This document shows, piece by piece, positions 1-64,000 of a DNA stretch of 64,000 nt; within the stretch, counting starts at the first letter, position 1; each line of letters begins with the position of its first letter. The notes beneath the pieces are model-generated. The model saw only the letters and a list, made by a program, of their open reading frames with translations, did not search any database and was not told the DNA's origin. The stretch is from Sedimentisphaerales bacterium (GTDB lineage: Bacteria > Planctomycetota > Phycisphaerae > Sedimentisphaerales > Anaerobacaceae). A program made the translations under genes and the position numbers. The stretch lies in contig JBEKWM010000002.1 in NCBI GenBank assembly GCA_049513025.1, positions 123,280 through 187,279 on the forward strand. The letters run 5' to 3'.

Positions 1-244
1 ACTGCTTGCCGACGAGCCGACGGGGAATTTGGATACAAAAACAAGCAACAGCATATTAGGGCTTTTCGACGAGCTTCACAGGCAGGGACAGACGATAGTG
101 ATGGTAACGCACGAATATGATGTTGCGCAGCACGCCAAGAGAATAATAAGGATGCAGGACGGTAACATTTGCAGTGACAGGACAACGGCAGAGGACAACA
201 TACACGAACAGAAGCCGGACAAAAAGGCGGAGGATGCAGGATGA
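1..244 (+). CDS. ABC transporter ATP-binding protein, C-terminal fragment (starts upstream of window)
   Basis: Frame from nt 2 reads [11 protein letters not shown] (Walker B/D-loop) then VMVTHE (H-loop). Stop TGA 242-244 overlaps the next ATG (ATGA coupling). Confidence 0.85.
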
Positions 245-1500
245 GAAGATTGCTTGCCATGCCGCTTATGTTCATCCGGCTTGTTTACCAGAGCGTTTAT
301 CTCGCTCTTGGGCAGATATGGGCCAACAAAACGAGGTCCATACTTACGACAATTGGAATAGTTATTGGCGTCGCGTCTGTGACGGCGGTGATAGCAGCAT
401 TGACGGGCCTCAAGGCAAAAATCCTCAGCCAGGTCGAGACATTCGGCAGCAACACGATAATAGTTCAACCACAACTGCCGGATAAAGGACTTAAACGCAC
501 GCTGACGTGGTGGGACATAAGATTTAAAATCAGGGAATTTGAAGGGCTTTTGGAGCATTGCCCTTCGCTTGAGCGATACACGCGGATAAGCGAGGTCGGG
601 CAGTACACGGTTAAATACGGAGAGAAGTCGGTGCAGAACGCTCACGTTTACGGTGTGGAGCCGGCGTGGCATTCGATTGAGCACAGACCAATTGTCATAG
701 GCCGTGAATTATCGGATATAGACACGGGGCGGATGGTTTGTCTGATAGAGCCGGAACTTCGCGATAAGCTGGGCATGGATCGGGACTGTATCGGTGAAAC
801 GATTCGAATAGGATTCAGGAATTTCCGTATAATCGGGGTTATTGAAAAACGCAACGACCTTCAATTCGGCGGCGGTGGACAGGAGCGATACGAAATAATT
901 GTTCCTTTCGATGCGGCTTCAAAATTTCAGAGGGAATTCTGGATATGGGCATTTGCCGAGGGTAAGTCAACAGATGTCCTCGAAGAAGGCGTGGGGGAAT
1001 TGAAATTTTTCTTCCGCCGTGAGAGACACCTCAGCCCTGACGAGCCGGATACTTTCAGGGTTGAGTCCCTCAAAAGCGCGATACAGACGTTCAATAATAT
1101 ATCGCTTATAGTAACGCTGGTTGCTGGCGGCATCGTCGGCATTTCGCTTTTAGTCGGCGGAGTAGGCATTATGAACATAATGCTCGTCTCGATATCCGAG
1201 CGGACGAAGGAAATCGGTCTGCGCAAAGCCGTCGGCGCAAAGAAGTCCGCCATATTAACGCAATTTTTAATTGAAGCGATAATATTGTGCTTCGTGGGCG
1301 GACTTGTTGGAGTAGGTGTGGGATGGGGTCTGACTTTTGTGATAGCACATTCAAATGCGCTGCTGGCGAAGACATATATACCGGCCTGGGCGATAGCTCT
1401 GTCATTTGGTTTTGCGGGGACAGTGGGAATAGTATTCGGAATGTTCCCGGCGATAAAAGCGGCGAGATTGGACCCGATAGAGGCGTTGAGACATGAATAA
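241..1500 (+). CDS. ABC transporter permease, MacB-like periplasmic domain + FtsX family
   Basis: 419 aa. N-terminal TM helix, large periplasmic insert, then C-terminal 3-TM FtsX-type block ([16 protein letters not shown]...). Coupled to the upstream ATPase. Confidence 0.85.
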
Positions 1501-3136
1501 GAGGATGAAAATTGTGAGAACACTTGCTTTTGTAATTGCGTTGGGCGCATTGTTTTTTTGGGCCGGCTGCGAGGAATTTACGAAAGAGGATGATTTTCTC
1601 GATGTAAAGGTAAAGCCGGAGCAAACCAGGGCCGTTGATACGCTGAAGTTCACCGCCAAAGCGGATGCAAACGATGGAATAGACATAAATAGGCCGGCGG
1701 AAAAAGAGATAACGCTGAGCATTGAGCAGTGCCGGGCGATGACGCTGAAGAATAACCTGGATTTGAAGGTTCAGTTGATAGAGCCGACGATAGCGGCTAA
1801 GCAGGTAAGCGCGGAAGAGGCGAAATTTGAGTCGTCATTTTTCTCGAATTTAACTTACGGTAATATAGACCAGCCGTCGGTTATAGTTGAACAAGCACAG
1901 AAATACAAAACCCAAACGGTTGACCTTGGGGTTCAGGTTCCATTGCAGACAGGCGGAACAGCGAAATTTGACCTCGCGGATAATCGCACCAACATTTCCA
2001 TTGGGAACTATAGCGAGGTAATTTACACGCCGACGACCACGTTTTCGATAAGTCAGCCATTGCTGCGAGGCGCCGGTAAGCGTGTGAATACATATTCGAT
2101 AAGGGTTCTGGAATATCAGCGGCAAATAACCGATGCGATGACAAAGTTAGAGGTGATACGGGTTTTGGCCAATGCCGACCGTGGGTACTGGCGGTTGTAT
2201 GCGGCAAGAAAAGAGCTTGAGGTTCGTCAGCAGGAATACGAGTCGGCGCAGGCGCAGTTGGCGCAGACGAGAAGAATGGTGGCTCTTGGGGAAAAGGCGG
2301 CGGTGGAGGAGACGCGGTCGGAAGCCGGTGTGGCGGAGCGGTTAGACGGGATAATCACGGCAAAAAAGGCGATGGGGGATAGGCAGAGGGAGCTGAAACA
2401 GATAATGAATGAAGCGGGCCTGGGCATTGACTCGCCCGCTTTGGTAGTTCCGATGACTGAGCCGGACCCTGTGCGATATGAGATAGATAAAGAACGATTG
2501 ACGAAATCCGCGGTGGAGAACCGGATGGAGATGCTGGAAGTGGAATTGCAGCTTGCGCAGGATTCGAGCACAGTGGATTATTATAAAAATCAGATGCTGC
2601 CTTTGGTTGCGATGGACTACACATACAATATGAACGGCATTGGAGCAGCAAGAAGCGATGCTTATGATATGATGTTTGACAGAACTTCTGAAAGTTACAC
2701 GGTTGGGATGAACCTGATTATGCCCCTTGGTAATGAGGCGGCGAAGAGCCGGCTTCTTGAGGCGCAATATCGCAAAAGGCAGCGATTATTCACCAAGGAG
2801 AATCGGCGGATACAGATTGAGACGGAGGTGCTTGGTGCTATTGAGCAGTTGGAGGCGAATTGGCAAAGTATCCTGGCGGGCAGACAGAATTCAATTTTAG
2901 CGGGTCGGCTATATGAGGCGGAAAAGAGGCAGTTTGTGGTTGGGCTTCGAACGGCTACCGACGTGCTTGATGCGCAGGCAAAATTCGCAAATGCCCAGAG
3001 TACCGAGATTCGGGCTCTGACCGAATACCAGATAGCGCAGGTTGACCTGGCATACGCGACTGGGACGCTTTTGGGGGCGGCAAAGGTCCGCTGGGAGCCA
3101 ATTGTGCCAAATGTCAACAGAACGGATGTCAGGTAG
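1493..3136 (+). CDS. TolC-family outer-membrane efflux protein (lipoprotein-type signal)
   Basis: 547 aa. Signal ending LFFWAGC. Two long coiled-coil/beta-barrel repeats typical of OEP/TolC proteins. Overlaps the permease stop by 8 nt. Confidence 0.8.
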   Translation: MNKRMKIVRTLAFVIALGALFFWAGCEEFTKEDDFLDVKVKPEQTRAVDTLKFTAKADANDGIDINRPAEKEITLSIEQCRAMTLKNNLDLKVQLIEPTIAAKQVSAEEAKFESSFFSNLTYGNIDQPSVIVEQAQKYKTQTVDLGVQVPLQTGGTAKFDLADNRTNISIGNYSEVIYTPTTTFSISQPLLRGAGKRVNTYSIRVLEYQRQITDAMTKLEVIRVLANADRGYWRLYAARKELEVRQQEYESAQAQLAQTRRMVALGEKAAVEETRSEAGVAERLDGIITAKKAMGDRQRELKQIMNEAGLGIDSPALVVPMTEPDPVRYEIDKERLTKSAVENRMEMLEVELQLAQDSSTVDYYKNQMLPLVAMDYTYNMNGIGAARSDAYDMMFDRTSESYTVGMNLIMPLGNEAAKSRLLEAQYRKRQRLFTKENRRIQIETEVLGAIEQLEANWQSILAGRQNSILAGRLYEAEKRQFVVGLRTATDVLDAQAKFANAQSTEIRALTEYQIAQVDLAYATGTLLGAAKVRWEPIVPNVNRTDVR

Positions 3137-3245
3137 ATATCAGCTATGGGCTTTTTTTAGCTAATTAAAGGGGCCCAAAACGTAACATCTTGCTAAATAA
3201 CAGGTTAGGAGTAACGAAAACTTTTTAAAAAAACTAAAAAAGGGC

Positions 3246-3275
3246 TTGCAAAAAGCTAAGAGTAAAGTGTATAAT
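3246..3275 (+). promoter_or_regulatory. sigma70-like promoter (TTGCAA-18 nt-TATAAT) in a convergent intergenic region
   Basis: TTGCAA at 3246-3251 and TATAAT at 3270-3275. No downstream + strand CDS. Confidence 0.35.
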
Positions 3276-3281
3276 AGATGG

Positions 3282-3412
3282 TGAAAAGTAAATAGTTCTT
3301 TTCTTCCAATACGGTCTTGGTTTCTGTAGGGCAGCGGAAATCTAAATAACTGTGTAATATTTTACCACTGTCTTACAATAGCCGGAGTGAGTAACTCCGG
3401 CTTTTTTATTTT
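3282..3412 (+). ncRNA. candidate small RNA of about 130 nt (orphan promoter to intrinsic terminator)
   Basis: Bounded by the promoter above and the hairpin+T-tract at 3380-3412. GGTGAAAA (3280-3287) can pair with TTTTACC (3360-3366). Only a 5-codon ORF lies inside. Confidence 0.3.
3380..3412 (+). terminator. Rho-independent terminator
   Basis: Stem AGCCGGAG / CTCCGGCT with a 7-nt loop, followed by TTTTTTATTTT. Confidence 0.6.
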
Positions 3413-3501
3413 GGCTTGAATACCCTTTGGCCCAACAGCCGCAACATTTGAGAACTATGGCGCTGGCCATGAAAGCCGCAAAGACATTTATGCCGGCTAT
3501 C

Positions 3502-6500
3502 CTACGGCCAGAGTATTACAGTCCTCCACTCCTGTCCCAGGATAGCGAAATCAGCAAAGTTGACAATCTGATTCGCGTCTGTTGGTAATCCCCCGTCCGT
3601 GTTGAGATTAGCCGGGGAAATCAGCGGTATGATGGGGACAAATCCGCCATCTGATGCTAAGTAAGCAATTTCTTCCGCTGACAAGCAATAGTCATAAACT
3701 TGGAAGTCGTCGATTCTGCCGTTCCACATGCCCCAGTTGCCGCCGCTTGTGCCGATGCGGAATGCTCCGACGTTCGGGTCAAACAATGGTCCATAAGCAT
3801 TCGCATTCGGATCGCCAGGTTGACCATTGGCGTCGCAATGACCAATCAGAGAACCATTACAATAAACTTTCATACTATAGTCGGACTTTGTGAACGCCCA
3901 GTGGTTCCATCTCCCGCCATAGTCGCTTTCGCGCATATTGAATGCCGAAGCGGTCGCCGAAGGTGATGTCTTGATGAAGACAGTGCCAGGACCGGTTGGG
4001 TAGGTCGGCGGGAACGGACTCGGGCAATGGACTACCAGTGTTTCAATATTTACAGCCCCGTTCCAGACGCTAAACAGACCGTTCCAGGAGCTTCGCATGT
4101 TGCCTGCGGTCGTATCTGCATTAATCCAGACCGCGAAGCTTATGCCGCCCCCGCCGGGTGTAGTATGATTAGCGTCGCCCATAAAGCTCAACGACGCTAC
4201 CGGGACATTAACATAGCACCCAGCACCCGGAGGCAGGTAGAGACAGCCGTTACCATCACGGCCACCGATAATGTCCCAGTTTTGCGCTATAAAGTTTGTG
4301 ACGGTGCCTGTATAGAGGTTCGGGTCACCTATTCCCGAGTCGACAGGGTTAGCTATTTGGCCGGACTCGTTAAACTTGTACCAAAGTATCGGAGCTTTTG
4401 AGGGTGGCATTACAGGGAAGGGGATGGGTTCAGCTTTCAGGAGCCAGTCGTTCACGAAGATATCCAAATCATTGATGTCCACATCACAATCCCCGTCCAG
4501 GTCGGCCTTTGGGCCGAATTGCGGAACACACATCGGGACGTACAGCCGGATATTGTCGAACATCACGTTGCCGTCGCCGCCGCCGAAATCCCAGTTGTTG
4601 CATCTGATACCAAAACCTACGGCGAAGCCGCTTATCGCTTCCATGTTTACAGGAAGTGGATCGCCTGCGGCGTTGATGTCTGTGAGTTTGCTGTACCACG
4701 ATGTCCAGTTGCTCACCTGCGCAGCATTGCCATCTGGATTATCGTAAAAGCTTACATTACCCGCTGTATCTTCAATCGCCACATACATCCTGTCGTAAAC
4801 CGGGTCAACCGCGTTAATTGCGGTGCCGCGATAATCGATTCGCAACGCCTTGGGCGCGGGAGAGAGAGCACCGCCGCCTGTAAAACTGGTGCCTCCGCTG
4901 TACGGACGTTTGGCCTCTGAGAAGGCCATGACCCCGCTGCCGCCATTGCGATAGGTGTATTGCAGATGCTTTCCGGTTGCGTCTCGTACCAAAACGCGTC
5001 CGGCATTACCGGTTAAACTGGTGCAACCGGTAACCGAATAACCATCCGGCCAGTTGGCGGTCAACTCATCTGTGCTGTTGTAATCCTCAAAGTCGTCGAT
5101 GTTAATGTACGCAGCAGGGGTAAAGCTCCAGACGGTGCCTTTGCCACCCATTAATGTGGTGCCGTTAACTTCATCGATGCGCCAGTAGTAGGTGACGCCC
5201 GGAGTTAAGACAAAAGATGCTCCTGGGGGATTAGCCCCGTTTTCCAGTAATCTGCTGAGCGGATAAACGGGATCGCTTACCGTGCCTCTGTATCGTCCGT
5301 CTGTATGATTGGTGTTCGCATTGTAAATAGCTCCGGAATTCGTGCCGAAGTATACCCTGTGTACGCCTGTCCAGTCGCCTGCCGTCCAGCTTAACTGCAA
5401 CGGTTCACTAAGCGATGTAGCGCCGTCTACTGGCTTTGGATTGTAGGCCTTGCCGTCATGGGTTGTGAATTTCCAGACAAGACCTTGCGCTAACACGTTG
5501 CTGTCGTTTGTCTCGTCGATTCTCCAATAGTAATCGGTATACATTTTGAAATTAAAATCGGCAATAGTCCAGTTGTGCGGGTCGCTGTTTGCGTCATATC
5601 TCGAACCTTGGTATACAAGTGATCCTGTTGATGTTCCGAAATACACATCGTGCTGTTTTGCCAAATCACCTTCTTGCCAGCTAAGCGTGATGCTGTTGCC
5701 GTCGGGTGTCTTGTAATGAACGTTTGTCGCGTTGTTAGCGGGTTGGGGATCCCAGGCAAGGTTAAAATTAACGGTGTCGGAAAGTGTCGTCCAGGTGCCG
5801 TCGTAAACCGGCGCACCGAGTTCCCATCCGCGAATACAGACAATACGGCCGTTTGTAATATAACCGCTAAGTTCGGTCACGTGATTGCCCTTGAGTTTCA
5901 GCGTCCCGCCGTTGACGTTAATCCGGTTTTCCGGCCTATCCTGACGAAAGACAAAGTTCGGGTCGGTGGTGCATTCCAGAGTCCCGCCATAAAGATTTAC
6001 ATCACCGTAATAAATCGCGATTCTCGGGACACTGACAAGCCCGCCGTACATATTCAAAATGCCATAGGAATCACCGTAAGTGCTTCCACCGCCGCCAATG
6101 GTCATTCCGCATAAGTTGGTCGAATTGGCCGAGTTTGGCGTGGTAACTGTGCCGCCATAAACATTGACAATAGCTCTGCTGACAAGAGTTTCTCCGCCCA
6201 ACTTTGAGTCATAATCCGCATGTGAATTGATTTGAACCGTACTGCCGAAATTTACATCCAGCGCGGTACCAGTTACCGTAACAACCGTATCTTGAGCGCC
6301 CCAGGAAGTCGGGTCCCAGGGATTCAGGTCGAGCATCGAACACTGGGCGTTGCCGGTTATACACGGGCCGAGTTGATTCGGCAAAATCTCAACATAATAA
6401 TCGGCATCCGGCACACCAGGAGGACTCCAGTTGTTGGGATTACTCCACGAACAATCGCCGCCTGCAGGAGACCAAAACTTCATACAGTCATCCCAAGGAC

Positions 6501-6579
6501 ACCATGCCAGAGCAGCGGAAACACTCATCAAAAGATATGTTAAAACAATGATTGAACAGATTAGGCGTGTGGTTGACAT
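3502..6579 (-). CDS. large secreted protein with LamG/concanavalin-like C-terminal domain and dockerin/EF-hand-like segment
   Basis: The ORF is open to 6618, but ATG 6579 is preceded by GAGGAGG (6586-6592) at 6-nt spacing and gives signal peptide MSTTRLICSIIVLTYLLMSVSAALA. Two tandem ~100-aa modules share LSW..G....H.VYFG...YYWRIDE.N...G.VW.FT. Also DLDGDCDVDINDLDIF and a C-terminal LamG-like block (RIDDFQVYDYCLSAEEIAYL). Confidence 0.8.
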   Translation of the reverse strand: MSTTRLICSIIVLTYLLMSVSAALAWCPWDDCMKFWSPAGGDCSWSNPNNWSPPGVPDADYYVEILPNQLGPCITGNAQCSMLDLNPWDPTSWGAQDTVVTVTGTALDVNFGSTVQINSHADYDSKLGGETLVSRAIVNVYGGTVTTPNSANSTNLCGMTIGGGGSTYGDSYGILNMYGGLVSVPRIAIYYGDVNLYGGTLECTTDPNFVFRQDRPENRINVNGGTLKLKGNHVTELSGYITNGRIVCIRGWELGAPVYDGTWTTLSDTVNFNLAWDPQPANNATNVHYKTPDGNSITLSWQEGDLAKQHDVYFGTSTGSLVYQGSRYDANSDPHNWTIADFNFKMYTDYYWRIDETNDSNVLAQGLVWKFTTHDGKAYNPKPVDGATSLSEPLQLSWTAGDWTGVHRVYFGTNSGAIYNANTNHTDGRYRGTVSDPVYPLSRLLENGANPPGASFVLTPGVTYYWRIDEVNGTTLMGGKGTVWSFTPAAYINIDDFEDYNSTDELTANWPDGYSVTGCTSLTGNAGRVLVRDATGKHLQYTYRNGGSGVMAFSEAKRPYSGGTSFTGGGALSPAPKALRIDYRGTAINAVDPVYDRMYVAIEDTAGNVSFYDNPDGNAAQVSNWTSWYSKLTDINAAGDPLPVNMEAISGFAVGFGIRCNNWDFGGGDGNVMFDNIRLYVPMCVPQFGPKADLDGDCDVDINDLDIFVNDWLLKAEPIPFPVMPPSKAPILWYKFNESGQIANPVDSGIGDPNLYTGTVTNFIAQNWDIIGGRDGNGCLYLPPGAGCYVNVPVASLSFMGDANHTTPGGGGISFAVWINADTTAGNMRSSWNGLFSVWNGAVNIETLVVHCPSPFPPTYPTGPGTVFIKTSPSATASAFNMRESDYGGRWNHWAFTKSDYSMKVYCNGSLIGHCDANGQPGDPNANAYGPLFDPNVGAFRIGTSGGNWGMWNGRIDDFQVYDYCLSAEEIAYLASDGGFVPIIPLISPANLNTDGGLPTDANQIVNFADFAILGQEWRTVILWP

Positions 6580-6811
6580 TGGTAACCTCCTCAAAATCTT
6601 CATATAAGGCCTCTCCAAAGCGAATTCGGCAACGTCGGATGCCCCCTCGCATCCAGTCCCAATTATCCTACCTATACTTTATAGACCGGGGCTGAATTTG
6701 TCAAGGAAATCGCGGTTTTTTTGATTTGAGATTGGATTTGCCTAAATACCTGCAAATGAAGAGGTTGCGAGTGATATAAATGCGAGAAAAATGACCGGTT
6801 CCCGGCAGATT

Positions 6812-7009
6812 TTAGCAGGGGCCGCTTGCGCTTATGTGAGCGGCCAGAAGGATGTGCCTGAGCCGGTCAACGTTGAGTTGATTGAGATAATCTTCGGTGA
6901 AGTCCAGCTTGAACCGGCCGTGGAAATTCTTGATGCGTCTTTTAAGCTCTTCCCTGTCAAGGGCTGCGATTGAGGTTGTGGTCTGTTCAAAAAATTCTTT
7001 CGAAGGCAT
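6812..7009 (-). CDS. hypothetical small protein (65 aa from the best start)
   Basis: The ORF extends to 7066, but only ATG 7009 has an SD-like GAGGTGAT just upstream. No recognisable motif. Confidence 0.4.
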   Translation of the reverse strand: MPSKEFFEQTTTSIAALDREELKRRIKNFHGRFKLDFTEDYLNQLNVDRLRHILLAAHISASGPC

Positions 7010-7205
7010 TGCATCACCTCTCATTTCTACGACGCATTTGCGAAACCGGGCCAACAATTCCGCCATAAGCGGACAAGTTTCGTATCGACGGGGCGATGGC
7101 GTCGCTTTTGCACGAATTGACTCTTTGCGTCGAAACCGTTGAAATCCGCCTGCGATTGCGAAAAAAATAGTATACGATTTGAGTATGGTCTGATAAGTTT
7201 CTGGT

Positions 7206-8255
7206 ATGAAGACCGAAGAACTGGATTATTGCCTGCCGGAAGAGTTGATTGCGCAGCAGCCGGCGAAAAACCGCAGCCAGTCCCGACTGCTGGTTTTAAA
7301 CAGACCAACCGGTCAACTAATCGACACCCGGTTCGCCAAAGTCGGGGAATTTCTGCGCAAGGGCGATTGCCTTGTCTTAAACGATACAAAGGTATTGGCT
7401 GCACGTTTCTTCGCGAAACGTCAGACGGGGGGCTCGCTCGAAGGGCTGTTTTTGAATCAACAGGATAAAGGCCTCTGGGAGGTAATGCTCAAAGGCCTCG
7501 GCAAAGTCAAAACGGGGGAACACATCTGGTTCAAGGATATCAAAGGCGACGATTTTTGTCGCGCGGAAGTAATTGAGAAAAAAAGCGACGGCAAGTGCCT
7601 TCTGAAAATCGAAGCCGAATTGCCGGCAGAAAAAACGCTTCAAAAAATTGGGTTTCCCCCCCTGCCGCCGTATATCAGGCGCGACACCGATTTGCGCCAG
7701 GCCGCGAAAGACAGGCAAAGATACCAGACGGTTTACGCCCGCAATTTGGGGGCAGTGGCCGCACCGACGGCCGGATTGCATTTCACCAAAAAGTTGATTG
7801 AGACGCTCGAAACGCGGGGCGTTGAATTCGCATACGTCACGCTGGCCGTGGGCGAGGGGACGTTCAAGCCCGTGACCGCCGAAACGCTCGAAGAACATCA
7901 GATACACGAGGAACGATTCAGCATCGACGAAAGAAACGTGGGCGTAATAAACAAAACCAGGGAAAAAGGCGGCAGGGTAATCGCCGTCGGAACAACCTCG
8001 GTCCGCGTTTTGGAAACCGCGACCGCACAGGGACAACTGTCGGCGATGACTGATTCAACGCGATTGTTTATCAAGCCGGGATACAAATTCAGAATGGTTG
8101 ACGGGATGGTAACAAATTTTCACCTTCCCAAATCAACGCTGCTCGCCCTTGTCGGCGCTTTCGCCGGGCTTGATACGATACTCGCCGCTTACCGATACGC
8201 TATTGAGAAGCGATACCGTTTTTACTCTTACGGCGACGCGATGCTAATAATTTGA
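7206..8255 (+). CDS. queA: S-adenosylmethionine:tRNA ribosyltransferase-isomerase
   Basis: 349 aa. N-terminus LDYCLPEELIAQQPAKNRSQSRLLVL, internal PPLPPYI and C-terminal RFYSYGDAML are characteristic QueA blocks. Confidence 0.95.
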   Translation: MKTEELDYCLPEELIAQQPAKNRSQSRLLVLNRPTGQLIDTRFAKVGEFLRKGDCLVLNDTKVLAARFFAKRQTGGSLEGLFLNQQDKGLWEVMLKGLGKVKTGEHIWFKDIKGDDFCRAEVIEKKSDGKCLLKIEAELPAEKTLQKIGFPPLPPYIRRDTDLRQAAKDRQRYQTVYARNLGAVAAPTAGLHFTKKLIETLETRGVEFAYVTLAVGEGTFKPVTAETLEEHQIHEERFSIDERNVGVINKTREKGGRVIAVGTTSVRVLETATAQGQLSAMTDSTRLFIKPGYKFRMVDGMVTNFHLPKSTLLALVGAFAGLDTILAAYRYAIEKRYRFYSYGDAMLII

Positions 8256-8333
8256 CATTCGATGCTGATGGGGTTATATATTTGGGCAAGGGAATATCGA
8301 ATAATGGATTATCGTATAAGCAGGAGTTTAGAT

Positions 8334-9488
8334 ATGAACAAGAGAATTCTGGTTGGCGTGGTTTTGATGGCAGTTGTGGTTTACGTGAGCAGTTGCTGCG
8401 AAATGAAATGCTGTGCTAAAAAATGTAAGGAGCCGGGAAAAATGAGCGTTAAAGTCCAACCTTTTGGGAAAACACAGGACGGTCAGCAAGTTGATATCGT
8501 GACACTTACAAACGACAAGTGCCTTACGGCCAAAATAATGACCTACGGCGGAATTATTGTTTCGTTTGAGGCGCCGGACAAAAATGGCAAACCGGGTGAT
8601 ATCGTGCTGGGATTTGATAATTTGGACGGTTACCTCAAAGGGCATCCGTATTTCGGCGCGATAATCGGTCGATACGGCAACCGTATCGCCGGGGCGAAAT
8701 TTACCTTGGACGGCAAGGAATATAAGCTTGCGGCAAACAATGGAGAGAATTCTCTGCACGGCGGGATAGTCGGCTTTGATAAAGTTGTCTGGAAAATTGA
8801 GAAGGCCGAGGCAAAGGGGAATAAAGCCGAATTAAAACTCAGCTATACCAGCAAGGACGGCGAGGAAGGTTTCTCGGGGAATCTCAAGTGCATAGTTACT
8901 TATACCCTAACATCGGATAATAAACTGGAAATGAAATATGAGGCGACAACGGATAAACCCACCGTCGTGAACCTGACGAATCACGCATATTGGAACCTCG
9001 CGGGGCAGGGTAACGGCGACGTCCTTGGCCACGAGTTGATGATAAACGCCGACAAATACACGCCCGTAGATAAGGGGCTGATACCGACGGGCGAATTAAA
9101 AGACGTGAAGGACACACCGTTGGATTTCACAAAGCCAATGACGATTGGCTCGAGAATAAAGCAAATTGATATCGGCGGCTACGACCATAACTACGTCCTC
9201 AAGGGCAAGGTGGAAAAAATGAAGCTTGCGGCGAAAGTATATGAGCCGACCAGCGGACGAGTGATGGAAATACAGACGACCGAGCCGGGCATTCAATTTT
9301 ACAGCAGCATCGGGCTTGATGGTTCGCTCAAAGGCAAGGACGGCAAGGTCTATAATAAATTCGGCGCGTTCTGCTTAGAGACGCAGCATTATCCTGATTC
9401 GCCTAACAAGCCGACTTTCCCATCGACAGTGTTGCGGCCAGGTGAAAAATACGAGACGGTGACAATACACACGTTCTCAACAAAATAA
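8334..9488 (+). CDS. galM: aldose 1-epimerase (galactose mutarotase), lipoprotein-type signal
   Basis: ATG 8334 is preceded by AGGAG (8322-8326). Signal MNKRILVGVVLMAVVVYVSSC. Motifs NSLHGGIVGFDKVVW, TNHAYWNL and CLETQHYPDSPN. Confidence 0.9.
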   Translation: MNKRILVGVVLMAVVVYVSSCCEMKCCAKKCKEPGKMSVKVQPFGKTQDGQQVDIVTLTNDKCLTAKIMTYGGIIVSFEAPDKNGKPGDIVLGFDNLDGYLKGHPYFGAIIGRYGNRIAGAKFTLDGKEYKLAANNGENSLHGGIVGFDKVVWKIEKAEAKGNKAELKLSYTSKDGEEGFSGNLKCIVTYTLTSDNKLEMKYEATTDKPTVVNLTNHAYWNLAGQGNGDVLGHELMINADKYTPVDKGLIPTGELKDVKDTPLDFTKPMTIGSRIKQIDIGGYDHNYVLKGKVEKMKLAAKVYEPTSGRVMEIQTTEPGIQFYSSIGLDGSLKGKDGKVYNKFGAFCLETQHYPDSPNKPTFPSTVLRPGEKYETVTIHTFSTK

Positions 9489-9504
9489 AACCGTTGGTCG
9501 GCGT

Positions 9505-11199
9505 TTACTTCGACTCGGAGTTGCCGAATTCGTGGAAACCGGATTCTGCTGCTTCTGTTGTTTGCTGAGCATTCGACAGGTCGTTGTTCGCAAATAGCCG
9601 CCCGTTTGTCATATCAGTGGTCTGCAGAAAAACGCCTGTTCCTTCAGCCGCCCTGCAATTTAGAATTATTGCACCATTCACTTTGTCGAGGACAATAGCG
9701 GCCCTGCTGTCGCCGAGATGCGCCTGTCTGCCAATGAAACCGTCAATTTCAACGTTGCTGACGTTCTCGCACCATATACTATTGCTGAAAAAATCGGGCA
9801 AACCTTCCTCCCATTCGGTCTCGAATCCGCTGATTTTCAGCCCGGCCACGTCTTTGCAGTAAATCGCCGGTATATCGTGCTTGAATTGTGCCGTGGCCAA
9901 ATCGGCGCTTGTCCGCAGGTCAAAATTCCCGCCGTATGATGTGCTCAGCGGGCCGTTTTTTATTTTTACTTTGACGTTGTCGAAAGCGAGGTCTTTAATG
10001 ACGCTGTCCTTGCTGCCCCAAACGACGATACCGCTTTGCGACTCGGCAATTATATTTGAGAAGCGAACGTTTTTTATCTGGCCGAGTTTTTTTATGTCTG
10101 GAGCGTTAGGAACGGCGGAAACCTGGATGGGTTCCGCGTGTCCCCACCAGTGTCCCGTGTGCAGACGGGTTTGAATAATGATATTCGAAAAAAGCACGTT
10201 TTCAACCGATGCCTCGTCGCGGACGTTGACGAGCAGGCCGCGGTTTGATTCGCGGATGATAATATTTGAAAAAGTGCAGTTTTTAATGTCCCCCCCTGTG
10301 TAGCCGACGCGAAGCGCGGTCGAGCGGGATTGCAGCGTGCAGTTGGTCACGGTTATATTTTCGGTTTTACCCGGCCCGAGGGGCTCTCCGCCGAGAATCT
10401 GATGATGGCGGGAGTCGCCTATCGAGGTAATGGCAATACCATCGTCGCCTGCGGAGATAATACAATCGCTGATATGAACGTTGGCGCACGAAGTGCAGTG
10501 AATGCCATCGTTATTGGGTACTACAAGGGGATTATCTATGTGAACTCCTGAAACGACAACGTCCCTGCATCGGTCCAGATGAACCGTCCAGAGCGGGGCA
10601 TCGGTGATTGTAACATCCCAAATCAGCACATTCTTGCAGAGCGAAAAAGCGACAAGCCGGCCGGGTCTTTCGTAAGGAATAACCGGCCCATCCGCTGTGC
10701 CGAACTTCGGGTCCATATATTCCCTGCCCTGGCGCGTAAATTTCGGGTCAAAATCGCCAAACCTCTCGGCCCCGGTGCGTGTGCTGGCCATATCCATAAA
10801 ACTTGTCCCGCTGCCGTCGATAACGCCCCGGCCGATGATTGCGATATTGTCTGCGTTTGCAGCCGATATGAGGCCGTATCTTTGACCGTTGACGATATAA
10901 TCGTTGAGGTCTGCGCTGCCTTTGAGAACCGCGCCAGCTTCAAGATGCAGGGTGGTGTTGGCATACACCCGTATCGGCCCTGTGCGAAATGTACCCGGCG
11001 GAACCGTTACCGTGCCGCCGCCTGTCTTTGCGCAGGCGGAAAGGGCCTTATTAATCGGGGCGGTATTGAGCGTCTTTGCGTCACCCACCGCGCCAAAGTC
11101 GGTTATGACAAAAGTGCCGGACGTGTTCTTGGCGCAGGAACTCAAGCCAAACGCGGATATTATTGCCGCCAACAACAAAATAATTTTGCGAAGGTACAT
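9505..11199 (-). CDS. glycoside hydrolase family 28-like (polygalacturonase/pectin-lyase-fold) lipoprotein
   Basis: Signal MYLRKIILLLAAIISAFGLSSC. Motifs TDFGAVGDAKTLNT and NNDGIH...AGDDGIAI (GH28 catalytic-type Asp motifs). Periodic beta-helix repeats. Confidence 0.8.
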   Translation of the reverse strand: MYLRKIILLLAAIISAFGLSSCAKNTSGTFVITDFGAVGDAKTLNTAPINKALSACAKTGGGTVTVPPGTFRTGPIRVYANTTLHLEAGAVLKGSADLNDYIVNGQRYGLISAANADNIAIIGRGVIDGSGTSFMDMASTRTGAERFGDFDPKFTRQGREYMDPKFGTADGPVIPYERPGRLVAFSLCKNVLIWDVTITDAPLWTVHLDRCRDVVVSGVHIDNPLVVPNNDGIHCTSCANVHISDCIISAGDDGIAITSIGDSRHHQILGGEPLGPGKTENITVTNCTLQSRSTALRVGYTGGDIKNCTFSNIIIRESNRGLLVNVRDEASVENVLFSNIIIQTRLHTGHWWGHAEPIQVSAVPNAPDIKKLGQIKNVRFSNIIAESQSGIVVWGSKDSVIKDLAFDNVKVKIKNGPLSTSYGGNFDLRTSADLATAQFKHDIPAIYCKDVAGLKISGFETEWEEGLPDFFSNSIWCENVSNVEIDGFIGRQAHLGDSRAAIVLDKVNGAIILNCRAAEGTGVFLQTTDMTNGRLFANNDLSNAQQTTEAAESGFHEFGNSESK

Positions 11200-11205
11200 A
11201 TTCCC

Positions 11206-12633
11206 TCATGCAAGATAGATTTTATCCCCGGGTTTTATTGCGGGTATCTTGTCGCGTTTTTTAACGACGTCTTCTCTTGTCAGGGCAAAACTCGGCGCAA
11301 TCTCGACAATGCAATCTGGCGAGCCGTCCGGTTTTCTTGGAATTTTCACGCCCGCCGATTCGAGCCAGGCAGCCGCACGGTCAATCATCATTTGCCTTGT
11401 TGTTTCGACGCTGTCAACACCCGTGGCGTTTTTGGTCGGGGCGAATTCTTCGCTGCGGAGGGTTTGCAGAATAATCGACTCTTTGCAAAGCGGCAGTGCG
11501 TCGAAGACAAAGCTCTCGAGTTTAACACCGTTCGGCTCTTTTGGTTCAACACGCTGCCCCTTATCATTTATATGGGAAATTTTCTTTATCGCCCTGTGCA
11601 TCGGCAGGACAAATCCGTGATTGTTAAGCCGGTCGACAAAATTGACGCTTATGATGTGAATGGCGATACTGCCAAGCTCAAAAACCAGCGAGCCGTCCGG
11701 ATTTTCCTTTTTGGCAAGCTCGTCCGGCAAATCGATGTATTCGATGACAGTAACTTTCCCGTCGGCTAAACAGAAGTTGCCGAGTTTTTCAAACGGGCCT
11801 GTTTTAACAAGCGCCTTCGAGGACATCTCCGCGCCGTCGAGGGCATGCAGGCCGATGAACAGCGGGTCAAAGATATTTATGAGAGGATTATCTACCTGCC
11901 AGTAGCTTATGAACTCGATGCCGCGTTTTTTCATATCAGCCAGCGCGCCGCTGTTGTAGAGCGCGCGCAAGCTGCCCCCGTGACCGTCGGGAGAACAGGC
12001 AATCGCGTCTATATCAGCAAGCAGGATTTTGCCGTCGAGCGAAAAATTGGGCAGTGTTCCCTGCTGGAATATGAATACGTCTTTTTTATTCAGTCCGTAA
12101 TAATTGTTGGCGGAAAAAATATCCAGCGTCTGCTGATGATTCAGGGGGCTGGTCATAATATACCATGGACAGCGGGTATTGTTTTTTTCGCAGGCGGCCA
12201 AAATATCCTCGGCGAATATCGCAAAGAGCGTCTTGTTTTTGACGGGGCTTATGGGAAAGTTCCCTTTCGGCCCGTCGAAACCCAGCCGGGTCCCCTGCCC
12301 GCCGGCAACTACAAACGCCGCGACCTTACCCTGCGAAATCAGCTTGTCACCCAGTTGACGCGCCTGGCCGTATTTCCCTCGCTGGCCGGCATCGCTCGGC
12401 TGATGGGCGTAAAATGGAGCAGGCGCGAGCTTGACGGGCAGCTTGAAAGGGGCGGTGTTCATAACAAACTCTGCCCGCCAGCGATCTAACTGGACAAAGT
12501 CCAGTTGGCCAATCTGGGCGAGAAGCCGTTCCTGCCTGGCTGGGTCAAGCCGGGCCCAGAAGGCCAAAAGGCGGGTCTCTCCATATTTTTTTAGAACTTT
12601 CTGAAGATTTTGAAGCTCACTTTGGTCAGTCAT
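11206..12633 (-). CDS. UDP-sugar / UDP-N-acetylhexosamine pyrophosphorylase (UDPGP/UAP1 family)
   Basis: 475 aa. AGGQGTRLGFDGPKG nucleotide-binding loop and overall UDPGP layout. Confidence 0.85.
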   Translation of the reverse strand: MTDQSELQNLQKVLKKYGETRLLAFWARLDPARQERLLAQIGQLDFVQLDRWRAEFVMNTAPFKLPVKLAPAPFYAHQPSDAGQRGKYGQARQLGDKLISQGKVAAFVVAGGQGTRLGFDGPKGNFPISPVKNKTLFAIFAEDILAACEKNNTRCPWYIMTSPLNHQQTLDIFSANNYYGLNKKDVFIFQQGTLPNFSLDGKILLADIDAIACSPDGHGGSLRALYNSGALADMKKRGIEFISYWQVDNPLINIFDPLFIGLHALDGAEMSSKALVKTGPFEKLGNFCLADGKVTVIEYIDLPDELAKKENPDGSLVFELGSIAIHIISVNFVDRLNNHGFVLPMHRAIKKISHINDKGQRVEPKEPNGVKLESFVFDALPLCKESIILQTLRSEEFAPTKNATGVDSVETTRQMMIDRAAAWLESAGVKIPRKPDGSPDCIVEIAPSFALTREDVVKKRDKIPAIKPGDKIYLA

Positions 12634-12719
12634 AGGCCTTTTCCCACGTCAAAAACGCCCTTTATAAGGTATCAGACCGAAATTTTCAAGGAATATAGCA
12701 TTTTTTGCCGAAAACCCTC

Positions 12720-12748
12720 TTGACAATAGTATTGGGCGGCACTATACT
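12720..12748 (+). promoter_or_regulatory. near-consensus sigma70 promoter (TTGACA-17 nt-TATACT)
   Basis: TTGACA at 12720-12725 and TATACT at 12743-12748. The next + strand CDS starts only at 13107. Confidence 0.45.
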
Positions 12749-13106
12749 AAAAAATAGAGTAAGGTAGGCAGGTAAGTAAGTTAATATCATAATGTGAGCC
12801 GTAATTATAAATTGTACCCTACCAAATATCGTAACCTGCCTATGAGAAGTGGTTTTGCCTTGCTTAACTCGAATTGGCGGCATTTCAAGTCAAGGTTAAG
12901 GCAACCAACAAGTCCTATAAAATCTGGTCTAAAAAAGTTTTTTGCCGGCTGATTCCGAGCGAAATAGTGTAACAGTGAGATTCGCGGGGAATTACGGAAA
13001 GTATTGTGTGGTAGAGAGCAGGTTGCATTAATCCGTCTGAAACCATGTTCAATTGTGCTTAGGACGGCCGGATAGCGAATCTCAAAATGTGTAAAGGAGA
13101 AGACAA

Positions 13107-14138
13107 ATGAGAAAGAAAGGTTTTACGTTGGTTGAGCTGCTGGTCGTCATAGCGATCATAGCTCTGCTGATGGGTATCCTGATGCCGGCTCTGGCAAGGG
13201 TCAGGATGATTGCCAACCGTATGGTCTGCGGGGCAAACATGTCGGGCATAGGCAAGGCGCTGCTGCTGTATGCAGGCGACTCTCAGGAGGCATACCCAAT
13301 GCCAGGTTATAACACACTCCCCGTAGTTTACGCCACGCTAGGCCACATTGATACTACTTATTGGGACGGCACCGGCACTCTGGCCCAGGCCTTCGTGGGG
13401 TCAGGTACCACTGGCGGCAATGCAACCATAGGTTCACTGCTCTATATGCTCGTAAAATATGAGGACGTCTCGCCAAAACAGTTTAACTGCAAGGGCGACT
13501 CCGGCGCTGAGATTTTCAAGCTCACAACCTATACCGCCACGACACAGACAGACCTGACCAAGGTCTATGATTTCGGCACGGTGCCAGGCAAGCATAACAG
13601 CTATGCCTACCATTTTCCCTTTGCCAGATTGGCAAATGGCACGGCGGGGGGGTTCCCGATATCCGTTAACAACCAGCCGGGTTGTCCGCTCTTGGCAGAT
13701 AGAAACCCGGGGATGGACAAGAATGCGGCTACTTATATATTGGGCGGAACGACTGCAGGCGGGACACTGCCTGCTGGCACGACAGCTGATTTGCCTGGCT
13801 TGCCTGCGGTGTGGCAAAACAACAACAATGAATACAAGGACAAGGATTTGGTGTATAACGCGTATCCCCATCAGCGAGAAGGGCAAAACGTGTTGTACAA
13901 CGACGGCCACGTGAAATTTGAGACGACGACCAACGTGGGCATAAATAACGACAACATCTACCAAAGATGGGCAGCTCCATTCTGGGTAGCACCGACCGGT
14001 ACGTCAACAACGCCGGATAAGATAGGCGTGGAAGCGGCCGGGTACTTCCCGCGGGGGTCAAACGCGGGGATAACCTACACCGACTTAGTACCGGGGGATG
14101 TCACAGATGCGATTTTGGTTAATGAGGTTAAGCCGTAA
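13107..14138 (+). CDS. prepilin-type N-terminal cleavage/methylation domain protein, DUF1559 (H-X9-DG) family pseudopilin
   Basis: AAGGAG RBS. N-terminus KKGFTLVELLVVIAIIALLMGILMPAL. H-X9-DG-like HQREGQNVLYNDGH near the C-terminus. Confidence 0.85.
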   Translation: MRKKGFTLVELLVVIAIIALLMGILMPALARVRMIANRMVCGANMSGIGKALLLYAGDSQEAYPMPGYNTLPVVYATLGHIDTTYWDGTGTLAQAFVGSGTTGGNATIGSLLYMLVKYEDVSPKQFNCKGDSGAEIFKLTTYTATTQTDLTKVYDFGTVPGKHNSYAYHFPFARLANGTAGGFPISVNNQPGCPLLADRNPGMDKNAATYILGGTTAGGTLPAGTTADLPGLPAVWQNNNNEYKDKDLVYNAYPHQREGQNVLYNDGHVKFETTTNVGINNDNIYQRWAAPFWVAPTGTSTTPDKIGVEAAGYFPRGSNAGITYTDLVPGDVTDAILVNEVKP

Positions 14139-14170
14139 TTAACAGCAACCGGTTGTTTTAGCTTTAATAC

Positions 14171-14209
14171 GCGGCCCTGCGCAGTATTGTGCGGGGCCGC
14201 TTTCATTTT
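14171..14209 (+). terminator. intrinsic terminator downstream of the pseudopilin gene
   Basis: GCGGCCC (14171-14177) pairs with GGGCCGC (14194-14200), followed by TTTCATTTT. Confidence 0.55.
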
Positions 14210-14379
14210 CACCCGGCAATGATAACCCCGCATTCGGCTTCAATCGCGACCCTCTTCCGCCGACACGCCAGAGCAGAATACCGATTTGACGTAGCGCGTC
14301 GAAGGACTGCAATCCTTAATTCCCTTTTCTTATATATATGCGCCAGCCCGCCAAATTACTCAAGCTATCAACTGTTCTA

Positions 14380-17300
14380 CTATCTATTTTCCAGTCGGGT
14401 GTCCAGAACATAAGACCTCAATATAAGGCCAGGAATACTGCTTCTCTTAGCTACTTCTTTCGCCTGCTCCTCAAAATGACTTTGAGCTTGTTCAATCATA
14501 TATTTGGGTGAATCCTGTTTTCTATAATCATTATATGCCCATTTATCGCAGACGAACCAACCCACCAAGTACATACCATGTGGGCATTGATTATCTTGTA
14601 GATATTTGCCAACAAGTTGAGTCTCCATCGCTATGTCTAATTCTTTATTCCAACATCCTTTCACCTCGATTATGGCTTTGATTATGTCGACGCTGCCTTT
14701 TGCTCTTGGATTGATAGCATCAATGTGAATATCTGTTTTCTGGCCACGACGGATTTGAACCTCCCTATTTACAATAATACCCCTACGCACGCTTAGGTCC
14801 TCGGCAATGTGTCTTGCGATATAATCGCAAAAATGCGGCTCATCTTTTGGGCAACACAAAGGTTTTTGGCTATTTCCTCGGTTATCCCAAAGATCATATA
14901 CCGCAGGCAATTCGTCATGAAGCTTCTTTTCTAACCGCTGGAGCGATTCAAATATCACATTAAGTAATTGCTCGCCGCTTTCAACGAAGGTCCGTTGATT
15001 GTCTTGTGCAAGAGAGATTATCTGCTCTGGAGAAAGGGGATTCCACGTCATAGCACGAGTATTCTTTTCAGCTTCCAAAATATGCCATTTCATCCAACCA
15101 AGATGGGGTAAAGCCTTTTCTATTCGTCGGATTTGCTCAAGGGATTGCTTTGTTCCACGCTCCTCTAAATGTCTTAAAAGTCCGTCTCTGAAGTCATCGA
15201 TACTCCTAACAGTATTGATTCCAGCTTTTTGGTATGGATATTGTTCTACCATCCAGAGATACATATCAGCCATTTGTTGTTCTGTAAGTTGCTCTGTGAA
15301 TAAAACTAAGTTGTCATGGCGATAATGTTCAACAGACCACTCTATTATTTCTTTGCCAAAAACCACATCGACTTGAATGGCAGGCCAGAGAACCGGCCAA
15401 GCTATATCGGGACAATTTCCAAATAATGATTCAGATATGATAATCGCTCGTTTTCGAGCTGCTTTATCTTGTGGAGGAGGCACAGGTATTACCGACTTAG
15501 CATATTCAACAACTGGCACAAACTCTTTTTTAATGAGGAAATTTAATAAATCACTAAAGGCTTCTATTTTCATATTTGCTGAAAGGATTTCTTCAAACAA
15601 GGCCTCGCCTAAGCGATGATCAAAAATATGTTGGATTCTCTCTATAATAAAAACATGACCGCTTTCATTGTTTTCCTTGCGAACAATCTTTATTAAAGCC
15701 TCGATTGTTTCTTTAGGTGCAGTTTTATAACAACTCGACATTATTGAATCGTGCGGTTCTTTTTCATAACCACTATTTAAAGGATAAGAAACAACTACTT
15801 GAGCCCATATCTTCCAAGAATCTGCTGACAAGTGCTCAACGAAATATGGATCAAATTTCATTAAAAGCGCCATAGCTCTATACCCGGCCATGTTAGGTCG
15901 ATAGTTGGTGTCGCCAAGCCAAGAGGCATCTATTGTAGGGGGATTCAATAGATATTTCTTTGCAGCACTTATGATTCTCTCTTTGATCTCCGTATCTGCT
16001 TCTTTCCATACTGGTAATGTTGTCAAATCATAATTGAATTCATCTTCGGGATGGTAGAGATTATCAGTTTTGAGTGTCATAATAAGATTGATCATCCACC
16101 AAGCATTAATGTCGCCTCTTTCAAATTTATTAAGAAGCGAAAGCACCCGTTTTTTGGGTGATGGCTTAAAGAATAAACGTATATTTCTTCTCTTTGGAAG
16201 TCGATGGAATTTCATGTACCAATAAAAATTCCTTACTCTGATGTTTAGTATATATATGGGCTTGAGAAGTTTTAAAGAATAACCAAATATCCTTCCGAGA
16301 AAAGGATATTTTCGACGAAATTTAAGCAAACGATCAAAGTTCCACGGAAAGGATGTTCGAGGAAAGTAACGTAGTAACCCACCCCAAAGTTCCGCTTCTT
16401 CTTGTGTTGCATTATTATACTGTTCGATCAGCCAATCTATATCCTGTTCTGTAACTAATGGAACCAATGTTACAATCAGATGTATGGCTATTTTTTGTTT
16501 GATAAATAATGGCGCAATTTCTTTTACTATTATTCGACGTTTTTGGGTATCTTTTGCTATCTCTTTATTAAAAGATTGCTCGTTGCCTGGAACAATTTGC
16601 TCGTAATTTCTTATTAGCTCAAATACTGCTCGAGTAAAAGGTTTCACAAGTGTCGGCATATCAAGTAAATATTTCCATGCAGCCGGTACGATGCGTTCTC
16701 GTATTCGTTCAGTATCTGAGTGATATCCCCATTTTTTGGGATTATCTGCAATCCAATCTAAAGCATAGGTAAGATCATCAGGTTTAAGATTCTTATCAAG
16801 TTCCTCAGATAATTTCCCAAGAAAAATGAAGTAAGAACCCAAAAAATCTTGTTTTTTGGGGGGAGTAAGAGCAATGAAAAGTTCCTTTGCTGTCATTAAA
16901 TCTGGCCAACATGCCAATAGAGCACAACCCTTTAATTCGTCCTCAGGGTCATCCCCTAACTCACCGAAAACAAGTGGCTTTAATTTGAGTTTGGATTCAG
17001 AATCACCCATATTCGTAATTGCATAACCAGATTTTTGACGTATAAATATTTTGTCATTCTGGTCGAGTGCAACTGCTACAAGATTCGGCAAAACCTCTTT
17101 AACATCACATTCCCAAGCAATTTCTATAGCAACTCGCCTTACTAAGAAACCCTTACTTTTATCGTCAATATATGGCCGAACTTGTTCTGCGAGAGATGGA
17201 TGTTTCAATTTGTGATAGTATCCACGCATGTCCCTGTCTATTAATCTTTCTTGTTCGAACATCATTAATAATTTTTCGACTAATCGTTTTCTATCTTCAA

Positions 17301-18591
17301 CATCAAATGATGAAACATCACTCCTGAGAAGAACTTCTGGATCATTTTCCAAAATGCTTGTCAGGATATTGTCATTATCATTTGCTACCCATGCCGCTGT
17401 TTCGTACAATTGAGGAATAAGTTTCCCTTGGTTATCAGAAGGATTGACTAACAAGCCCATGATTTGATTTTCACTCATCGAACTTACAGACAAATATCTC
17501 GCCGCAAGAAATTCCGCATAAGTTTGGTGCGCCCAGCCCATTCTATGAGGACCTAGCGATGTGAAAAGACCTGTCCGAAGTGTAGCCATGACCAAGTCAT
17601 TTGTTACTAATATATTCTCGCCGTTTACTTTTTCGCTGCCCCCCAATAGCTCACCAATCCTAACAGCTTCCTCTAAAACGTCGCCATTGTCGATGTCATT
17701 CCAGACAGCATATTTATTCCCAAAAATTGTAGCGGCGGCTATTCGACTAGCAGTATTCAGAAGTATGTCTGATTGATAATGGGATGTAATTCCAGTTTCT
17801 CGACGTCTTTCGTCTGGTTCTTCACACAATATATTACATCCCTTCTCGTATAATTCAGATTGTTTGGCCGGGAAAGTCCCTTCTGCTTTATAGACTTTAA
17901 CTAGCATATTGAGTGTTACCGGCTTGATAGCGAAGGGCTGGGCGTAATTTGATATGATTAAATCTATGAACTTATCGGGATTATTTACATCTTCAGATTG
18001 TGCCGCATTGCGGACATCTTTTTTTCTAAGCGGTGCTAATTTGTATACTTTGACTTTTTCTTTGTCATAAAGATGCCCTAAACCTTTCTCGAATGAATTG
18101 GGCCATTCTGCAGTCCTGCATGCGATTCTTAAAAATAATCTTTCTTTCAATTTCTGATATTTTGAAAACTCTTCTTCCAGCAACGAAGTTACAGTGTCCA
18201 GCCGAAGCAAACATTCATCAAGACTATCTAAAAACAAATGAAGGTAATGTGTGCCCTTGGTCCATCTTATAAACTTTTCGTCTTCAAATATTTTGGAATA
18301 AAGACGGGTTCCTTCACTAATTGACTTTAAATTAACAAAAAGACATTCATTTTTAAATTGAGTAACGCATTGATTATAAAAATTACTGATTTCAAAGGAT
18401 TTCCCAATCCCGGGTTCGCCAAGGAGAACCAGATACTGCTGTGTGTGAAGATTTTCTGTGGATATAAGGTTCGGATTTGAAAATTTACCGTAGTCATCAT
18501 CTGGGTCGGTAAGAAATCTATTATCACCCAACTGATATTCAGTCTCTCGTGGGCACCAGAATCGTTTCCAGTTGTAATCCTTTTCCGGCAT
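14380..18591 (-). CDS. STAND/NACHT-type P-loop NTPase with long helical region and C-terminal PD-(D/E)xK nuclease-like domain
   Basis: The ORF is open to a TTG at 18639; the first ATG is 18591. Walker A LLGEPGIGKS (nt 18397-18420). Walker B-like LHLFLDSLDE. About 1,000 aa predicted helical. C-terminus TDIHID...IIEVKG (nt 14659-14733) is a D...E-x-K motif. Visibly AT-rich compared with both flanks. Confidence 0.85.
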   Translation of the reverse strand: MPEKDYNWKRFWCPRETEYQLGDNRFLTDPDDDYGKFSNPNLISTENLHTQQYLVLLGEPGIGKSFEISNFYNQCVTQFKNECLFVNLKSISEGTRLYSKIFEDEKFIRWTKGTHYLHLFLDSLDECLLRLDTVTSLLEEEFSKYQKLKERLFLRIACRTAEWPNSFEKGLGHLYDKEKVKVYKLAPLRKKDVRNAAQSEDVNNPDKFIDLIISNYAQPFAIKPVTLNMLVKVYKAEGTFPAKQSELYEKGCNILCEEPDERRRETGITSHYQSDILLNTASRIAAATIFGNKYAVWNDIDNGDVLEEAVRIGELLGGSEKVNGENILVTNDLVMATLRTGLFTSLGPHRMGWAHQTYAEFLAARYLSVSSMSENQIMGLLVNPSDNQGKLIPQLYETAAWVANDNDNILTSILENDPEVLLRSDVSSFDVEDRKRLVEKLLMMFEQERLIDRDMRGYYHKLKHPSLAEQVRPYIDDKSKGFLVRRVAIEIAWECDVKEVLPNLVAVALDQNDKIFIRQKSGYAITNMGDSESKLKLKPLVFGELGDDPEDELKGCALLACWPDLMTAKELFIALTPPKKQDFLGSYFIFLGKLSEELDKNLKPDDLTYALDWIADNPKKWGYHSDTERIRERIVPAAWKYLLDMPTLVKPFTRAVFELIRNYEQIVPGNEQSFNKEIAKDTQKRRIIVKEIAPLFIKQKIAIHLIVTLVPLVTEQDIDWLIEQYNNATQEEAELWGGLLRYFPRTSFPWNFDRLLKFRRKYPFLGRIFGYSLKLLKPIYILNIRVRNFYWYMKFHRLPKRRNIRLFFKPSPKKRVLSLLNKFERGDINAWWMINLIMTLKTDNLYHPEDEFNYDLTTLPVWKEADTEIKERIISAAKKYLLNPPTIDASWLGDTNYRPNMAGYRAMALLMKFDPYFVEHLSADSWKIWAQVVVSYPLNSGYEKEPHDSIMSSCYKTAPKETIEALIKIVRKENNESGHVFIIERIQHIFDHRLGEALFEEILSANMKIEAFSDLLNFLIKKEFVPVVEYAKSVIPVPPPQDKAARKRAIIISESLFGNCPDIAWPVLWPAIQVDVVFGKEIIEWSVEHYRHDNLVLFTEQLTEQQMADMYLWMVEQYPYQKAGINTVRSIDDFRDGLLRHLEERGTKQSLEQIRRIEKALPHLGWMKWHILEAEKNTRAMTWNPLSPEQIISLAQDNQRTFVESGEQLLNVIFESLQRLEKKLHDELPAVYDLWDNRGNSQKPLCCPKDEPHFCDYIARHIAEDLSVRRGIIVNREVQIRRGQKTDIHIDAINPRAKGSVDIIKAIIEVKGCWNKELDIAMETQLVGKYLQDNQCPHGMYLVGWFVCDKWAYNDYRKQDSPKYMIEQAQSHFEEQAKEVAKRSSIPGLILRSYVLDTRLENR

Positions 18592-18657
18592 ACAATTATT
18601 AGTCCGCAATCTTCCAGCCTTGAGTTTCTGTAAAACCAATTTATCCGCCTGTGGTGG

Positions 18658-18686
18658 ACTATAAATCCTTACAAACGAGGTGTCAA
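18658..18686 (-). promoter_or_regulatory. near-consensus sigma70 promoter for the NACHT gene (TTGACA-17 nt-TATAGT on the - strand)
   Basis: The + strand shows ACTATA at 18658-18663 and TGTCAA at 18681-18686. The predicted TSS lies about 60 nt upstream of ATG 18591. Confidence 0.4.
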
Positions 18687-18887
18687 ACGTTTGTTTTGGG
18701 TGATTTGCCCGGCGGTATCCAAACTACGACATACGATATACGAACGACAAAATACAAACCGTAACGCCCGATAACATTACAAACTCATCGCTCTCCTGTC
18801 GTGGCCATATAAATCTCGAAAATATAAAAAACAACAAAACTCGCCGCGTTGGCCGTTTATTGTGCCCGCCCGATTCCGCCTTCGTTA

Positions 18888-18916
18888 TTGACGAGCCGAC
18901 TAAAAACCGTTATTAT
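18888..18916 (+). promoter_or_regulatory. tRNA-Leu promoter (TTGACG-17 nt-TATTAT)
   Basis: -35 at 18888-18893 and -10 at 18911-18916, 11 nt before the mature tRNA 5' end. Confidence 0.45.
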
Positions 18917-18927
18917 CGGCTCAACAA

Positions 18928-19011
18928 GCGGATGTGGCGGAACTGGCAGACGCGCAGGCTTCAGGAGCCTGTGGGCTCACGCTCGTGGAGGTTCGACTCC
19001 TCTCATCCGCA
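18928..19011 (+). tRNA. tRNA-Leu (anticodon CAG), type II with long variable arm, CCA not encoded
   Basis: Hand-folded. Acceptor GCGGATG/CATCCGC + discriminator A. D-stem GCG/CGC. Anticodon stem CAGGC/GCCTG with loop TTCAGGA. 16-nt variable arm. T-arm GGAGG-TTCGACT-CCTCT. Confidence 0.93.
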
Positions 19012-19140
19012 TTACCTCGCCATTATTCTTGCGGGCTTTCCGCGTCAACTCAGGACTTAACGAAGGGGCCTTGCCAGGCCGATAAATACCTGGGCTAAAC
19101 TTGTATTCTCAGGACGTCTTTTTCGAGACGCTAAAAACTT

Positions 19141-19875
19141 ATGACGAACTTATTATGGACATTTCAAAACCGCGTAACGCATTTGCAGCCCTCGTTGCTT
19201 TTGACGCTCGCGGCCGTTACCATCGCGGCGGGCCTGTTTGTCTGGCTCGGCGGACTCGGCTTCAGAAAAATTATGTTTGTCGCAATAGGCCTCTTTTTCG
19301 GCGCATTCTGCACATTACTTTCTTCCGGCACAAATCTGTTTCTCGCCGCTGCCATTATTGGCATCTGTGCAATGCTGGCGCTTACATTGCAGGAAACGTT
19401 TCTTGTGCTGATCGCCTCGGCCTTAGCCGCCGGAATTGGCTATTTTCTGCTGATTCGGCCTTACTTCCATCCGTCCAGCAACATTTTGGCGGTAATCAGA
19501 CAGTTGACCATCGGCGTCCCATACTACAACTGGCCCATACTGCTGGCATTGACCGCCGTCCCATTTGTGGCGGCATCCTGGCTGGGCGCCTCAGCCCTTT
19601 TTAGTTCAGCCGCGGGAACAATACTTATCCTGGCGGGGACGATTATGGCTCTATTGAATTTCGACTATCCGGCCGTCGGCTATATGACCACCAGGCAGGA
19701 TATTTACATCGCGATAATCGCCCTGGCGACAATCCTTGGCACTATCGCCCAATTGTGGCTGTTGCCGAAGATTAGCACGCTATTTGTTGCCGTCAAGGTC
19801 AAAGTTAAAAAAGTCAAGGCCAGGAAAAGAGATACCGAGGCAACGGCCAAAACCTCAACCTGGCGCACTGCTTAA
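19141..19875 (+). CDS. hypothetical polytopic membrane protein
   Basis: 244 aa. About 6 hydrophobic helices and a Lys-rich C-terminal tail. No motif recognised. Confidence 0.6.
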   Translation: MTNLLWTFQNRVTHLQPSLLLTLAAVTIAAGLFVWLGGLGFRKIMFVAIGLFFGAFCTLLSSGTNLFLAAAIIGICAMLALTLQETFLVLIASALAAGIGYFLLIRPYFHPSSNILAVIRQLTIGVPYYNWPILLALTAVPFVAASWLGASALFSSAAGTILILAGTIMALLNFDYPAVGYMTTRQDIYIAIIALATILGTIAQLWLLPKISTLFVAVKVKVKKVKARKRDTEATAKTSTWRTA

Positions 19876-19920
19876 ACCCCCGACTTGTCGGGCTTGAATG
19901 TCGAAGAAGGAGAAGAGTAA

Positions 19921-20619
19921 ATGAGTTTTTCGTTGCTTTTGGCGAAAACATCACATCATCTTGACAACGCTACCGTTGAGTACGGCACTAAATATGTCCT
20001 CCGTGCCCTCGATTTCGTCTGGCAGCAGACCAGCATCCTCACATGGCTCCAAGCCGTTATCGGTATATCATTCGGCGTTATCGTCCTTATGTACGGCTGG
20101 CGAATTTACAAGGCACTCACCGTAATTGGCTTTGGCATCCTCGGCCTCTATCTCGGCTTGTGGATTGGCAATCAGTTCCAAAAACCCCTCCCCGGCGCAA
20201 TCGTCGGGTGCGTTCTTCTGGTCATCTTGGCAATCCCACTTATGCGGTGGGCGGTCGCGGTCCTCGGCGCAGTCGCGGGCGGCATCCTCGCTGCCGGTAT
20301 ATGGCACTCTTGTAATCTTCCGCAGGAATATGTCTGGGCGGGCGGCCTTATCGGCTTCGTCGCGGGCGGGATGATTTCATTCGTCGTCTTCAAACTCGCC
20401 GTGATGCTCTTCACAAGCTTAAGCGGGACATCACTTATCGTCATCGGCGCCTTCGCCCTCATCTATCGCTACGAAACCTTTGCCAGCGACCCGCCAACAA
20501 CGCATCTCAACCATCTCTATTACAGCAATCCCTGGTTCTTGCCTTTATTGCTCACCGCCGGCACATTACTCGGCATCATACTCCAATTCGGGTTTTTCAA
20601 GGGATCAACAAAGGAATAG
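19921..20619 (+). CDS. hypothetical polytopic membrane protein (DUF4203-like topology)
   Basis: GGAG RBS. 232 aa with 6-7 TM helices. Confidence 0.65.
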   Translation: MSFSLLLAKTSHHLDNATVEYGTKYVLRALDFVWQQTSILTWLQAVIGISFGVIVLMYGWRIYKALTVIGFGILGLYLGLWIGNQFQKPLPGAIVGCVLLVILAIPLMRWAVAVLGAVAGGILAAGIWHSCNLPQEYVWAGGLIGFVAGGMISFVVFKLAVMLFTSLSGTSLIVIGAFALIYRYETFASDPPTTHLNHLYYSNPWFLPLLLTAGTLLGIILQFGFFKGSTKE

Positions 20620-20934
20620 TCCGTATAGTGCCGCGAATACCCCGGAATGTTTACCCGCCGGTCAGTTTGGTGGGTTTACCCGCCTTCTTTGTGGCGGGTC
20701 GTTATCCGGGTTCGTCTAACCAAATTTCGGGCGATTCTTTAATTTCTTGCAAAGAAAATTGCCTAATTTAACATCAAAGGTCTTATAATATATTGCCACG
20801 GTATTCCTTTTGCCGGAAAACCAAAATTTTTTAAGTAAAACCCACAAATTGCCCAAATACTCTAATCTACCCAATTTAACACTGCCGATAGAGTAGGTAT
20901 CGAAGTTAAATTACTCTAATATGGAGATTAGATT

Positions 20935-21270
20935 ATGAGCGAAGCGACAGTAGCGACTGAACAAAGGAAAAATACAAGAACACCGGTTGCCTGGCCGGTA
21001 AGCGTCTGGCTGCCGGAAGCAAACAGGTTCTTCAACGGCAGAAGCTCCAATATCAGCAGTGGCGGCGTGCTGGTGCGCATTCCGGCGACTACGCCTTTGC
21101 GAACCGGGCACGTTGTCGAGTTGAATTTCCCGCGCACAATGGCGCTGGCCAAGAGAAAAGGCAGCTTCGCGCGGATTAAGAGCGGACGAGTGGTGCGAAT
21201 CGAACGAGGCGAATTGCTTGACGACGGCTCAATAGGCATTGGCATCGTCTTTGAAAGTATCGAGTCGTAA
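20935..21270 (+). CDS. PilZ domain protein (c-di-GMP receptor type)
   Basis: GGAG RBS. QRKNTR (RxxxR) and NISSGG (D/NxSxxG) motifs at the correct spacing. Confidence 0.75.
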   Translation: MSEATVATEQRKNTRTPVAWPVSVWLPEANRFFNGRSSNISSGGVLVRIPATTPLRTGHVVELNFPRTMALAKRKGSFARIKSGRVVRIERGELLDDGSIGIGIVFESIES

Positions 21271-21347
21271 CCACGGATTGACACGGATTTACACGGATTA
21301 ACACTGTAAAAAAACAATTCTCTGTGTTTTCTGTGTAATCTGTGGTT
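21271..21347 (+). repeat. inverted pair of decamer-repeat arms (CACGGATT x3-4 / TCTGTG x3) forming an imperfect hairpin
   Basis: CACGG/CACTG start at 21272, 21282, 21292, 21302 (exact 10-nt period). CTGTG starts at 21322, 21331, 21340. The element begins 1 nt after the PilZ stop. Confidence 0.85.
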
Positions 21348-21721
21348 AAAAAGTTAATTCGAAATAAGAAGTGCCATGGGGCACTTTCTGACAGCACACG
21401 GGTTTGGGGAAAAGCTATTGGCCGGCGAAGAATTGGGAGACCGCCGGCCAGTTTTTTTTGCCCTTTTTTTAGACGCAGATTCCTTCGACTACTGCTCAGG
21501 ACAGGTAACGCAGATTTACGCTGTTTTTTTCAGACACGGATTAACACTGTTTTTGCTCGGCTTTGGTGTACTCAGCCAAGGGCGTTCTCAATACGAGTGT
21601 CTGCGACGCCCTTTTGCTTCGTCCACAGATGCGTTAGAAACGCCTCTTTCTTTTTAAGCCGAGAAAAACCACAGATTCACCCCGTGAGATAGGCGAAGCC
21701 GCCATCTAACGGGGGTTGGCA

Positions 21722-21865
21722 TTAACTTTCTTTCATCCGGCCGAGTTTGTAACCCAAATAGGCGACCACAGCTATGCCAATAATATGAACGACAAACCAT
21801 CCGCCGTGAAGAAATTGAAAGCTCTCGGGCAGGGCCACTAACAGCAGATTCGTATGCTCAACCAT
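21722..21865 (-). CDS. unannotated 47-aa hydrophobic micro-protein
   Basis: Below the ORF-track cutoff. ATG 21865 is preceded by AAGGAG at 8-nt spacing. Translation MVEHTNLLLVALPESFQFLHGGWFVVHIIGIAVVAYLGYKLGRMKES has one TM helix. Confidence 0.4.
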   Translation of the reverse strand: MVEHTNLLLVALPESFQFLHGGWFVVHIIGIAVVAYLGYKLGRMKES

Positions 21866-22175
21866 TGTTCTACTCCTTAACCTAATTCAGGATTAGTTTC
21901 GAACGCCTGTTTTTTTGAGACATGATGCCGGCTGCCATTGTCTCAAAGCCGACATAAGGCCGCAACTCTTTTCTGGTCATTCTGTGCCGTCTCTGCCTTT
22001 TTTATTAGCCACTCCCGTTCCCGGAAGGGACGCCTTTCGGCGAGATTTCACGGATTACACGGTTTTCTGCTGTTGTAAAAAGACAGGGGTTAGAGGATTG
22101 GGGGTTGTTTTATTGTTAATAGTCAGTAAGATAAATAGAAAGAAAAACAATAGCCATGGTATGGAGACCAGATAA

Positions 22176-22559
22176 ATGATTACAGATACTCATAAAACTG
22201 CGGCAAGGTCTCTCTTTGGAGAAGTTGCAGTAAATCGAACCGACATGCCTTTGTTTGTGAACAAGACAAAGTTTATAGAAGCAATTCGACTGTTCAAAGA
22301 GCAAGACAACCTTTCAAAACTTAGATATGCGGTATTGGATTTAGAAGGTAATCTACACAGTGTGAAAGACGACAAGATAGGCGTTCTAAACATACACAGC
22401 AATGGGGATACAATCAACTTTAGCCAGAGACACTTGCTTGACCAGCTTGACCAAATTGCTGATTCGCAGACATTGGAGCGTGCGAAGTACTATACTGAGC
22501 GTCTTGAAAAAGCCATGACGGAAATTCGAACTAATAACATCAATGTAGATTTGAACTGA
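22176..22559 (+). CDS. hypothetical protein (first gene of AT-rich block II)
   Basis: 127 aa. GGAG 9 nt upstream. No motif recognised. Confidence 0.55.
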   Translation: MITDTHKTAARSLFGEVAVNRTDMPLFVNKTKFIEAIRLFKEQDNLSKLRYAVLDLEGNLHSVKDDKIGVLNIHSNGDTINFSQRHLLDQLDQIADSQTLERAKYYTERLEKAMTEIRTNNINVDLN

Positions 22560-22632
22560 CCTAATGAATATTGATATTATTAAACGGAGAGGACAAGCAG
22601 TAATTAGTGAATGATCTCTGGGAATATGGAAT

Positions 22633-22953
22633 ATGGGAACAATAGAGGTTTCAAGTAAAGTACTCAGAAAGTGCCCAAGATGTAGTGCTCAGTTATATGA
22701 AGAAGTATATGAGGACGAAAAGACAATATATCTGGTGTGTGAAAAAAATGGGTGCGGGTATGAGAAGAAAATAAAATACAAGCACTTAAAATTCTCTTTC
22801 ACATACAGAGATGAATTTACAACAGACGTAGTGGCAAAAAATATTGAAGAAGCAATGAAAAAGATAGAAAGTGTGGATTGGAAGAGGACAGATTGTGATT
22901 TGTGGGAAGACTATCTTGATGTAGAATACTCACCTGTGGTAAAGTTGACTTAA
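22633..22953 (+). CDS. hypothetical zinc-ribbon protein
   Basis: 106 aa. CPRC...(18 aa)...CEKNGC four-Cys ribbon near the N-terminus. Confidence 0.55.
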   Translation: MGTIEVSSKVLRKCPRCSAQLYEEVYEDEKTIYLVCEKNGCGYEKKIKYKHLKFSFTYRDEFTTDVVAKNIEEAMKKIESVDWKRTDCDLWEDYLDVEYSPVVKLT

Positions 22954-22980
22954 TAGGGTATTATAAAGGTAGAGTAGTCA

Positions 22981-23160
22981 ATGGCGAAGTATATGATTAG
23001 AATTATCGCAGAGGTGGATTCATCTTTATCCAAGACAGATTTGGAATCACGATTGGTAGCGTCGCTATTTGATGTAGAATCTGAAGAAAAACTTAGTGAT
23101 GGGGACAATAACCATTTTTGTATAGTGGATTATGATTTGACAGAGGCGATACCAATATGA
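22981..23160 (+). CDS. unannotated 59-aa acidic protein, translationally coupled to the downstream nuclease
   Basis: Just below the 60-aa ORF-track cutoff. Translation MAKYMIRIIAEVDSSLSKTDLESRLVASLFDVESEEKLSDGDNNHFCIVDYDLTEAIPI. Its TGA (23158-23160) overlaps ATG 23157 (ATGA). Confidence 0.45.
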   Translation: MAKYMIRIIAEVDSSLSKTDLESRLVASLFDVESEEKLSDGDNNHFCIVDYDLTEAIPI

Positions 23161-24194
23161 AGGCGCATGTACTTATAACCAGCGCCGAAACTTTTCCTGT
23201 ATGCAGAGACAGGCTCTTTTGGGGCATCGGGACTCCCGATTGCCCGCTTAGTTTCGAAGAATGGGCGGACCCAGCCAATTCTAGAAAACCATACCTTAAA
23301 ATGCTCGTTGATATGACGAGTGTTAGCATTGGTGACCTGATATTTCTATACGAGAGGCAGGCAGGGTTCCACGGTGTCTATAAAGTAGTAAGTCCTTTAT
23401 TTTTTGACACCGAAAATGTGACTAACAAGGACAATCTTTCTGTAGGAAGTCAGTGGCCCCTTCGAATGAAACTGGAAAATGTATATTACTTTCCAAAACC
23501 GGTTCCCGAAGATTTGTTGTTCTCGACCCCACGTTATGAAAATATCTTTTGGATATGGGCTTACAGAAAAAGTCAGGGGCCTCGTGGTTGTAACACGATA
23601 ACTCCTGAAGCAACAGAGGCTTTAATAGAGTTGCTTGTAAAAATTAACGGCACTGATAGCAAATACGATGATTTTGATGGTTACACACCACCCGAATTTA
23701 AATCCGTCACGCTACAATTAGCTAAAAACGGAGAAAGGGTCGCCCTCGAAGATATTCTCAGAGGATATATCTTGGCGCATTTGGAGACAGGGGAAGGGTT
23801 GGAAGATATTTTCGGCCCCAAAGAAGATATTGAATGGTACGCTAACAACGTTCCGTACCATATAACTCAGAAGAACATTGACATTCTTGTCTTTCATAAA
23901 AACTTCCGATACACTTCCGTTCCTCTACGTTATAAATATTCCGTTGCTGAATTGAAAAAGGACGAGGCATCACCCAAAGATATCAGCCAACTTTTAAGGT
24001 ATTCCTTATGGGTAAGTGGGCGACTTGCCGATGGTGAAGCGGAGATGATTCAACCTATTCTAATAGCGCACGATTTTTCTGACGAAACTATTAAGAAAGC
24101 AAAAGCCTCTGATTTCAACGATAGAGGCATAGTGCTAGTCAAATACAAAGCCGTGAGTGAAGAAAGAATCATTTTTGAGGTTCTCGGAAAGTAA
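23157..24194 (+). CDS. PUA/EVE-like N-terminal domain fused to NucS/Shedu-like PD-(D/E)xK endonuclease domain
   Basis: 345 aa. The N-terminus (LFWGIG...SIGDLIFLYERQAGFHGVYKVVSP) resembles EVE/PUA-like barrels. The C-terminus has ALEDIL(E198)...NIDILVF(D242)...VAELKKD(E265-x-K267)...QLLRY(Q278/Y282), the nuclease-core pattern. Confidence 0.6.
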   Translation: MKAHVLITSAETFPVCRDRLFWGIGTPDCPLSFEEWADPANSRKPYLKMLVDMTSVSIGDLIFLYERQAGFHGVYKVVSPLFFDTENVTNKDNLSVGSQWPLRMKLENVYYFPKPVPEDLLFSTPRYENIFWIWAYRKSQGPRGCNTITPEATEALIELLVKINGTDSKYDDFDGYTPPEFKSVTLQLAKNGERVALEDILRGYILAHLETGEGLEDIFGPKEDIEWYANNVPYHITQKNIDILVFHKNFRYTSVPLRYKYSVAELKKDEASPKDISQLLRYSLWVSGRLADGEAEMIQPILIAHDFSDETIKKAKASDFNDRGIVLVKYKAVSEERIIFEVLGK

Positions 24195-24242
24195 GTATTT
24201 AGGATTTGAAGCAACCAAAGTGACAAGCTAAGACGTGTGGAA

Positions 24243-24548
24243 ATGGCGGGATTGGACGAACTAACTGCATATACAAAATTGAAGAGAGGAATCTGTCTGC
24301 GTGTCTTGGGTGCTATTCAGAAAGAATGTGGGGAGATCGGGAACGAGCAGATTGAAGATGATTATATTTCTTTCGAGGTTTATAGCGATTACTTCGAGGA
24401 TGCACCAAGAGCAATAAGAAATGGCCGATTTACGTTGAAACTGGTCGATAAATTCGACGATCCATTTTTTACGCTAATATATAGAATACAAATTCATAGG
24501 AAGGGGGTAGGGAGGCGGAGGTCGATGACAGAGGGATTGAAGACTTGA
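24243..24548 (+). CDS. hypothetical protein
   Basis: The ORF is open from GTG 24237; the first ATG is 24243. About 101 aa. No motif recognised. Confidence 0.45.
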   Translation: MAGLDELTAYTKLKRGICLRVLGAIQKECGEIGNEQIEDDYISFEVYSDYFEDAPRAIRNGRFTLKLVDKFDDPFFTLIYRIQIHRKGVGRRRSMTEGLKT

Positions 24549-24564
24549 AGATAGTGGAGTTGTA

Positions 24565-25407
24565 ATGGAAACGACAAAAATAGCAGTATTCAAAGGCAGA
24601 GAGGTCAGAAAGACCATACATAACAACGAATGGTGGTTTTCGATAACGGATATTATCGAAGCTCTGACGGGAAATGAAAGATCGAGGAAATACTGGAATG
24701 ACCTGAAAAATAAGCTCATAAAAGAGGGCTATTCTGAAGTGTCCGAAAAAATCGGACAGTTGAAATTACAGGCTCCAGACGGGAAACAACGTCTCACCGA
24801 TTGCGCAAATACAGAAACGCTGTTCAGGATAATTCAGACGATTCCATCGCCGAAGGCCGAACCCTTCAAGCGCTGGCTTGCGAAGGTGGGTTATGAACGT
24901 GTCCAGGAAATTGAAGACCCCGAACTTGGAACAAAAAGGACCCGCGCTTTGTACAAGGCCAAGGGGTATCCTGATGGCTGGATAGAGAAGCGTATGCGAG
25001 GAATCGCGATACGCGAGGAATTGACGGACGAATGGAAAGAACGGGGCGTAAAAGAAGAACCGGAATACGCCATCCTAACCGCGGAAATCTCGAAGGCGAC
25101 GTTCGGAGTAACGCCTTCACAATATAAACGGCTTAAAGGATTGAAACGTGAAAATCTGCGGGACCATATGAACGACCTCGAACTGATATTCAATATGTTG
25201 GGCGAGGCGGCAACGACGGAGATTGCAAGGGAAAAGGACGCACGCGGTTTCATAGAAAACAAAGTTGCTGCGAATAAAGGCGGCCAGATAGCGGGAAAAG
25301 CGAGAAAGGAACTTGAATCGCAGACCGGAAAGCGAGTCGTATCCCGTAAGAATTATCTGGAGGGACCTCCGGATAGAAAAGCATTGCCGGAGAAGAACAG
25401 ACGATGA
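24565..25407 (+). CDS. BRO-N domain / DinD-like (DNA-damage-inducible protein D family) protein
   Basis: N-terminus IAVFKGREVRKTIHNNEWWFSITDIIEALTG is BRO-N-like. The C-terminal half (LRDHMNDLELIFNMLGEAATTEI...GKARKELESQTG) parallels the E. coli DinD C-terminus. Confidence 0.75.
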   Translation: METTKIAVFKGREVRKTIHNNEWWFSITDIIEALTGNERSRKYWNDLKNKLIKEGYSEVSEKIGQLKLQAPDGKQRLTDCANTETLFRIIQTIPSPKAEPFKRWLAKVGYERVQEIEDPELGTKRTRALYKAKGYPDGWIEKRMRGIAIREELTDEWKERGVKEEPEYAILTAEISKATFGVTPSQYKRLKGLKRENLRDHMNDLELIFNMLGEAATTEIAREKDARGFIENKVAANKGGQIAGKARKELESQTGKRVVSRKNYLEGPPDRKALPEKNRR

Positions 25408-25538
25408 GCCGAACAACAATAGACCATTTAATAATTAACTCGCCTTTCGACAAGCTCAGGACAGACAGTTAGCAGCAGTTTCCAGCCCAGCTTAGAAAAC
25501 GAATCTTACAGCATTACAATAATATTGAAGCAATTACA

Positions 25539-25883
25539 TTGCGAGAAATGATACCTAACGAACTTGAAGCAGATCACAGATTTCCACAAGTCAGGTGGTC
25601 AAAAAACGAAACGTTTGATCCTGATATGTCTGATAGTCAACTTCACAACAAATTTCAACTGTTGACGCGCCAACACAATCTTTGGAAAAGTCGTTATTGT
25701 GAACATTGCGCGAAAACAGGAGAACGCGGCACGTTTATCGGTATTAATTTCTTTGCTACTGGTGGTCCAAAGTGGGATCCGCAATATCCGACGAACGACG
25801 AGCGGGGATGCTATGGTTGTTTCTGGTATGACCCAGATGTTTGGCGTCGAGCGATAAACAATGTTGTGGAAAAGCATGAATGA
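25539..25883 (+). CDS. HNH-motif endonuclease-like protein, probably an N-terminally truncated remnant
   Basis: The frame is open from 25473, with only a TTG (25539) or an internal ATG as start. ELEADHRFP...QHNLWKSRYCEHC resembles a DH...N...CxxC beta-beta-alpha-metal core. No methyltransferase is adjacent. Confidence 0.4.
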   Translation: MREMIPNELEADHRFPQVRWSKNETFDPDMSDSQLHNKFQLLTRQHNLWKSRYCEHCAKTGERGTFIGINFFATGGPKWDPQYPTNDERGCYGCFWYDPDVWRRAINNVVEKHE

Positions 25884-26080
25884 TGAATACGATTGAATAA
25901 CCGTATAATTACCTTCGGTGGGTAAACCCCGCCCTAGAACTGGATTCTCGCTTCCTTCGACTGGTTCGACGATGCTCACCACAGGCAATCTCAGGACGGA
26001 GTAGTTGCTTCAGGGAAGTTGAGCCGGGCAAACTCGCCGTGGTATAGTCCCGTCGTTCGTCGCGCGTCGCTCGTATTTCG

Positions 26081-26677
26081 TCATTTGGAATGAGACTGAG
26101 CGATTTCCGGAAAATTGAGGCGTGCAAATTCCTTATGATACATTCTTGCTGCGACATCATAGGCGCGGGCGGCGGCGATTTCGTTATCGAAGGAGCCGAG
26201 CCAGATGGATTTGCCGTTAACCTTGATTTGCGAACACCAATACCGATGCGATTTATTAAAAAAAGAACCGATAAACTGTGAGGAAGTATTTGCTTTCTTC
26301 TTCCTGTTGTGCAAATTCTGAGCCTGTGTAGCAAGGCGGAGGTTTGCCCTGCGATTATCGAGTGAATCGCCATTTATATGATCAACGACAAGGCCCTTAG
26401 GGCAATCCATAATTAACCTGTGCAAACGGACAGTAGTCGTTCGGGAAGCATCGGCCCTGACGTTGCGAACAGCATAGAATTTGTTGTCGTTTCCGCTGAT
26501 TTCCCATTTGAAGCAGCCAAAGCGGTAGTAATCCTGCTGGTCGAGAATGGTCCAGGCGTCCTCGCTGAGGTAAATCCTGCGGAAGGTGTAGCCATAGCGG
26601 AGAAGGCGAAAGACGAGCAGTGGAAAGGTGAAAAAACGGTCCAGCCAATTCGGAATACTTATGTGAATAATTGTCAT
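26081..26677 (-). CDS. HNH endonuclease + AP2 DNA-binding domain protein (homing-endonuclease-like)
   Basis: VVDHINGDSLDNRRANLRLAT (HNH_3-type) followed by YWCSQIKVNGKSIWLGSFDNEIAAARAYDVAARMYHKEFARLNFPE (AP2/ERF-type). Confidence 0.8.
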   Translation of the reverse strand: MTIIHISIPNWLDRFFTFPLLVFRLLRYGYTFRRIYLSEDAWTILDQQDYYRFGCFKWEISGNDNKFYAVRNVRADASRTTTVRLHRLIMDCPKGLVVDHINGDSLDNRRANLRLATQAQNLHNRKKKANTSSQFIGSFFNKSHRYWCSQIKVNGKSIWLGSFDNEIAAARAYDVAARMYHKEFARLNFPEIAQSHSK

Positions 26678-26695
26678 TTTCTTGCCCCCTTTTTT

Positions 26696-26720
26696 TAGCC
26701 ACAGATTACACAGATTTATT
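26696..26720 (+). repeat. solo repeat arm TAGCCACAGATTACACAGATTTATT
   Basis: Same TTTAGCCACAGA-type head as at 27087, 38871, 38885 and 61476. Followed by hairpin AGCCCCGC...GCGGGGCT (26729-26766). Confidence 0.8.
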
Positions 26721-27086
26721 TGATGCTCAGCCCCGCACTTGTCTTCGACAAGGAAACGCGGGGCTAAGGCCCAATTCGAGGAACATCGTTCCTCTATAAT
26801 TGGGCCGACTTGCGCGCTTTTGACGAAAAAACCGATTTTCGAGGAGGGCTAAAATGCACTTAAGTCGTTGTGGGATAAGGAGTAAAAAAAAATTTAAAAA
26901 TTCCCGGATTGGCCAAAAAACACATGCGCGAAAATGGATAACAGTTGTATCATACAACTGTTTGATACAGTTGTTTTATACGACTTTTTTAGTCCTGTTT
27001 TATGTCCTTATCCTGCAAGAGGTTACAGCTAAAGACCTGCGTTAAAAACGCGCAAAAAACAGGCCCAAAATGGGCAAAAAAAGAGG

Positions 27087-27122
27087 TTTAGCCACAGATT
27101 CCACAGATGGACACGGATTTAT
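27087..27122 (+). repeat. repeat arm TTTAGCCACAGATTCCACAGATGGACACGGATTTAT
   Basis: CACAG/CACGG units start at 27093, 27102 and 27112. Confidence 0.8.
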
Positions 27123-27249
27123 AACTACTTAAGAATAATGGGATTACGTTATTTTTCGCTACAAAGAAAAGAGGGGACATCCTGTCTTGTTTTCAGCGGA
27201 CGAAGATATTTTAATCGCGGAATAGCCATTCCCGTTTATAATCTCGATT

Positions 27250-28011
27250 ATGTTTTTGTTTAAGAAATGGCGGCGCAAGAAAATAGCCGGCAGGGCTTTC
27301 CCGGCGGAGTGGCTGGGCATTATTGAGGCCAATGTCTCAATATATCGCAAACTAACAAGAGCCGACAAAGAGGAACTGCAACGGCACATCCTCATATTCC
27401 TCGCGGAGAAGCATTTCGTCGGCTGCGGAGGTTTGACAATTACCGACGAAATCAGGGTAACGATAGCCGCACAGGCGTGCGTATTACTGCTTCACCGCCA
27501 AACCGATTATTACCCCGGATTGCATTCCATATTGGTTTATCCCGCGGCATACGTGGCTAAAGCCACAAGGCACCTGGCGGGCGGGATTGTGGAGGAAGGA
27601 TTCGACGTGCGATTAGGCGAATCGTGGCATCACGGTTCGGTGGTGCTTTCGTGGGATGACGTTCGGCGTGATTCGGCGGACGTACGCGCGGGGCACAACG
27701 TCGCGCTGCACGAATTTGCGCATCAGCTGGACGCCTCCGCCGGGCAGGGGGACCATAGCGCGGTCCTTCAGCGCCAGTCCACATTTATCGCCTGGGCGAG
27801 GGTGCTGCATAAAAATTACCTGAAGTTACAGCAAGATTTATCCGGCAACAAGCCGACACTGCTGGGTTCTTACGCTGGACAGAATCCGGCGGAGTTTTTC
27901 GCAGTCGCAACCGAATACTTCTTCGAACGGCCAAGGGATTTGCAAAAGACGTATCCCGATTTGTATCGCGAACTGAGTAATTTCTACCACCAAAATCCGG
28001 CAGACCTGTAG
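27250..28011 (+). CDS. M90-family zinc metallopeptidase (MtfA-like)
   Basis: 253 aa. HEFAHQLD zinc motif and MtfA-type layout. Confidence 0.85.
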   Translation: MFLFKKWRRKKIAGRAFPAEWLGIIEANVSIYRKLTRADKEELQRHILIFLAEKHFVGCGGLTITDEIRVTIAAQACVLLLHRQTDYYPGLHSILVYPAAYVAKATRHLAGGIVEEGFDVRLGESWHHGSVVLSWDDVRRDSADVRAGHNVALHEFAHQLDASAGQGDHSAVLQRQSTFIAWARVLHKNYLKLQQDLSGNKPTLLGSYAGQNPAEFFAVATEYFFERPRDLQKTYPDLYRELSNFYHQNPADL

Positions 28012-28031
28012 GGTTAAGCAAAGTTTGTATT

Positions 28032-30122
28032 CTATGGGGAATTGCTATCGGATTTTGTAACCAGTATCCATTCACAGGCGTCGGTATATTTTTTGTCACT
28101 TTTATAGCCGATTACATTTACCTGATTATTCCCCGGCACAAGCCCGACATTTTCCCAGGTAATCTTGTGGATGTCTGAATCCATTTTTTTCTTCGAGAAC
28201 AGTTTGCTGTTAATGTACAGCTCGACTTCGTCGAGATTTGTGTAAACCGCGACCTGCACATTGCTTTGGGTGCGCTGCGTATTGCGTCTGCTGAGGATAT
28301 AAAGGACCGGCTCATCGGACCAGTTTGCCTTATAGAAATAGAAGGCGTCTTTTTTCACCTGGCGGTCATGCGTAACAAGCCCTTTGTGATTAATAAAATC
28401 ACGGTCACCGCGTTTGGCAAACGTCCAACTGAAGTCGAACATGTTCCATACAAACTTGCACCAGATGTCATTTCTGTCTTTTATACTTCTCCAGACATCC
28501 TCGTGGTAAAGACGCTGGTATTGCTCGGGGAAAAACCTGCCGAGGGGATTGGGGCGTTTCGGGTCTTCCTGCTGCTGGCTGATACAACCTTCAGCACCGT
28601 ATTCACTCAGGCCGCCTTTTAGTTCCGGGTGTTCTTTGTGAAGTTTGTCATACCATGTAATGTATTTGTCAACCTTGTCATAGTACCAGCCGAAGTACCA
28701 GTTCCAGGCAGCGACGTCCGTCACGAAATGCCTGTCTGTAACCTGCGTGAAGTCCGCCTGGGTGGTTAAACGACAGGGGTCCAGCTCTTTGGCCGTCTGA
28801 TGCAGCAATTTTACATCTTCGGCGGAGATCGGAATCTCGTTGTACATCCCCCAGAAGAAAATTGAGGGGTGATTGTAGTTTTGTTTGATAAGCTCCGTCA
28901 ATTGCTCTTTGCAGTTTTGAAGATATGCCGGGTTCTCCGCCCGATATGCCGGCGTGTTCGGGATTTCCGCCCAGACAACAAGGCCGCTCTCGTCGCACAT
29001 GCTATACATCTTATCCGCCTGCTGATAATGCGCCAGCCGAATGCCGTTGGCGCCGAGTTCGAGTATTAGTTCAATGTCTTTTTTGTGTTGCTCATCGGTT
29101 AGAGCGGAACCAAGCCCCTGCCACTCCTGATGCCTGCACACACCGTATAAATGATATGGTTTGCCGTTCAGTATCAGGCCCTTGTCCCTGTTAACCTCAA
29201 AGAACCGAAGTCCCATCGGCTGGTCTATTTCGTCTATTTTTACTCCCTGTGGGTCTTCCACGCGGACATTCAGCTTGTATAAGTGCGGGTCTTTTCTGGC
29301 ATTCCAGAGATGCGGATTGCCTATATGAATCTTCGAAACGGTTTTGGCCTGCTGATTGTTCTTTACAATGACTTTCTGGTGATTTTGAGCAATCACATTA
29401 TTATTATCCATCACGGCCGTCTTCAGCATTACTTCGGCGTCGTTGGGATCTTTTGAGGCGGCGCGGTAATCCAGAAGTATCGCCACTTCAATATCTGCTT
29501 GTTTCTGTGAAACGTTCACGGGGCGAATATATACGCCGCTCGAAGCGTAATCGAGCGGTGATATACATAAACAATCCGTGCTGAATACGGTGACAGGACG
29601 GTAAATACCCCCGAACAAAGGATAAAGGTAAGTCCCGGAAGGCGCCACGTCCGGCTGCATCGAATTATCCACCTTGACGGAAATGTTGTTTTTGCGGCCC
29701 GGTTTAACCTGTCGTGTTATTTCGTAGCAAAAAGCGGAAAACCCTCCTTTGTGTCGACCGATGTAAACGCCGTTGACATATACATCAGACACCAGGCATA
29801 CGCCTTCAAAACGAATAAAGTATCGCCTGCTATTTTGCTTCTTTGGCAAATCAAAACTGCTGCGATACCATCCTACCCCCTGATAACAATGGTCTCCCTC
29901 CGTCAGAACATCTTTCGCATTCCAAGTATGAGGTGTAGTTACATCTTCCCATCCTTGTTCCGATATCTTGTCGCCGCTTTCCGCAGAGTGTATGTCACCT
30001 TTATAAAACTTCCAGTTGGTGATATTGAAGCTTTCACGATACCCCAAAAATTCCTGCGAAAAAGCATTCCCAGTTCCAAAGAGAACCGCCAAAACCAAAG
30101 CAATGCAAACTTTGAACCTCAT
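28032..30122 (-). CDS. glycoside hydrolase family 2 (beta-galactosidase/beta-glucuronidase-like), secreted
   Basis: Signal MRFKVCIALVLAVLFGTGNAFSQE. Sugar-binding N-domain. TIM barrel with NHPSIFFWGMYNE (acid/base Glu context). Confidence 0.85.
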   Translation of the reverse strand: MRFKVCIALVLAVLFGTGNAFSQEFLGYRESFNITNWKFYKGDIHSAESGDKISEQGWEDVTTPHTWNAKDVLTEGDHCYQGVGWYRSSFDLPKKQNSRRYFIRFEGVCLVSDVYVNGVYIGRHKGGFSAFCYEITRQVKPGRKNNISVKVDNSMQPDVAPSGTYLYPLFGGIYRPVTVFSTDCLCISPLDYASSGVYIRPVNVSQKQADIEVAILLDYRAASKDPNDAEVMLKTAVMDNNNVIAQNHQKVIVKNNQQAKTVSKIHIGNPHLWNARKDPHLYKLNVRVEDPQGVKIDEIDQPMGLRFFEVNRDKGLILNGKPYHLYGVCRHQEWQGLGSALTDEQHKKDIELILELGANGIRLAHYQQADKMYSMCDESGLVVWAEIPNTPAYRAENPAYLQNCKEQLTELIKQNYNHPSIFFWGMYNEIPISAEDVKLLHQTAKELDPCRLTTQADFTQVTDRHFVTDVAAWNWYFGWYYDKVDKYITWYDKLHKEHPELKGGLSEYGAEGCISQQQEDPKRPNPLGRFFPEQYQRLYHEDVWRSIKDRNDIWCKFVWNMFDFSWTFAKRGDRDFINHKGLVTHDRQVKKDAFYFYKANWSDEPVLYILSRRNTQRTQSNVQVAVYTNLDEVELYINSKLFSKKKMDSDIHKITWENVGLVPGNNQVNVIGYKSDKKYTDACEWILVTKSDSNSP

Positions 30123-30351
30123 TCGCTTAATCCATTATCGCAAAACCATGTTTTAATTGTTCGAGCTTATCGGTCGCACTGTTCATTATTCTGATAAGAT
30201 AATAATATGCAAACATATAAACGTGAAGAGTAAAAGGTGTGGATTTAGGTTGCAAACAGGCCGTTTTTTTATGCGCGGACTTTGCCGGGTTGATTATCGA
30301 CAGCCAATGGCGTATCATTTGAGCAAAGCTGATTATCTGGAGGTGTCAAAT

Positions 30352-31500
30352 ATGAACGGACGGAACGTGTTTTGGTCGGCGATTCTCATCGCGATGATTG
30401 TTATGGGGATTGTTTCAGCGGAAACGAGTAAGGTTGTGCCATTGGAAATCGGGGCGGCTGCGCCGGAGTTCAATCTGCCCGGCGTCGATGGTCAAGAATA
30501 CGGCATAGCGGATTTCGCCGACGCAAAGATTCTCGTGATTGTATTTACCGCAAATCACTGCCCGACGGCGCAGGCATACGAAGGCCGGATTATGCAATTG
30601 GTGACGGATTATAAAAGCAAGGGGGTGGCGGTTGTGGCGATATCGCCAAATGACCCGCAGGCAATCCGGCTGGATGAGCTTGGATATACCGACATGGGCG
30701 ATTCTTTTGAGGAAATGAAGATGCGCGCGGAGGAAAGAAAGTTTAATTTCCCGTATCTTTACGACGGCCAGACGCAGGCGGTATCCCGTGCTTATGGACC
30801 TGTCAGCACACCTCATGTTTTCATATTCGACAAGGAACGCAAACTGCAATACACAGGCGCGGTCGATAATTCGGACGACCCAAGCAAAATAAAGAAGAGC
30901 TTCGCGCGAGACGCGATTGAGGCATTGCTTGAGGGGCGAGAGATTACGATAAAGAAAATGAAGACGTTTGGCTGTTCGATAAAATGGGCGGACAAACGAA
31001 ACTCGGCGCAAAAGGCGCTTGCAGAATGGGCAAAAGAAGCGGTTGAGGTGAATCTTATCGACGCCAACGGCGTGCGCGAGATTATGAAAAATAATTCCGG
31101 CAACCCCGCCACACAAACGGCAGGCAAGCTCCGGCTGGTCAATATATGGGCGACGTGGTGCGGACCCTGTGTAATTGAAATGCCCGAATTAGTCAATATA
31201 AACCGGATGTACCGGGCCAGGGCATTCGAAATGGTAACAATCAGCGGGGATATGCCGAGCAAGAAAGACGATGTTATAAAATTCCTGAAGGATAAGCGGG
31301 TTTCCTGTACTAATTACCAGTTCAACTCGGAGGACAGAACCGAATTAAGTGAGGCACTGGACAAGGGCTGGGAAGGCGGTATCCCTTACACGGTAATTAT
31401 AAAACCGGGCGGTGAGATAATTTATCGGCATTCCGGCCCGATAGAACCCCTTGAAGTTAAAAAGGCAATAATTGGCTACCTGGGCAGATACTACTTCTGA
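30352..31500 (+). CDS. secreted two-domain thioredoxin-fold protein (redoxin-like + TlpA/Trx-like WCGPC)
   Basis: GGAGG (30339-30343) lies 8 nt before ATG 30352, giving a signal/TM helix. N-domain has ANHCPTA (single Cys). C-domain has WATWCGPC. Confidence 0.75.
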   Translation: MNGRNVFWSAILIAMIVMGIVSAETSKVVPLEIGAAAPEFNLPGVDGQEYGIADFADAKILVIVFTANHCPTAQAYEGRIMQLVTDYKSKGVAVVAISPNDPQAIRLDELGYTDMGDSFEEMKMRAEERKFNFPYLYDGQTQAVSRAYGPVSTPHVFIFDKERKLQYTGAVDNSDDPSKIKKSFARDAIEALLEGREITIKKMKTFGCSIKWADKRNSAQKALAEWAKEAVEVNLIDANGVREIMKNNSGNPATQTAGKLRLVNIWATWCGPCVIEMPELVNINRMYRARAFEMVTISGDMPSKKDDVIKFLKDKRVSCTNYQFNSEDRTELSEALDKGWEGGIPYTVIIKPGGEIIYRHSGPIEPLEVKKAIIGYLGRYYF

Positions 31501-31620
31501 TATCGGAATGACAATGTGAGGGGTTTGTGTTTTTGAGGGGGGTATGTTAAATTGTCGAGGCGGAAAGACCCCGCAATAAATTGCGGGGCTAAACATAATT
31601 AGGATGATTGGAGTTACGAC

Positions 31621-33624
31621 TTGGCTGAGACGCTTTTTTACAAGATACTTGGGGCGCACATTGTTGAAGGAAAACTCGCGGCAGGCGAGCAGATTGGGAT
31701 ACGGATTGACCAGACGCTGACGCAGGACGCTACGGGAACAACGGCGTTCTTATTGTTCGAATCGATGGGGGCCGGTCGAGTCAGGACCGATTTGTCGGTC
31801 AGTTACGTGGACCACAATATGTCTCAGTTTGGGCCGGAGAATCATAACGACCATTTGTATTTGCAGACGATAGCGGCCAAGAGCGGGGTTTACCATTCGC
31901 GGGCGGGCAACGGGATTTGTCATCAGGTTCATTTGGAACGGTTCGCAAAGCCGGGCGTGACACTATTGGGAAGCGATTCACATACGCCTACTGCGGGGGG
32001 AATCGGGGCGATAGCGATAGGCGCAGGCGGATTAGACGTTGCGGTGGCGATGGGCGGAGGGTCATTTTACCTGGCTTGCCCAAAAGTCATAGGTGTTAAA
32101 TTGACAGGTCAACTGTCTGACTGGGTGGCGGCGAAAGACGTAATTCTGAAACTGTTGAGCATACTGACGACGAAGGGTAACGTGGGCTGGGGTGTTGAGT
32201 ATTTCGGGTCTGGGGTAACAACGCTGACTGTGCCGCAAAGGGCGACGATTACGAATATGGGTGCGGAACTGGGGGTAACGACGAGCGTTTTCCCCAGTGA
32301 TGAGCAAACCAGAAAATTTCTTGCGGCGCAGAAACGGGAGAAAGATTACAAGCCAATGGCTGCGGACGCCGGTGCGATTTATGACCGGCTGATTGAGATT
32401 GATTTGTCAAAGCTTGAGCCGATGGCGGCGTGCCCGTCGTCGCCTGATAATGTGAAAACAATCACAGAAATCGCCGGAGCACCATCGAAACAAATAGCGA
32501 TAGGAAGCTGCACAAATTCGAGCTACGCGGATTTGATGATGGCTGCGAAGGCGTTAAAAGGCAGAAAGATTGACCCGACGGTGGAGTTCGCGGTTGCGCC
32601 GGGCAGCAGGGAAGTATTGAATATGTTAGCGGCCAACGGCGCGCTTGGGGATATTATTTCAGCAGGGGCGAGGATTCTTGAGAGCGGGTGCGGGCCTTGC
32701 ATAGGGCTTGGTTTTTCGCCTGCGGACGGGGTTGTAAGCTTGCGGACGTTTAACCGGAATTTCGCGGGCAGAAGCGGGACGAAAGACGACAAGGTATTTC
32801 TCGTGAGTCCCGAGACGGCGGTCGCGTCGGCTTTGACGGGAAAGATTACTGACCCGAGAGAAATGAAAAAACTGTTCGGGATAAAGTACCCGAAGATTGA
32901 GCAGCCGGCAGAATTTATTATCAACGATAATATGATTGAGGCGCCTTTGAGTGAGAAAGAGGCGGCTAAGGCGGAGGTTATACGGGGGACGACGATAGTT
33001 GTGCCCGAACAGCCGAAACAGTTGCCGACGGATTTGAAGGCGGAAGTGCTGATAAAGTGCGGCGACAAGATTACGACCGACCACATAATGCCCGCGGGGG
33101 CGTTTTTGAAGCTTCGCAGCAACGTGCCAGAATACGCGAAGGTCGTGTTCCACTGCTTCAATGAAAAAGGCAAGCCAAGTTTCGCTGAACGGGCGATGAA
33201 GGTGAAGAACGAGGGTAAGGGCGGGATTATTGTCGCTGGGGCGAGCTACGGGCAGGGGTCGTCGAGAGAGCACGCTGCACTATGCCCGATGTATCTGGGT
33301 GTGCGGGCAGTTATCGCCAAGAGTATCGAGCGGATTCACAAGGCGAACCTGATAAACTTCTGCGTTGTGCCGATAGAGTTGGCAAACCAGGATGACTGCG
33401 AAAAAATCAGCCAGGGCGACAATCTGCGTATAGACGGCTTGGTCGATGCGATAAAAGGCAAAGATGAAATAAAGATTGTCGAAGAAAAGAGCAGATACGA
33501 AATTATCGGGAAATTAAACCTGTCGGGCAGGGACAGGGAAATTCTACTTTCGGGCGGCCTGCTGAAATATACGCTTGAAAGAGCGAACAAAAAGGCCGGT
33601 AAAGCCGGGAAAGCCAAACGATGA
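31621..33624 (+). CDS. aconitate hydratase (short, ~660-aa type)
   Basis: TTG start with GGAG 8 nt upstream. GSDSHTPTAGG, IGSCTNSSY and SGCGPCIGLG (Fe-S ligand Cys) plus a swivel domain. Confidence 0.85.
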   Translation: MAETLFYKILGAHIVEGKLAAGEQIGIRIDQTLTQDATGTTAFLLFESMGAGRVRTDLSVSYVDHNMSQFGPENHNDHLYLQTIAAKSGVYHSRAGNGICHQVHLERFAKPGVTLLGSDSHTPTAGGIGAIAIGAGGLDVAVAMGGGSFYLACPKVIGVKLTGQLSDWVAAKDVILKLLSILTTKGNVGWGVEYFGSGVTTLTVPQRATITNMGAELGVTTSVFPSDEQTRKFLAAQKREKDYKPMAADAGAIYDRLIEIDLSKLEPMAACPSSPDNVKTITEIAGAPSKQIAIGSCTNSSYADLMMAAKALKGRKIDPTVEFAVAPGSREVLNMLAANGALGDIISAGARILESGCGPCIGLGFSPADGVVSLRTFNRNFAGRSGTKDDKVFLVSPETAVASALTGKITDPREMKKLFGIKYPKIEQPAEFIINDNMIEAPLSEKEAAKAEVIRGTTIVVPEQPKQLPTDLKAEVLIKCGDKITTDHIMPAGAFLKLRSNVPEYAKVVFHCFNEKGKPSFAERAMKVKNEGKGGIIVAGASYGQGSSREHAALCPMYLGVRAVIAKSIERIHKANLINFCVVPIELANQDDCEKISQGDNLRIDGLVDAIKGKDEIKIVEEKSRYEIIGKLNLSGRDREILLSGGLLKYTLERANKKAGKAGKAKR

Positions 33625-34433
33625 GGATAGCGAGATTCATATTGGTCCTGACGATGGTAACGGGAAGTTGGACGTCGCAGGCAGCTGTAAAAACGAACGG
33701 CGACAAATTATTGCCTGATGATTACGTTTTTGCGGGAGTTGACGGCAAACTGATTCAGACGGCCCCCGACAAATGGACGTTTGAATTTGAGTCAGCAGCG
33801 AACATCGGCGGAGTTGAGATAAAAGCAGGGCAGACATTAGAGATGCTCGGCTCGGCGACGCTGGAGAAAATGGCCGCGGACGCGAAGGAGCGAAACGAAG
33901 CGATGTTTCGGATATGGGCGAAAGTAACGCGATTCGAGGGAAAGAATTATTTGTTCACGGTATATTATCTGCCGCTTCGCAAGATAGACAGACCCGCGGA
34001 AGAAAAAGGGCGAAATGAAGCGAATACGGTTACGCAGGCAGTGAATGCTCCGAATGACGTTGTGAATATCCCCGCGGAGATAGTGGCGTTGCTTAGACAA
34101 TCGGAGGTTTTGCCGACGACTGAGGCGCAGGCGACCCGGCAGGAAGAACTGCAGCTGAAACAGGATACTATTTTCGCCAACAGGGCCGGGCGAGTAGCGG
34201 CTAGAAACGGCGATTACGTTTTCGAGGCGGATGCGCTGGGACGCGGAGTCGGGAAATTCACTATAAAGTTGCTGCCCTGCCAGAAACTCGAAGACGCGCT
34301 TTTGCAGGTGCGAAGCGAGTCAAATCCTGTCAGGTTTAACGTGGCGGGGATTTTGACCAGATATAAAGGCGAACAATACCTGCTGCTGCAAAAAGCGACA
34401 AGGATGTATAGTTACGGGAACTTCGGGAGATAG
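33621..34433 (+). CDS. hypothetical secreted protein with internal duplication
   Basis: ATGA overlap with the aconitase stop. Signal MRIARFILVLTMVTGSWTSQAAV. Two halves end in similar blocks (FRIWAKVTRFEGKNYLF / FNVAGILTRYKGEQYLL). Confidence 0.6.
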   Translation: MRIARFILVLTMVTGSWTSQAAVKTNGDKLLPDDYVFAGVDGKLIQTAPDKWTFEFESAANIGGVEIKAGQTLEMLGSATLEKMAADAKERNEAMFRIWAKVTRFEGKNYLFTVYYLPLRKIDRPAEEKGRNEANTVTQAVNAPNDVVNIPAEIVALLRQSEVLPTTEAQATRQEELQLKQDTIFANRAGRVAARNGDYVFEADALGRGVGKFTIKLLPCQKLEDALLQVRSESNPVRFNVAGILTRYKGEQYLLLQKATRMYSYGNFGR

Positions 34434-34435
34434 TT

Positions 34436-34470
34436 TTACCGCGGAGCACGCAGAGACCGCAGAGAAAGAA
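34436..34470 (+). repeat. repeat arm TTTACCGCGGAGCACGCAGAGACCGCAGAGAAAG (CGCAGAG variant)
   Basis: Near reverse-complement of 46799-46830. Confidence 0.75.
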
Positions 34471-34479
34471 TAGAAAGCA

Positions 34480-35793
34480 ATGGCGAATGAGCTTGATAAA
34501 ATTTTGATTAAATACGACCAGCCGGGTTTTAAGGAACGGTCAGCAGAAATACGTGCAGATGTTTTCAGGGCTACCTATTTCAATCCCGGCAGTGAAAAAG
34601 ATGAACAATTAGGTGTCATTCTTGAGGAAGTAAACAAGCGTGGCGATGAGGCAGTGGCCGAATTCACGGAGAAGTTTGACGGCGTTAAACTCACTCCTGA
34701 GCAATTCAGGATATCAGAGGCGGAGCTGAATGATGCCCATAAAATAATCGACAAGAAGCTTTTGAAGTCGATTCGCCAGGCGATAAAGAACGTTAAGGAG
34801 TACCAGTCGAAAATATTCGTCGGCAAAAACAGGGATTTCAAATCGACCGGCATAAAATACACGCCAATAAAACGTGTAGGGATATGCGTGCCGGGGGCGT
34901 CTGCGCCGCTACCATCAACTGTTATTATGACGGCTGTTCCTGCACAGGTGGCGGGAGTGAAAGAAATCGTTGTGGTATCGCCGCCAAGATATAAAGGCAG
35001 TATTCATCCCGTGATATTAGCGACCTGCAAAGAATTAAAGATTAAAGAGGTTTACAGGATAGGCGGGGCACAAGCCGTAATGGCACTGGCGGGGTCAACC
35101 AAAACAATACGAAACGTTGACAAGATTGTCGGGCCGGGGAACGCTTGGGTTCAGAACGCAAAGAAAAAACTTTTGGGGCTTGTTAGCATTGATTCGATGG
35201 CCGGGCCAAGCGAGGTGCTGATAATTGCGAATAATAAAGCCAATCCTGCCTGGGTCGCGGCAGATATGCTGAGCCAAGCGGAGCACAATCCGGGTTCGGC
35301 GGTCTTATGCACGGAGTCCGAGAAACTGGCTCTTGAGGTATTGGCCGAACTCAAACGGCAAGTGGAAAAGTTAGTCAGGTCGAAGGAGACAATCGATTGC
35401 CTGCTTGGATTCAGCGCCATTGTGGTCTTAAAAAATATGGCGGACATAATAGCTTATGCGAACCTTTTTGCTGCGGAGCATTTGCAGATACAATGCGGAA
35501 AACAGAGCAGGCAGATTGCCTCAAGGATACAAAACGCAGGCGCGATATTTATAGGCGACTATTCGCCTGTCGCGGTGGGCGATTACTGGGCGGGGCCAAG
35601 CCATACTTTGCCGACGGGGACAAGTGCAAGGTTTTTCAGCGCGCTGAGCGCAAATGATTTCATAAAATCGACCAGCATAATCGAATACGACAAAAAGAAA
35701 TTAGCGGCGAGCGCAGATGATATAATCCGATTAGCGGAGGCGGAGGGATTAGACGCACACGCGAAAAGCGTTAGGATACGTCAGCAAAGTTAG
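34480..35793 (+). CDS. hisD: histidinol dehydrogenase
   Basis: 437 aa. IDSMAGPSEVLIIA and SQAEHNP blocks. Confidence 0.93.
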   Translation: MANELDKILIKYDQPGFKERSAEIRADVFRATYFNPGSEKDEQLGVILEEVNKRGDEAVAEFTEKFDGVKLTPEQFRISEAELNDAHKIIDKKLLKSIRQAIKNVKEYQSKIFVGKNRDFKSTGIKYTPIKRVGICVPGASAPLPSTVIMTAVPAQVAGVKEIVVVSPPRYKGSIHPVILATCKELKIKEVYRIGGAQAVMALAGSTKTIRNVDKIVGPGNAWVQNAKKKLLGLVSIDSMAGPSEVLIIANNKANPAWVAADMLSQAEHNPGSAVLCTESEKLALEVLAELKRQVEKLVRSKETIDCLLGFSAIVVLKNMADIIAYANLFAAEHLQIQCGKQSRQIASRIQNAGAIFIGDYSPVAVGDYWAGPSHTLPTGTSARFFSALSANDFIKSTSIIEYDKKKLAASADDIIRLAEAEGLDAHAKSVRIRQQS

Positions 35794-35799
35794 GGTTCT

Positions 35800-38535
35800 T
35801 TAACCCGCCAATTTGCTTTTTACAATCTCAGCGGCTTTTGCGAGAGCGTTGTCGAGTTTGTCGGGTTTTTTGCCGCCCGCCTGCGCCATATTTGGTCTGC
35901 CGCCGCCGCCGCCGTCGATAATGGGCGAGATTTGCTTGAGGAGGTCGGCTGCACCAATTTTACTTACGAGGTCGTCGGTTACGGCAGCGAACAGGGTCGC
36001 CTTGTCGCCTTCGGCGAAGCCGAGAACGATGACCGAGGATGGGGCTTTCTTTTTGAGCATATCAATCGCAGCGCGTGCCTGTTCGGCGGTCGTGGGTGAT
36101 AACTTTCCCGTGATAATCGAGGCGTCGCCGATTTTTTCGCATTTTTTGAGAAGCTGTTTTGCTTCGGCGAGAGAATCGGAGGCGGCCTGACGCGAGGGTG
36201 ATTTAAGCTCTTTGGCGAGCCGTTTATTCTCAGCGAGCAGATGCGTAACTTTTTCGACGAGGCCGGTCGCGGGGATTTTAAGCGCTGCGGCAAGCTCGTC
36301 AACTATGTCGCTTCTTTGTTCGAGGTATTTGGCAAGGCCTCGGCCGGTGTATGCGGTGATTCTGCGGACGCCCGCGGAGATACTTTCTTCCCTGATGATT
36401 TTGAATCCGCCTATAACGCCGGTTCGGTCAACGTGTGTGCCGCCGCAGAATTCCTTGCTGAATGCCTGGTTGAGACCATCCTGGTTTGGCGCACCGACGG
36501 CAATTACGCGGACGTCATCGCCGTATTTTTCGCCGAATAGCGCCATTGCGCCGAGCTTGTCGGCCTGGTTTCGAGGCAGGATAGCGCAGGTAACGGGCAA
36601 ATCTGCGACGATTTTATCCCTGACGAGTGATTCGACCTGTTTTGTCTGCTCGCCGTCGAGCGATTTGGGATAGGTGAAGTCGAATCGCAGGTAATCAGGA
36701 CAGACCAAACTGCCCTGCTGAGCGACGGAACTGCCGAGGATTTGCCGCAAAGCCCATTGCAAAAGATGCGTGGCGGTGTGGTTTTTCTTTGTGGCGTCCC
36801 TGTCGGGGCTGACTATGGCGGTAACTTTGTCGCCAACGGCTATTGTTCCTTCGAGTAATTCGCCTTTGTGGATAACGCAATCGGCGACTTTGATTGTAGC
36901 GTCAACGACGAATTTGCCTTTGTCGGACTTGTCCGCCTGGGCGGATTCTATAACGCCGACGTCGCCGACCTGGCCGCCCATTTCGGCGTAGAAGCAGGTT
37001 TTATCGAGAACAACAGCGGCTTCTGTGCCGGCTTTGATTTGGCCTGTTGTGTTGAATGCGCCCTGGTCAATGAAGCCGAGTACCGTTGCCGGACAACGGT
37101 CGACGGTATATTTGAAGTGGTCTTGTGTTACGGGCAATTCGGTATTGGCTACCGTAACGAGAGTTTGTGCGCCTTTTTGTGCGGCCCTTGCGCGGCTGCG
37201 CTGCTGGGCCATCAGCTTATCGAAGCCGGCGGTATCAACCTTGAGGCCTCGCTCCTGCGCCATAAGCTGGGTCAAATCGACGGGGAAACCGTAGGTATCA
37301 TAAAGCTGGAACGCGTCGTCGCCGGAGATGGTTTTGTTTTTGGATTTCAGCGATTTATCGGCGGCGTCGGTGAAAATCTCAAGTCCCCTGTCGAGTGTTC
37401 TGCCGAAGCTTGTCTCTTCGGATTCGATTACTGTGGAGACGTAGTCAGCCCTCTGGAGTATTTCGGGAAATGCCTCGCCGAGGCAATCATCGACGGCGGG
37501 GACAAGTTTGAAGAGGAACGGGTCGTGCAGGCCAAGCTCTCTGCCGAAACGCGAAGCACGGCGAAGAATTCTGCGGATGACGTAGCCCCGGCCCTCGTTG
37601 GATGGTGTTGCACCGTCGGTTATAGCCATTGAGAGCGCGCGGATATGGTCGGCGATAACGCGGAAGGCGTTATCGTTTTTGTTGTTCAGCTGCGAGGTGA
37701 ATTTTTTGCCGGTCATCTGGGCGAGCTGGTCGATTACGGGCATAAAAAGATCGGTGTCGTAATTGCTGCGTTTATTTTGCAGCACGGCGGCGATTCTTTC
37801 GAGGCCTGCGCCGGTATCGACGTATTTCGCATTCAACGGCGTGAGTTTGCCGTCTTTGGCTCGATTGAATTGTATAAAAACGAGATTCCAAAGTTCGATG
37901 AATCTTGCGCAGCCGGCGTTGACGGCACACTTGTGGCCGGGGACGTTCTTTTTGTCGCAGCGGTCGGGGCCGAGGTCGATGTGGATTTCGCTGCAGGGGC
38001 CACAGGGACCGGTTTCGCCCATTTCCCAGAAGTTGTCTTTTCTGCCGAATTTGAGGACGCGGTCTGCCGGCAGTTGTGTAACCTTTGTCCAGAGGTTCGC
38101 GGCAACGCTATCCTCGGGGAGATTATCATGGGCATCGCCGGCAAATACGGTCGCATATAATTTAGAGGGGTCGATGCCCCAAACATCGGTGAACAGTTGC
38201 CAGGCCCATTCGATTGTCTCGGCCTTGAAGTAATCGTCGAATGACCAGTTACCTAACATTTCAAAAAAGGTGTGATGGTAGTTGTCATGGCCGACTTCTT
38301 CGAGGTCGTTATGTTTGCCGCTGACGCGGAGGCATTTCTGGCTGTTGACCGCGCGGCGGCACGACGGTGCGCTTAGGCCGAGAAATATGTCCTTGAACTG
38401 GTTCATCCCGGCATTGGCGAAAAGCAGCGTCTGGTCGCCGATGGGGACAATGGGCGAGCTGGGGACAAACTTGTGGTCTTTGCCTTTGAAAAAGTCGATG
38501 AAGCCGGCTCTTATTTGTTTTGCGTTCAAGGTCAT
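35800..38535 (-). CDS. alaS: alanine--tRNA ligase
   Basis: 911 aa. HTFFEMLGNWSF, editing-domain HTATHLL...CGGTHV and C-terminal DHHA1 GGGGGRPNMAQAGG. Confidence 0.97.
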   Translation of the reverse strand: MTLNAKQIRAGFIDFFKGKDHKFVPSSPIVPIGDQTLLFANAGMNQFKDIFLGLSAPSCRRAVNSQKCLRVSGKHNDLEEVGHDNYHHTFFEMLGNWSFDDYFKAETIEWAWQLFTDVWGIDPSKLYATVFAGDAHDNLPEDSVAANLWTKVTQLPADRVLKFGRKDNFWEMGETGPCGPCSEIHIDLGPDRCDKKNVPGHKCAVNAGCARFIELWNLVFIQFNRAKDGKLTPLNAKYVDTGAGLERIAAVLQNKRSNYDTDLFMPVIDQLAQMTGKKFTSQLNNKNDNAFRVIADHIRALSMAITDGATPSNEGRGYVIRRILRRASRFGRELGLHDPFLFKLVPAVDDCLGEAFPEILQRADYVSTVIESEETSFGRTLDRGLEIFTDAADKSLKSKNKTISGDDAFQLYDTYGFPVDLTQLMAQERGLKVDTAGFDKLMAQQRSRARAAQKGAQTLVTVANTELPVTQDHFKYTVDRCPATVLGFIDQGAFNTTGQIKAGTEAAVVLDKTCFYAEMGGQVGDVGVIESAQADKSDKGKFVVDATIKVADCVIHKGELLEGTIAVGDKVTAIVSPDRDATKKNHTATHLLQWALRQILGSSVAQQGSLVCPDYLRFDFTYPKSLDGEQTKQVESLVRDKIVADLPVTCAILPRNQADKLGAMALFGEKYGDDVRVIAVGAPNQDGLNQAFSKEFCGGTHVDRTGVIGGFKIIREESISAGVRRITAYTGRGLAKYLEQRSDIVDELAAALKIPATGLVEKVTHLLAENKRLAKELKSPSRQAASDSLAEAKQLLKKCEKIGDASIITGKLSPTTAEQARAAIDMLKKKAPSSVIVLGFAEGDKATLFAAVTDDLVSKIGAADLLKQISPIIDGGGGGRPNMAQAGGKKPDKLDNALAKAAEIVKSKLAG

Positions 38536-38550
38536 ATCTGGTTTACGAAA

Positions 38551-38832
38551 TTAGGTTGTCGTATCGTCTTTTTTGATAACGATGCCCTTGTCCATACTAT
38601 TCGCTATCTTTTCAAAGGCCCTGACGAACCTGTAAATCATAACAATAAAGAACATAACAACAGCAATGTAACCAAGCAGAAAACCATAAGAAAAAATCTT
38701 GGCTTTTATAGATGGTTGAGGGGCGGGCCTGTCGGGCTGCACCGTTGTGTTCTGGTAGGCCTGATTCTGATAAGCCGGATTCTGGTAAGGCGGCGCTGAT
38801 TGTGTGGGCGTTGCTGCCGCAAGTAAGTTCAT
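38551..38832 (-). CDS. hypothetical small membrane protein with Q/P/Y-rich N-terminus
   Basis: AAGGA 8 nt upstream. PPYQNPAYQNQAYQN, then one TM helix. 15 nt upstream of alaS. Confidence 0.5.
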   Translation of the reverse strand: MNLLAAATPTQSAPPYQNPAYQNQAYQNTTVQPDRPAPQPSIKAKIFSYGFLLGYIAVVMFFIVMIYRFVRAFEKIANSMDKGIVIKKDDTTT

Positions 38833-38870
38833 AACATTATCCTTTCTGAAAACCTTCTAATAAGAAGAGG

Positions 38871-38978
38871 TTTAGCCACAGAGTTTTTAGCCACAGAGCA
38901 CACAGAGATTTATCCGCCGAAGCGTTAGCGGAGGCGGAAATGAAATATAAACAGTGTAAATCCGTGTTAATCCGTGTC
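38871..38978 (-). repeat. inverted pair of repeat arms (CACGGATT arm 5', TCTGTG arm 3' on the recA-sense strand) with a central GC palindrome
   Basis: + strand reads TTTAGCCACAGAG...TTTAGCCACAGAGCACACAGAGATTT...CCGCCGAAGCGTTAGCGGAGGCGG...AAATCCGTGTTAATCCGTGTC. Begins 7 nt after the recA stop. Confidence 0.85.
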
Positions 38979-38984
38979 TAAGTA

Positions 38985-40058
38985 TTATTTATCTTCTATC
39001 AATCCTTTCGCGACGAGGATTTTGTGTTTTATCTGTTCGCAGAGGTCCTTGTTGTCGATAAGAAACTGGCGTGCCTTTTCCCTTCCCTGGCCCAGGCGGA
39101 TTTCGCCGAAACCCAGATGCGTGCCGGATTTTTCGATTACGTTGCACGCGACGCCGAGGTCAATCAGGTCGCCTTCGTAGCTGATGCCGTGGTCGAACAT
39201 AATGTCGAATTCGGCTTCGCGGAAAGGCGGGGCGATTTTGTTTTTCACAACCCTGGCGCGAACCCTGTTGCCGACTGAGCCGGTATCTTCCTTGATGGTT
39301 GTTATTCTCCGCAGGTCAAGGCGAATCGAGCAGTAGAACTTGAGGGCGTTGCCGCCTGTTGTGGTCTCGGGGTTGCCGAACATTACACCGATTTTCATAC
39401 GGATTTGATTTATGAATATCAGCGAAGTTTTGCTTTTGGCTATTATGGCGGTGAGCTTCCTCATCGCCTGGCTCATCAGTCGCGCCTGAAGGCCCATGTG
39501 GCTGTCGCCCATTTCGCCTTCGATTTCGGCTTTCGGGGTCAGCGCGGCGACCGAATCGACAACAACGACGTCAACAGAGTTGGAGGCAATCAGCATCTCC
39601 ACGATGTCGAGCGCCTGTTCACCCGTATCAGGCTGGCTGACGAGAAGCGAGCTAACGTCAACGCCGAGACGCTTTGCCCAGGTGGTATCGAGGGCGTGCT
39701 CGGCGTCGATGAATGCCGCGACTCCGCCTGCTTTCTGGGCGTTGGCGATGATGTGCAGGGCCAGCGTGGTTTTGCCTGATGATTCGGGGCCGAAGAGTTC
39801 GGTGATTCTGCCACGCGGTATGCCCGCACCGCCAAGTGCGATATCGAGCGATAATGCGCCGCTGGGTATGCCTTCGATTCTGGCATACTTGTGCTCGTCC
39901 ATCTGCATAATCGAACCGCGGCCATATTGCTTTTCGATTTGAGCGATGACTCTTTGCAGGGCGGATTCGGCGCCTGATTTATCCGCTGCGCCAGATTGCT
40001 GTGGTCTTAATGGTTCAACTGCGCCTTTGGTCTGCTGGGTGGTCTTTGTCTTAGTCAT
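38985..40058 (-). CDS. recA: recombinase RecA
   Basis: GPESSGKTT Walker [29 protein letters not shown] and full-length collinearity with RecA. Confidence 0.98.
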
Positions 40059-40118
40059 TTTTCTCGACTCCTATGTGGGTAGTGTGAAGGGAAACGTTCC
40101 CCTGCTTTTCATTCATCC

Positions 40119-40685
40119 TTACCGCAACTTAAACTCGTCTAATAGAGTATAGGTTGGGCCGGCTGATGTCAACTGGCTTTGGTAAACGCAAAGCGCGTCG
40201 GTGGCAATTGAGCCGAGCTTGAGATGCGAAAATTGCGCGATTGCCTCGCCCATCTTAAGGCCCGCTATGGGGTGATTGACCCGGCAAAGCGTCAGGTGCG
40301 CGGAAAATTCACGGTCTTCTTTTGGGAAACCGGCCTGGTCAAGAAGGTCGTCGAGGTCTTTTTGCAATGCCAATAACGCGTCAGTTCCTTTACTCGCTCC
40401 CACCCAGACGATTTTTGCGCTCCTGCCGCCAAATGAACCGACGGATTCGATTTCGAGGGCGAATTTCTGATGTGCCTGGGCAACGGTTTTTGCGATTTCG
40501 CTGACTTCCGTGAGCTGCTCGTCTGTTATCTCGCCCAAAAATTTCAGCGTAAGATGGATATTATTCGGCTCGACCCATTTGAGGTCGCCCTTTTTGACGT
40601 CAACCTTCGAGGCGATTTGCTTTTGCAAATCCGCGATTGCCTTTCGGATTTTGTCGTCGATATCGATGGCTATGAATACTCTCAC
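40119..40685 (-). CDS. thpR: RNA 2',3'-cyclic phosphodiesterase (2H family, LigT/ThpR)
   Basis: Two H-x-T-x motifs (HLTLKF and HLTLCR) in a 188-aa protein. Confidence 0.85.
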   Translation of the reverse strand: MRVFIAIDIDDKIRKAIADLQKQIASKVDVKKGDLKWVEPNNIHLTLKFLGEITDEQLTEVSEIAKTVAQAHQKFALEIESVGSFGGRSAKIVWVGASKGTDALLALQKDLDDLLDQAGFPKEDREFSAHLTLCRVNHPIAGLKMGEAIAQFSHLKLGSIATDALCVYQSQLTSAGPTYTLLDEFKLR

Positions 40686-40700
40686 GGTATCACCTGCCTG

Positions 40701-41606
40701 TTAAAATGTTGTGGTTTTTCGCAGGGTCTTGAGGCGTTTTTCGATGTCGCGTTTGGTTGTTTTTGTCAGGCCTTTGAGCGAGAAATCGGAGATTGTAAAA
40801 GACGCGACGACTGTACCATACGCGACTGCCTTTTTGAGCGTTGCGAAATCGGTTTTGTTCTGGCCCGCCAGATAACCCATAAAGCCGCCCGCGAAGCTGT
40901 CGCCCGCGCCGGTTGGGTCTTTGACTATAGTGGCGGGATAGGCGGGCAGGACAAATAATTGGCCGTCTGATTGTCTTACGATTGAGCCAGATTCGCCCTT
41001 CTTGATGACTACGACTGAGGGCCCAAGTTTCTCAATTTTTGCCGCTGCGGTTATTAGATTATGCTCATTTGCTAACATCCTCGCTTCAGTTTCGTTGAGG
41101 ATTAGGCAGTCGATTTTTTTCAGGAGCCGTTTCAAATCAGCGAGATTGTTATTTATCCAGAGATTCATCGTATCGGCGGCGACAAATTTGGGCTTGTCGA
41201 GCTGTTCGAGAAGCTGGATTTGCAGATTCGGCGCGGTATTTGCCAAGAAGACAAATTTACTGTCTTTGTATTCCTCGGGCATCTGGGGCGGTTCTTCCGC
41301 CAACACATTTAACTCGACGAAATCTGTTACGGCCTCGTTCATCGCGTCCACGTATGAGCCGGCCCAGCGGAATGTTTTGCTTGTATGTCGCAGTTCAAGC
41401 CCATTCAGGTCAACCTTTCGGCCTTTGAAGATTTTCTTCAAATCGAACGGGCAGTCGGCCCCGATTGCACCGAGAAATCTTACGGGCGAAAAGAAGCTCG
41501 CCGCCATACTGAAATAAACAGCCGAGCCGCCAAGACAATCCTTGCTCACGCCAAACGGCGTCTTTACAGTATCAATCCCGATTGAACCTGTTACCAATAA
41601 TGACAC
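40701..41606 (-). CDS. PfkB-family carbohydrate kinase
   Basis: DPTGAGDSFAGGF signature near the C-terminus. 301 aa. Confidence 0.8.
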   Translation of the reverse strand: MSLLVTGSIGIDTVKTPFGVSKDCLGGSAVYFSMAASFFSPVRFLGAIGADCPFDLKKIFKGRKVDLNGLELRHTSKTFRWAGSYVDAMNEAVTDFVELNVLAEEPPQMPEEYKDSKFVFLANTAPNLQIQLLEQLDKPKFVAADTMNLWINNNLADLKRLLKKIDCLILNETEARMLANEHNLITAAAKIEKLGPSVVVIKKGESGSIVRQSDGQLFVLPAYPATIVKDPTGAGDSFAGGFMGYLAGQNKTDFATLKKAVAYGTVVASFTISDFSLKGLTKTTKRDIEKRLKTLRKTTTF

Positions 41607-41619
41607 GAGCGTTTTCTCC

Positions 41620-43245
41620 TTATTTGCCTGTGAATTTTTTCAAGGTGTTATCGATTCTGACCAGTGTTTTTTCTTTTCCCAATAATTGCACGGAGTCGAA
41701 GATTGGCGGGCTTATTGTTGAGCCGGTGATGGCGACGCGGAGGGGCTGGGCGACTTTGCCTAAGCCGACGTTATTTTGATTGGCAAGCGAACGCAGCATT
41801 TCCTCAATACCCTGCTCGGTAAGTTCCGGCATCTCGGCCAACTTTTCGCGGACGAGTTTGAGCATCGCAAGACCATTATCTTTCAGCAAAACCTTTTGCA
41901 CGGCCTTTTCATCGTATTCAATCCGGTCATCGGCAGTAAACAGGAATTTGCACTTGTGCTCGATATCCGCAAGGGTCCGCGCGCCTTCGCAGATTTTTAT
42001 AAGACGAAGCAATGCCTCATCGTCGGCTTTGGCGACGGGCGAATCGACAATTTTCAAATACGCCTTAAAATGAGCAAGTAATTTTTCTTTGGGGAGCATT
42101 TTCAGATGTTCGGTATTGTAGGCGACGAGTTTGCCCCGGTCGAACAAACTGTTGGATTTGGTCAGGCGGGTAATATCGAAAGCGGCAATCAGCTCATCCA
42201 GTGGCATAACTTCGCGTGTATCGCCCGTGCTCCAGCCCAACAGGGCGATAAAGTTCACCATTGCTTCGGGAATGTAGCCACTTTTGAAGAAATCGACGAC
42301 GTTTATTTCGGGCAAATTAATGCCAAGGTATTTTGCCATTGCCTCGATTGCGGGTACATCGGGGACATTTTCGCCTTTAAGGAAATCTTTCATCTCGTCG
42401 GCACTGAGTCCGCCGACGCCGGCGAGTTTATTGAGGTCGATATCGGTTCTCGCTTTGATTGCCTTGCGGAGGGTTTGCGGGCGTTCACGTTTCGATAGTT
42501 TGCCGCCCGATTCGCTTATGGTTACGGACATATGGGCATATTGAGGCGGATTGCCAAAGCCGAGCGCCTGCCATAACGCCTGCTGACCCGGCGTGTTCAT
42601 TAAATGCTCCTGACCCCTTATTACGTGGGTGACACCCATAAGATGGTCGTCGATTACGCAGGCGAAGTTGTAGGTGGGGAAGCCATCGCTTTTGATGATG
42701 ATGAAATCGCCGAGTTCTGCTGTATTGAAGCTGACCTCGCCCCGGACTAAATCATTGATGACGATTGTACCTTGCGGCATAGCGAAGCGAATTGTAACAG
42801 ATTTGCCCTCAGCTTTTGCTTTCTCGACTTCCGCTTCGGTCGGGAATACCGCGGGCCTTTGATATACGAACCCTTTTTTCTGCGCCTCGGCCTGTCCGCG
42901 GAGTTGTCCAAGCTCTTCAGTTGACTCAAAGCAATAATATGCCCTGCCCTGTCCCAGCAGTTGCCCGACGTATTTATCGTAGAGTTCTCTTCGCTGGGAT
43001 TGAAAATATGGCGCGTTCGGGCCGCCAATTTCAGGCCCTTCATCCCAGTCGATACCAAGCCAGCGAAGGTCGTCGATAACCTGCTGGGTCGCGGTCGGGG
43101 TATTGCGTTTGAGGTCGGTATCCTCGATGCGCAGGATGAATTTACCTCCGGTTTTCCGGGCCAAAAGCCAATTAAATAGCGCTGTTCTCGCTCCGCCTAT
43201 ATGCAGATAACCCGTCGGCGACGGTGCAAATCGTGTTACGACCAT
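41620..43245 (-). CDS. gltX: glutamate--tRNA ligase
   Basis: The ORF is open to 43308, but ATG 43245 (GGAG upstream) gives MVVTRFAPSPTGYLHIGGAR (HIGH). KLSKR (KMSKS) is present. Confidence 0.93.
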   Translation of the reverse strand: MVVTRFAPSPTGYLHIGGARTALFNWLLARKTGGKFILRIEDTDLKRNTPTATQQVIDDLRWLGIDWDEGPEIGGPNAPYFQSQRRELYDKYVGQLLGQGRAYYCFESTEELGQLRGQAEAQKKGFVYQRPAVFPTEAEVEKAKAEGKSVTIRFAMPQGTIVINDLVRGEVSFNTAELGDFIIIKSDGFPTYNFACVIDDHLMGVTHVIRGQEHLMNTPGQQALWQALGFGNPPQYAHMSVTISESGGKLSKRERPQTLRKAIKARTDIDLNKLAGVGGLSADEMKDFLKGENVPDVPAIEAMAKYLGINLPEINVVDFFKSGYIPEAMVNFIALLGWSTGDTREVMPLDELIAAFDITRLTKSNSLFDRGKLVAYNTEHLKMLPKEKLLAHFKAYLKIVDSPVAKADDEALLRLIKICEGARTLADIEHKCKFLFTADDRIEYDEKAVQKVLLKDNGLAMLKLVREKLAEMPELTEQGIEEMLRSLANQNNVGLGKVAQPLRVAITGSTISPPIFDSVQLLGKEKTLVRIDNTLKKFTGK

Positions 43246-43342
43246 TACCGGAACTCCAAAAAGGTATTTAAGGCCAGTCAGGATAAGCGTAAGCGCCGCA
43301 GAAGTCAATTTTCAAAACCGTCGGGATAAGGTCAAAGCTTGC

Positions 43343-43371
43343 TTGACGGCAACGGGCGGTGGGACTAAAAT
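43343..43371 (+). promoter_or_regulatory. thrS promoter (TTGACG-17 nt-TAAAAT)
   Basis: -35 at 43343-43348 and -10 at 43366-43371. Confidence 0.4.
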
Positions 43372-43422
43372 GACAATTATTGGCAATAATTTTGAATTAG
43401 GATTGGTTTATCGGATTGACTG

Positions 43423-45339
43423 ATGGCGAGAATTAAACTGCCGGACGGCTCAATTATAGAAGCCGATGACGGCGTAACGGCAAAGCAAGCAGCGGAGAAA
43501 ATCGGCCCAGGACTCGCGAAGGCGGCCATAGCGGCAAAAATCAACGGCAACCTCGTTGACCTGTCCACGCCGATAAACGGGGAAGTAAGCATCCAAATCA
43601 TCACCTCCAAAGACACCGAAGGGCTGGAAATAATGCGCCATAGTTGTGCGCATATTATGGCCGAGGCGATATGCGGCTTGTGGCCCAATACCAAACTCGT
43701 TTACGGTCCCACCGTTGACGACGGGTTTTATTACGATATTGACCTCGATGAGCCGATTCGCCCGGGCGACTTCGAACGCATCGAGGAAAAAATGGGCGAG
43801 ATTGTCAAGGCCGACAAGCCCTTTGTTCGCAAAGAAATGACCCGTGCCGAGGCGATTGCCAAACTTGGCGGTGAAAAATACAAGACCGACAACGTCAATC
43901 GCGCAACCGGCGACATAATGAGTTTTTACTCCTCCGGCGACAGTTTCGAGGACCTCTGCCGAGGCCCACACATCCCAAGCGCGGGCAAGGCGGGCGCATT
44001 CAAAGTTATGTCGGTAGCGGGAGCATACTGGCACGGCGACCCGACGCAAAAAATGCTGCAAAGGGTTTACGGCACCAGTTGGCGAAATCGCAAAGAGCTT
44101 GACGAATACCTTACTCGTCTCGAAGAGGCGAAAAAACGCGACCACCGCGTCATTGGCAAACAACTCGATTTGTTCAGCTTTAACGACGCAGGGCCCGGCT
44201 TTGCGTTTATGCACCCCAATGGGATGATTATCTGGAATTCGATAGTCGATTTCTGGCGGGGCGTTCACAAGCGATTCGGCTATGAGGAAATCAAAACGCC
44301 CATCATTCTCAATAAAGAACTATGGCACAGGAGCGGCCACTGGGACCACTACAAAGAGAATATGTATTTCACCCGCTTCGACGACGCCGACTACGCGATA
44401 AAGCCGATGAACTGCCCGGGCGGCTGCTTAGTTTATCAAACCCGCAAACATTCCTACCGCGAATTCCCGCTACGGGTCGCCGAACTTGGGCTTGTCCATC
44501 GCCACGAGGCGAGCGGCGTAATACACGGGCTTTTCAGGGTGCGGCAATTTACCCAGGACGATGCTCATATCTTCTGCACGCCCGACCAGATTGAGGGGGA
44601 AATCGCGGGCGTTATCGAGCTGACATTCGAGATATACCGGGCGTTCGGCTTCTCGGATTTCCACATCGAACTCTCCACCAAGCCCGAAAACCACATCGGC
44701 TCCGATGAAATCTGGGATATCGCCACCAACGCCCTAATCAATGCCCTTAAGCACAAGAACATCGATTACAAGGTCAACGAGGGCGACGGCGCCTTCTACG
44801 GGCCCAAAATCGATTTTCATATTGAGGATTCACTGAAACGCTCCTGGCAATTAGGCACCATCCAGCTTGATTTCTCAATGCCCCAGCGATTTGAGCTTGT
44901 CTATACCGACAAGGACAATACCGAAAAGGCGCCGGTTATGATTCACCGCGCGGTGCTGGGTTCGTTCGAGCGGTTTATCGGGATTCTCATTGAGCATTAC
45001 GCGGGTGATATGCCCTTGTGGCTTGCCCCCCAGCAGGCAGTCATCCTGCCCATAAGCGAAAAGACCAATGATTACGCCAAGGCGGTCGAAGCCCGGCTAA
45101 AGGCGCAGGGGTTGCGTGTCTCCTGCGATTTGACTGATGAGAAAATCGGGGCAAAAATCGCCAGAACGCACAGCGACAAGCCGGCATATATGCTTGTGGT
45201 CGGGCCAAAGGAATCGCAGTCGGATTCCGTCAACGTCAGGATTCGCGGCCAAGAGCAGACAAAAACGCTGAAAGTCGATGAATTTGCGGCAATCGCCTCC
45301 AGGAAAATTGCCGATAAGCAGGTAGGGCTGGCCTTGTAG
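43423..45339 (+). CDS. thrS: threonine--tRNA ligase
   Basis: 638 aa. TGS domain, editing-domain HSCAHIM, class II core and anticodon-binding domain. Confidence 0.97.
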   Translation: MARIKLPDGSIIEADDGVTAKQAAEKIGPGLAKAAIAAKINGNLVDLSTPINGEVSIQIITSKDTEGLEIMRHSCAHIMAEAICGLWPNTKLVYGPTVDDGFYYDIDLDEPIRPGDFERIEEKMGEIVKADKPFVRKEMTRAEAIAKLGGEKYKTDNVNRATGDIMSFYSSGDSFEDLCRGPHIPSAGKAGAFKVMSVAGAYWHGDPTQKMLQRVYGTSWRNRKELDEYLTRLEEAKKRDHRVIGKQLDLFSFNDAGPGFAFMHPNGMIIWNSIVDFWRGVHKRFGYEEIKTPIILNKELWHRSGHWDHYKENMYFTRFDDADYAIKPMNCPGGCLVYQTRKHSYREFPLRVAELGLVHRHEASGVIHGLFRVRQFTQDDAHIFCTPDQIEGEIAGVIELTFEIYRAFGFSDFHIELSTKPENHIGSDEIWDIATNALINALKHKNIDYKVNEGDGAFYGPKIDFHIEDSLKRSWQLGTIQLDFSMPQRFELVYTDKDNTEKAPVMIHRAVLGSFERFIGILIEHYAGDMPLWLAPQQAVILPISEKTNDYAKAVEARLKAQGLRVSCDLTDEKIGAKIARTHSDKPAYMLVVGPKESQSDSVNVRIRGQEQTKTLKVDEFAAIASRKIADKQVGLAL

Positions 45340-45402
45340 GCCGACAGGTTTGAAGATTTTGACAGACAACTATATTTATAGTTTTTGGAAAGGTGATAGT
45401 TA

Positions 45403-45921
45403 GTGATAATAAAGGTAAAGGGTTTGAGGATAAACGGAGGGATACGAGCCGATAAGGTTCGGCTCGTCGATGCAGAAAACAATCAGGTCGGCATAGTTGA
45501 GCGGCTTTTCGCCCAGGAAAAGGCCCGCGAGGCCAGTTTGGACCTTGTCGAGGTATCGCCGACCAGCGACCCGCCCGTATGCCGGATAATGGATTATGGC
45601 AAGTGGGTCTATGAGCAGAAGCGAAAAGTCCGCGAGGCACGCAAAAAAACCCACCATGCCGGCTCTCTTAAGGAAGTCCGGCTGCGGCCAGAAACCGACG
45701 CACACGACATCGAAATCAAGGTCAAGCACGCCCGCGAGTTTATCGAAAAGGGGCACAAGGTTCAATTTACGCTCATTTTCCGAGGTCGCCAGATGCTCCA
45801 TAAGGACAAGGGTACCGAGGTTCTTACCAGGATAGTCGAGACCCTCAGCGACATAGCCAAGGTGGACCGCTCCAACGAGATGATGGGCAAGCGAATGACC
45901 CTTGTGGTCGCGCCCAAGTAG
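45403..45921 (+). CDS. infC: translation initiation factor IF-3
   Basis: RINGGIRADKVRLVD...EVRLRPETDAHD... No AUG is in frame: GTG at 45403, or ATA at 45406/45409, follows AAGGTGA. Confidence 0.93.
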   Translation: MIIKVKGLRINGGIRADKVRLVDAENNQVGIVERLFAQEKAREASLDLVEVSPTSDPPVCRIMDYGKWVYEQKRKVREARKKTHHAGSLKEVRLRPETDAHDIEIKVKHAREFIEKGHKVQFTLIFRGRQMLHKDKGTEVLTRIVETLSDIAKVDRSNEMMGKRMTLVVAPK

Positions 45922-45922
45922 C

Positions 45923-45982
45923 GATTTTCAATTCTTCGGATATCGCCGGCCGGGGGGCCGAGCGACGAGAAAATTGAAAATC
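45923..45982 (+). terminator. long imperfect hairpin after infC (GATTTTCAATT ... AATTGAAAATC flanking a GC-rich core)
   Basis: 11-nt perfect inverted repeat at 45923-45933 / 45972-45982. No U-tract. Confidence 0.3.
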
Positions 45983-45996
45983 ATAAATCAAGGCGG

Positions 45997-46025
45997 TTGA
46001 CCTGCTTACGCAAATAGTGTATACT
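45997..46025 (+). promoter_or_regulatory. rpmI-rplT promoter (TTGACC-17 nt-TATACT)
   Basis: -35 at 45997-46002 and -10 at 46020-46025. About 70-nt leader before rpmI. Confidence 0.4.
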
Positions 46026-46097
46026 TCCCCATTCGCTCGTGGCAGACAATTATGGTTATGCGCCGCGATTTGGTGAAATTTTTCAGGGTAGAAACAA

Positions 46098-46298
46098 ATG
46101 CCTAAAAATAAAATGAAGACCCATAAGGGAATAAAAAAGAGATTTAAACTTACCGCCAGAGGGAAGCTGTTGTATAAGCATCCTTCCGGCAATCATTTAA
46201 TGAACAGCAAGAACGCCAAGCGGCGAAGAAGGATAGCCCACCCCGCCATTATTACCGGGGTTTACGCTGAGAAAATCAAGGCGATGTTTGGCAAATAG
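46098..46298 (+). CDS. rpmI: 50S ribosomal protein L35
   Basis: MPKNKMKTHKGIKKRFKLTARGK... 66 aa. Confidence 0.95.
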   Translation: MPKNKMKTHKGIKKRFKLTARGKLLYKHPSGNHLMNSKNAKRRRRIAHPAIITGVYAEKIKAMFGK

Positions 46299-46373
46299 CG
46301 TTATTTCGGCCCGCGTCGCATAGAGTGTCCGCGGCGGGTCGGCTGAGCAGTGAGTTGAGAAAGGAAACCGGGT

Positions 46374-46730
46374 ATGCCAAGAATTAGGAAAGGCGCCGCA
46401 AGACGGCAGGCGCACAAAAGGGTTATGAAGCTGGTGAAGGGGTATCGCAGCTCCGCCGGCCATCTTTATCGTGCCGCGAAGGAAGCGGCTGTGCGGGCGG
46501 GGGTTTACGCGCGTGCCGGTCGCAGACTGCGCAAACGCGACTTCAGGTCCTTATGGATTACGCGATTGACCGCCGCCTGCCAACAGCGGGGTATTATGTA
46601 CAGCCGGCTTGTCAACGGCCTGAAAAAGGCAAATATCATTCTGAACCGCAAAATGCTCAGTGAAATAGCAATCGCCGACCCGGTTGCATTTGACGCAATC
46701 GTCGCGGCGGCAAAACCGGCAACCATTTAA
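46374..46730 (+). CDS. rplT: 50S ribosomal protein L20
   Basis: MPRIRKGAARRQAHKRVMKLVKGYRS... 118 aa. Confidence 0.95.
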   Translation: MPRIRKGAARRQAHKRVMKLVKGYRSSAGHLYRAAKEAAVRAGVYARAGRRLRKRDFRSLWITRLTAACQQRGIMYSRLVNGLKKANIILNRKMLSEIAIADPVAFDAIVAAAKPATI

Positions 46731-46737
46731 AAATCAC

Positions 46738-46830
46738 CGCCTCCCGTAAGGGACGCCCTATGGCGGAGAACGCCCAGGCCGCAAAGAAAAAATAAATAAT
46801 CTCTGCGTACTCTGCGGTCTCCGCGGTAAA
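46738..46830 (+). repeat. composite intergenic repeat: 31-nt palindromic unit (46738-46768) plus CGCAGAG-type arm (46799-46830)
   Basis: CGCCTCCCGTAAGGGACGCCCTATGGCGGAG, then ...TCTCTGCGTACTCTGCGGTCTCCGCGGTAAA. The 31-mer recurs, reverse-complemented, at 49825-49855. Confidence 0.85.
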
Positions 46831-46841
46831 AAGAGATTGGC

Positions 46842-47834
46842 ATGCTTGAACAGTTCGCCAAAATCGGTAAAGATGCCCTTGAGGAGCTAAAAACTGTCGC
46901 CGATTCCGCGGCACTGGAGCAATTCCGCATAAAATACCTGAGCCGCAAAGGTCTTGTCACTCAGATACTCACGCAGATAGGAAAAGTTTCAGCCGAGCAA
47001 AGACCGGCGGCGGGCCAATTAGCCAACAAAATCAAAAACGAGGTAAACGCCGCATTTGAACAGCTCAAGGCAAAAATCACACAAACCCAGCAGGCCAAAA
47101 GCAGGCATTTGATTGACGTTACCCTGCCCGGAACACGACCCCGAATTGGCAAACGACACGTCATAAATCAGACCACAAACGAACTTCTTGAGATATTCGC
47201 GCGAATGGGTTTTGCCGTCGCATACGGCCCCGAGGTCGAAGACGAATGGCACAATTTCGTCGCGCTGAATATCCCCGCGGAGCATCCCGCACGCGACCCC
47301 CTGGATAACTTTTACGTCGATGACCAAACCCTTTTGCGGAGTCAGACCTCGACAATCCAGATTCGCGTGATGGAAAAGCAAAAGCCCCCCATCCGCGTCG
47401 TCGCGCCGGGCCGGGTTTACAGGCCGGACACCGTTGACGCAACGCACATGTTTATGTTCCACCAGCTTGAAGCGCTCGTCGTCGATGAGGGCGTTACTAT
47501 GGTCGATATGAAGACCACCATCGACCAGTTCATTAAAGTGTTCCTTGGCAAAGACGCAAAATGGCGTTTCCGACCGAGTTTTTTCCCGTTCACCGAGCCG
47601 AGCGCGGAAGTGGATTTGCTGTTAGTTGACAAGACGGGCAAGGAGGTTTGGGTCGAGATGGGCGGCTGTGGTATGGTTGACCCGAACGTTTTCGACGCCG
47701 TGGGTATAGACAGCGAAAAATATACCGGCTGGGCCTTCGGCTTCGGCATCGAACGCTTAGCTATGCGAAAATACGGTATTACTGATATTCGCCTGTTTTA
47801 CGAAAACGACCTTCGCTTCTTACAGCAGTTCTAA
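46842..47834 (+). CDS. pheS: phenylalanine--tRNA ligase alpha subunit
   Basis: 330 aa. Class II motifs including FRPSFFPFTEPS and GFGIERLAM. Confidence 0.95.
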   Translation: MLEQFAKIGKDALEELKTVADSAALEQFRIKYLSRKGLVTQILTQIGKVSAEQRPAAGQLANKIKNEVNAAFEQLKAKITQTQQAKSRHLIDVTLPGTRPRIGKRHVINQTTNELLEIFARMGFAVAYGPEVEDEWHNFVALNIPAEHPARDPLDNFYVDDQTLLRSQTSTIQIRVMEKQKPPIRVVAPGRVYRPDTVDATHMFMFHQLEALVVDEGVTMVDMKTTIDQFIKVFLGKDAKWRFRPSFFPFTEPSAEVDLLLVDKTGKEVWVEMGGCGMVDPNVFDAVGIDSEKYTGWAFGFGIERLAMRKYGITDIRLFYENDLRFLQQF

Positions 47835-47864
47835 AATTGAATCGCTAATTGCGGAGACAGCGGT

Positions 47865-48743
47865 ATGAGTTACAAAGGCATAATACTCGCGGGCGGAAGC
47901 GGCACCCGGCTGCACCCCGTCACAAAGGCCATAAGCAAGCAGCTTATCCCCATATATGATAAGCCGATGGTTTACTATCCGCTGACTACGCTGATGCTGG
48001 CGGGCATAAAAGAGATTCTGGTTATCAGCACGCCAACCGACCTGCCAATGTATAAAAAGGTCCTCGGCGACGGTTCGCAGTGGGGTATCCGGCTCGAATA
48101 CGCGGAGCAACCCAGGCCCGAAGGACTCGCCCAGGCATTCATCATCGGTAAAAAATTTCTCGCGGGTTCCCCCGCCTGTCTCATTCTCGGCGACAACATT
48201 TTCTACGGTCACGGCCTTGTAGATTCGCTCAAAAAAGCCGTAAGCAACGAAGCCGGCGCGACAATTTTTGGCTACTGGGTAAAAGACCCGCAGCGATACG
48301 GCGTCATCGAGTTCGATAAAGCCGGCAAGGTCATATCGATTGAGGAAAAACCGCAAAAACCGAAATCCAATTACGCGGCAGTAGGACTTTACTTCTACGA
48401 CTCGCAGGTCTGCGACATTGCCGCGACCATCAAACCCTCTGCCAGGGGCGAGTATGAAATCACCGACCTCAATAACGCTTATCGGAAAAACAACAAGTTA
48501 CAGGTCGAATTGTTCGGACGCGGCACCGCCTGGCTCGATACGGGGACGCCTGAGTCGATGCTTCAGGCCTCGAATTTTGTCCAGACCGTTCAGCAAAGAC
48601 AGGGCCTGATGATTGCCTGCCCCGAAGAAATAGCGTTTCATCTCGGCCTTATCGACGTTAAACAATTAACCAAACTCGCCGAGCCCTTAGCCAAAAACTG
48701 GTATGGGCAATACCTGCTTGCCCTTGTGGATGAGCACCACTAA
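47865..48743 (+). CDS. rfbA: glucose-1-phosphate thymidylyltransferase
   Basis: [16 protein letters not shown] and full-length RmlA collinearity. Confidence 0.95.
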
Positions 48744-49307
48744 ATGAAGGTAACGCAGACAAAACTACCGGGAGTGCTGATTTTTGAACCCGACGTGTTC
48801 GGCGACGCGCGCGGCTGGTTTGCGGAAACCTTCAGCAGCAAACGCTATGAAGAGGCGGGATTGAAACTGCCGTTTGTGCAGGATAACGTCTCATTTTCAG
48901 AAAAGAACGTCCTGCGAGGTTTTCATTTCCAGTACCTGCATTCGCAGGGTAAATTAGTGCAGGTGTTATCCGGCAAGGTTTTCGATGTGGCAGTCGATAT
49001 TCGCGTCGGCTCGCCGACTTTCGGACAGTGGTTCGGCGAAACGCTGTCTGCGGAAAATCACAAACAGATGTATATCCCGCCGGGTTTCGCTCACGGCTTT
49101 TGCGTCCTCAGCGACACCACCTTGTTCTCCTATAAATGCACCGACTACTACAACCCGACGACCGAGGGCGGCGTGATATGGAACGACCCGGATATTGGAA
49201 TCACCTGGCCGGTTGATACCCCAAAGGTATCGAAAAAAGACGCCAACTACCCCCGGCTAAAAGATATCCCTAAAGACAAACTACCAAAATATGGTGAAAA
49301 TAAATGA
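48744..49307 (+). CDS. rfbC: dTDP-4-dehydrorhamnose 3,5-epimerase
   Basis: RGFHFQ..., FVQDNVSFS and cupin-fold RmlC blocks. Confidence 0.93.
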   Translation: MKVTQTKLPGVLIFEPDVFGDARGWFAETFSSKRYEEAGLKLPFVQDNVSFSEKNVLRGFHFQYLHSQGKLVQVLSGKVFDVAVDIRVGSPTFGQWFGETLSAENHKQMYIPPGFAHGFCVLSDTTLFSYKCTDYYNPTTEGGVIWNDPDIGITWPVDTPKVSKKDANYPRLKDIPKDKLPKYGENK

Positions 49308-50212
49308 GCGATTCACCTGACAAAGTGATAATCCTCGGCGGCAAAGGAATGTTAGGCACCGAAGTAGCCGCGGAGTGCAAACGCCGGGGTATGGATTTCG
49401 AAGTGTTCGACCTGCCCGAATTCGATATAACCAACGAACACCAGTTGCTGAGTGTAATTCATCCGGCCCATACGATAGTCAATTGTGCCGCGTACACAAA
49501 CGTCGAAAAGGCCGAGACCGAAACCGAGCTTGCCTTTCGCGTCAATGCCGAGGCCGTAGGCCTGCTCGCAACCTCCGCGAAAAAATCTGGCGCCTGGGTC
49601 CTTCACATAAGCACCGATTTTGTTTTCGACGGCGCTTCCGACAAGCCATATGCCGAGAAGGACATTCCTCATCCCATAAACGCCTACGGCAGGACCAAGC
49701 TGGCGGGCGAACGCCTGCTGGTTGAAAACCACTGCCACAATTGCATAATGCGAGTCGAGTGGACTTACGGGATGAAAGGCGATAACTTCATAAAGAAAAT
49801 TCTGCAAAAGGCACGCACACTCGCCTCCGCCGTTGGGCGTCCCTTACGGGAGGCGAAGCCGGGCGAAGCCGGGCAAAAAGATATGAAGGTTGTCGATGAC
49901 CAGGTTGGCTCGCCGACAGCGACAACCGAGGCGGCCAAGGCCGTTTGCGACCTTATACATAAAAAACCGACGGGTATTTATCATTTCGCAAGCCAGGGAT
50001 ACGTCAGCCGATTCGACGTCGCGCAGTTCATCGCCGAAAAGCTCGCCCTGGATGTACGGCTGACCGCCTGCAAAACCAGTGATTTTCCTTCCGCAGCGGC
50101 CAGGCCGCTAAACAGTAAATTTGATTGCAGCAAAATCAGGCCCCTGCTCAGCGGCCCGATTAAACCCTGGCAGGTCCCTTTAGAGGAATTCCTTAAACAG
50201 GCCCAGTCCTGA
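49304..50212 (+). CDS. rfbD: dTDP-4-dehydrorhamnose reductase (with an internal insertion of about 20 aa)
   Basis: GGKGMLG Rossmann motif, YGRTKLAGE and VVDDQVGSPT. An extra segment TLASAVGRPLREAKPGEAG lies between the ...ILQKA helix and the VVDDQ block. Confidence 0.9.
   Translation: MSDSPDKVIILGGKGMLGTEVAAECKRRGMDFEVFDLPEFDITNEHQLLSVIHPAHTIVNCAAYTNVEKAETETELAFRVNAEAVGLLATSAKKSGAWVLHISTDFVFDGASDKPYAEKDIPHPINAYGRTKLAGERLLVENHCHNCIMRVEWTYGMKGDNFIKKILQKARTLASAVGRPLREAKPGEAGQKDMKVVDDQVGSPTATTEAAKAVCDLIHKKPTGIYHFASQGYVSRFDVAQFIAEKLALDVRLTACKTSDFPSAAARPLNSKFDCSKIRPLLSGPIKPWQVPLEEFLKQAQS
49825..49855 (-). repeat. copy of the 31-nt palindromic intergenic unit inside the rfbD reading frame
   Basis: CTCCGCCGTTGGGCGTCCCTTACGGGAGGCG matches the reverse complement of 46738-46768 at 29 of 31 positions. 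Followed by tandem GCGAAGCCGG x2 (49853-49872). Confidence 0.85.
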
Positions 50213-50227
50213 GCGGAGTCGAAGGAT

Positions 50228-51241
50228 ATGAGAAGATTGCTCGTTACAGGCGGCGCAGGTTTTATCGGCAGCAATTTCGTACGAATGGTTCTTTCCGAAC
50301 AACCCGATTGTTTCGTGGTCAATCTCGACAAGCTCACATACGCCGGAAATCTTGAAAATCTCGCCGGCTTTGAAAATCACCCGAATCATAAATTCATAAA
50401 AGGCGACATCTGCAACGCTGATTTGCTTGGGCGTACCATCGACGAGTTCAAGATTGATTCTATTGTAAACTTCGCCGCGGAAAGCCACGTTGACCGGTCA
50501 ATTTCCGAGCCGAAAATATTCATCGAAACTAACGTCACGGGGACATTGACTCTTTTAGAGGCCGCAAGAGATAAAAAACTCCAGCGGTTCGTCCAGATTT
50601 CGACCGACGAGGTTTATGGTACCCTCGGGACTGAAGGTATGTTTACCGAAGATACCCCGCTTAGTCCCAACTCGCCATATTCGGCCAGCAAGGCCTCCGC
50701 CGACCTTCTTGTTCGCGCATTCGGGCACACTTTCGGCGTGCAATACAACATTACCCGCTGCTCGAATAATTACGGGCCTTATCAATTCCCTGAAAAACTC
50801 ATCCCGCTGATGATTAACAACGCGCTGAACAACAAACAATTACCTGTTTACGGCGACGGTATGCAAATCCGCGACTGGCTTTATGTTTATGACCACTGCA
50901 CCGCTATCTGGAAGGTCCTCACCGAGGCGACGCCGGGCGAAATATACAACATCGGAGGCTGCAACGAGAAAGCCAATATCGACGTCGTCCGGCTGATTCT
51001 CGGTCGCTTAGGCAAACCTGAATCACTCATCAAACATGTTACTGACCGCCCCGGCCACGACAGACGATACGCCATCGACGCTTCAAAGATAATCAGCAAA
51101 TTGAAATGGCGGCCCTCGGTATCTTTTGAACAGGGGATTGCCAAGACGATTGACTGGTACCTGGCAAACCGAAAATGGCTGGCCAACGTCGTCTCCGGCG
51201 ATTATCAGAAGTATTACGAATCAATGTATTCAAATAGGTAA
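50228..51241 (+). CDS. rfbB: dTDP-glucose 4,6-dehydratase
   Basis: [20 protein letters not shown] and RmlB collinearity. Confidence 0.95.
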
Positions 51242-51276
51242 CAAGTAACCGCTGATATTTTGTCTGATTGATATCT

Positions 51277-52311
51277 ATGGCAAGTGCAAAACGAATCCTG
51301 ATGGTGGCCGCTTTAGAACACAAGCCGCACAAAATGTTTATCAACCAGACGGCCAAATTAGGCAAGGGGTTTATCCGTCTCGGGCACGATGTGCGGTATT
51401 TCAGCTACTCCAATGCACTTAAGGAATTAAGCCCGTTCAAAAGCCGGACTATAGGGGCGTATTTCTACAAAAACAAGGTGGATGACTTGCTGGCTGCGGA
51501 AACAAAAAACTATCAACCCGACATAATCTGCCTGAGCTTCGTCCGGGTGCTTGATGCGATAACAATTGAGAAGATACGGCGGGCGGCGCCGAACGCTGTC
51601 CTTATCGGCGGCGATGGAGACCTTTGGCCGCAACTGCGCCCCGGAAGAATCGCCGCCGCCAAAAAACTCGATATCTTCACAGCCTCCAACAACGGGGAGT
51701 CCCTGCAAACGTATCGCGACGCAAGCGTGCCGAAATGTGTCTTTATGCCCAATATGTGCGACCCGGATACCGACCATCGATACGACGTTGAGCCAAAATG
51801 GAAAACTGACATCCTCTGGACAGGCCTTATCATACACGATCCCAAACGCTATCCTGGCGAGGATATGCGATATGAATTAGTCAGCCGACTTGCCAAAATG
51901 CCGAATTGCGCCGTTTACGGCTGTTGCGGCAGGCCGAAGATAGGGGGGATAAACTATCTTTATGCGATAAGCGGCGCGAGAATTGGCCTGAGCATCAACG
52001 GCGACAACAACGTTCGGCTTTATCATTCCGACCGGCTGACGCATTACCTATCCTGCGGCACCTTTGTTCTGGCAAAAAGAGTACCTGATACAGATTTGCT
52101 CTTCAAAGACGGCCTCCATCTGCGATATTTTGACACAGCCGATGAGTTCTTTGAGCTGGCTGACTGGTATCTCAAACACGAGGATGAAAGAAAAAAAATC
52201 GCCGAAGCCGGTATGAAATGGACGCACGAACAGTTCAACAGCGTCAAAATGGCTGGTTATATTCTGGATTTGGTTGAAAAAGGAACTTATAGTGCTCCGT
52301 GGACTCCATGA
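51277..52311 (+). CDS. CgeB-like glycosyltransferase (Glyco_trans_1_2-type C-terminus)
   Basis: The first ATG is 51277 (ORF open from TTG 51268). The C-terminal block SDRLTHYLSCGTFVLAKRVPDTDLLFKDGLHLRYFDTADEFFELADWYLKHEDERKKIAEAG resembles the CgeB family. Confidence 0.65.
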   Translation: MASAKRILMVAALEHKPHKMFINQTAKLGKGFIRLGHDVRYFSYSNALKELSPFKSRTIGAYFYKNKVDDLLAAETKNYQPDIICLSFVRVLDAITIEKIRRAAPNAVLIGGDGDLWPQLRPGRIAAAKKLDIFTASNNGESLQTYRDASVPKCVFMPNMCDPDTDHRYDVEPKWKTDILWTGLIIHDPKRYPGEDMRYELVSRLAKMPNCAVYGCCGRPKIGGINYLYAISGARIGLSINGDNNVRLYHSDRLTHYLSCGTFVLAKRVPDTDLLFKDGLHLRYFDTADEFFELADWYLKHEDERKKIAEAGMKWTHEQFNSVKMAGYILDLVEKGTYSAPWTP

Positions 52312-53291
52312 AGCTCCTGGTTATTAGCAATAATCCCGACCGCGCAAGCTTCAGACAGAGGATAGAAATCCATCTCGATTGCCTGCGGGCCGAGGGAATA
52401 AACTGCACGGTGTGCCGGTATCCGACAGGTCCCGTGGGCAGATTGAAACTGCTGCAATTGAGCAGGGACTTCGACGCTGTCTTTCTGCATAAAAAACGCC
52501 TCAATCCCCTCGACGCATTGTTGCTGCACCGATACGCCCGAAAGGTCGTTTACGATTTCGACGACGCCGTAATGTATGACGACAATTGCCCTGACAAACC
52601 CAGCCGAAAACGCCGGAGAGATTTTCAGAGAACAGTCAAGCTGGCCAACCTCGTAATTGCCGGCAACAAATACCTTGCCGAGCTTGCCAGGTCGTTCAAT
52701 AACAATGTTGAAGTTCTTCCAACCGGCCTCGACTTCGCTGCCTATAACGTCCAGCCCACTCCAAATAACGACGACAAAATACGCCTGGTCTGGATAGGCA
52801 GCGAGGCCACGCTGCCTTATCTGAAAGAAATCAAGCCCGTACTCGAAGAAATCGGCTCCCGTTTCGATAATATCATTCTGCGAATAATCTGCGATGAGTT
52901 CTTCGACCTGCAAAATATGGAAGTGGAGAAATGTCCCTGGACTCATCAGGCCGAGGTTGTCAATCTCGTCTCCAGTGACATCGGCCTTGCACCCTTGCCC
53001 GACAACCCCTTCACAAGAGGCAAATGCGGTTTCAAAATTCTTCAATATGCCGCCGCTGGTCTGCCCACGGTCGCATCCCCCGTTGGCATCAACGCCGAAC
53101 TAATCAGTGATGGCTCGACTGGTTTCCTCGCAGTATCCAGCCACGACTGGGTCGATTGCGTATGCCGGCTTATTCGAAACCAGACATTGCGACAACAAAT
53201 GGGCGACGCAGCAAGACAAAGTGTTCGCAGATTTGATTCAAAGCTGATTGCCGCCCGCCTCGCCGAACTGATTCGCTCCGTTACATCTTGA
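52308..53291 (+). CDS. glycosyltransferase, GT4/GT1-fold
   Basis: ATG 52308 overlaps the upstream TGA (ATGA). Contains FKILQYAAAGLPTVASPVGINAELISDGSTGFLA (GT-B C-domain). Confidence 0.8.
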   Translation: MKLLVISNNPDRASFRQRIEIHLDCLRAEGINCTVCRYPTGPVGRLKLLQLSRDFDAVFLHKKRLNPLDALLLHRYARKVVYDFDDAVMYDDNCPDKPSRKRRRDFQRTVKLANLVIAGNKYLAELARSFNNNVEVLPTGLDFAAYNVQPTPNNDDKIRLVWIGSEATLPYLKEIKPVLEEIGSRFDNIILRIICDEFFDLQNMEVEKCPWTHQAEVVNLVSSDIGLAPLPDNPFTRGKCGFKILQYAAAGLPTVASPVGINAELISDGSTGFLAVSSHDWVDCVCRLIRNQTLRQQMGDAARQSVRRFDSKLIAARLAELIRSVTS

Positions 53292-54249
53292 ACAGGAACC
53301 GATACAAATAAATTGTAAGAAATCTGGCTGCGTTCCTTATCTTCATCGACGACTTTCCCCGCCTCCTCGCGTCAAGCGTTACAAGTCCATAAACGTATGC
53401 TGCCAGCCCGATGGCAATGTGGCATACGTCTCGCAGGATAACTGCCGGCTTGAAAACAATGCTGAACATCGCCGTCTCAAACCTGCCACGGTGCTTCCTG
53501 AAAAATGCGAACATACTTTCAAGCATCATTAGCCGGTTCCTTGCCGGCATCTGCCTCGCCGATTGCCCGCCAAGATGCGTTATTTCGGCCTCCGGGACAA
53601 ACACCACCCGCCACCCGGCCTGTTTTATCCGGTAACACAAATCCACTTCCTCAAAGTACATAAAAAATCTCTCGTCCATCACACCAACCCGTTCTATTAC
53701 CGACCGCCTGACCATCAAAGCCGCCCCCATAAGTTGCTCGACGTCGGCCCGCCTGTCGTATCCGAAGTCCTTCATCAGCCATTTCCGGTACTGTGCCCGG
53801 AAAATCCCCGTGAGCCGGAAAACGCTGTGCCGATACAAGGCCCCGCGGAAGGTGGGGAAACGTCTTACGGACGCCTGCGTCGTCCCGTCGGCGTTAAGCA
53901 GCTTTGGCCCGCACGCACCAACGTCTGGATTATTGTCCATAAAACGAACCAGGGTATCTAAAGAGCTGCTGTGAACAATTGTGTCGGGGTTCAGAAGAAG
54001 TATGTATTGCCCCTGTGCCTTTCGTATCGCCTGATTGTTCGCCGAGGCAAACCCCCGGTTCTGCTCATTCGCAATCACAGCTGCTGCCGGAAAGTCACGC
54101 CTGAGACATTCCACCGTCCCGTCCGAGCTTGCGTTATCTACAACAATTACCTCGTATGTTCCAGACGGACGATTCTCCCCGATGGACCACAGACACCGCA
54201 CAAGGTCTTCTCGAACGTTCCAGCTTACTATGATAACCGACAACTTCAT
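53281..54249 (-). CDS. glycosyltransferase family 2
   Basis: MKLSVIIVSWNVREDLVRCL...VVDNASSDGT...LLNPDT (GT-A DxD context). Confidence 0.85.
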   Translation of the reverse strand: MKLSVIIVSWNVREDLVRCLWSIGENRPSGTYEVIVVDNASSDGTVECLRRDFPAAAVIANEQNRGFASANNQAIRKAQGQYILLLNPDTIVHSSSLDTLVRFMDNNPDVGACGPKLLNADGTTQASVRRFPTFRGALYRHSVFRLTGIFRAQYRKWLMKDFGYDRRADVEQLMGAALMVRRSVIERVGVMDERFFMYFEEVDLCYRIKQAGWRVVFVPEAEITHLGGQSARQMPARNRLMMLESMFAFFRKHRGRFETAMFSIVFKPAVILRDVCHIAIGLAAYVYGLVTLDARRRGKSSMKIRNAARFLTIYLYRFLFKM

Positions 54250-55019
54250 TATGACAACTTCTCTCTCCTCTTCGGGCGCGCAACAACTGCAAACTGCTGG
54301 TATCTAAGATCAGCCAGCAGACCACACAAGAGGATATTGATGATTCTGTAAGTGCGACTATGTGTGGGATGCATACCTTCCAAAATTATAATTTCAAACC
54401 CTGTCTGGTCAAACGTCTTGATTATGCTCTTGAATGTGAAGAACCGCAGGTGTGTTTTGTCCATAATGCCCGCCTCCTCGTAATCCCAGTTCCCGTGTAT
54501 TACGAAATCGACAAATTTCCGGTAATAGCGTATGTTCGGAATCGAGGCGATGATTACGCCCTTTGGGGTCATTTTGGATTTTATGGCCAGCAGCACTGCG
54601 TAAGGGTTTACCAGATGTTCTAACACGTCAAGAAAGACAATGCAGTCAAAATAATTATCGGGCAGCTTGTTAATCGCCTCGAAGGCGTCAGCGACAATAA
54701 CCTTATCGAGCACCCCAGCCGCTTTAGCCGCCGCGGCGGCGCTGATTTCCACTCCCCAGGTCTCGATTCCCCGTTCTCTTTTCAACTGTGCTGAAAACCC
54801 GCCGAAGCCGCACCCAAATTCCAGCGAGGTCCTCGTGCCACCGGGGATATATTTGAGCATATCTTCCCGCAGGCTTTCATAATATCCGCCTGGCTTTATC
54901 GTGAGGTCGGTTATATCGCTCTTCATTTGCCGATAACGCATATCTCCATCTGACTCGCCAGGGCAAGCGCCTGTGGTTTGTCGATGATTATCCTCTATAG
55001 ACCGCATACACCACACCAA
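54249..55019 (-). CDS. class I SAM-dependent methyltransferase (start codon uncertain: 55007, 54941 or 54926)
   Basis: Motif I LEFGCGFGGF and post-I/II blocks VLDKVIVADAF...CIVFLDVLEHL. Confidence 0.8.
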   Translation of the reverse strand: MVWCMRSIEDNHRQTTGACPGESDGDMRYRQMKSDITDLTIKPGGYYESLREDMLKYIPGGTRTSLEFGCGFGGFSAQLKRERGIETWGVEISAAAAAKAAGVLDKVIVADAFEAINKLPDNYFDCIVFLDVLEHLVNPYAVLLAIKSKMTPKGVIIASIPNIRYYRKFVDFVIHGNWDYEEAGIMDKTHLRFFTFKSIIKTFDQTGFEIIILEGMHPTHSRTYRIINILLCGLLADLRYQQFAVVARPKRREKLS

Positions 55020-55060
55020 GTCTTCCTAGACTTTCCAACTGACAATAATAATCGACAGCT

Positions 55061-56629
55061 TCACTGATTCGGACGCCTAAACAGGTACAAACGAAAGTTC
55101 TCATTGGACCATATACTACCTTTGAATTCCTTCACCTTCACGACCACCTCTTTGTTCTCGGGAATATCGTAGTTCAGAACCAGCAGTACATCAGACTTTT
55201 GTTCGTTCGCAAAGCGTCTGACTTTTTCGATTAGTCGCCGCTTGCTCATTTTGTACTCTGCTTTGTTATCGAATACAATGAACGTGCCGACCTTGTCCCG
55301 CCTCGGATAATATAACTCGCGGTCTAAGTAGCCGCTGATTACCGGGGTCGAAGTGTCAGAATCTCCCGCTATTGGCAGTTTCGACAACCCGTTTTCCGAA
55401 ATATACCGTGCCGCAAGCTTGCCCGTGGAAAACGGGCAGAACCATCCCATGCCGCTGGCAAAAATACCGACGCCCAGATGAATGACCAACAGAACGTTAA
55501 GCACCAAATGCACACGCAGGGCGCAAAAGTCCGCGGCCTTGTCAAACAGACGAGTCTTTAAGTTGGTGTCGGTCTTGTAATATTGCGAAAGCCACATACA
55601 CGCGATGAATAAAATAAACAAATGACCATGATGCCGGATGTATCCCAGATATTTTAAATATTGTAAGACAAGGATTGCAACTGTGCCGAAATACCAGAGG
55701 AACATTACGAACTTCTTCTTCGCAAAAGCGAACAATAGGAAAAACGCCAGCAGCACAGACAGACAGGCGGGCACCAATTTGTCGGGCAATATGTTCGTAT
55801 CCCAGTAGCAATAGCGACCCAGACGAGGAATGGGGACGAAGCTTTGCCAGATGGTCGCAATGCTCCTCTGGAGGCGTGGCAGGTCAAGGGTTGTTGTCCA
55901 CTTGCCGCTGAATTCCCCGTCCGGCTTAGGAATCATCATAATCGCCGAAAGCACCATAGCGGTCAGCACTATCAGAATAGCAGCGGCGATGTGCCATCTG
56001 GGGCCATTGATGGAATTTCGTGCCTCACGACTAAGCAGAAACTCCATTCCCAGCATAATCGCAAAAGATGCTGCTATCATAAAAGCATATGCGTTAGCCA
56101 GGCACAGTAAAAAGAGTATTACGGATATCAACAGATATCTTTTTCCCCTGCCCTGACCCATAGCAGCGCAAAAACTAAATATCAGGAGAAGCCCGATTGC
56201 ATAATTTCTGCTTATCGCAGCATACTCATATAGAGGAAAATAGCCGAAGACAAACAGAAGACGCTGCAGCCGCGTGAAGGGGGCAAATCTCAGGAAAATG
56301 TATGCACTTGCAGCGGCAATTGCCAGGTGAAGGACCTGCATCCCGGCCGGATTGTGCGTCACCCGGCTCACCGCGTAGAGCATAAGGTGCCACAGCGGAG
56401 GATGCCCGTCATACCTGAGGTTATGGAACAGTTCCATGATGGAGTGGCTGTCTTTGGCGATAAGCCAGTGCTGCATCTCGTCGAACCATATCTCGTGCGT
56501 AAGAACATTCGCCGCCGCAACAAGAACGTAAAGCAACAGGGCAAACCGCCTGAACGTCTTTTCCTCGTATGAAGCAAGATGATTCTCTAATTTTTCAAAT
56601 AGCCCCGTGAATCTTTGCAGTAGGTCCAT
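55061..56629 (-). CDS. polytopic membrane protein, possible GT-C-type glycosyltransferase
   Basis: 522 aa. At least 10 predicted TM helices plus a soluble C-terminal domain. The function is inferred only from topology and glycan-cluster context. Confidence 0.6.
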   Translation of the reverse strand: MDLLQRFTGLFEKLENHLASYEEKTFRRFALLLYVLVAAANVLTHEIWFDEMQHWLIAKDSHSIMELFHNLRYDGHPPLWHLMLYAVSRVTHNPAGMQVLHLAIAAASAYIFLRFAPFTRLQRLLFVFGYFPLYEYAAISRNYAIGLLLIFSFCAAMGQGRGKRYLLISVILFLLCLANAYAFMIAASFAIMLGMEFLLSREARNSINGPRWHIAAAILIVLTAMVLSAIMMIPKPDGEFSGKWTTTLDLPRLQRSIATIWQSFVPIPRLGRYCYWDTNILPDKLVPACLSVLLAFFLLFAFAKKKFVMFLWYFGTVAILVLQYLKYLGYIRHHGHLFILFIACMWLSQYYKTDTNLKTRLFDKAADFCALRVHLVLNVLLVIHLGVGIFASGMGWFCPFSTGKLAARYISENGLSKLPIAGDSDTSTPVISGYLDRELYYPRRDKVGTFIVFDNKAEYKMSKRRLIEKVRRFANEQKSDVLLVLNYDIPENKEVVVKVKEFKGSIWSNENFRLYLFRRPNQ

Positions 56630-56641
56630 ATTCTGTCGGTT

Positions 56642-58066
56642 TCACAAAAGCGTTTTTTGCCTGTCCAGCCGCATCTCGGCGATAAACCAGCATATCGCAC
56701 CAACCCACACCACGTTCCAATGGAACAGACGAAAACCAGGTACAAAAACATTGTTATCGTTTCCGAGAATAAAAAAAGAGGCAAGAAGAGTATAAAGCAG
56801 AAACGATTTCGACGGCCGAAGTGCCCCAAACGCCACGGGCAACACGAAATACTGAACCGCGATACCCGTTGTGAAAGTCAAAAAGAAAAGCGTGCCCAGC
56901 AGGCACTTCGCGATTATGTCTTTGCTCTTCAGAAACAGCGGAAAAATGCACATACCCAGTATGAACAGATACTTCAGATTAGGCAACATAAACAGCGAAG
57001 TAATACCGTAAACCCCAACGTCGGAGCTGTACTTGAATACATTGTTAATTATCCCTTTTCCGCCCTCCTCCCAGTACGGGATAAACATCGAAAGAAAAAT
57101 AATGACTGAAATCACAAATAGCGGCACTTTTATCCAGTATCGCTTTATGGAGGAATGCAGACATATAATAAGCTCGTAAAAAACGTTGTGTTTGGCAATC
57201 ATCCCCGCCGTGGCAAAGAGCCACAGCAACGCTATCCTCAATATGGGTTTGGTCGCAAACCGGAGATACATATAAATCCCGGTCAGCACCATCAGTATTG
57301 CAAGATTTTCCCACTGCCCGTGATAGCCGGTGATAAGAAACGTAATGGGGCACAGGTAGAAAAATATCGCTGTCCTCGCCGCAGACAGTTTGCGAACACC
57401 GGCAATGAGAAGCAGAACCCCCAGCGTCAGTAAATCAACGCCGGAAAGAAACGACCTGACCACAAAGTGGAATGGCACGCCCGGCAGTGCGAGCTGTATC
57501 TGCTTCAAAGCGTAAAGTACCCAAAATTTCACGGGCGTCAAATTGTAGTTGCCGTCCTCCGTATAAACGTTACCGCCTTTAATGGCTATGTTTGTGTAAG
57601 TCTCGTACATCTGCGTATCGATGTTGCCGTAAATCGCCGCCGCCAGAATCAGCCGGATTGCCGTGCCGGCCAGAATTACCATCGCCACTATCACAACAAC
57701 TTTGGATTTCGAGACGGCCGGCTGTTCACCGCTGTTTATGACAAATAACGCCACACTGGCAAAAAAACCCGCAAGGGCAACCAAACCGGTAAATAAACTC
57801 TCCAGCAGATATGTGTCTACCTTTTCTTTGTCCTGCGCTGTAATCACTTTAGAGGGCACTACGCCGTATTTAACAAAGTTATCCTGCCGCTTGGAGTAGT
57901 GTTTGAAAATCTTATGCCCCGTGTGGGTCTGCTCGATGTTTTTGGCGAGCGTTCCCATCGCGGGTACATATCGGTCCGTAATAATGGGCTTGCCGACGTA
58001 ACAAAGTCCGCACAAAACCACTATAAGAATAGCGAGTATCGCAATAGTTATGTTTGCCTTTGTCAT
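56642..58066 (-). CDS. polytopic membrane protein, possible GT-C-type glycosyltransferase/polymerase
   Basis: 474 aa. About 12 TM helices. Same caveat as the previous gene. Confidence 0.6.
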   Translation of the reverse strand: MTKANITIAILAILIVVLCGLCYVGKPIITDRYVPAMGTLAKNIEQTHTGHKIFKHYSKRQDNFVKYGVVPSKVITAQDKEKVDTYLLESLFTGLVALAGFFASVALFVINSGEQPAVSKSKVVVIVAMVILAGTAIRLILAAAIYGNIDTQMYETYTNIAIKGGNVYTEDGNYNLTPVKFWVLYALKQIQLALPGVPFHFVVRSFLSGVDLLTLGVLLLIAGVRKLSAARTAIFFYLCPITFLITGYHGQWENLAILMVLTGIYMYLRFATKPILRIALLWLFATAGMIAKHNVFYELIICLHSSIKRYWIKVPLFVISVIIFLSMFIPYWEEGGKGIINNVFKYSSDVGVYGITSLFMLPNLKYLFILGMCIFPLFLKSKDIIAKCLLGTLFFLTFTTGIAVQYFVLPVAFGALRPSKSFLLYTLLASFFILGNDNNVFVPGFRLFHWNVVWVGAICWFIAEMRLDRQKTLL

Positions 58067-58140
58067 TTCTCCACATCCGTTTCAGAATAACCAAGATATC
58101 CTGCGGCCATTTTGGCCACCTGCCACCTCTGCCCCGCCGA

Positions 58141-58977
58141 TTATTTGCCGATAATACATATTCCCATCTCGTTTGCCAGGGCAAGCGTCTGGGGTTTGTC
58201 GATAATTATCGTCTTGCCAGCTTCAACCACAAGGCACTTTGCGCCGTTGGCGGCCAGCGCTCTTATCGTATCGGTCCCCACGCAGGGGACATCGAATCGC
58301 ATATCCTTTTTTGCTTTGGCTGCCTTGAGAAGAGTCCAGCCGCCCGCTCTGCACAGACGACCCGCACGTTCAATCATATCCGCAGTGCCTTCGATTCCCT
58401 CAACCGCTATTACTTCCCGTTCCTTGACGGCAATTGCCTGGCCTATGTCCATCTCCGCTATTTTTTTTACGATGGGCCATCCAAATTCAATGTCGCCCAA
58501 AAGCGGTGCGCCGGGACCTCCTCCCGTCATAGGGCCATTTGTCGCCAGATGTTCTTTGCAGTATTTTGTCGAATCTTCCAGGATTATTCCTCCGCTTGCC
58601 AGCTCGTCCGCCAAGGCCGACAGCAGTGTTTCATTTTGTTTGTTTTTTTTGCGAAGCCGCCAGTACCAGATTCTCACCGCCCGCCAGTCGGGCAGATACT
58701 TCAGTATTCGCCACGGCGTAAAAATTCGCCCCTTCGCAACCCGCCCTGCCATTACAGCGCTTGTTACGTTGTGTTTTTTTAATTTGCGAATCCAGTTGCC
58801 GGGTCGTGCCAGCGGCACCGTATAAAAAACATCAACTTCATCCGCCAGCGCCTGTCCCGTGCTTCCTTCAAGGCCAACACAAATAACTTTAGCGCCCGCC
58901 CGCTTCGCGCCGGCCGCTATCATAAAGGGAAGCCGGCCTTCACCCGCAATCAGCCCGACTACATTGGCGCTATCCAT
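58141..58977 (-). CDS. lpxI: UDP-2,3-diacylglucosamine diphosphatase LpxI
   Basis: LIAGEGRLP N-terminus, DIGQAIAV..VIAVEGIEGTADMIERAG and DMRFDVPCVGTDTI match LpxI (DUF1009) blocks. Confidence 0.8.
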   Translation of the reverse strand: MDSANVVGLIAGEGRLPFMIAAGAKRAGAKVICVGLEGSTGQALADEVDVFYTVPLARPGNWIRKLKKHNVTSAVMAGRVAKGRIFTPWRILKYLPDWRAVRIWYWRLRKKNKQNETLLSALADELASGGIILEDSTKYCKEHLATNGPMTGGGPGAPLLGDIEFGWPIVKKIAEMDIGQAIAVKEREVIAVEGIEGTADMIERAGRLCRAGGWTLLKAAKAKKDMRFDVPCVGTDTIRALAANGAKCLVVEAGKTIIIDKPQTLALANEMGICIIGK

Positions 58978-59002
58978 ATCACTCTCGGACCGCGAAAAAA
59001 TC

Positions 59003-60082
59003 CTACAACTCCTCAGAATGCTGCGAATCTTCCGGGCGAGACGGCTTATTTTCTCCGCTGGATAAAAGCTGCTTCATCTGCGCCTGAAGTTCGCGGATGC
59101 TTTGTTTAATCTCGGGCAGATACTGAATCATACCGTAAGCACGTTTGCCCTGTCCGGCGTCTATCGCTGGGGCTCCCAATATCACTTTGCCGTCAGAGAC
59201 GTTGTTGATTACGCCCGCCTGTGCCCCGATTGCGACCTGGTTTCCTATGGCGATGTGCCCGACGATACCCGCCTGGCCCCCGACAATGCAGTGATGCCCC
59301 AGCGTCGTCGAGCCGGCGATACCCACCTGCGCTACCAGCAGACAGTGCGGCCCGACCCTCGTCCCGTGCCCAATCGCAATCAAATCGCCAAGTTTGCTGC
59401 CCTGTCCAATGATGGTGTCGTTCAGCGTTCCCCGCTCAATCCCGCAGCAGGCGCCTATTTCAACGTCATCTTCTATTATAACGCTGCCGATTTGCGGTAT
59501 CTTGTGGTGAACGCCGTTATGCGTGGCGAAACCGAAACCGTCTTCGCCGATTGTGGCATTGGAGTTGATAATCACGCGGTTGCCTATTTTGCAGCCCTCG
59601 TAAATCACCACATTAGGGTACAAGAGGCAGTCATTGCCTATCTGAACGTTTTCCCCTATGAACGTGCAAGGATAGATTACGCATCCGTCGCCGATTTTTG
59701 CGCCGTCAGAGATTGTAACGAAATCGTGGATATTGCATCCGGCGCCTATTTTGGCGCTGTCGGAAATAATAGCGCGAGGACTGATGCCGACTTTCTTGTG
59801 CTTGCGGTGCCCGTGCAGCAGCACCATTATCTGCATAAATGCATAATACGGGTCATCCGCAACCAGCAGAGGAGCTGAGGCCGCAATAGTATCCTTGCCC
59901 ACAATCACCGCGCTGGCCTTGGTCGTCAGCAACTGCTTTTCGTATTTATCGTTGCTCAGAAAACTAATGTCGCCGTCGCCGGCCCTGCCCAGCGTTGCCG
60001 CGGCGGAAATCTTGACGTTTGCGTCGCCGAGGACCCGCCCGCCAACGTACCGAGCCAATTCGCCTAAGGTCTTGGTTACCAT
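59003..60082 (-). CDS. lpxD: UDP-3-O-acylglucosamine N-acyltransferase
   Basis: ATG 60082 is preferred (AAGGTGG upstream). LpxD N-domain plus a long hexapeptide-repeat left-handed beta-helix. Confidence 0.93.
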   Translation of the reverse strand: MVTKTLGELARYVGGRVLGDANVKISAAATLGRAGDGDISFLSNDKYEKQLLTTKASAVIVGKDTIAASAPLLVADDPYYAFMQIMVLLHGHRKHKKVGISPRAIISDSAKIGAGCNIHDFVTISDGAKIGDGCVIYPCTFIGENVQIGNDCLLYPNVVIYEGCKIGNRVIINSNATIGEDGFGFATHNGVHHKIPQIGSVIIEDDVEIGACCGIERGTLNDTIIGQGSKLGDLIAIGHGTRVGPHCLLVAQVGIAGSTTLGHHCIVGGQAGIVGHIAIGNQVAIGAQAGVINNVSDGKVILGAPAIDAGQGKRAYGMIQYLPEIKQSIRELQAQMKQLLSSGENKPSRPEDSQHSEEL

Positions 60083-60200
60083 AAAACCACCTTTTCGGAA
60101 AGTCATTGCTTGTTTGCGGCCCGTTCTGCCTCAGGCCGGAAGTATTATAGCAGATACATCACAGCGGTCAACATTCACTGCCAATCCGTGAAGTGACCGA

Positions 60201-61253
60201 TTATGCCAGCAACGCCGCTACCGCCTGTTGTTGCAATTCCTCTGAGATTACCCCGGCAAAATCTGTCTCGTCGCTCCGCAGAATTGTTACGGCAGGCCCA
60301 AGAGGACCGTAAATGGCTGGCTCCGTGGGACCGAATACCACAACCGTGCGGATGCCCAATGCCGCGGCCAGATGCGTTATTCCGCTGTCGTTGCCGATAT
60401 AACCCCGCGAGCAACCAAGAACACCGAGCACATCAGCCAAAGACAGGTTTGTCAGCAGTTTTCCGGCAGTCCTGATTCCGGCGATAGCCGGTTCGCTGAA
60501 CCTTTCCGCCTCGGCAGGCCCAAACAGAAATACTACTTCTACCCCCTCTTTTGCGAGGATTCGCGCGACCGACAGAAAATTATCCAGCCGCCAGCATTTA
60601 TGCGCTCCGCCGCTGCCGGGATGTATAACCACGGGTTTCGTCGTTGGCATAATACCGTTCTCGGCCAATATCTCTTTGCCCCTGTATATATCCGCCTGCG
60701 TAGGCCTTATCAGTGGCATACCGACCGCGGATTCATTCCCATCAAATGACAATCCGCTTTGCTCAAAGAACTGTTTCCTGTAAAAATCGCTTACGTGGAT
60801 ATTGTGTTCCGCCGCCGGTTTCATTGCCAGCGTCATAACCTCCGCGCTGTGGCTGCAATTGACCGTGAAAATAAGGTTCTTCTCGAAATGGCTGTCCGGC
60901 TCGCCTAAAAAGCTGGCAATCCAGGAATAACCAGCAAACGCCATAATCAATGGGTCGCCATCGGCAAGCTCAAAATCTCCCTCGCCCGCGAACAGCCGAT
61001 GCAAACTCATCGAATCCAGCGACTTAACCGCATCGACACAGCTTCTGCCCGGCAGCATCCCCAGGTATTCGGTATGGCCTATGATATCGACCCCGCCGGG
61101 GCAGACCGTCTCTTTCATTAGCTCTGCCAAGGGCAGCGTCAAAATGCAATCGCCTATTGCCCCCGGCTGCAAAATCACCCCTCGCCGACCCTGCTGTGCC
61201 GCAATCGCGAGCTTTTCCAGCAGCTTGTCTATTATGTTATTTCTTGCGCACAT
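60201..61253 (-). CDS. glycosyltransferase family 9 (heptosyltransferase-like)
   Basis: GAIGDCILTLP, IHPGSGGAHKCW and GNDSGITHLAAALG. Confidence 0.85.
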   Translation of the reverse strand: MCARNNIIDKLLEKLAIAAQQGRRGVILQPGAIGDCILTLPLAELMKETVCPGGVDIIGHTEYLGMLPGRSCVDAVKSLDSMSLHRLFAGEGDFELADGDPLIMAFAGYSWIASFLGEPDSHFEKNLIFTVNCSHSAEVMTLAMKPAAEHNIHVSDFYRKQFFEQSGLSFDGNESAVGMPLIRPTQADIYRGKEILAENGIMPTTKPVVIHPGSGGAHKCWRLDNFLSVARILAKEGVEVVFLFGPAEAERFSEPAIAGIRTAGKLLTNLSLADVLGVLGCSRGYIGNDSGITHLAAALGIRTVVVFGPTEPAIYGPLGPAVTILRSDETDFAGVISEELQQQAVAALLA

Positions 61254-61421
61254 ATTCTGAAAGCGTACTATATCTTATCGAGGGGCTTGGCAACAAGAAC
61301 GCAGGGGCTTTTATTGAGTAAGACAAGAAATACTAATACTATTATAAGAAAGTTTTTAGTTGACCCTACTTGACCCTCGTTTTTGTGTGTAGGGGGTGGA
61401 GGGCAAGTTGCCTATATTAAC

Positions 61422-61510
61422 TTTTGCCACAGAGTTTTTTAGGTGATGATTGCGCGGAGTGATGCTGTTTTTTTGTTTAGCCACTGATTACACTGATGGA
61501 CACAGATTTC
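61422..61510 (+). repeat. two repeat arms (TTTTGCCACAGAGTTTTTTAGG; GTTTAGCCACTGATTACACTGATGGACACAGATTTC)
   Basis: Same TTTAGCCAC(A/T)GA head as the other loci. Sits at the boundary of AT-rich block III. Confidence 0.75.
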
Positions 61511-61524
61511 CCATTTTCCGATCA

Positions 61525-62040
61525 CTAAGCGCTGATCTTGTAACCAACTTTCATGGCGTTTATTACTATTTGAGCACAGGCCAACGCATCCGATAAGGCC
61601 TCATGATGGTTTAGCTCAATTCCCAGATGGTCGCACACATTATTGAGCTTGGCTGGATCCAATTTCCAGCAAGATCTGGCGATATTAACCGTACATACAA
61701 ATTTCTGCGCCGGAGGTTTAATCTTATATTTTTCACAGCACTCATATAAAACAGACCTGTCAAACGGGGCGTTATGTGCCGCGATAAAATCCGCACCATC
61801 CAGCAACGGGCTTAATTCTTCCCATACCTCATCAAACAGAGGAGCATCTTTGACATCTTCTGCCGTAATGTGATGTACGTTCTCTGTGAAATCGTCTAAG
61901 AAATAGGTTTGAGGATTGATGAGGCTGTATTCCTTGGCAACAATTTCATTATTGACAACCTTAACTAATCCTATCGCACAGGCCGAATCTCTGTCATTAT
62001 TAGCCGTCTCAAAATCTATCGCTACAAAATTACATCCCAT
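61525..62040 (-). CDS. DEDDh 3'-5' exonuclease (DnaQ/epsilon-like)
   Basis: AIDFETAN (Exo I), AHNAPFDRSVL (Exo II) and HHEALSDALACA (Exo III, H-type). Confidence 0.85.
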   Translation of the reverse strand: MGCNFVAIDFETANNDRDSACAIGLVKVVNNEIVAKEYSLINPQTYFLDDFTENVHHITAEDVKDAPLFDEVWEELSPLLDGADFIAAHNAPFDRSVLYECCEKYKIKPPAQKFVCTVNIARSCWKLDPAKLNNVCDHLGIELNHHEALSDALACAQIVINAMKVGYKISA

Positions 62041-62055
62041 AGAAATTCCTGAATT

Positions 62056-63354
62056 TTACGATGCTTCATTAGAATTGCTTTTGACAGCCTTATTCCATTC
62101 TGCCGTGACGAATTTAATATATCCGAGTAAACCGTCTGCCGCTTTATTGACTTCCAAGTCTATTTGCGACTTGTCAGTAATTACTTTTTCAAACCACTCA
62201 TTGCCAGGGGAAAACATGATTGTCCTTCCAATTGGCCACCAAGGATTATTTGGTGTATCAATCACATCAAACGTAGAGTCTTTATCTAATGCATTACGAA
62301 CACGATCAAACTCACTATTGTACTGTTTAAAGTAATCATCTTTTCTTGAATTATCATACTTAATTAATGAAATACCATACCAACACCTCTGGTCTTGATC
62401 CTTTTGTACAAAGAAATTAAATATCTTGTCCAAATCGAGCGAAGAAGTTAAGAAAAACCCTACATATGTTTTCTCATTTATTTCTTTGCTATCGATATCA
62501 ATACCTCTATTTTTGAGTTTCAGTTTTAGAGAAATCCAGAACGAATCCAAAAAGTATTTTTTGAGATTTTCAACACTTTGGTTGATCTCACTCGCATATT
62601 CAAACAGCTCAGGATATTTCTTTATAAGATCTTCCATTTCCTTCATATTTGTCTCCGCCAAAGTATTCTTACCTACCAGTTCAGCAACAACATCTTTGTA
62701 TTGCTGTATCGCAGTGTTAATATTGGGATATTTATAGGTTTTTTCTAAACAGCGATCCAGCCATCTTAAAATATGCTCTGAATATGATATGCAGTAATAT
62801 TCACCCTTGTATTCGCCTGCGGTCTCGGGTTCCTTACCATCAAGCGTAAGGTATATTAAGGCCTTATTATGCTTCCCACAGTCGTTGAGATATTCAACAT
62901 ATCTGGAAATTTGATCGCTTTGTTCACCAGCGTATATTTTGTTTTCAATAATTAATATTGAGTCTTGGAAAACCACGCCAATGTCAATACGGCCATAATC
63001 TTTTCCAAGTGGTGTCTCCCGCAAAATATTCTTAAATGTATCGCCGAGGCACTTGTCAAGAAAGTTGCTGCCATCCGGTTCGCCGAGGTTTTTATCAATG
63101 CCCTGTTCTTTAAGTACTTCAAGAAACAGGTTAAGGAAAAGGTTGCCGCAATCATGCGAACCTTTAGCATTTAACAACAATGCAAGAAATCTTGAATGGA
63201 GTCCGACTTCTTCATGCGCTTTGCGCAAAGTAGTAAAGACATTAAATCTTGCCTTGGTAGCCCTGATGAAAGTATCTCGGCGAACTTTTATCTCGCCCAA
63301 TTCCCGTATTAACTTAGGAATAGCTTTTGAAAGTATCTCAAATTCAGTAACCAT
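62056..63354 (-). CDS. PD-(D/E)xK nuclease family protein (PDDEXK_4-like)
   Basis: N-terminus FNVFTTLRKAHEEVGLHSRFLALLLNAKGSH. Core GRIDIGVVF...ILIIENKIYAGEQSDQISRY (D...E-x-K). Long helical C-terminal half. Confidence 0.7.
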   Translation of the reverse strand: MVTEFEILSKAIPKLIRELGEIKVRRDTFIRATKARFNVFTTLRKAHEEVGLHSRFLALLLNAKGSHDCGNLFLNLFLEVLKEQGIDKNLGEPDGSNFLDKCLGDTFKNILRETPLGKDYGRIDIGVVFQDSILIIENKIYAGEQSDQISRYVEYLNDCGKHNKALIYLTLDGKEPETAGEYKGEYYCISYSEHILRWLDRCLEKTYKYPNINTAIQQYKDVVAELVGKNTLAETNMKEMEDLIKKYPELFEYASEINQSVENLKKYFLDSFWISLKLKLKNRGIDIDSKEINEKTYVGFFLTSSLDLDKIFNFFVQKDQDQRCWYGISLIKYDNSRKDDYFKQYNSEFDRVRNALDKDSTFDVIDTPNNPWWPIGRTIMFSPGNEWFEKVITDKSQIDLEVNKAADGLLGYIKFVTAEWNKAVKSNSNEAS

Positions 63355-63386
63355 ACTTTCCTTGTAATTTATTTACATTATTGCAG

Positions 63387-64000
63387 TTAGGATATACCAT
63401 CACTCATATTTTGTAAATCAATGTTCTCCATCGCAACCTTTGGCGGTTTGGGAGAAAATTTTGCCCCATAATTAGAGAGAATGATTTTACAAACAATCAA
63501 TCCTATTATTGCTCCCCCGAAGGAATAACCAATCACTTGAAAACTTCCTATTGGACAAACGATATCTCCTGACCCCATAGTTATTACCTTCAAGAATACA
63601 GATATAAATGCCTTTCCAAAATACATAAAAACTGCTTTAGGCTGAAGTTCAAAAGCACCTAACTCATAAGCTGAAGTCATGTAGTACAAAACAATTCCTA
63701 ACCAAATCGATAGTGCTATGGGGAACGCTTTTGAATTAGATGCGGCAGAATTGAATTCTTGCCATTTTTCCAAGGGTTGCTCCCGCAATTCGTTTAAGCG
63801 TTCGTCAATTTCTTCTATGAGTGGTTTATATGAACCATAAGTTTCTCTGATCTCTTTGCCAAGGTTACTTCTAGTTGAATATTGACCATCTTTATTTCTG
63901 TGTATTCCGATTTCTTGTGCTTTTCGTTCTTTAACAGCTATTATTTCAGCATACTCCTTGCGTCTAACAAACAAAGTCTTGAACTCATTTTTCTCTTCTT
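63387..64000 (-). CDS. hypothetical membrane protein, 5' end probably beyond the window
   Basis: The frame is still open at nt 64000; the TTG at 63974 is the only in-window start. Charged coiled N-part, then 3 TM helices. Confidence 0.55.
   Translation of the reverse strand, partial: EEKNEFKTLFVRRKEYAEIIAVKERKAQEIGIHRNKDGQYSTRSNLGKEIRETYGSYKPLIEEIDERLNELREQPLEKWQEFNSAASNSKAFPIALSIWLGIVLYYMTSAYELGAFELQPKAVFMYFGKAFISVFLKVITMGSGDIVCPIGSFQVIGYSFGGAIIGLIVCKIILSNYGAKFSPKPPKVAMENIDLQNMSDGIS

Follow-up and report, generated by a model that had tools for sequence, protein, structure and literature searches.

The gene on the reverse strand at 14380-18591 of the window (the whole 64,000-nt stretch of Sedimentisphaerales bacterium DNA analysed here) raises the question which task is fulfilled by a long protein that starts with an NTPase, ends with a nuclease-like domain and is encoded on its own among housekeeping-type genes. 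Most likely, it is a stand-alone anti-phage gene of an already described kind. The gene is intact and in one piece, within a single open reading frame (14380..18639, reverse strand) that amounts to 1,419 aa when counted from a TTG codon. The ATG at 18591 is preferred over the TTG at 18639 as the start, since a database protein of 1,403 aa from a Sedimentisphaerales bacterium MAG (P0001) is 100% identical to the resulting product and all homologs begin at the equivalent methionine (MxxxxYNWKRFWCPR); residue numbers in the first-pass annotation equal the present numbering plus 16. As had been noticed there, the gene is AT-rich (GC 0.36-0.41 versus approximately 0.50 in the flanks) and inserted between housekeeping-type genes, with those for a prepilin-type N-methyl protein, UDPGP, GH28, an aldose epimerase and QueA on one flank and a tRNA gene on the other. 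The consensus promoter ascribed to the gene is found upstream of it, as a consensus match only which may not be the one used by this planctomycete, and promoter-like sites are not more numerous in this region than in shuffles (15 versus 13.3).

Table 1. Coordinates of the gene, the parts and motifs of its product and adjacent features (positions in the window; residue numbers from the ATG start)
Feature	Position (strand)	Observation
Complete coding sequence	14380..18591 (-)	1,403 codons and a stop codon, counted from the preferred ATG at 18591
aa 1-45, N-terminal lead-in to the NTPase	18457..18591 (-)	Near-invariant Y6, W8, R10, F11, W12, C13 ... P30
aa 46-400, NACHT module (nucleotide-binding domain, helical domain, winged helix)	17392..18456 (-)	NCBIfam EruA/HyoA and Foldseek matches
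Walker A, G58-EPGIGKS65	18397..18420 (-)	G58, E59, P60, G61, G63, K64 invariant in 59 sequences
Walker B, L119-FLD122-S-L-D125-E126 (D[GAS]hDE)	18214..18237 (-)	D122, D125, E126 invariant in 59 sequences
Winged-helix motif, G352-WAH355QTYAEFLAA364	17500..17538 (-)	H355, Y358, E360 invariant in 59 sequences
aa 401-1194, all-helical HEAT/ARM-like solenoid, putative sensor	15010..17391 (-)	AF2 model, pLDDT 85.5
aa 1195-1403 (209 aa), PD-(D/E)xK restriction-endonuclease-fold domain, putative effector	14383..15009 (-)	AF2 model, pLDDT 89.3, pTM 0.87
E1251, start of first core helix	14839..14841 (-)	268/268; position from model
D1287, start of core strand 2, 'D' of PD	14731..14733 (-)	268/268; position from model
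E1309-V-K1311, core strand 3, (D/E)xK motif	14659..14667 (-)	E and K each 268/268; position from model
Promoter-like site TTGACA-17-TATAGT	18658..18686 (-)	11/12 matches; within the 336-bp spacer that precedes the ATG
tRNA-Leu(CAG)	18928-19011	Flank opposite to the QueA-side neighbours

The 1,403-aa protein consists of three parts, an N-terminal NACHT module, a HEAT-like solenoid and a C-terminal PD-(D/E)xK domain (Table 1). The proposal of a NACHT-type STAND NTPase, made from the Walker A (L56-LGEPGIGKS65) and Walker B (L117-HLFLDSLDE126) motifs, holds, as both motifs, the sensor-1 residue R159 and the winged-helix H355 are invariant across an alignment of 59 sequences and as the closest structural matches are Avs4 and NLRC4. 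The Walker A motif conforms to GxxGxGK[ST]. The Walker B motif follows the D[GAS]hDE pattern, the signature that separates NACHT from other STAND proteins (Kibby et al.), while the winged-helix motif is of the NLR 'FxHxxxQEFLAA' type; by sequence, H355 would be equivalent to the histidine that gives rise to autoactive alleles in NLRC4 (H443) and bNACHT25 (Kibby et al.). A Foldseek search with aa 1-1194 retrieves Avs4 as the best match (8dgf, E 1.4e-7) and animal NLRC4/NAIP structures at E 6.8e-7 (NLRC4, 4kxf) to 2.6e-5, a relationship to NLRC4/NAIP not found by sequence search of the PDB; the TM-scores of the Avs matches are low (0.14-0.16), which indicates common domains, not a common overall shape. 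The Pfam profiles agree in part: the protein itself gives only sub-threshold P-loop matches (AAA_22, nSTAND3, NPHP3_N), but its 49% identical homolog P0009 passes the cut-off of NACHT (PF05729) with 27.5 versus 26.7, and P0017 scores 21.2. The first 45 residues, modelled as loops with one short strand, probably belong to the NACHT module rather than forming a separate effector.

The stretch described at first as 1,000 aa of helix is helical, but according to the model and Foldseek the NACHT module accounts for approximately 350 aa and the solenoid after it for approximately 800 aa. Foldseek matches of the latter are SF3B1, CAND1 and importin-beta, and HEAT_2 Pfam matches are seen in homologs. 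Conservation along the protein is weakest in the solenoid, above all at aa 600-800 and 1000-1100, and aa 740-1200 have no match among the NCBIfam models.

For the C-terminal domain, a nuclease-like PD-(D/E)xK fold, as suspected from the motifs at the extreme C-terminus, is predicted with high confidence. The AF2 model has the topology alpha-beta-beta-beta-alpha-beta of the canonical PD-(D/E)xK core (in domain numbering helix 57-76, strands 78-82, 94-101 and 107-118, helix 127-139 and strand 144-151); AF2 was run on two pieces of the protein, and the models give no mutual placement of nuclease and NACHT module. E1251, R1276, D1287, E1309, K1311, Q1325 and Y1330 are invariant in all 268 near and distant relatives, and E1277 is retained in 267. 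The catalytic motif claimed initially stands with respect to the acidic helix PKDE1251PHF, D1287 and IIE1309-V-K1311-G; the second aspartate of TDIHID (D1307 in the earlier numbering, here D1291) is retained in only 210 of the 268 and is thus probably not catalytic.

The nuclease assignment draws on topology and motifs, because significant matches to profiles of nuclease families were not obtained: Pfam, Mrr-type families included, gives no significant match to the domain, weak PDDEXK_3 matches occur in 4 of 34 members (best E 0.024) and a profile search of the PDB found no nuclease. The fold search suggested in the first-pass annotation does retrieve PD-(D/E)xK proteins, if weakly. Against the PDB these are R.SwaI (prob 0.77), BamHI (TM 0.42-0.45) and McrC (prob 0.75), with no solved nuclease at E <= 1e-3 (best E approximately 1e-2, TM 0.38-0.45), and against BFVD an unnamed best match (E 1e-4) is followed at E approximately 1e-2 by UL24, a 'Restriction endonuclease' (prob 0.98), DUF2726 and Mrr-like proteins. 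Nearly all interpretable fold matches are PD-(D/E)xK proteins, phage restriction endonucleases among them.

Relatives 25-37% identical across aa 1-1194 carry other C-terminal domains in place of the nuclease, namely GT4-conflict (E 9e-113), SIR2_2 (E 1.6e-18), TIR_2 (E 1e-14) and CHAT (E 2.7e-9), in addition to a weak alpha/beta-hydrolase match and to a tail, where Pfam has no family, that is transmembrane as judged by eye from the sequence. Different effectors occupy the C-terminal position, which serves as an exchangeable slot. The canonical tripartite layout of N-terminal effector, central NTPase and C-terminal sensor is not what is seen, as only 45 residues come ahead of the P-loop region and as the C-terminus holds the enzymatic domain. 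The 'reversed' domain order, initially regarded as unusual, is real, yet it is not new, as C-terminal effectors after repeats have already been described in the literature on bacterial NACHT proteins and as EruA and HyoA share the layout.

The same domain order has also suggested that the restriction-endonuclease fold is a DNA-binding or DNA-sensing module, for example for modified or foreign DNA, with the output located elsewhere, such as ATP consumption or protein recruitment. PD-(D/E)xK folds serve as binding modules in some systems, and such a role would agree with the weak fold matches to real nucleases and with the lack of an N-terminal effector ahead of the 45 conserved residues. We nevertheless consider it improbable, because the strict invariance of E1251, D1287, E1309 and K1311 is what a working active site shows, because the TIR, SIR2, CHAT and GT4-conflict domains in the equivalent slot of relatives are outputs, and because a large variable solenoid is already on hand as a sensor. 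An enzymatic effector remains the preferred assignment.

The closest described families are covered by the NCBIfam models antiphage_EruA (NF058535; E 9e-69, 232.7 bits versus an equivalog cut-off of 1,000) and antiphage_HyoA (NF058534; E 1.6e-61, 208.3 bits versus a cut-off of 1,200), names in which 'antiphage' rests on NCBI curation, the publication behind them not having been found. Separate matches to these models are obtained with the N-terminal half and with the C-terminal domain, as aa 44-745 align to positions 17-689 of EruA, aa 1203-1346 to EruA positions 1143-1272 (E 6e-13) and aa 1249-1382 to HyoA positions 1287-1416 (E 5.5e-9). Thus, the present protein resembles EruA and HyoA in size (models of 1,318 and 1,430 positions), in the N-terminal NACHT module and in the homologous domain at the extreme C-terminus, whereas its middle approximately 460 aa (aa 740-1200) match neither model, so that the sensor is presumably different. 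Scores far below the cut-offs, which none of the four plasmid relatives tested reaches either, point to a separate family.

With the bNACHT proteins (Kibby et al.), for example bNACHT25 with its Mrr-like REase effector, the protein shares the NACHT motifs, a repeat-type sensor, a restriction-endonuclease-fold effector and the single-gene organization; in the tested bNACHT proteins, however, the effector is N-terminal, and the present nuclease domain has no significant Pfam match to Mrr-type families. Avs4 is likewise a single gene with a STAND NTPase, a large helical sensor and a nuclease effector, but Avs proteins carry the effector N-terminally and belong to other STAND clades. Animal NLRC4/NAIP have the NACHT fold and the winged-helix histidine motif in common with the protein, and animal NLRs differ from it by LRR sensors, CARD or BIR adaptors and the lack of an enzymatic effector. 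No model of PADLOC-DB 2.0, those for Avs or NLR included, matches the protein, which counts against the defence assignment.

The genomic contexts of homologs in part resemble defence islands. One homolog, in Moorella, lies within a BREX locus with AbiEii near, and others adjoin SNF2/DUF1156/DUF499, McrBC together with AbiE and Fic, AbiEi or an Eco57I-type methylase. In small samples, BREX, McrBC, AbiE or restriction-modification genes adjoin the homolog at 5 of 10 chromosomal loci, and SIR2, TIR, AbiE, Abi, integrase or NACHT genes at all five plasmid loci; the remaining half or so of the chromosomal contexts are plain housekeeping neighbourhoods like that of the gene itself. No conserved partner gene was found among the chromosomal and plasmid loci examined. 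Clustered at 50% identity, the NACHT-solenoid-nuclease family has at least 1,589 clusters that reach E <= 1e-30, and it is distributed patchily over at least 140 species of more than 15 bacterial phyla and Methanosarcinales archaea, which together with the low GC content of the gene supports horizontal spread.

The housekeeping neighbours in the window and in several other genomes could indicate a non-immune STAND protein, for example one with a regulatory task or one for DNA repair or maintenance, which happens to carry a nuclease domain, as numerous STAND clades without a defence role are scattered among those with one (Lee et al., 2026). This is highly unlikely, since a housekeeping role does not fit the patchy occurrence over distant phyla and archaea, the atypical GC content, the variable neighbourhood, the swaps of the C-terminal domain for TIR, SIR2, CHAT or GT4-conflict and the copy embedded in BREX. 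A role in mobile-element conflict, or in addiction to or exclusion by the DNA segment that carries the gene, directed against incoming plasmids or integrative elements, is suggested by the frequent location of relatives on large conjugative or mobilisable plasmids near integrases and Tn3 transposase, by small HNH/AP2, ORF6N, Y1-transposase-like and HNH genes flanking several chromosomal copies and by the nature of the gene as a low-GC insertion. Little probability is assigned to this role as the better description, since NCBIfam names both related families antiphage and since loci with BREX, McrBC and AbiE are classic surroundings of anti-phage genes; one role does not preclude the other, and the lack of homologs in 50,697 phage records is neutral here.

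Cumulatively, homology to EruA and HyoA, defence-gene contexts without a fixed partner and effector-domain swaps favour a defence role with a nuclease effector, in line with the single-gene defence sensor proposed at the outset. The product of the gene is thus quite probably an NLR-like, stand-alone immune receptor from the bacterial NACHT clade, which would halt infection through its activated C-terminal DNase; it would add a new, as yet uncharacterised member to a kind already known. Before activation, the NACHT module would hold ADP, contacted by H355, and would keep the protein monomeric. The HEAT-like solenoid, as the putative sensor, would bind either a protein of the phage or a host factor that infection has disturbed, upon which nucleotide exchange and NACHT-driven oligomerisation would bring the C-terminal PD-(D/E)xK domains together as an active DNase. 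Cleavage of phage and/or host DNA would then stop the infection, and the cell would probably be sacrificed. The trigger, the oligomerisation, DNA as the substrate and the abortive outcome are all presumed; activation through phage-protein binding and oligomerisation is a model borrowed from Avs.

A more far-reaching view, possible although rather unlikely, is that the NACHT-solenoid-nuclease proteins form a defence family in their own right, as yet uncharacterised, which differs from EruA/HyoA, has a sensor specificity of its own and is possibly switched on differently. As the effector is located after the sensor and not before the NTPase, activation might differ from that of Avs and NLR proteins with an N-terminal effector. 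If so, the solenoid could cage the nuclease until the ligand frees it, instead of a simple NACHT-proximal clustering of effectors.

Translated from the ATG at 18591, the start point common to all homologs in a 59-sequence alignment, the protein of 1,403 aa has an identical database entry from a metagenome-assembled genome of Sedimentisphaerales (Planctomycetota); residues are numbered here from this ATG (the numbers of the first-pass annotation are higher by 16). An origin in E. coli was rejected, as a megablast of 13-20 kb gave no match in 5,426 E. coli genomes. Its N-terminal module (aa 46-400) is a NACHT NTPase. The P-loop matches of the protein in Pfam are all sub-threshold, the Pfam NACHT threshold is passed by a homolog at 49% identity, and a PDB sequence search with the whole protein gave no relevant match. 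The diagnostic features are all there and invariant in the 59-sequence alignment, namely Walker A (G58-EPGIGKS65), Walker B (L119-FLD-S-L-D-E126), sensor-1 (R159) and the winged-helix motif (WAH355QTYAEFLAA). The Walker B fits the D[GAS]hDE signature, which sets NACHT apart from other STAND NTPases (Kibby et al.). Together with the best solved-structure matches of an AlphaFold2 model of aa 1-1194 (pLDDT 85.5, pTM 0.73), which are Avs4 (8dgf, E 1.4e-7) and NLRC4/NAIP (E 6.8e-7 to 2.6e-5), these motifs bear out the NACHT-type STAND core read from the bare sequence.

The middle of the protein is a HEAT-like solenoid, as aa ~400-1194 are all-helical in the model, the fold matches following the NLRs are SF3B1, CAND1, importin-beta and huntingtin-type solenoids, and HEAT_2 is matched in several homologs. 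Conservation within the family is lowest here: mean column identity is 0.51-0.55 over aa 600-800 and 0.55-0.59 over aa 1000-1100, compared with 0.64-0.79 in the NACHT module and 0.70-0.78 for aa 1251-1350, the C-terminal domain's core. It is also the sole part without a match to the related NCBIfam models EruA and HyoA, and, searched alone, the middle matches nothing in NCBIfam. Low conservation and the missing EruA/HyoA match fit a sensor role.

The C-terminal domain (aa 1195-1403, 209 aa) is predicted to be nuclease-like on the basis of topology and motifs, not through significant similarity to an established member. Its confident model (pLDDT 89.3, pTM 0.87) has the canonical alpha-beta-beta-beta-alpha-beta core, in which E1251 starts helix 1, D1287 starts strand 2, E1309-V-K1311 lies in strand 3 and Q1325 and Y1330 are within helix 2. 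Among 268 sequences (120 closest homologs and 148 cluster representatives) E1251, R1276, D1287, E1309, K1311, Q1325 and Y1330 are present in every one and E1277 in 267. Independent fold recognition is weak but consistent: the PDB fold search gave no match at E <= 1e-3, and the matches with meaningful probability are R.SwaI, McrC, BamHI, OkrAI, Can2 and Kpn2I; a viral library returned UL24, phage 'Restriction endonuclease', DUF2726 and Mrr-like proteins; PDDEXK_3 is weakly matched in 4 of 34 members; and a PDB search with the C-terminal profile found nothing relevant. The PD-(D/E)xK-like module of the first-pass annotation is thus upheld through its canonical core and invariant E1251, D1287, E1309 and K1311. 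Of the signature residues listed there, D1303, E1325 and K1327 (D1287, E1309 and K1311 here) stand, while D1307 (D1291) is probably not catalytic because it is conserved in only 210 of 268 sequences.

The two equivalog models titled 'NACHT domain-containing antiphage protein' in NCBIfam release 20, EruA (NF058535) and HyoA (NF058534), are matched by the 1,403-aa protein with E 9e-69 and E 1.6e-61, respectively. When the query is split, aa 44-745 align with the N-terminal half of EruA and the isolated C-terminal domain with the C-terminal ends of EruA (E 6e-13) and HyoA (E 5.5e-9); therefore the two named antiphage proteins have the same layout of NACHT, variable middle and nuclease-like C-terminus. 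As the scores (233 bits against a cut-off of 1,000 for EruA, 208 bits against 1,200 for HyoA) lie far below the equivalog cut-offs, the protein belongs to a separate family. A full-text literature search found no publication behind the names EruA and HyoA, and the family is not named in the main text of Lee et al. 2026, who distinguish 589 STAND clades, or in that of DefensePredictor. PADLOC-DB 2.0 does not match the protein, and PF28130.1, a precomputed match on many homologs, may already describe part of the protein family.

In the usual STAND/NLR order an N-terminal effector is followed by a central NTPase and a C-terminal sensor, and Kibby et al. predict that the solenoid brings a C-terminal effector back to the usual place, beside the NBD. 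The reversed order noticed from the sequence is real and differs from the Avs layout with its N-terminal effector, but it is not new, because it has been described for bacterial NACHT proteins and is seen in EruA and HyoA. The protein is accordingly filed under a known kind, bacterial NACHT defence proteins whose enzymatic effector is C-terminal, as a putative and uncharacterised case.

The most informative result of the analysis is that the C-terminus is an effector slot. The best 150 matches listed for the C-terminal profile all belong to the same family, so that other architectures are invisible there; these were found by scanning, in genome and plasmid relatives that align over aa 1-1194, the sequence that comes after this part. 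The nuclease domain follows in about 50 of 80 genome loci. Elsewhere its place is taken by GT4-conflict (Rhizobium Ti plasmid, E 9e-113), TIR_2 (Anabaena, E 1e-14), SIR2_2 (Polyangium, E 1.6e-18), CHAT (Scytonema, E 2.7e-9), an alpha/beta-hydrolase (Acidobacteria, weak match), a zinc ribbon (Nostoc PCC 7120 plasmid) or, judged by eye, a hydrophobic, probably transmembrane, tail (some cyanobacteria). Such modules are the standard abortive-infection effector repertoire. The first-pass annotation had offered the alternative that the nuclease fold serves as a DNA sensor; exchanged modules at the same place and invariant catalytic residues argue that the nuclease domain is output, and a sensing role is given little probability. 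The Rhizobium relative is publicly labelled only 'glycosyltransferase', a misleading annotation.

The family is large and patchy in distribution. A word-indexed search returned 2,478 proteins, the C-terminal domain occurs in 3,408 clusters at 50% identity, and at least 140 species genomes have a relative, from Planctomycetota, Cyanobacteriota, Bacteroidota, Acidobacteriota, Actinomycetota, Bacillota, Chloroflexota, Myxococcota, Pseudomonadota, Nitrospirota and other bacteria to the archaeal Methanosarcinales. Culturable hosts with a homolog or relative include Moorella sp. Hama-1 (P0025), Paenibacillus tianmuensis and Nostoc PCC 7120. The neighbourhood evidence comprises 15 loci, without statistics, among which no conserved partner gene was found. 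In Moorella the homolog P0025 lies within a BREX operon, clearly one defence gene inside another defence system, the order being BrxC/PglY, PglX methylase, DUF3644, P0025, SNF2-type helicase and PglZ, with AbiEii downstream. Chromosomal homologs adjoin SNF2-NOV_C/DUF1156/DUF499 in one case, McrBC, AbiEi/Eii and Fic in one, and AbiEi and an Eco57I-type methylase in one each. On plasmids, the relatives lie next to genes for SIR2, TIR, AbiEi, an Abi protein, integrases and further NACHT proteins. No phage-borne copy turned up with tblastn among 50,697 phage records. A role in mobile-element conflict or in addiction is considered improbable. The remaining five chromosomal loci are, as in the window, lone insertions among housekeeping genes. 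Overall the neighbourhoods are variable and often defensive. A non-immune STAND protein has at most a slight chance, and EruA/HyoA homology, defence-type contexts and the exchangeable effector slot favour the single-gene defence sensor that had been suggested.

As had been noted, the gene is AT-rich (GC 0.36-0.41 versus about 0.50 elsewhere in the window) and alone among housekeeping-type genes, with a prepilin-type N-methyl protein, UDP-glucose pyrophosphorylase, GH28 hydrolase, aldose epimerase and QueA downstream and a tRNA-Leu(CAG) on the other side. The consensus promoter claimed for it is present as a site, but its reading as the promoter is only suggestive, because the number of such sites in the region does not exceed that in shuffles. 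Around 13.9-19.3 kb neither flanking direct repeats nor an integrase were found, and the NACHT gene borders the tRNA gene on the latter's 5' side. A tRNA-targeted island is expected on the 3' side. Repeats and integrase thus give no mark of how the low-GC segment arrived.

Two ORFs just past the tRNA match nothing in Pfam or PADLOC. The second low-GC stretch, which includes several ORFs without matches, has the look of a remnant of a prophage or defence island, and the third is possibly another candidate defence cluster. An HNH_3/AP2 gene lies ~7.5 kb from the NACHT gene and another directly upstream of the closest homolog, P0002, which may be chance, or may point to a mobile endonuclease that moves together with these islands.

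Features of the window and of loci of relatives in other genomes
Feature	Sequence	Position	Strand	Remarks
Reading frame of the NACHT gene	window	14380..18639	-	sole long ORF of the region
TTGACA-17-TATAGT	window	18686-18658	-	promoter-like, consensus match
tRNA-Leu(CAG)	window	18928-19011		divergent to NACHT gene, 336 bp upstream
ORF, 244 aa	window	19141-19875	+	normal GC
ORF, 232 aa	window	19921-20619	+	normal GC
Second low-GC stretch	window	22000-27000		GC 0.38-0.46
Type II methyltransferase fragment, 127 aa	window	22176-22559		PADLOC MTase_II, E 9e-11
Bro-N protein	window	24565-25407		PADLOC candidate PDC-S13, almost end to end, E 1.5e-120
HNH_3+AP2 homing-endonuclease-like gene	window	26081-26677	-	
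Third low-GC stretch	window	61525-63974		GC 0.35-0.45, at window edge
DEDDh/RNase_T exonuclease	window	61525-62040	-	PADLOC DEDDh, E 2.4e-32; PDC-S48, E 7e-30
PDDEXK_4 protein, 432 aa	window	62056-63354	-	PADLOC candidate PDC-S26, E 8.7e-76; adjoins exonuclease
Further ORF, unassigned	window	63387-63974	-	after PDDEXK_4 gene
Locus with BREX operon and P0025 (L001)	Moorella sp. Hama-1 AP024620.1	2877468-2897685		homolog mid-operon
HNH_3/AP2-domain gene (L003)	metagenome contig	7314-7964		upstream of P0002 (75% identity)
1,637-aa relative (L010)	Rhizobium sp. K1/93 pTi plasmid	6983-11896		NACHT + solenoid + C-terminal GT4-conflict (E 9e-113); adjoins SIR2 and AAA ATPase genes, integrase, Tn3 transposase

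Taken as a whole, the likely explanation is that a ligand bound by the solenoid would lift an ADP-locked autoinhibition, upon which NACHT oligomerisation would assemble the C-terminal nuclease domains, modelled here as a separate piece from the NACHT-solenoid half, as an active DNase that would abort infection, with every dynamic step inferred from Avs and NLR proteins.

No current concept is overturned by these results. Nearly all existing annotations of the family read 'hypothetical' or 'NACHT domain-containing', and PADLOC-DB 2.0 does not detect it; with a probable defence role assigned to it, many environmental genomes, among them those of planctomycetes, cyanobacteria, acidobacteria and ANME archaea, would be better annotated. 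How an effector located after the sensor is controlled is a question raised, not resolved, by Kibby et al. One NACHT and solenoid chassis with nuclease, TIR, SIR2, CHAT, GT4-conflict or membrane tails represents a natural experiment, which could reveal how the effector behind the sensor is governed by an NLR-like switch.

Follow-up and report, generated by a model that had tools for sequence, protein, structure and literature searches.

Within the 64,000-nt stretch of Sedimentisphaerales DNA that we analyzed (the window), six co-directional ORFs occupy positions 22176–25407 of the + strand, with successive gaps of 73, 27, −4 (an ATGA overlap), 42, and 16 nt. In order, they encode A127 (127 aa, 22176–22559), B106 (106 aa, 22633–22953), C59 (59 aa, 22981–23160), D345 (345 aa, 23157–24194), E103 (24237–24548; 103 aa from a GTG start or 101 aa from ATG at 24243), and F280 (280 aa, 24565–25407). 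GC content is 0.38–0.43 over 22–25 kb, against 0.49–0.51 over 19–22 kb and 27–28 kb, and the island is thus AT-rich. A sequence-only reading of this interval had reported the coordinates, gaps, and composition, all of which were borne out, and had treated the six genes as one module.

The boundaries of the conserved unit are wider than this interval. Blastn homology with the related loci L033, L034, and L067 begins at 22104, 72 nt 5′ of the A127 start, marking the 5′ boundary of the shared unit. We presume that 22104–22175 (+ strand) has a promoter and ribosome-binding role; a promoter scan of the operon 5′ region returned matches no more numerous than in shuffled sequence. At the 3′ end, conservation reaches 25883, and an interval ending at 25407 cuts off a further gene, G114, which co-occurs in 11 of the 24 loci of the window's clade. 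The genes encoding PilZ and M90 proteins adjoin in L116 and lie 6 kb apart in the window; compared with a related genome, the window has ~6 kb (21256–27231) inserted. Convergent with the operon, on the − strand at 26081–26677, is H198, a homing-endonuclease-like gene with HNH_3 and AP2 domains (Pfam HNH_3, 5.6e-11; AP2, 1.3e-6; phrog_99, 7e-39). In two other loci a homolog adjoins the D345 island (L036, 42% identity; L113, 56%), making H198 a repeated neighbor that lies outside the core unit.

D345 consists of an EVE modified-base reader fold (approximately residues 1–165) fused via a linker to a NucS/EndoMS-like PD-(D/E)xK nuclease fold (approximately residues 195–345), as shown by a predicted structure, a search for similar folds, and profile comparisons. 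Using the AF2 model (pLDDT 83.7), Foldseek matched the N-terminal half to PH1033 and MJECL36 (3.8e-8) in the PDB, and also to VcaM4I, THYN1, and YTH; the C-terminal half matched NucS/EndoMS (5gke and 2vld, probability 1.00). Profile searches returned MJECL36 in the PDB at 4.4e-6, together with NCBIfam PRK00809 (1.2e-5), Pfam EVE (0.0043), and NucS (0.027). The NCBIfam NucS equivalog scored 13.5 bits on D345 (cutoff, 216). Distant members of the family score above the Pfam EVE threshold and match NucS_C. Across a 35-sequence alignment, in which the N-terminal domain is rich in aromatic residues, the invariant positions are W22, G23, the FLYERQ.GFHG block, and the residues of the catalytic set (E198, D242, E265-x-K267, and Q278...Y282). 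The motif positions quoted in the sequence-only reading are all present and invariant here, and its two domain calls held: a PUA-like/EVE barrel by Foldseek, the PDB profile search, and Pfam EVE in distant members, and a nuclease with the named residues, now NucS/EndoMS-like, by Foldseek and alignment. Its alternative of a Shedu-type nuclease did not, as neither Pfam nor PADLOC gave a Shedu/DUF4263 match at E values up to 1 and the best structural matches are to NucS/EndoMS; what D345 has in common with Shedu (SduA, DUF4263) is a general design, in which a PD-(D/E)xK nuclease is joined to a variable N-terminal sensor.

Homologs of D345 number at least 295 (~300, with unvarying catalytic residues), are ~343 aa in length, are spread over many phyla, and are all annotated as hypothetical; the wider family comprises 370 clusters at 50% identity. 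D345 is strongly constrained (dN/dS 0.055–0.085). A search of 50,697 phage records yielded zero matches to D345, and dN/dS is well below 1 for all components, which leaves the earlier suggestion of decayed-phage cargo unsupported for D345.

We compared gene neighborhoods across 99 non-redundant related loci. D345, C59, A127, E103, and B106 recur together on independent contigs from several phyla, an arrangement beyond chance, and to this extent the idea of a single module stands; the part that falls away is F280, which is a separate insertion. A type II N4/N6 DNA methyltransferase, or a piece of one, immediately precedes D345 in no fewer than 53 of the 79 loci that were informative (at least 67%). 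The methyltransferase is 3′-truncated in 44 of these 53 loci and apparently intact, directly 5′ of an intact D345, in only nine (L005, L009, L070, L085, L090, L094, L095, L097, and L078, the last on a partial contig).

A127, listed previously as an unknown protein, belongs to the truncated group as a stand-alone N-terminal domain of such a methyltransferase. It matches PADLOC MTase_II (PDLC03351, 9.3e-11) over model positions 3–93 of 348 and aligns with the N-termini of the full-length enzymes of L009 and L117; motifs I and IV are absent, and the whole catalytic domain is gone. Short methyltransferase forms stop within a few codons of one another at the domain boundary, with differing tails. 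The AF2 model of A127 (pLDDT 71) predicts a four-helix bundle built from two beta-alpha-alpha units, and a fold search against the PDB gave neither an informative match nor a recognized DNA-binding fold. At the opposite end of the unit, G114 (25473–25883, + strand; ORF from TTG 25539 or ATG 25548) is a truncated HNH restriction endonuclease of the IceA/NlaIII family (PADLOC REase_II PDLC03537, 1e-26, model positions 127–238 of 244; Pfam ICEA, 2e-4), preceded at 25473–25538 by an in-frame remnant of its own sequence that lacks a start codon (QQFPAQLRKRILQHYNNIEAITLRE). Some 85–115 N-terminal residues are gone, and the HNH core (D12-H13...N47, CxxC) is kept, with all invariant HNH residues present in an alignment with 176–200-aa relatives. 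This short form recurs in 13 loci. G114 is thus the HNH half of the restriction enzyme cognate to A127's methyltransferase, an enzyme pair whose parent operon is preserved intact in L117.

The proximity of a methyltransferase raises the idea that D345 is itself an ordinary, methylation-blocked type II restriction enzyme, protected against by the upstream methyltransferase, and that the window holds a decaying copy. The frequency of the pairing fits, as do the tight methyltransferase–c2–D345–c5 operon of L085 and the strong PADLOC MTase_II match of the L009 enzyme (2e-121). However, at loci whose methyltransferase lacks the catalytic half, D345 remains whole and under strong constraint, a state that would be lethal with a classical enzyme; the parent operon already has a restriction enzyme (IceA/NlaIII-like, or c5); and the N-terminal domain of D345 has a modified-base reader fold. 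D345 also occurs alone between housekeeping genes. Twenty-one loci carry it with no trace of either a methyltransferase or a restriction enzyme, among them L002 (riboflavin synthase–c2–D345–C59–pdxA), where only small acidic ORFs accompany it, and a haloarchaeal plasmid carries D345 by itself, indicating that it works without a restriction-modification (R-M) shell. We regard the ordinary type II explanation as highly improbable.

All components show dN/dS of 0.06–0.3, indicative of purifying selection that extends to both stumps, although dS is near or above 1 in many pairs and the values are rough. A127 yields 0.086 against L001, which shares its truncation point, and G114 0.06–0.12 across loci; truncated methyltransferase pieces as a group (0.063, versus 0.097 for intact enzymes) show no relaxation. 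These values could be explained by a "turncoat" split enzyme, in which A127 as a target-recognition-like N-domain, D345 as methyl reader plus nuclease, and G114 as an HNH core lacking a recognition domain of its own form one sequence-specific, methylation-dependent complex that attacks the ancestral R-M mark, a DpnII-to-DpnI-type reversal at one locus. Consistent with this, truncation ends cluster at the domain boundary with tails that differ, G114 retains every invariant HNH residue, the catalytic domain is missing from 44 of 53 methyltransferases, and A127, C59, D345, and G114 co-occur in the window's clade. In Streptococcus pneumoniae, DpnI/DpnII cassettes place at one locus either a methylase with a methyl-sensitive enzyme or a methyl-dependent enzyme; D345 loci likewise include an intact operon (L117) and D345 versions without methylase activity, but here the reader gene sits inside the old operon, whose pieces are retained and conserved. 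We nevertheless consider a split enzyme unlikely, given the 21 loci in which D345 has no such partner, the nine with an intact methyltransferase, the exchange of the 3′ nuclease between clades (c5, D2, or G114), and the uninformative helical fold of A127.

Within the window's clade, no gene accompanies D345 more consistently than C59, which encodes a very acidic protein (pI ~4.1; median pI 4.07) and is found immediately 5′ or 3′ of D345 in 19 of 24 loci. The overlap of its stop with the D345 start (ATGA) suggests translational coupling. C59 matched no family in any profile library searched, and its dN/dS is ~0.08–0.14 at informative divergence. More broadly, a small acidic ORF (C59, c2, or c10, three unrelated families in the same position) abuts D345 in 45 of the 72 loci that were informative, and the two reading frames often overlap by 4 nt. 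In L114, C59 instead accompanies a different nuclease (precomputed Pfam NmeDI_C) that fills the D345 slot inside the same A127-B106-C59 ... restriction enzyme frame, a case of modular exchange. Two other small genes are less regular. B106 is a zinc-ribbon protein (CPRC...C..GC; CxxC...CxxC) with an uncharacterized C-terminal part and weak Pfam and PHROG zinc-ribbon matches only; it is an occasional member, found in five of 24 window-clade loci and L114 (dN/dS 0.26–0.34). E103, without a family match in the profile libraries, follows D345 in eight of 24 window-clade loci (tblastn co-occurrence) and elsewhere lies immediately 5′ of, and overlapping, a D345-paralog nuclease ORF (D2C), as in L067, where E103 (7081–7362) overlaps a 314-aa NucS_C-like ORF (7298–8242); its dN/dS is 0.11–0.12.

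The small ORFs invite a toxin-antitoxin or abortive-infection interpretation, whereby a toxic D345 is held inactive by C59 (c2 or c10 elsewhere) and freed by infection or locus loss, its EVE domain sensing a nucleic-acid cue instead of mediating classical restriction. Three unrelated families at one abutting position resemble swappable antitoxins, C59 accompanies another nuclease in L114, and toxin-antitoxin contexts are known for EVE domains (PMC7641849). Yet 27 of the 72 loci lack a small partner, the position of C59 varies between the 5′ and 3′ sides, and a search for an antitoxin-like DNA-binding domain detected none. We judge this quite unlikely as the primary explanation, and it is compatible with a type IV function rather than exclusive of it.

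The position of D345 between methyltransferase and downstream nuclease also recalls a selfish element, in which D345 and its small ORF enter the methyltransferase/restriction enzyme junction, either by insertion or by copying into breaks that D345 itself makes, and erode both neighbors, with any defense incidental. Deletions always fall on the cassette-proximal side (methyltransferase 3′ end, c5 or restriction enzyme 5′ end) and have many end points; L117 provides an empty, intact methyltransferase-then-restriction enzyme operon; the family is spread over many phyla; and a homing-type HNH_3 gene is repeatedly nearby. Against this, we found neither terminal repeats nor target duplications at the D345 unit and no recombinase within it, the junctions vary in a manner at odds with site-specific homing, and the purifying selection on the stumps is unlike what erosion predicts. 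A selfish origin of this kind is in our view very unlikely.

We lean, with somewhat better than even confidence, toward D345 as a predicted modification-dependent nuclease of type IV-like character, carried as a cassette within the hollowed-out remains of a type II R-M operon. By analogy with known enzymes, a modified base flipped out of incoming DNA would be bound in the EVE pocket, after which the NucS-like PD-(D/E)xK domain, probably dimeric, would cut. Around D345, the methyltransferase has been reduced to its 127-aa N-terminal helical domain and the restriction enzyme, its N-terminal recognition region lost, to its HNH half; with the catalytic domain lost, the locus cannot methylate host DNA, as a methyl-directed nuclease requires. 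C59 may act as a stoichiometric partner of D345, its likeliest role being to restrain the nuclease as an inhibitor or regulator, and A127, B106, E103, and G114 may act as accessory or exapted subunits. A modification-sensing defense role, as first proposed, thus appears the best reading of D345, and the notion of an undescribed multi-gene variant survives in altered form, as a nuclease cassette in R-M remnants and not as a six-gene set.

This reading has precedents. A published catalog lists EVE-PD(D/E)XK fusions among predicted type IV enzymes (PMC7641849). For EVE-HNH enzymes, nuclease activity dependent on 5mC/5hmC has been proven (PMC7897488, PMC6765204), and experiments show restriction of hypermodified phages by END-Mag, which joins a sensor to a NucS-like nuclease (PMC12191111). 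In a published screen, PUA-nuclease ORFs rarely (<6%) adjoin DNA methyltransferases (PMC6765204). The D345 family, habitually embedded in type II R-M operons, whether whole or in remnant form, breaks this rule, and its logic may differ from that of ordinary type IV enzymes. At the nine loci with an intact methyltransferase, D345 would either ignore that enzyme's mark or be controlled. EVE and YTH domains bind RNA too, which counts against a DNA-modification role, and to our knowledge the archaeal EVE/UPF0310 proteins closest in structure to the D345 N-terminus have no established ligand.

Among known systems, EVE-nuclease enzymes (EVE-HNH VcaM4I and TspA15I, and the predicted EVE-PD(D/E)XK class of Bell, Wolf and Koonin 2020) share with D345 an N-terminal EVE domain with a candidate flipped-base pocket and a C-terminal nuclease; VcaM4I is itself a Foldseek match, and the D345 polypeptide can likewise stand alone. 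Unlike the VcaM4I group, D345 has a NucS/EndoMS-like rather than HNH nuclease, all members are unannotated, and D345 usually has a small acidic ORF coupled to it. The mismatch endonuclease NucS/EndoMS has the same predicted C-terminal fold and motif set (E...D...ExK...QxxxY), but D345 carries EVE in place of the dimerization/ssDNA-binding domain and, in contrast to a core repair gene, is patchily distributed on AT-rich islands. END nucleases such as END-Mag (iEndoIII sensor plus NucS-like PD-DExK; PMC12191111) similarly pair a modular modified-base sensor with a NucS-like nuclease; their sensor is an inactivated EndoIII/Ogg rather than EVE, and the likeness is one of nuclease fold class. The surrounding shell resembles the IceA1/HpyI (NlaIII-family) type II systems, in which G114 and its 176–200-aa relatives find their HNH family and the intact form has an adjoining methyltransferase; the window copies are shortened, with 85–115 N-terminal residues missing from the restriction enzyme and motifs I and IV from the methyltransferase, and the resemblance is at the level of family.

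F280 is a BRO-N protein (Pfam Bro-N, 3.2e-13; phrog_15286, 5e-92), as previously proposed, and reaches only 22 bits against the DinD equivalog cutoff of 242. It matches PADLOC PDC-S13 (1.5e-120), a separate single-gene candidate. F280 was absent from all 112 of 112 D345 loci compared and accompanies D345 in the window only, apart from one related contig on which it abuts G114; E103 and G114 adjoin directly in L045 and L054, and the F280/G114 junction is common to the window and L116, whose copy is at another genomic site. These junctions point to F280 as an independent later insertion between E103 and G114, outside the conserved unit and functionally separate. Overlapping its stop, a 22-codon ORF read directly from the sequence (25405–25470, + strand; MSRTTIDHLIINSPFDKLRTDS) is probably what is left of the 5′ end of another restriction/helicase-type gene brought in with F280, and presumably resembles the N-termini of type III Res-like proteins.

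The window holds six open reading frames on the + strand between 22176 and 25407: A127 (22176-22559, 127 aa), B106 (22633-22953, 106 aa), C59 (22981-23160, 59 aa), D345 (23157-24194, 345 aa), E103 (24237-24548, 103 aa) and F280 (24565-25407, 280 aa), separated by 73, 27, -4, 42 and 16 nt. These coordinates, the strand and the gaps agree with those of a sequence-only reading that had proposed the six genes as one module; a seventh frame, G114 (25539-25883, +), lies beyond the interval considered there. GC content is 0.38-0.43 across 22-25 kb, compared with ~0.50 on either side. A promoter and terminator scan returned as many matches as it did in shuffled sequence and was uninformative.

We asked what D345, the longest of these proteins, resembles. 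Its signals in sequence libraries are weak (Pfam EVE, 0.0043; NCBIfam PRK00809 (UPF0310), 1.2e-5; NucS, 0.027), and its Pfam EVE score of 17.5 bits lies under the 23-bit cutoff; several distant relatives exceed that cutoff, and the same proteins weakly match NucS_C. An AlphaFold2 model built from the family alignment was confident (mean pLDDT 83.7, pTM 0.78). When the model was compared with the PDB using Foldseek, the N-terminal half matched the EVE proteins PH1033 and MJECL36 (3.8e-8) and other EVE structures, with further matches to the EVE-HNH restriction enzyme VcaM4I, to THYN1 with 5mC DNA and to YTH domains, and the C-terminal half matched EndoMS/NucS (5gke, 2vld), then MspJI, FokI and PaqCI. 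MJECL36 was also recovered from the PDB by the family profile (4.4e-6). The predicted structure settles D345 as an EVE domain joined to a NucS/EndoMS-like nuclease domain, so that model, fold search and profile back the earlier assignment of EVE/PUA-like and PD-(D/E)xK domains. The residues singled out with that assignment, E198, D242, E265 and K267 among them, are all there, and none of them varies when 35 homologues are aligned. Designed armadillo repeats, the top result of a single-sequence PDB search with D345, were set aside as a spurious, 28-residue repeat-like match, profile and fold searches being preferred.

A suggested link to Shedu (DUF4263) had to be dropped, as neither Pfam DUF4263 nor PADLOC Shedu models matched D345 at E up to 1. 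D345 also differs from NucS/EndoMS itself: its N-terminus is an EVE domain rather than the NucS N-terminal dimerisation/DNA-binding domain, and it scores 13.5 bits against the NCBIfam NucS equivalog, whose cutoff is 216, over residues 261-314 only.

A type IV role has already been predicted for EVE-PD(D/E)XK fusions (PMC7641849), and the core call on D345 is therefore not new. What is new is a sizeable EVE + NucS-like family that is wholly unannotated, with roughly 300 close members (at least 295 proteins of ~343 aa each, none of them named or assigned a precomputed Pfam domain) and, by exhaustive profile search, 370 clusters at 50% identity in the wider family, 178 of them at E <=1e-10. A phage origin of D345 was rejected for lack of any match to it in the phage collection, F280 alone among the locus genes having phage relatives. 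Only two matches fell on plasmids, both distant, one of them a lone gene on a haloarchaeal megaplasmid.

To place D345 in context we compared 112 related loci, 32 from genomes and 80 from metagenomes, which reduced to 99 after redundancy was removed. They span Planctomycetota, Chloroflexota, WOR-3, Cloacimonadota, Omnitrophota, Sumerlaeota, Ignavibacteria and others. The gene 5' of D345 is a type II N4/N6 DNA methyltransferase, represented by that of locus L009 (Pfam N6_N4_Mtase, 3.8e-19; PADLOC MTase_II PDLC03351, 2e-121). Of the 99 loci, 9 have it intact; its 3' end is truncated in 44 and probably in 5 more, while 21 lack the gene and 20 are of unknown state. The truncations end at varied points (~88-93, 127, 132-140, 175, 203 or 239 aa). 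On the 3' side the nuclease is c5 (a 195-aa protein without a family match), D2 (a paralogue of D345 whose N-domain differs) or, in the window's clade, G114, and it has often lost its 5' end. Compact operons of methyltransferase, c2, D345 and c5, their stop and start codons overlapping, also occur (L085). Also new is the family's habitual setting, enclosed by a type II methyltransferase and the associated nuclease, which runs counter to the published rule that methyltransferases are avoided by PUA-nucleases. As Lutz et al. put the share of PUA-nuclease ORFs near DNA methyltransferases below 6% (PMC6765204), this regular place beside methyltransferase genes or their remains is unusual.

With all clades pooled, a small acidic ORF abuts D345 in 45 of 72 informative loci (c2 in 24, C59 in 23, c10 in 3). 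In L002 a c2-D345-C59 cassette sits between riboflavin synthase and pdxA without any restriction-modification (R-M) remnant, which argues that D345 and its small partner are self-sufficient. L114 keeps the frame A127-B106-C59-[X]-restriction enzyme, its D345 slot being filled by another nuclease (precomputed Pfam NmeDI_C). A HARE-HTH label for the N-terminus of that nuclease and for the c23 fragments was set aside, Pfam giving no match at E up to 0.01. Homology among c2, C59, c10, E103 and B106 was rejected, since hhalign probabilities of at most 19% indicate unrelated families.

The window's own clade (D345 identity of at least 63%; 24 informative loci) shows which neighbours stay with the nuclease. 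C59 is present in 19 loci, A127 in 14, G114 in 11, E103 in 8 and B106 in 5; F280 occurs in 1, the window itself. With joint occurrence falling from 19 to 1 of 24, the six genes do not form a conserved module. E103 adjoins G114 in L045 and L054, from which we infer that F280 and a 22-codon stump behind it (25405-25470) are an insertion between these two genes. The F280/G114 junction of the window recurs in the related genome L116, at another genomic site. F280 had been called BRO-N/DinD-like: the Bro-N domain stands (Pfam, 50.6 bits against a cutoff of 25.6), and the DinD part does not, the equivalog giving 22 bits against a cutoff of 242. Over its full length F280 matches the PADLOC single-gene candidate PDC-S13 (1.5e-120), and it also matches phrog_15286. 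The 22-codon ORF at 25405-25470, MSRTTIDHLIINSPFDKLRTDS, overlaps the F280 stop; it looks like what is left of the 5' end of a type III Res/helicase-like gene, brought in together with F280.

A127 and G114 are pieces of a single older system. A127 is the N-terminal domain of a type II N4/N6 methyltransferase and ends before motifs I (FxGxG) and IV (HPPY), which its full-length relatives in L009 and L117 carry as FVGSGTT/FAGCGTT and HPPY. G114 aligns with positions 127-238 of 244 of a PADLOC type II restriction enzyme model (1e-26), also matches Pfam ICEA and keeps the invariant HNH residues. A protein identical to G114 is annotated in a Sedimentisphaerales MAG, which places the window in Planctomycetota, class Phycisphaerae. 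Relatives of G114 that are 176-200 aa long possess an additional C..C..H region at the N-terminus; of this region the window retains 22 in-frame codons (QQFPAQLRKRILQHYNNIEAITLRE), preceded by a stop codon and lacking a start codon. An intact parent operon survives in L117, where a 333-aa methyltransferase with an A127-type N-domain is followed after 14 nt by an IceA/NlaIII-like enzyme, and D345 is absent. Relative to such a type II system, the window lacks the AdoMet motif I and catalytic motif IV of the methyltransferase, and its restriction enzyme is not full-length. By blastn, the window shares three segments with its nearest relatives: 22104-22545 (the first part of the old methyltransferase), 23020-24151 (C59 with D345) and 25489-25861 (the last part of the old restriction enzyme). 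In sum, D345 and its small acidic partner sit inside what is left, and conserved, of an IceA/NlaIII-type R-M operon, and an unrelated BRO-N (PDC-S13) gene has been inserted there. The predicted structure of A127 consists of two beta-alpha-alpha units forming a four-helix bundle; its fold search against the PDB returned only generic four-helix bundles such as BRIL (E >=0.2), and A127 is for that reason assigned neither to the HTH regulators nor to any target-recognition domain already known.

Remnants of this kind might be decaying pseudogenes. We estimated pairwise dN/dS (NG86), with values that are rough because dS is often at least 1: 0.055-0.085 for D345, 0.06-0.12 for G114, 0.11-0.12 for E103, ~0.08-0.14 for C59, 0.26-0.34 for B106 and, for A127, 0.086 against L001, which shares its truncation point, and 0.19-0.31 against others. 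In another clade, truncated methyltransferase pieces have a median of 0.063 (33 pairs) compared with 0.097 for intact ones, and show no relaxation. Purifying selection acts on all components of the locus. Rough as the numbers are, none is near 1, which argues that the stumps (A127 and G114) are maintained as proteins; on this ground and on their intact reading frames, the pseudogene reading was rejected for both. That such shortened pieces of methyltransferase and restriction enzyme are being conserved, and are not in decay, is likewise new.

EVE-HNH enzymes depend on 5mC/5hmC (PMC7897488, PMC6765204), and hypermodified phages are restricted by a fusion of a sensor with a NucS-like nuclease (PMC12191111). 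D345 is predicted to be a type IV, modification-dependent EVE + NucS-like nuclease, and the modification-sensing defence role first proposed for it is supported as the best reading. D345 would read a flipped modified base and cut the DNA nearby, with C59 bound to it to regulate or inhibit it; once the methyltransferase had lost its catalytic domain, a potential self-target would be gone. The main difficulty lies in the nine loci that keep an intact methyltransferase next to D345, in which either the mark differs from the D345 ligand or D345 is held in check. A more far-reaching possibility, to which we give little credence, is that restriction logic was switched: a type II R-M operon took in a methyl-reader nuclease, the catalytic half of the methylase disappeared, and the methylase N-domain and the HNH core were recruited as selection-kept subunits of a new multi-protein enzyme, sequence-aware and methylation-dependent, that attacks the old system's mark. 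Were this so, R-M genes would here have been turned by nature into the reverse of what they were, and dozens of catalytically dead "half-methyltransferases" would gain a function. Functional stumps would offer a tractable case of defence systems rebuilt from each other's parts, and of methyl-directed restriction in conflict with the methyl-blocked kind. Should the stumps not be functional, the locus is still a clean candidate for a new modification-dependent enzyme, useful for DNA modification mapping.

Several features of individual loci deserve record. In L033-L036 the frame of D345 runs on past its stop, with no other stop on the way, through the restriction enzyme remnant and then G114 (...FENVSI*RAFGQHELRKRVLQHYNNIEAITLREMIPNELEVDH); readthrough would yield an EVE-NucS-HNH fusion, although the arrangement may be coincidence. 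L116 encodes a chimeric 180-aa ORF (402-944, P0170) whose residues 1-58 match G114 and whose remainder matches the D345/D2 NucS-like nuclease domain. D2 is a single ORF in L009 (9038-9715) and is split in L084 (2276-3299) and L067 (7081-8242) into a small N-domain ORF (D2N or E103) and a nuclease ORF that overlap by 40-65 nt in different frames; these could be frameshifted pseudogenes, split genes or cases of programmed frameshifting. c5 carries a PD..D.K-like motif and is full-length in some loci with a truncated methyltransferase (L003, L004 and L008, compared with L085), and may for that reason not be a classical methyl-blocked restriction enzyme. Motif IV reads HPPY in all intact methyltransferases of this family (L009, L005, L085 and L117), as opposed to the usual D/N/S-PPY.

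The island as a whole is an insertion relative to L116, where PilZ and Peptidase_M90 genes that lie 6 kb apart in the window are separated by 96 nt; homology between the two ends at 21255 and picks up again at 27232. Transposon-like mobility was rejected, since neither the window island nor the L002 cassette is surrounded by direct or inverted repeats of any consequence. The left part of the 6-kb insert (21256-22103) has a normal GC of ~0.49 and no convincing gene. A homing-endonuclease-like HNH_3+AP2 gene at 26081-26677 (-) recurs beside D345 islands in L036 and L113 (8108-8734), the genes of the three contigs being 42-56% identical. Elsewhere in the window, a second AT-rich stretch (GC 0.36-0.41) beside tRNA-Leu(CAG) (18928-19011) encodes a 1419-aa ORF (14380-18639, -) with an N-terminal P-loop (GEPGIGKS), weak nSTAND3/AAA_22 matches and a C-terminal D...E.K-like motif; it resembles a STAND defence gene of the Avs/NLR type, though without a PADLOC match. 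A third AT-rich patch (61525-63354, -; GC 0.35-0.38), in which an RNase_T-type exonuclease gene (171 aa, 3e-24) adjoins a PDDEXK_4 nuclease gene (432 aa, 1.7e-30), may be another small defence locus.
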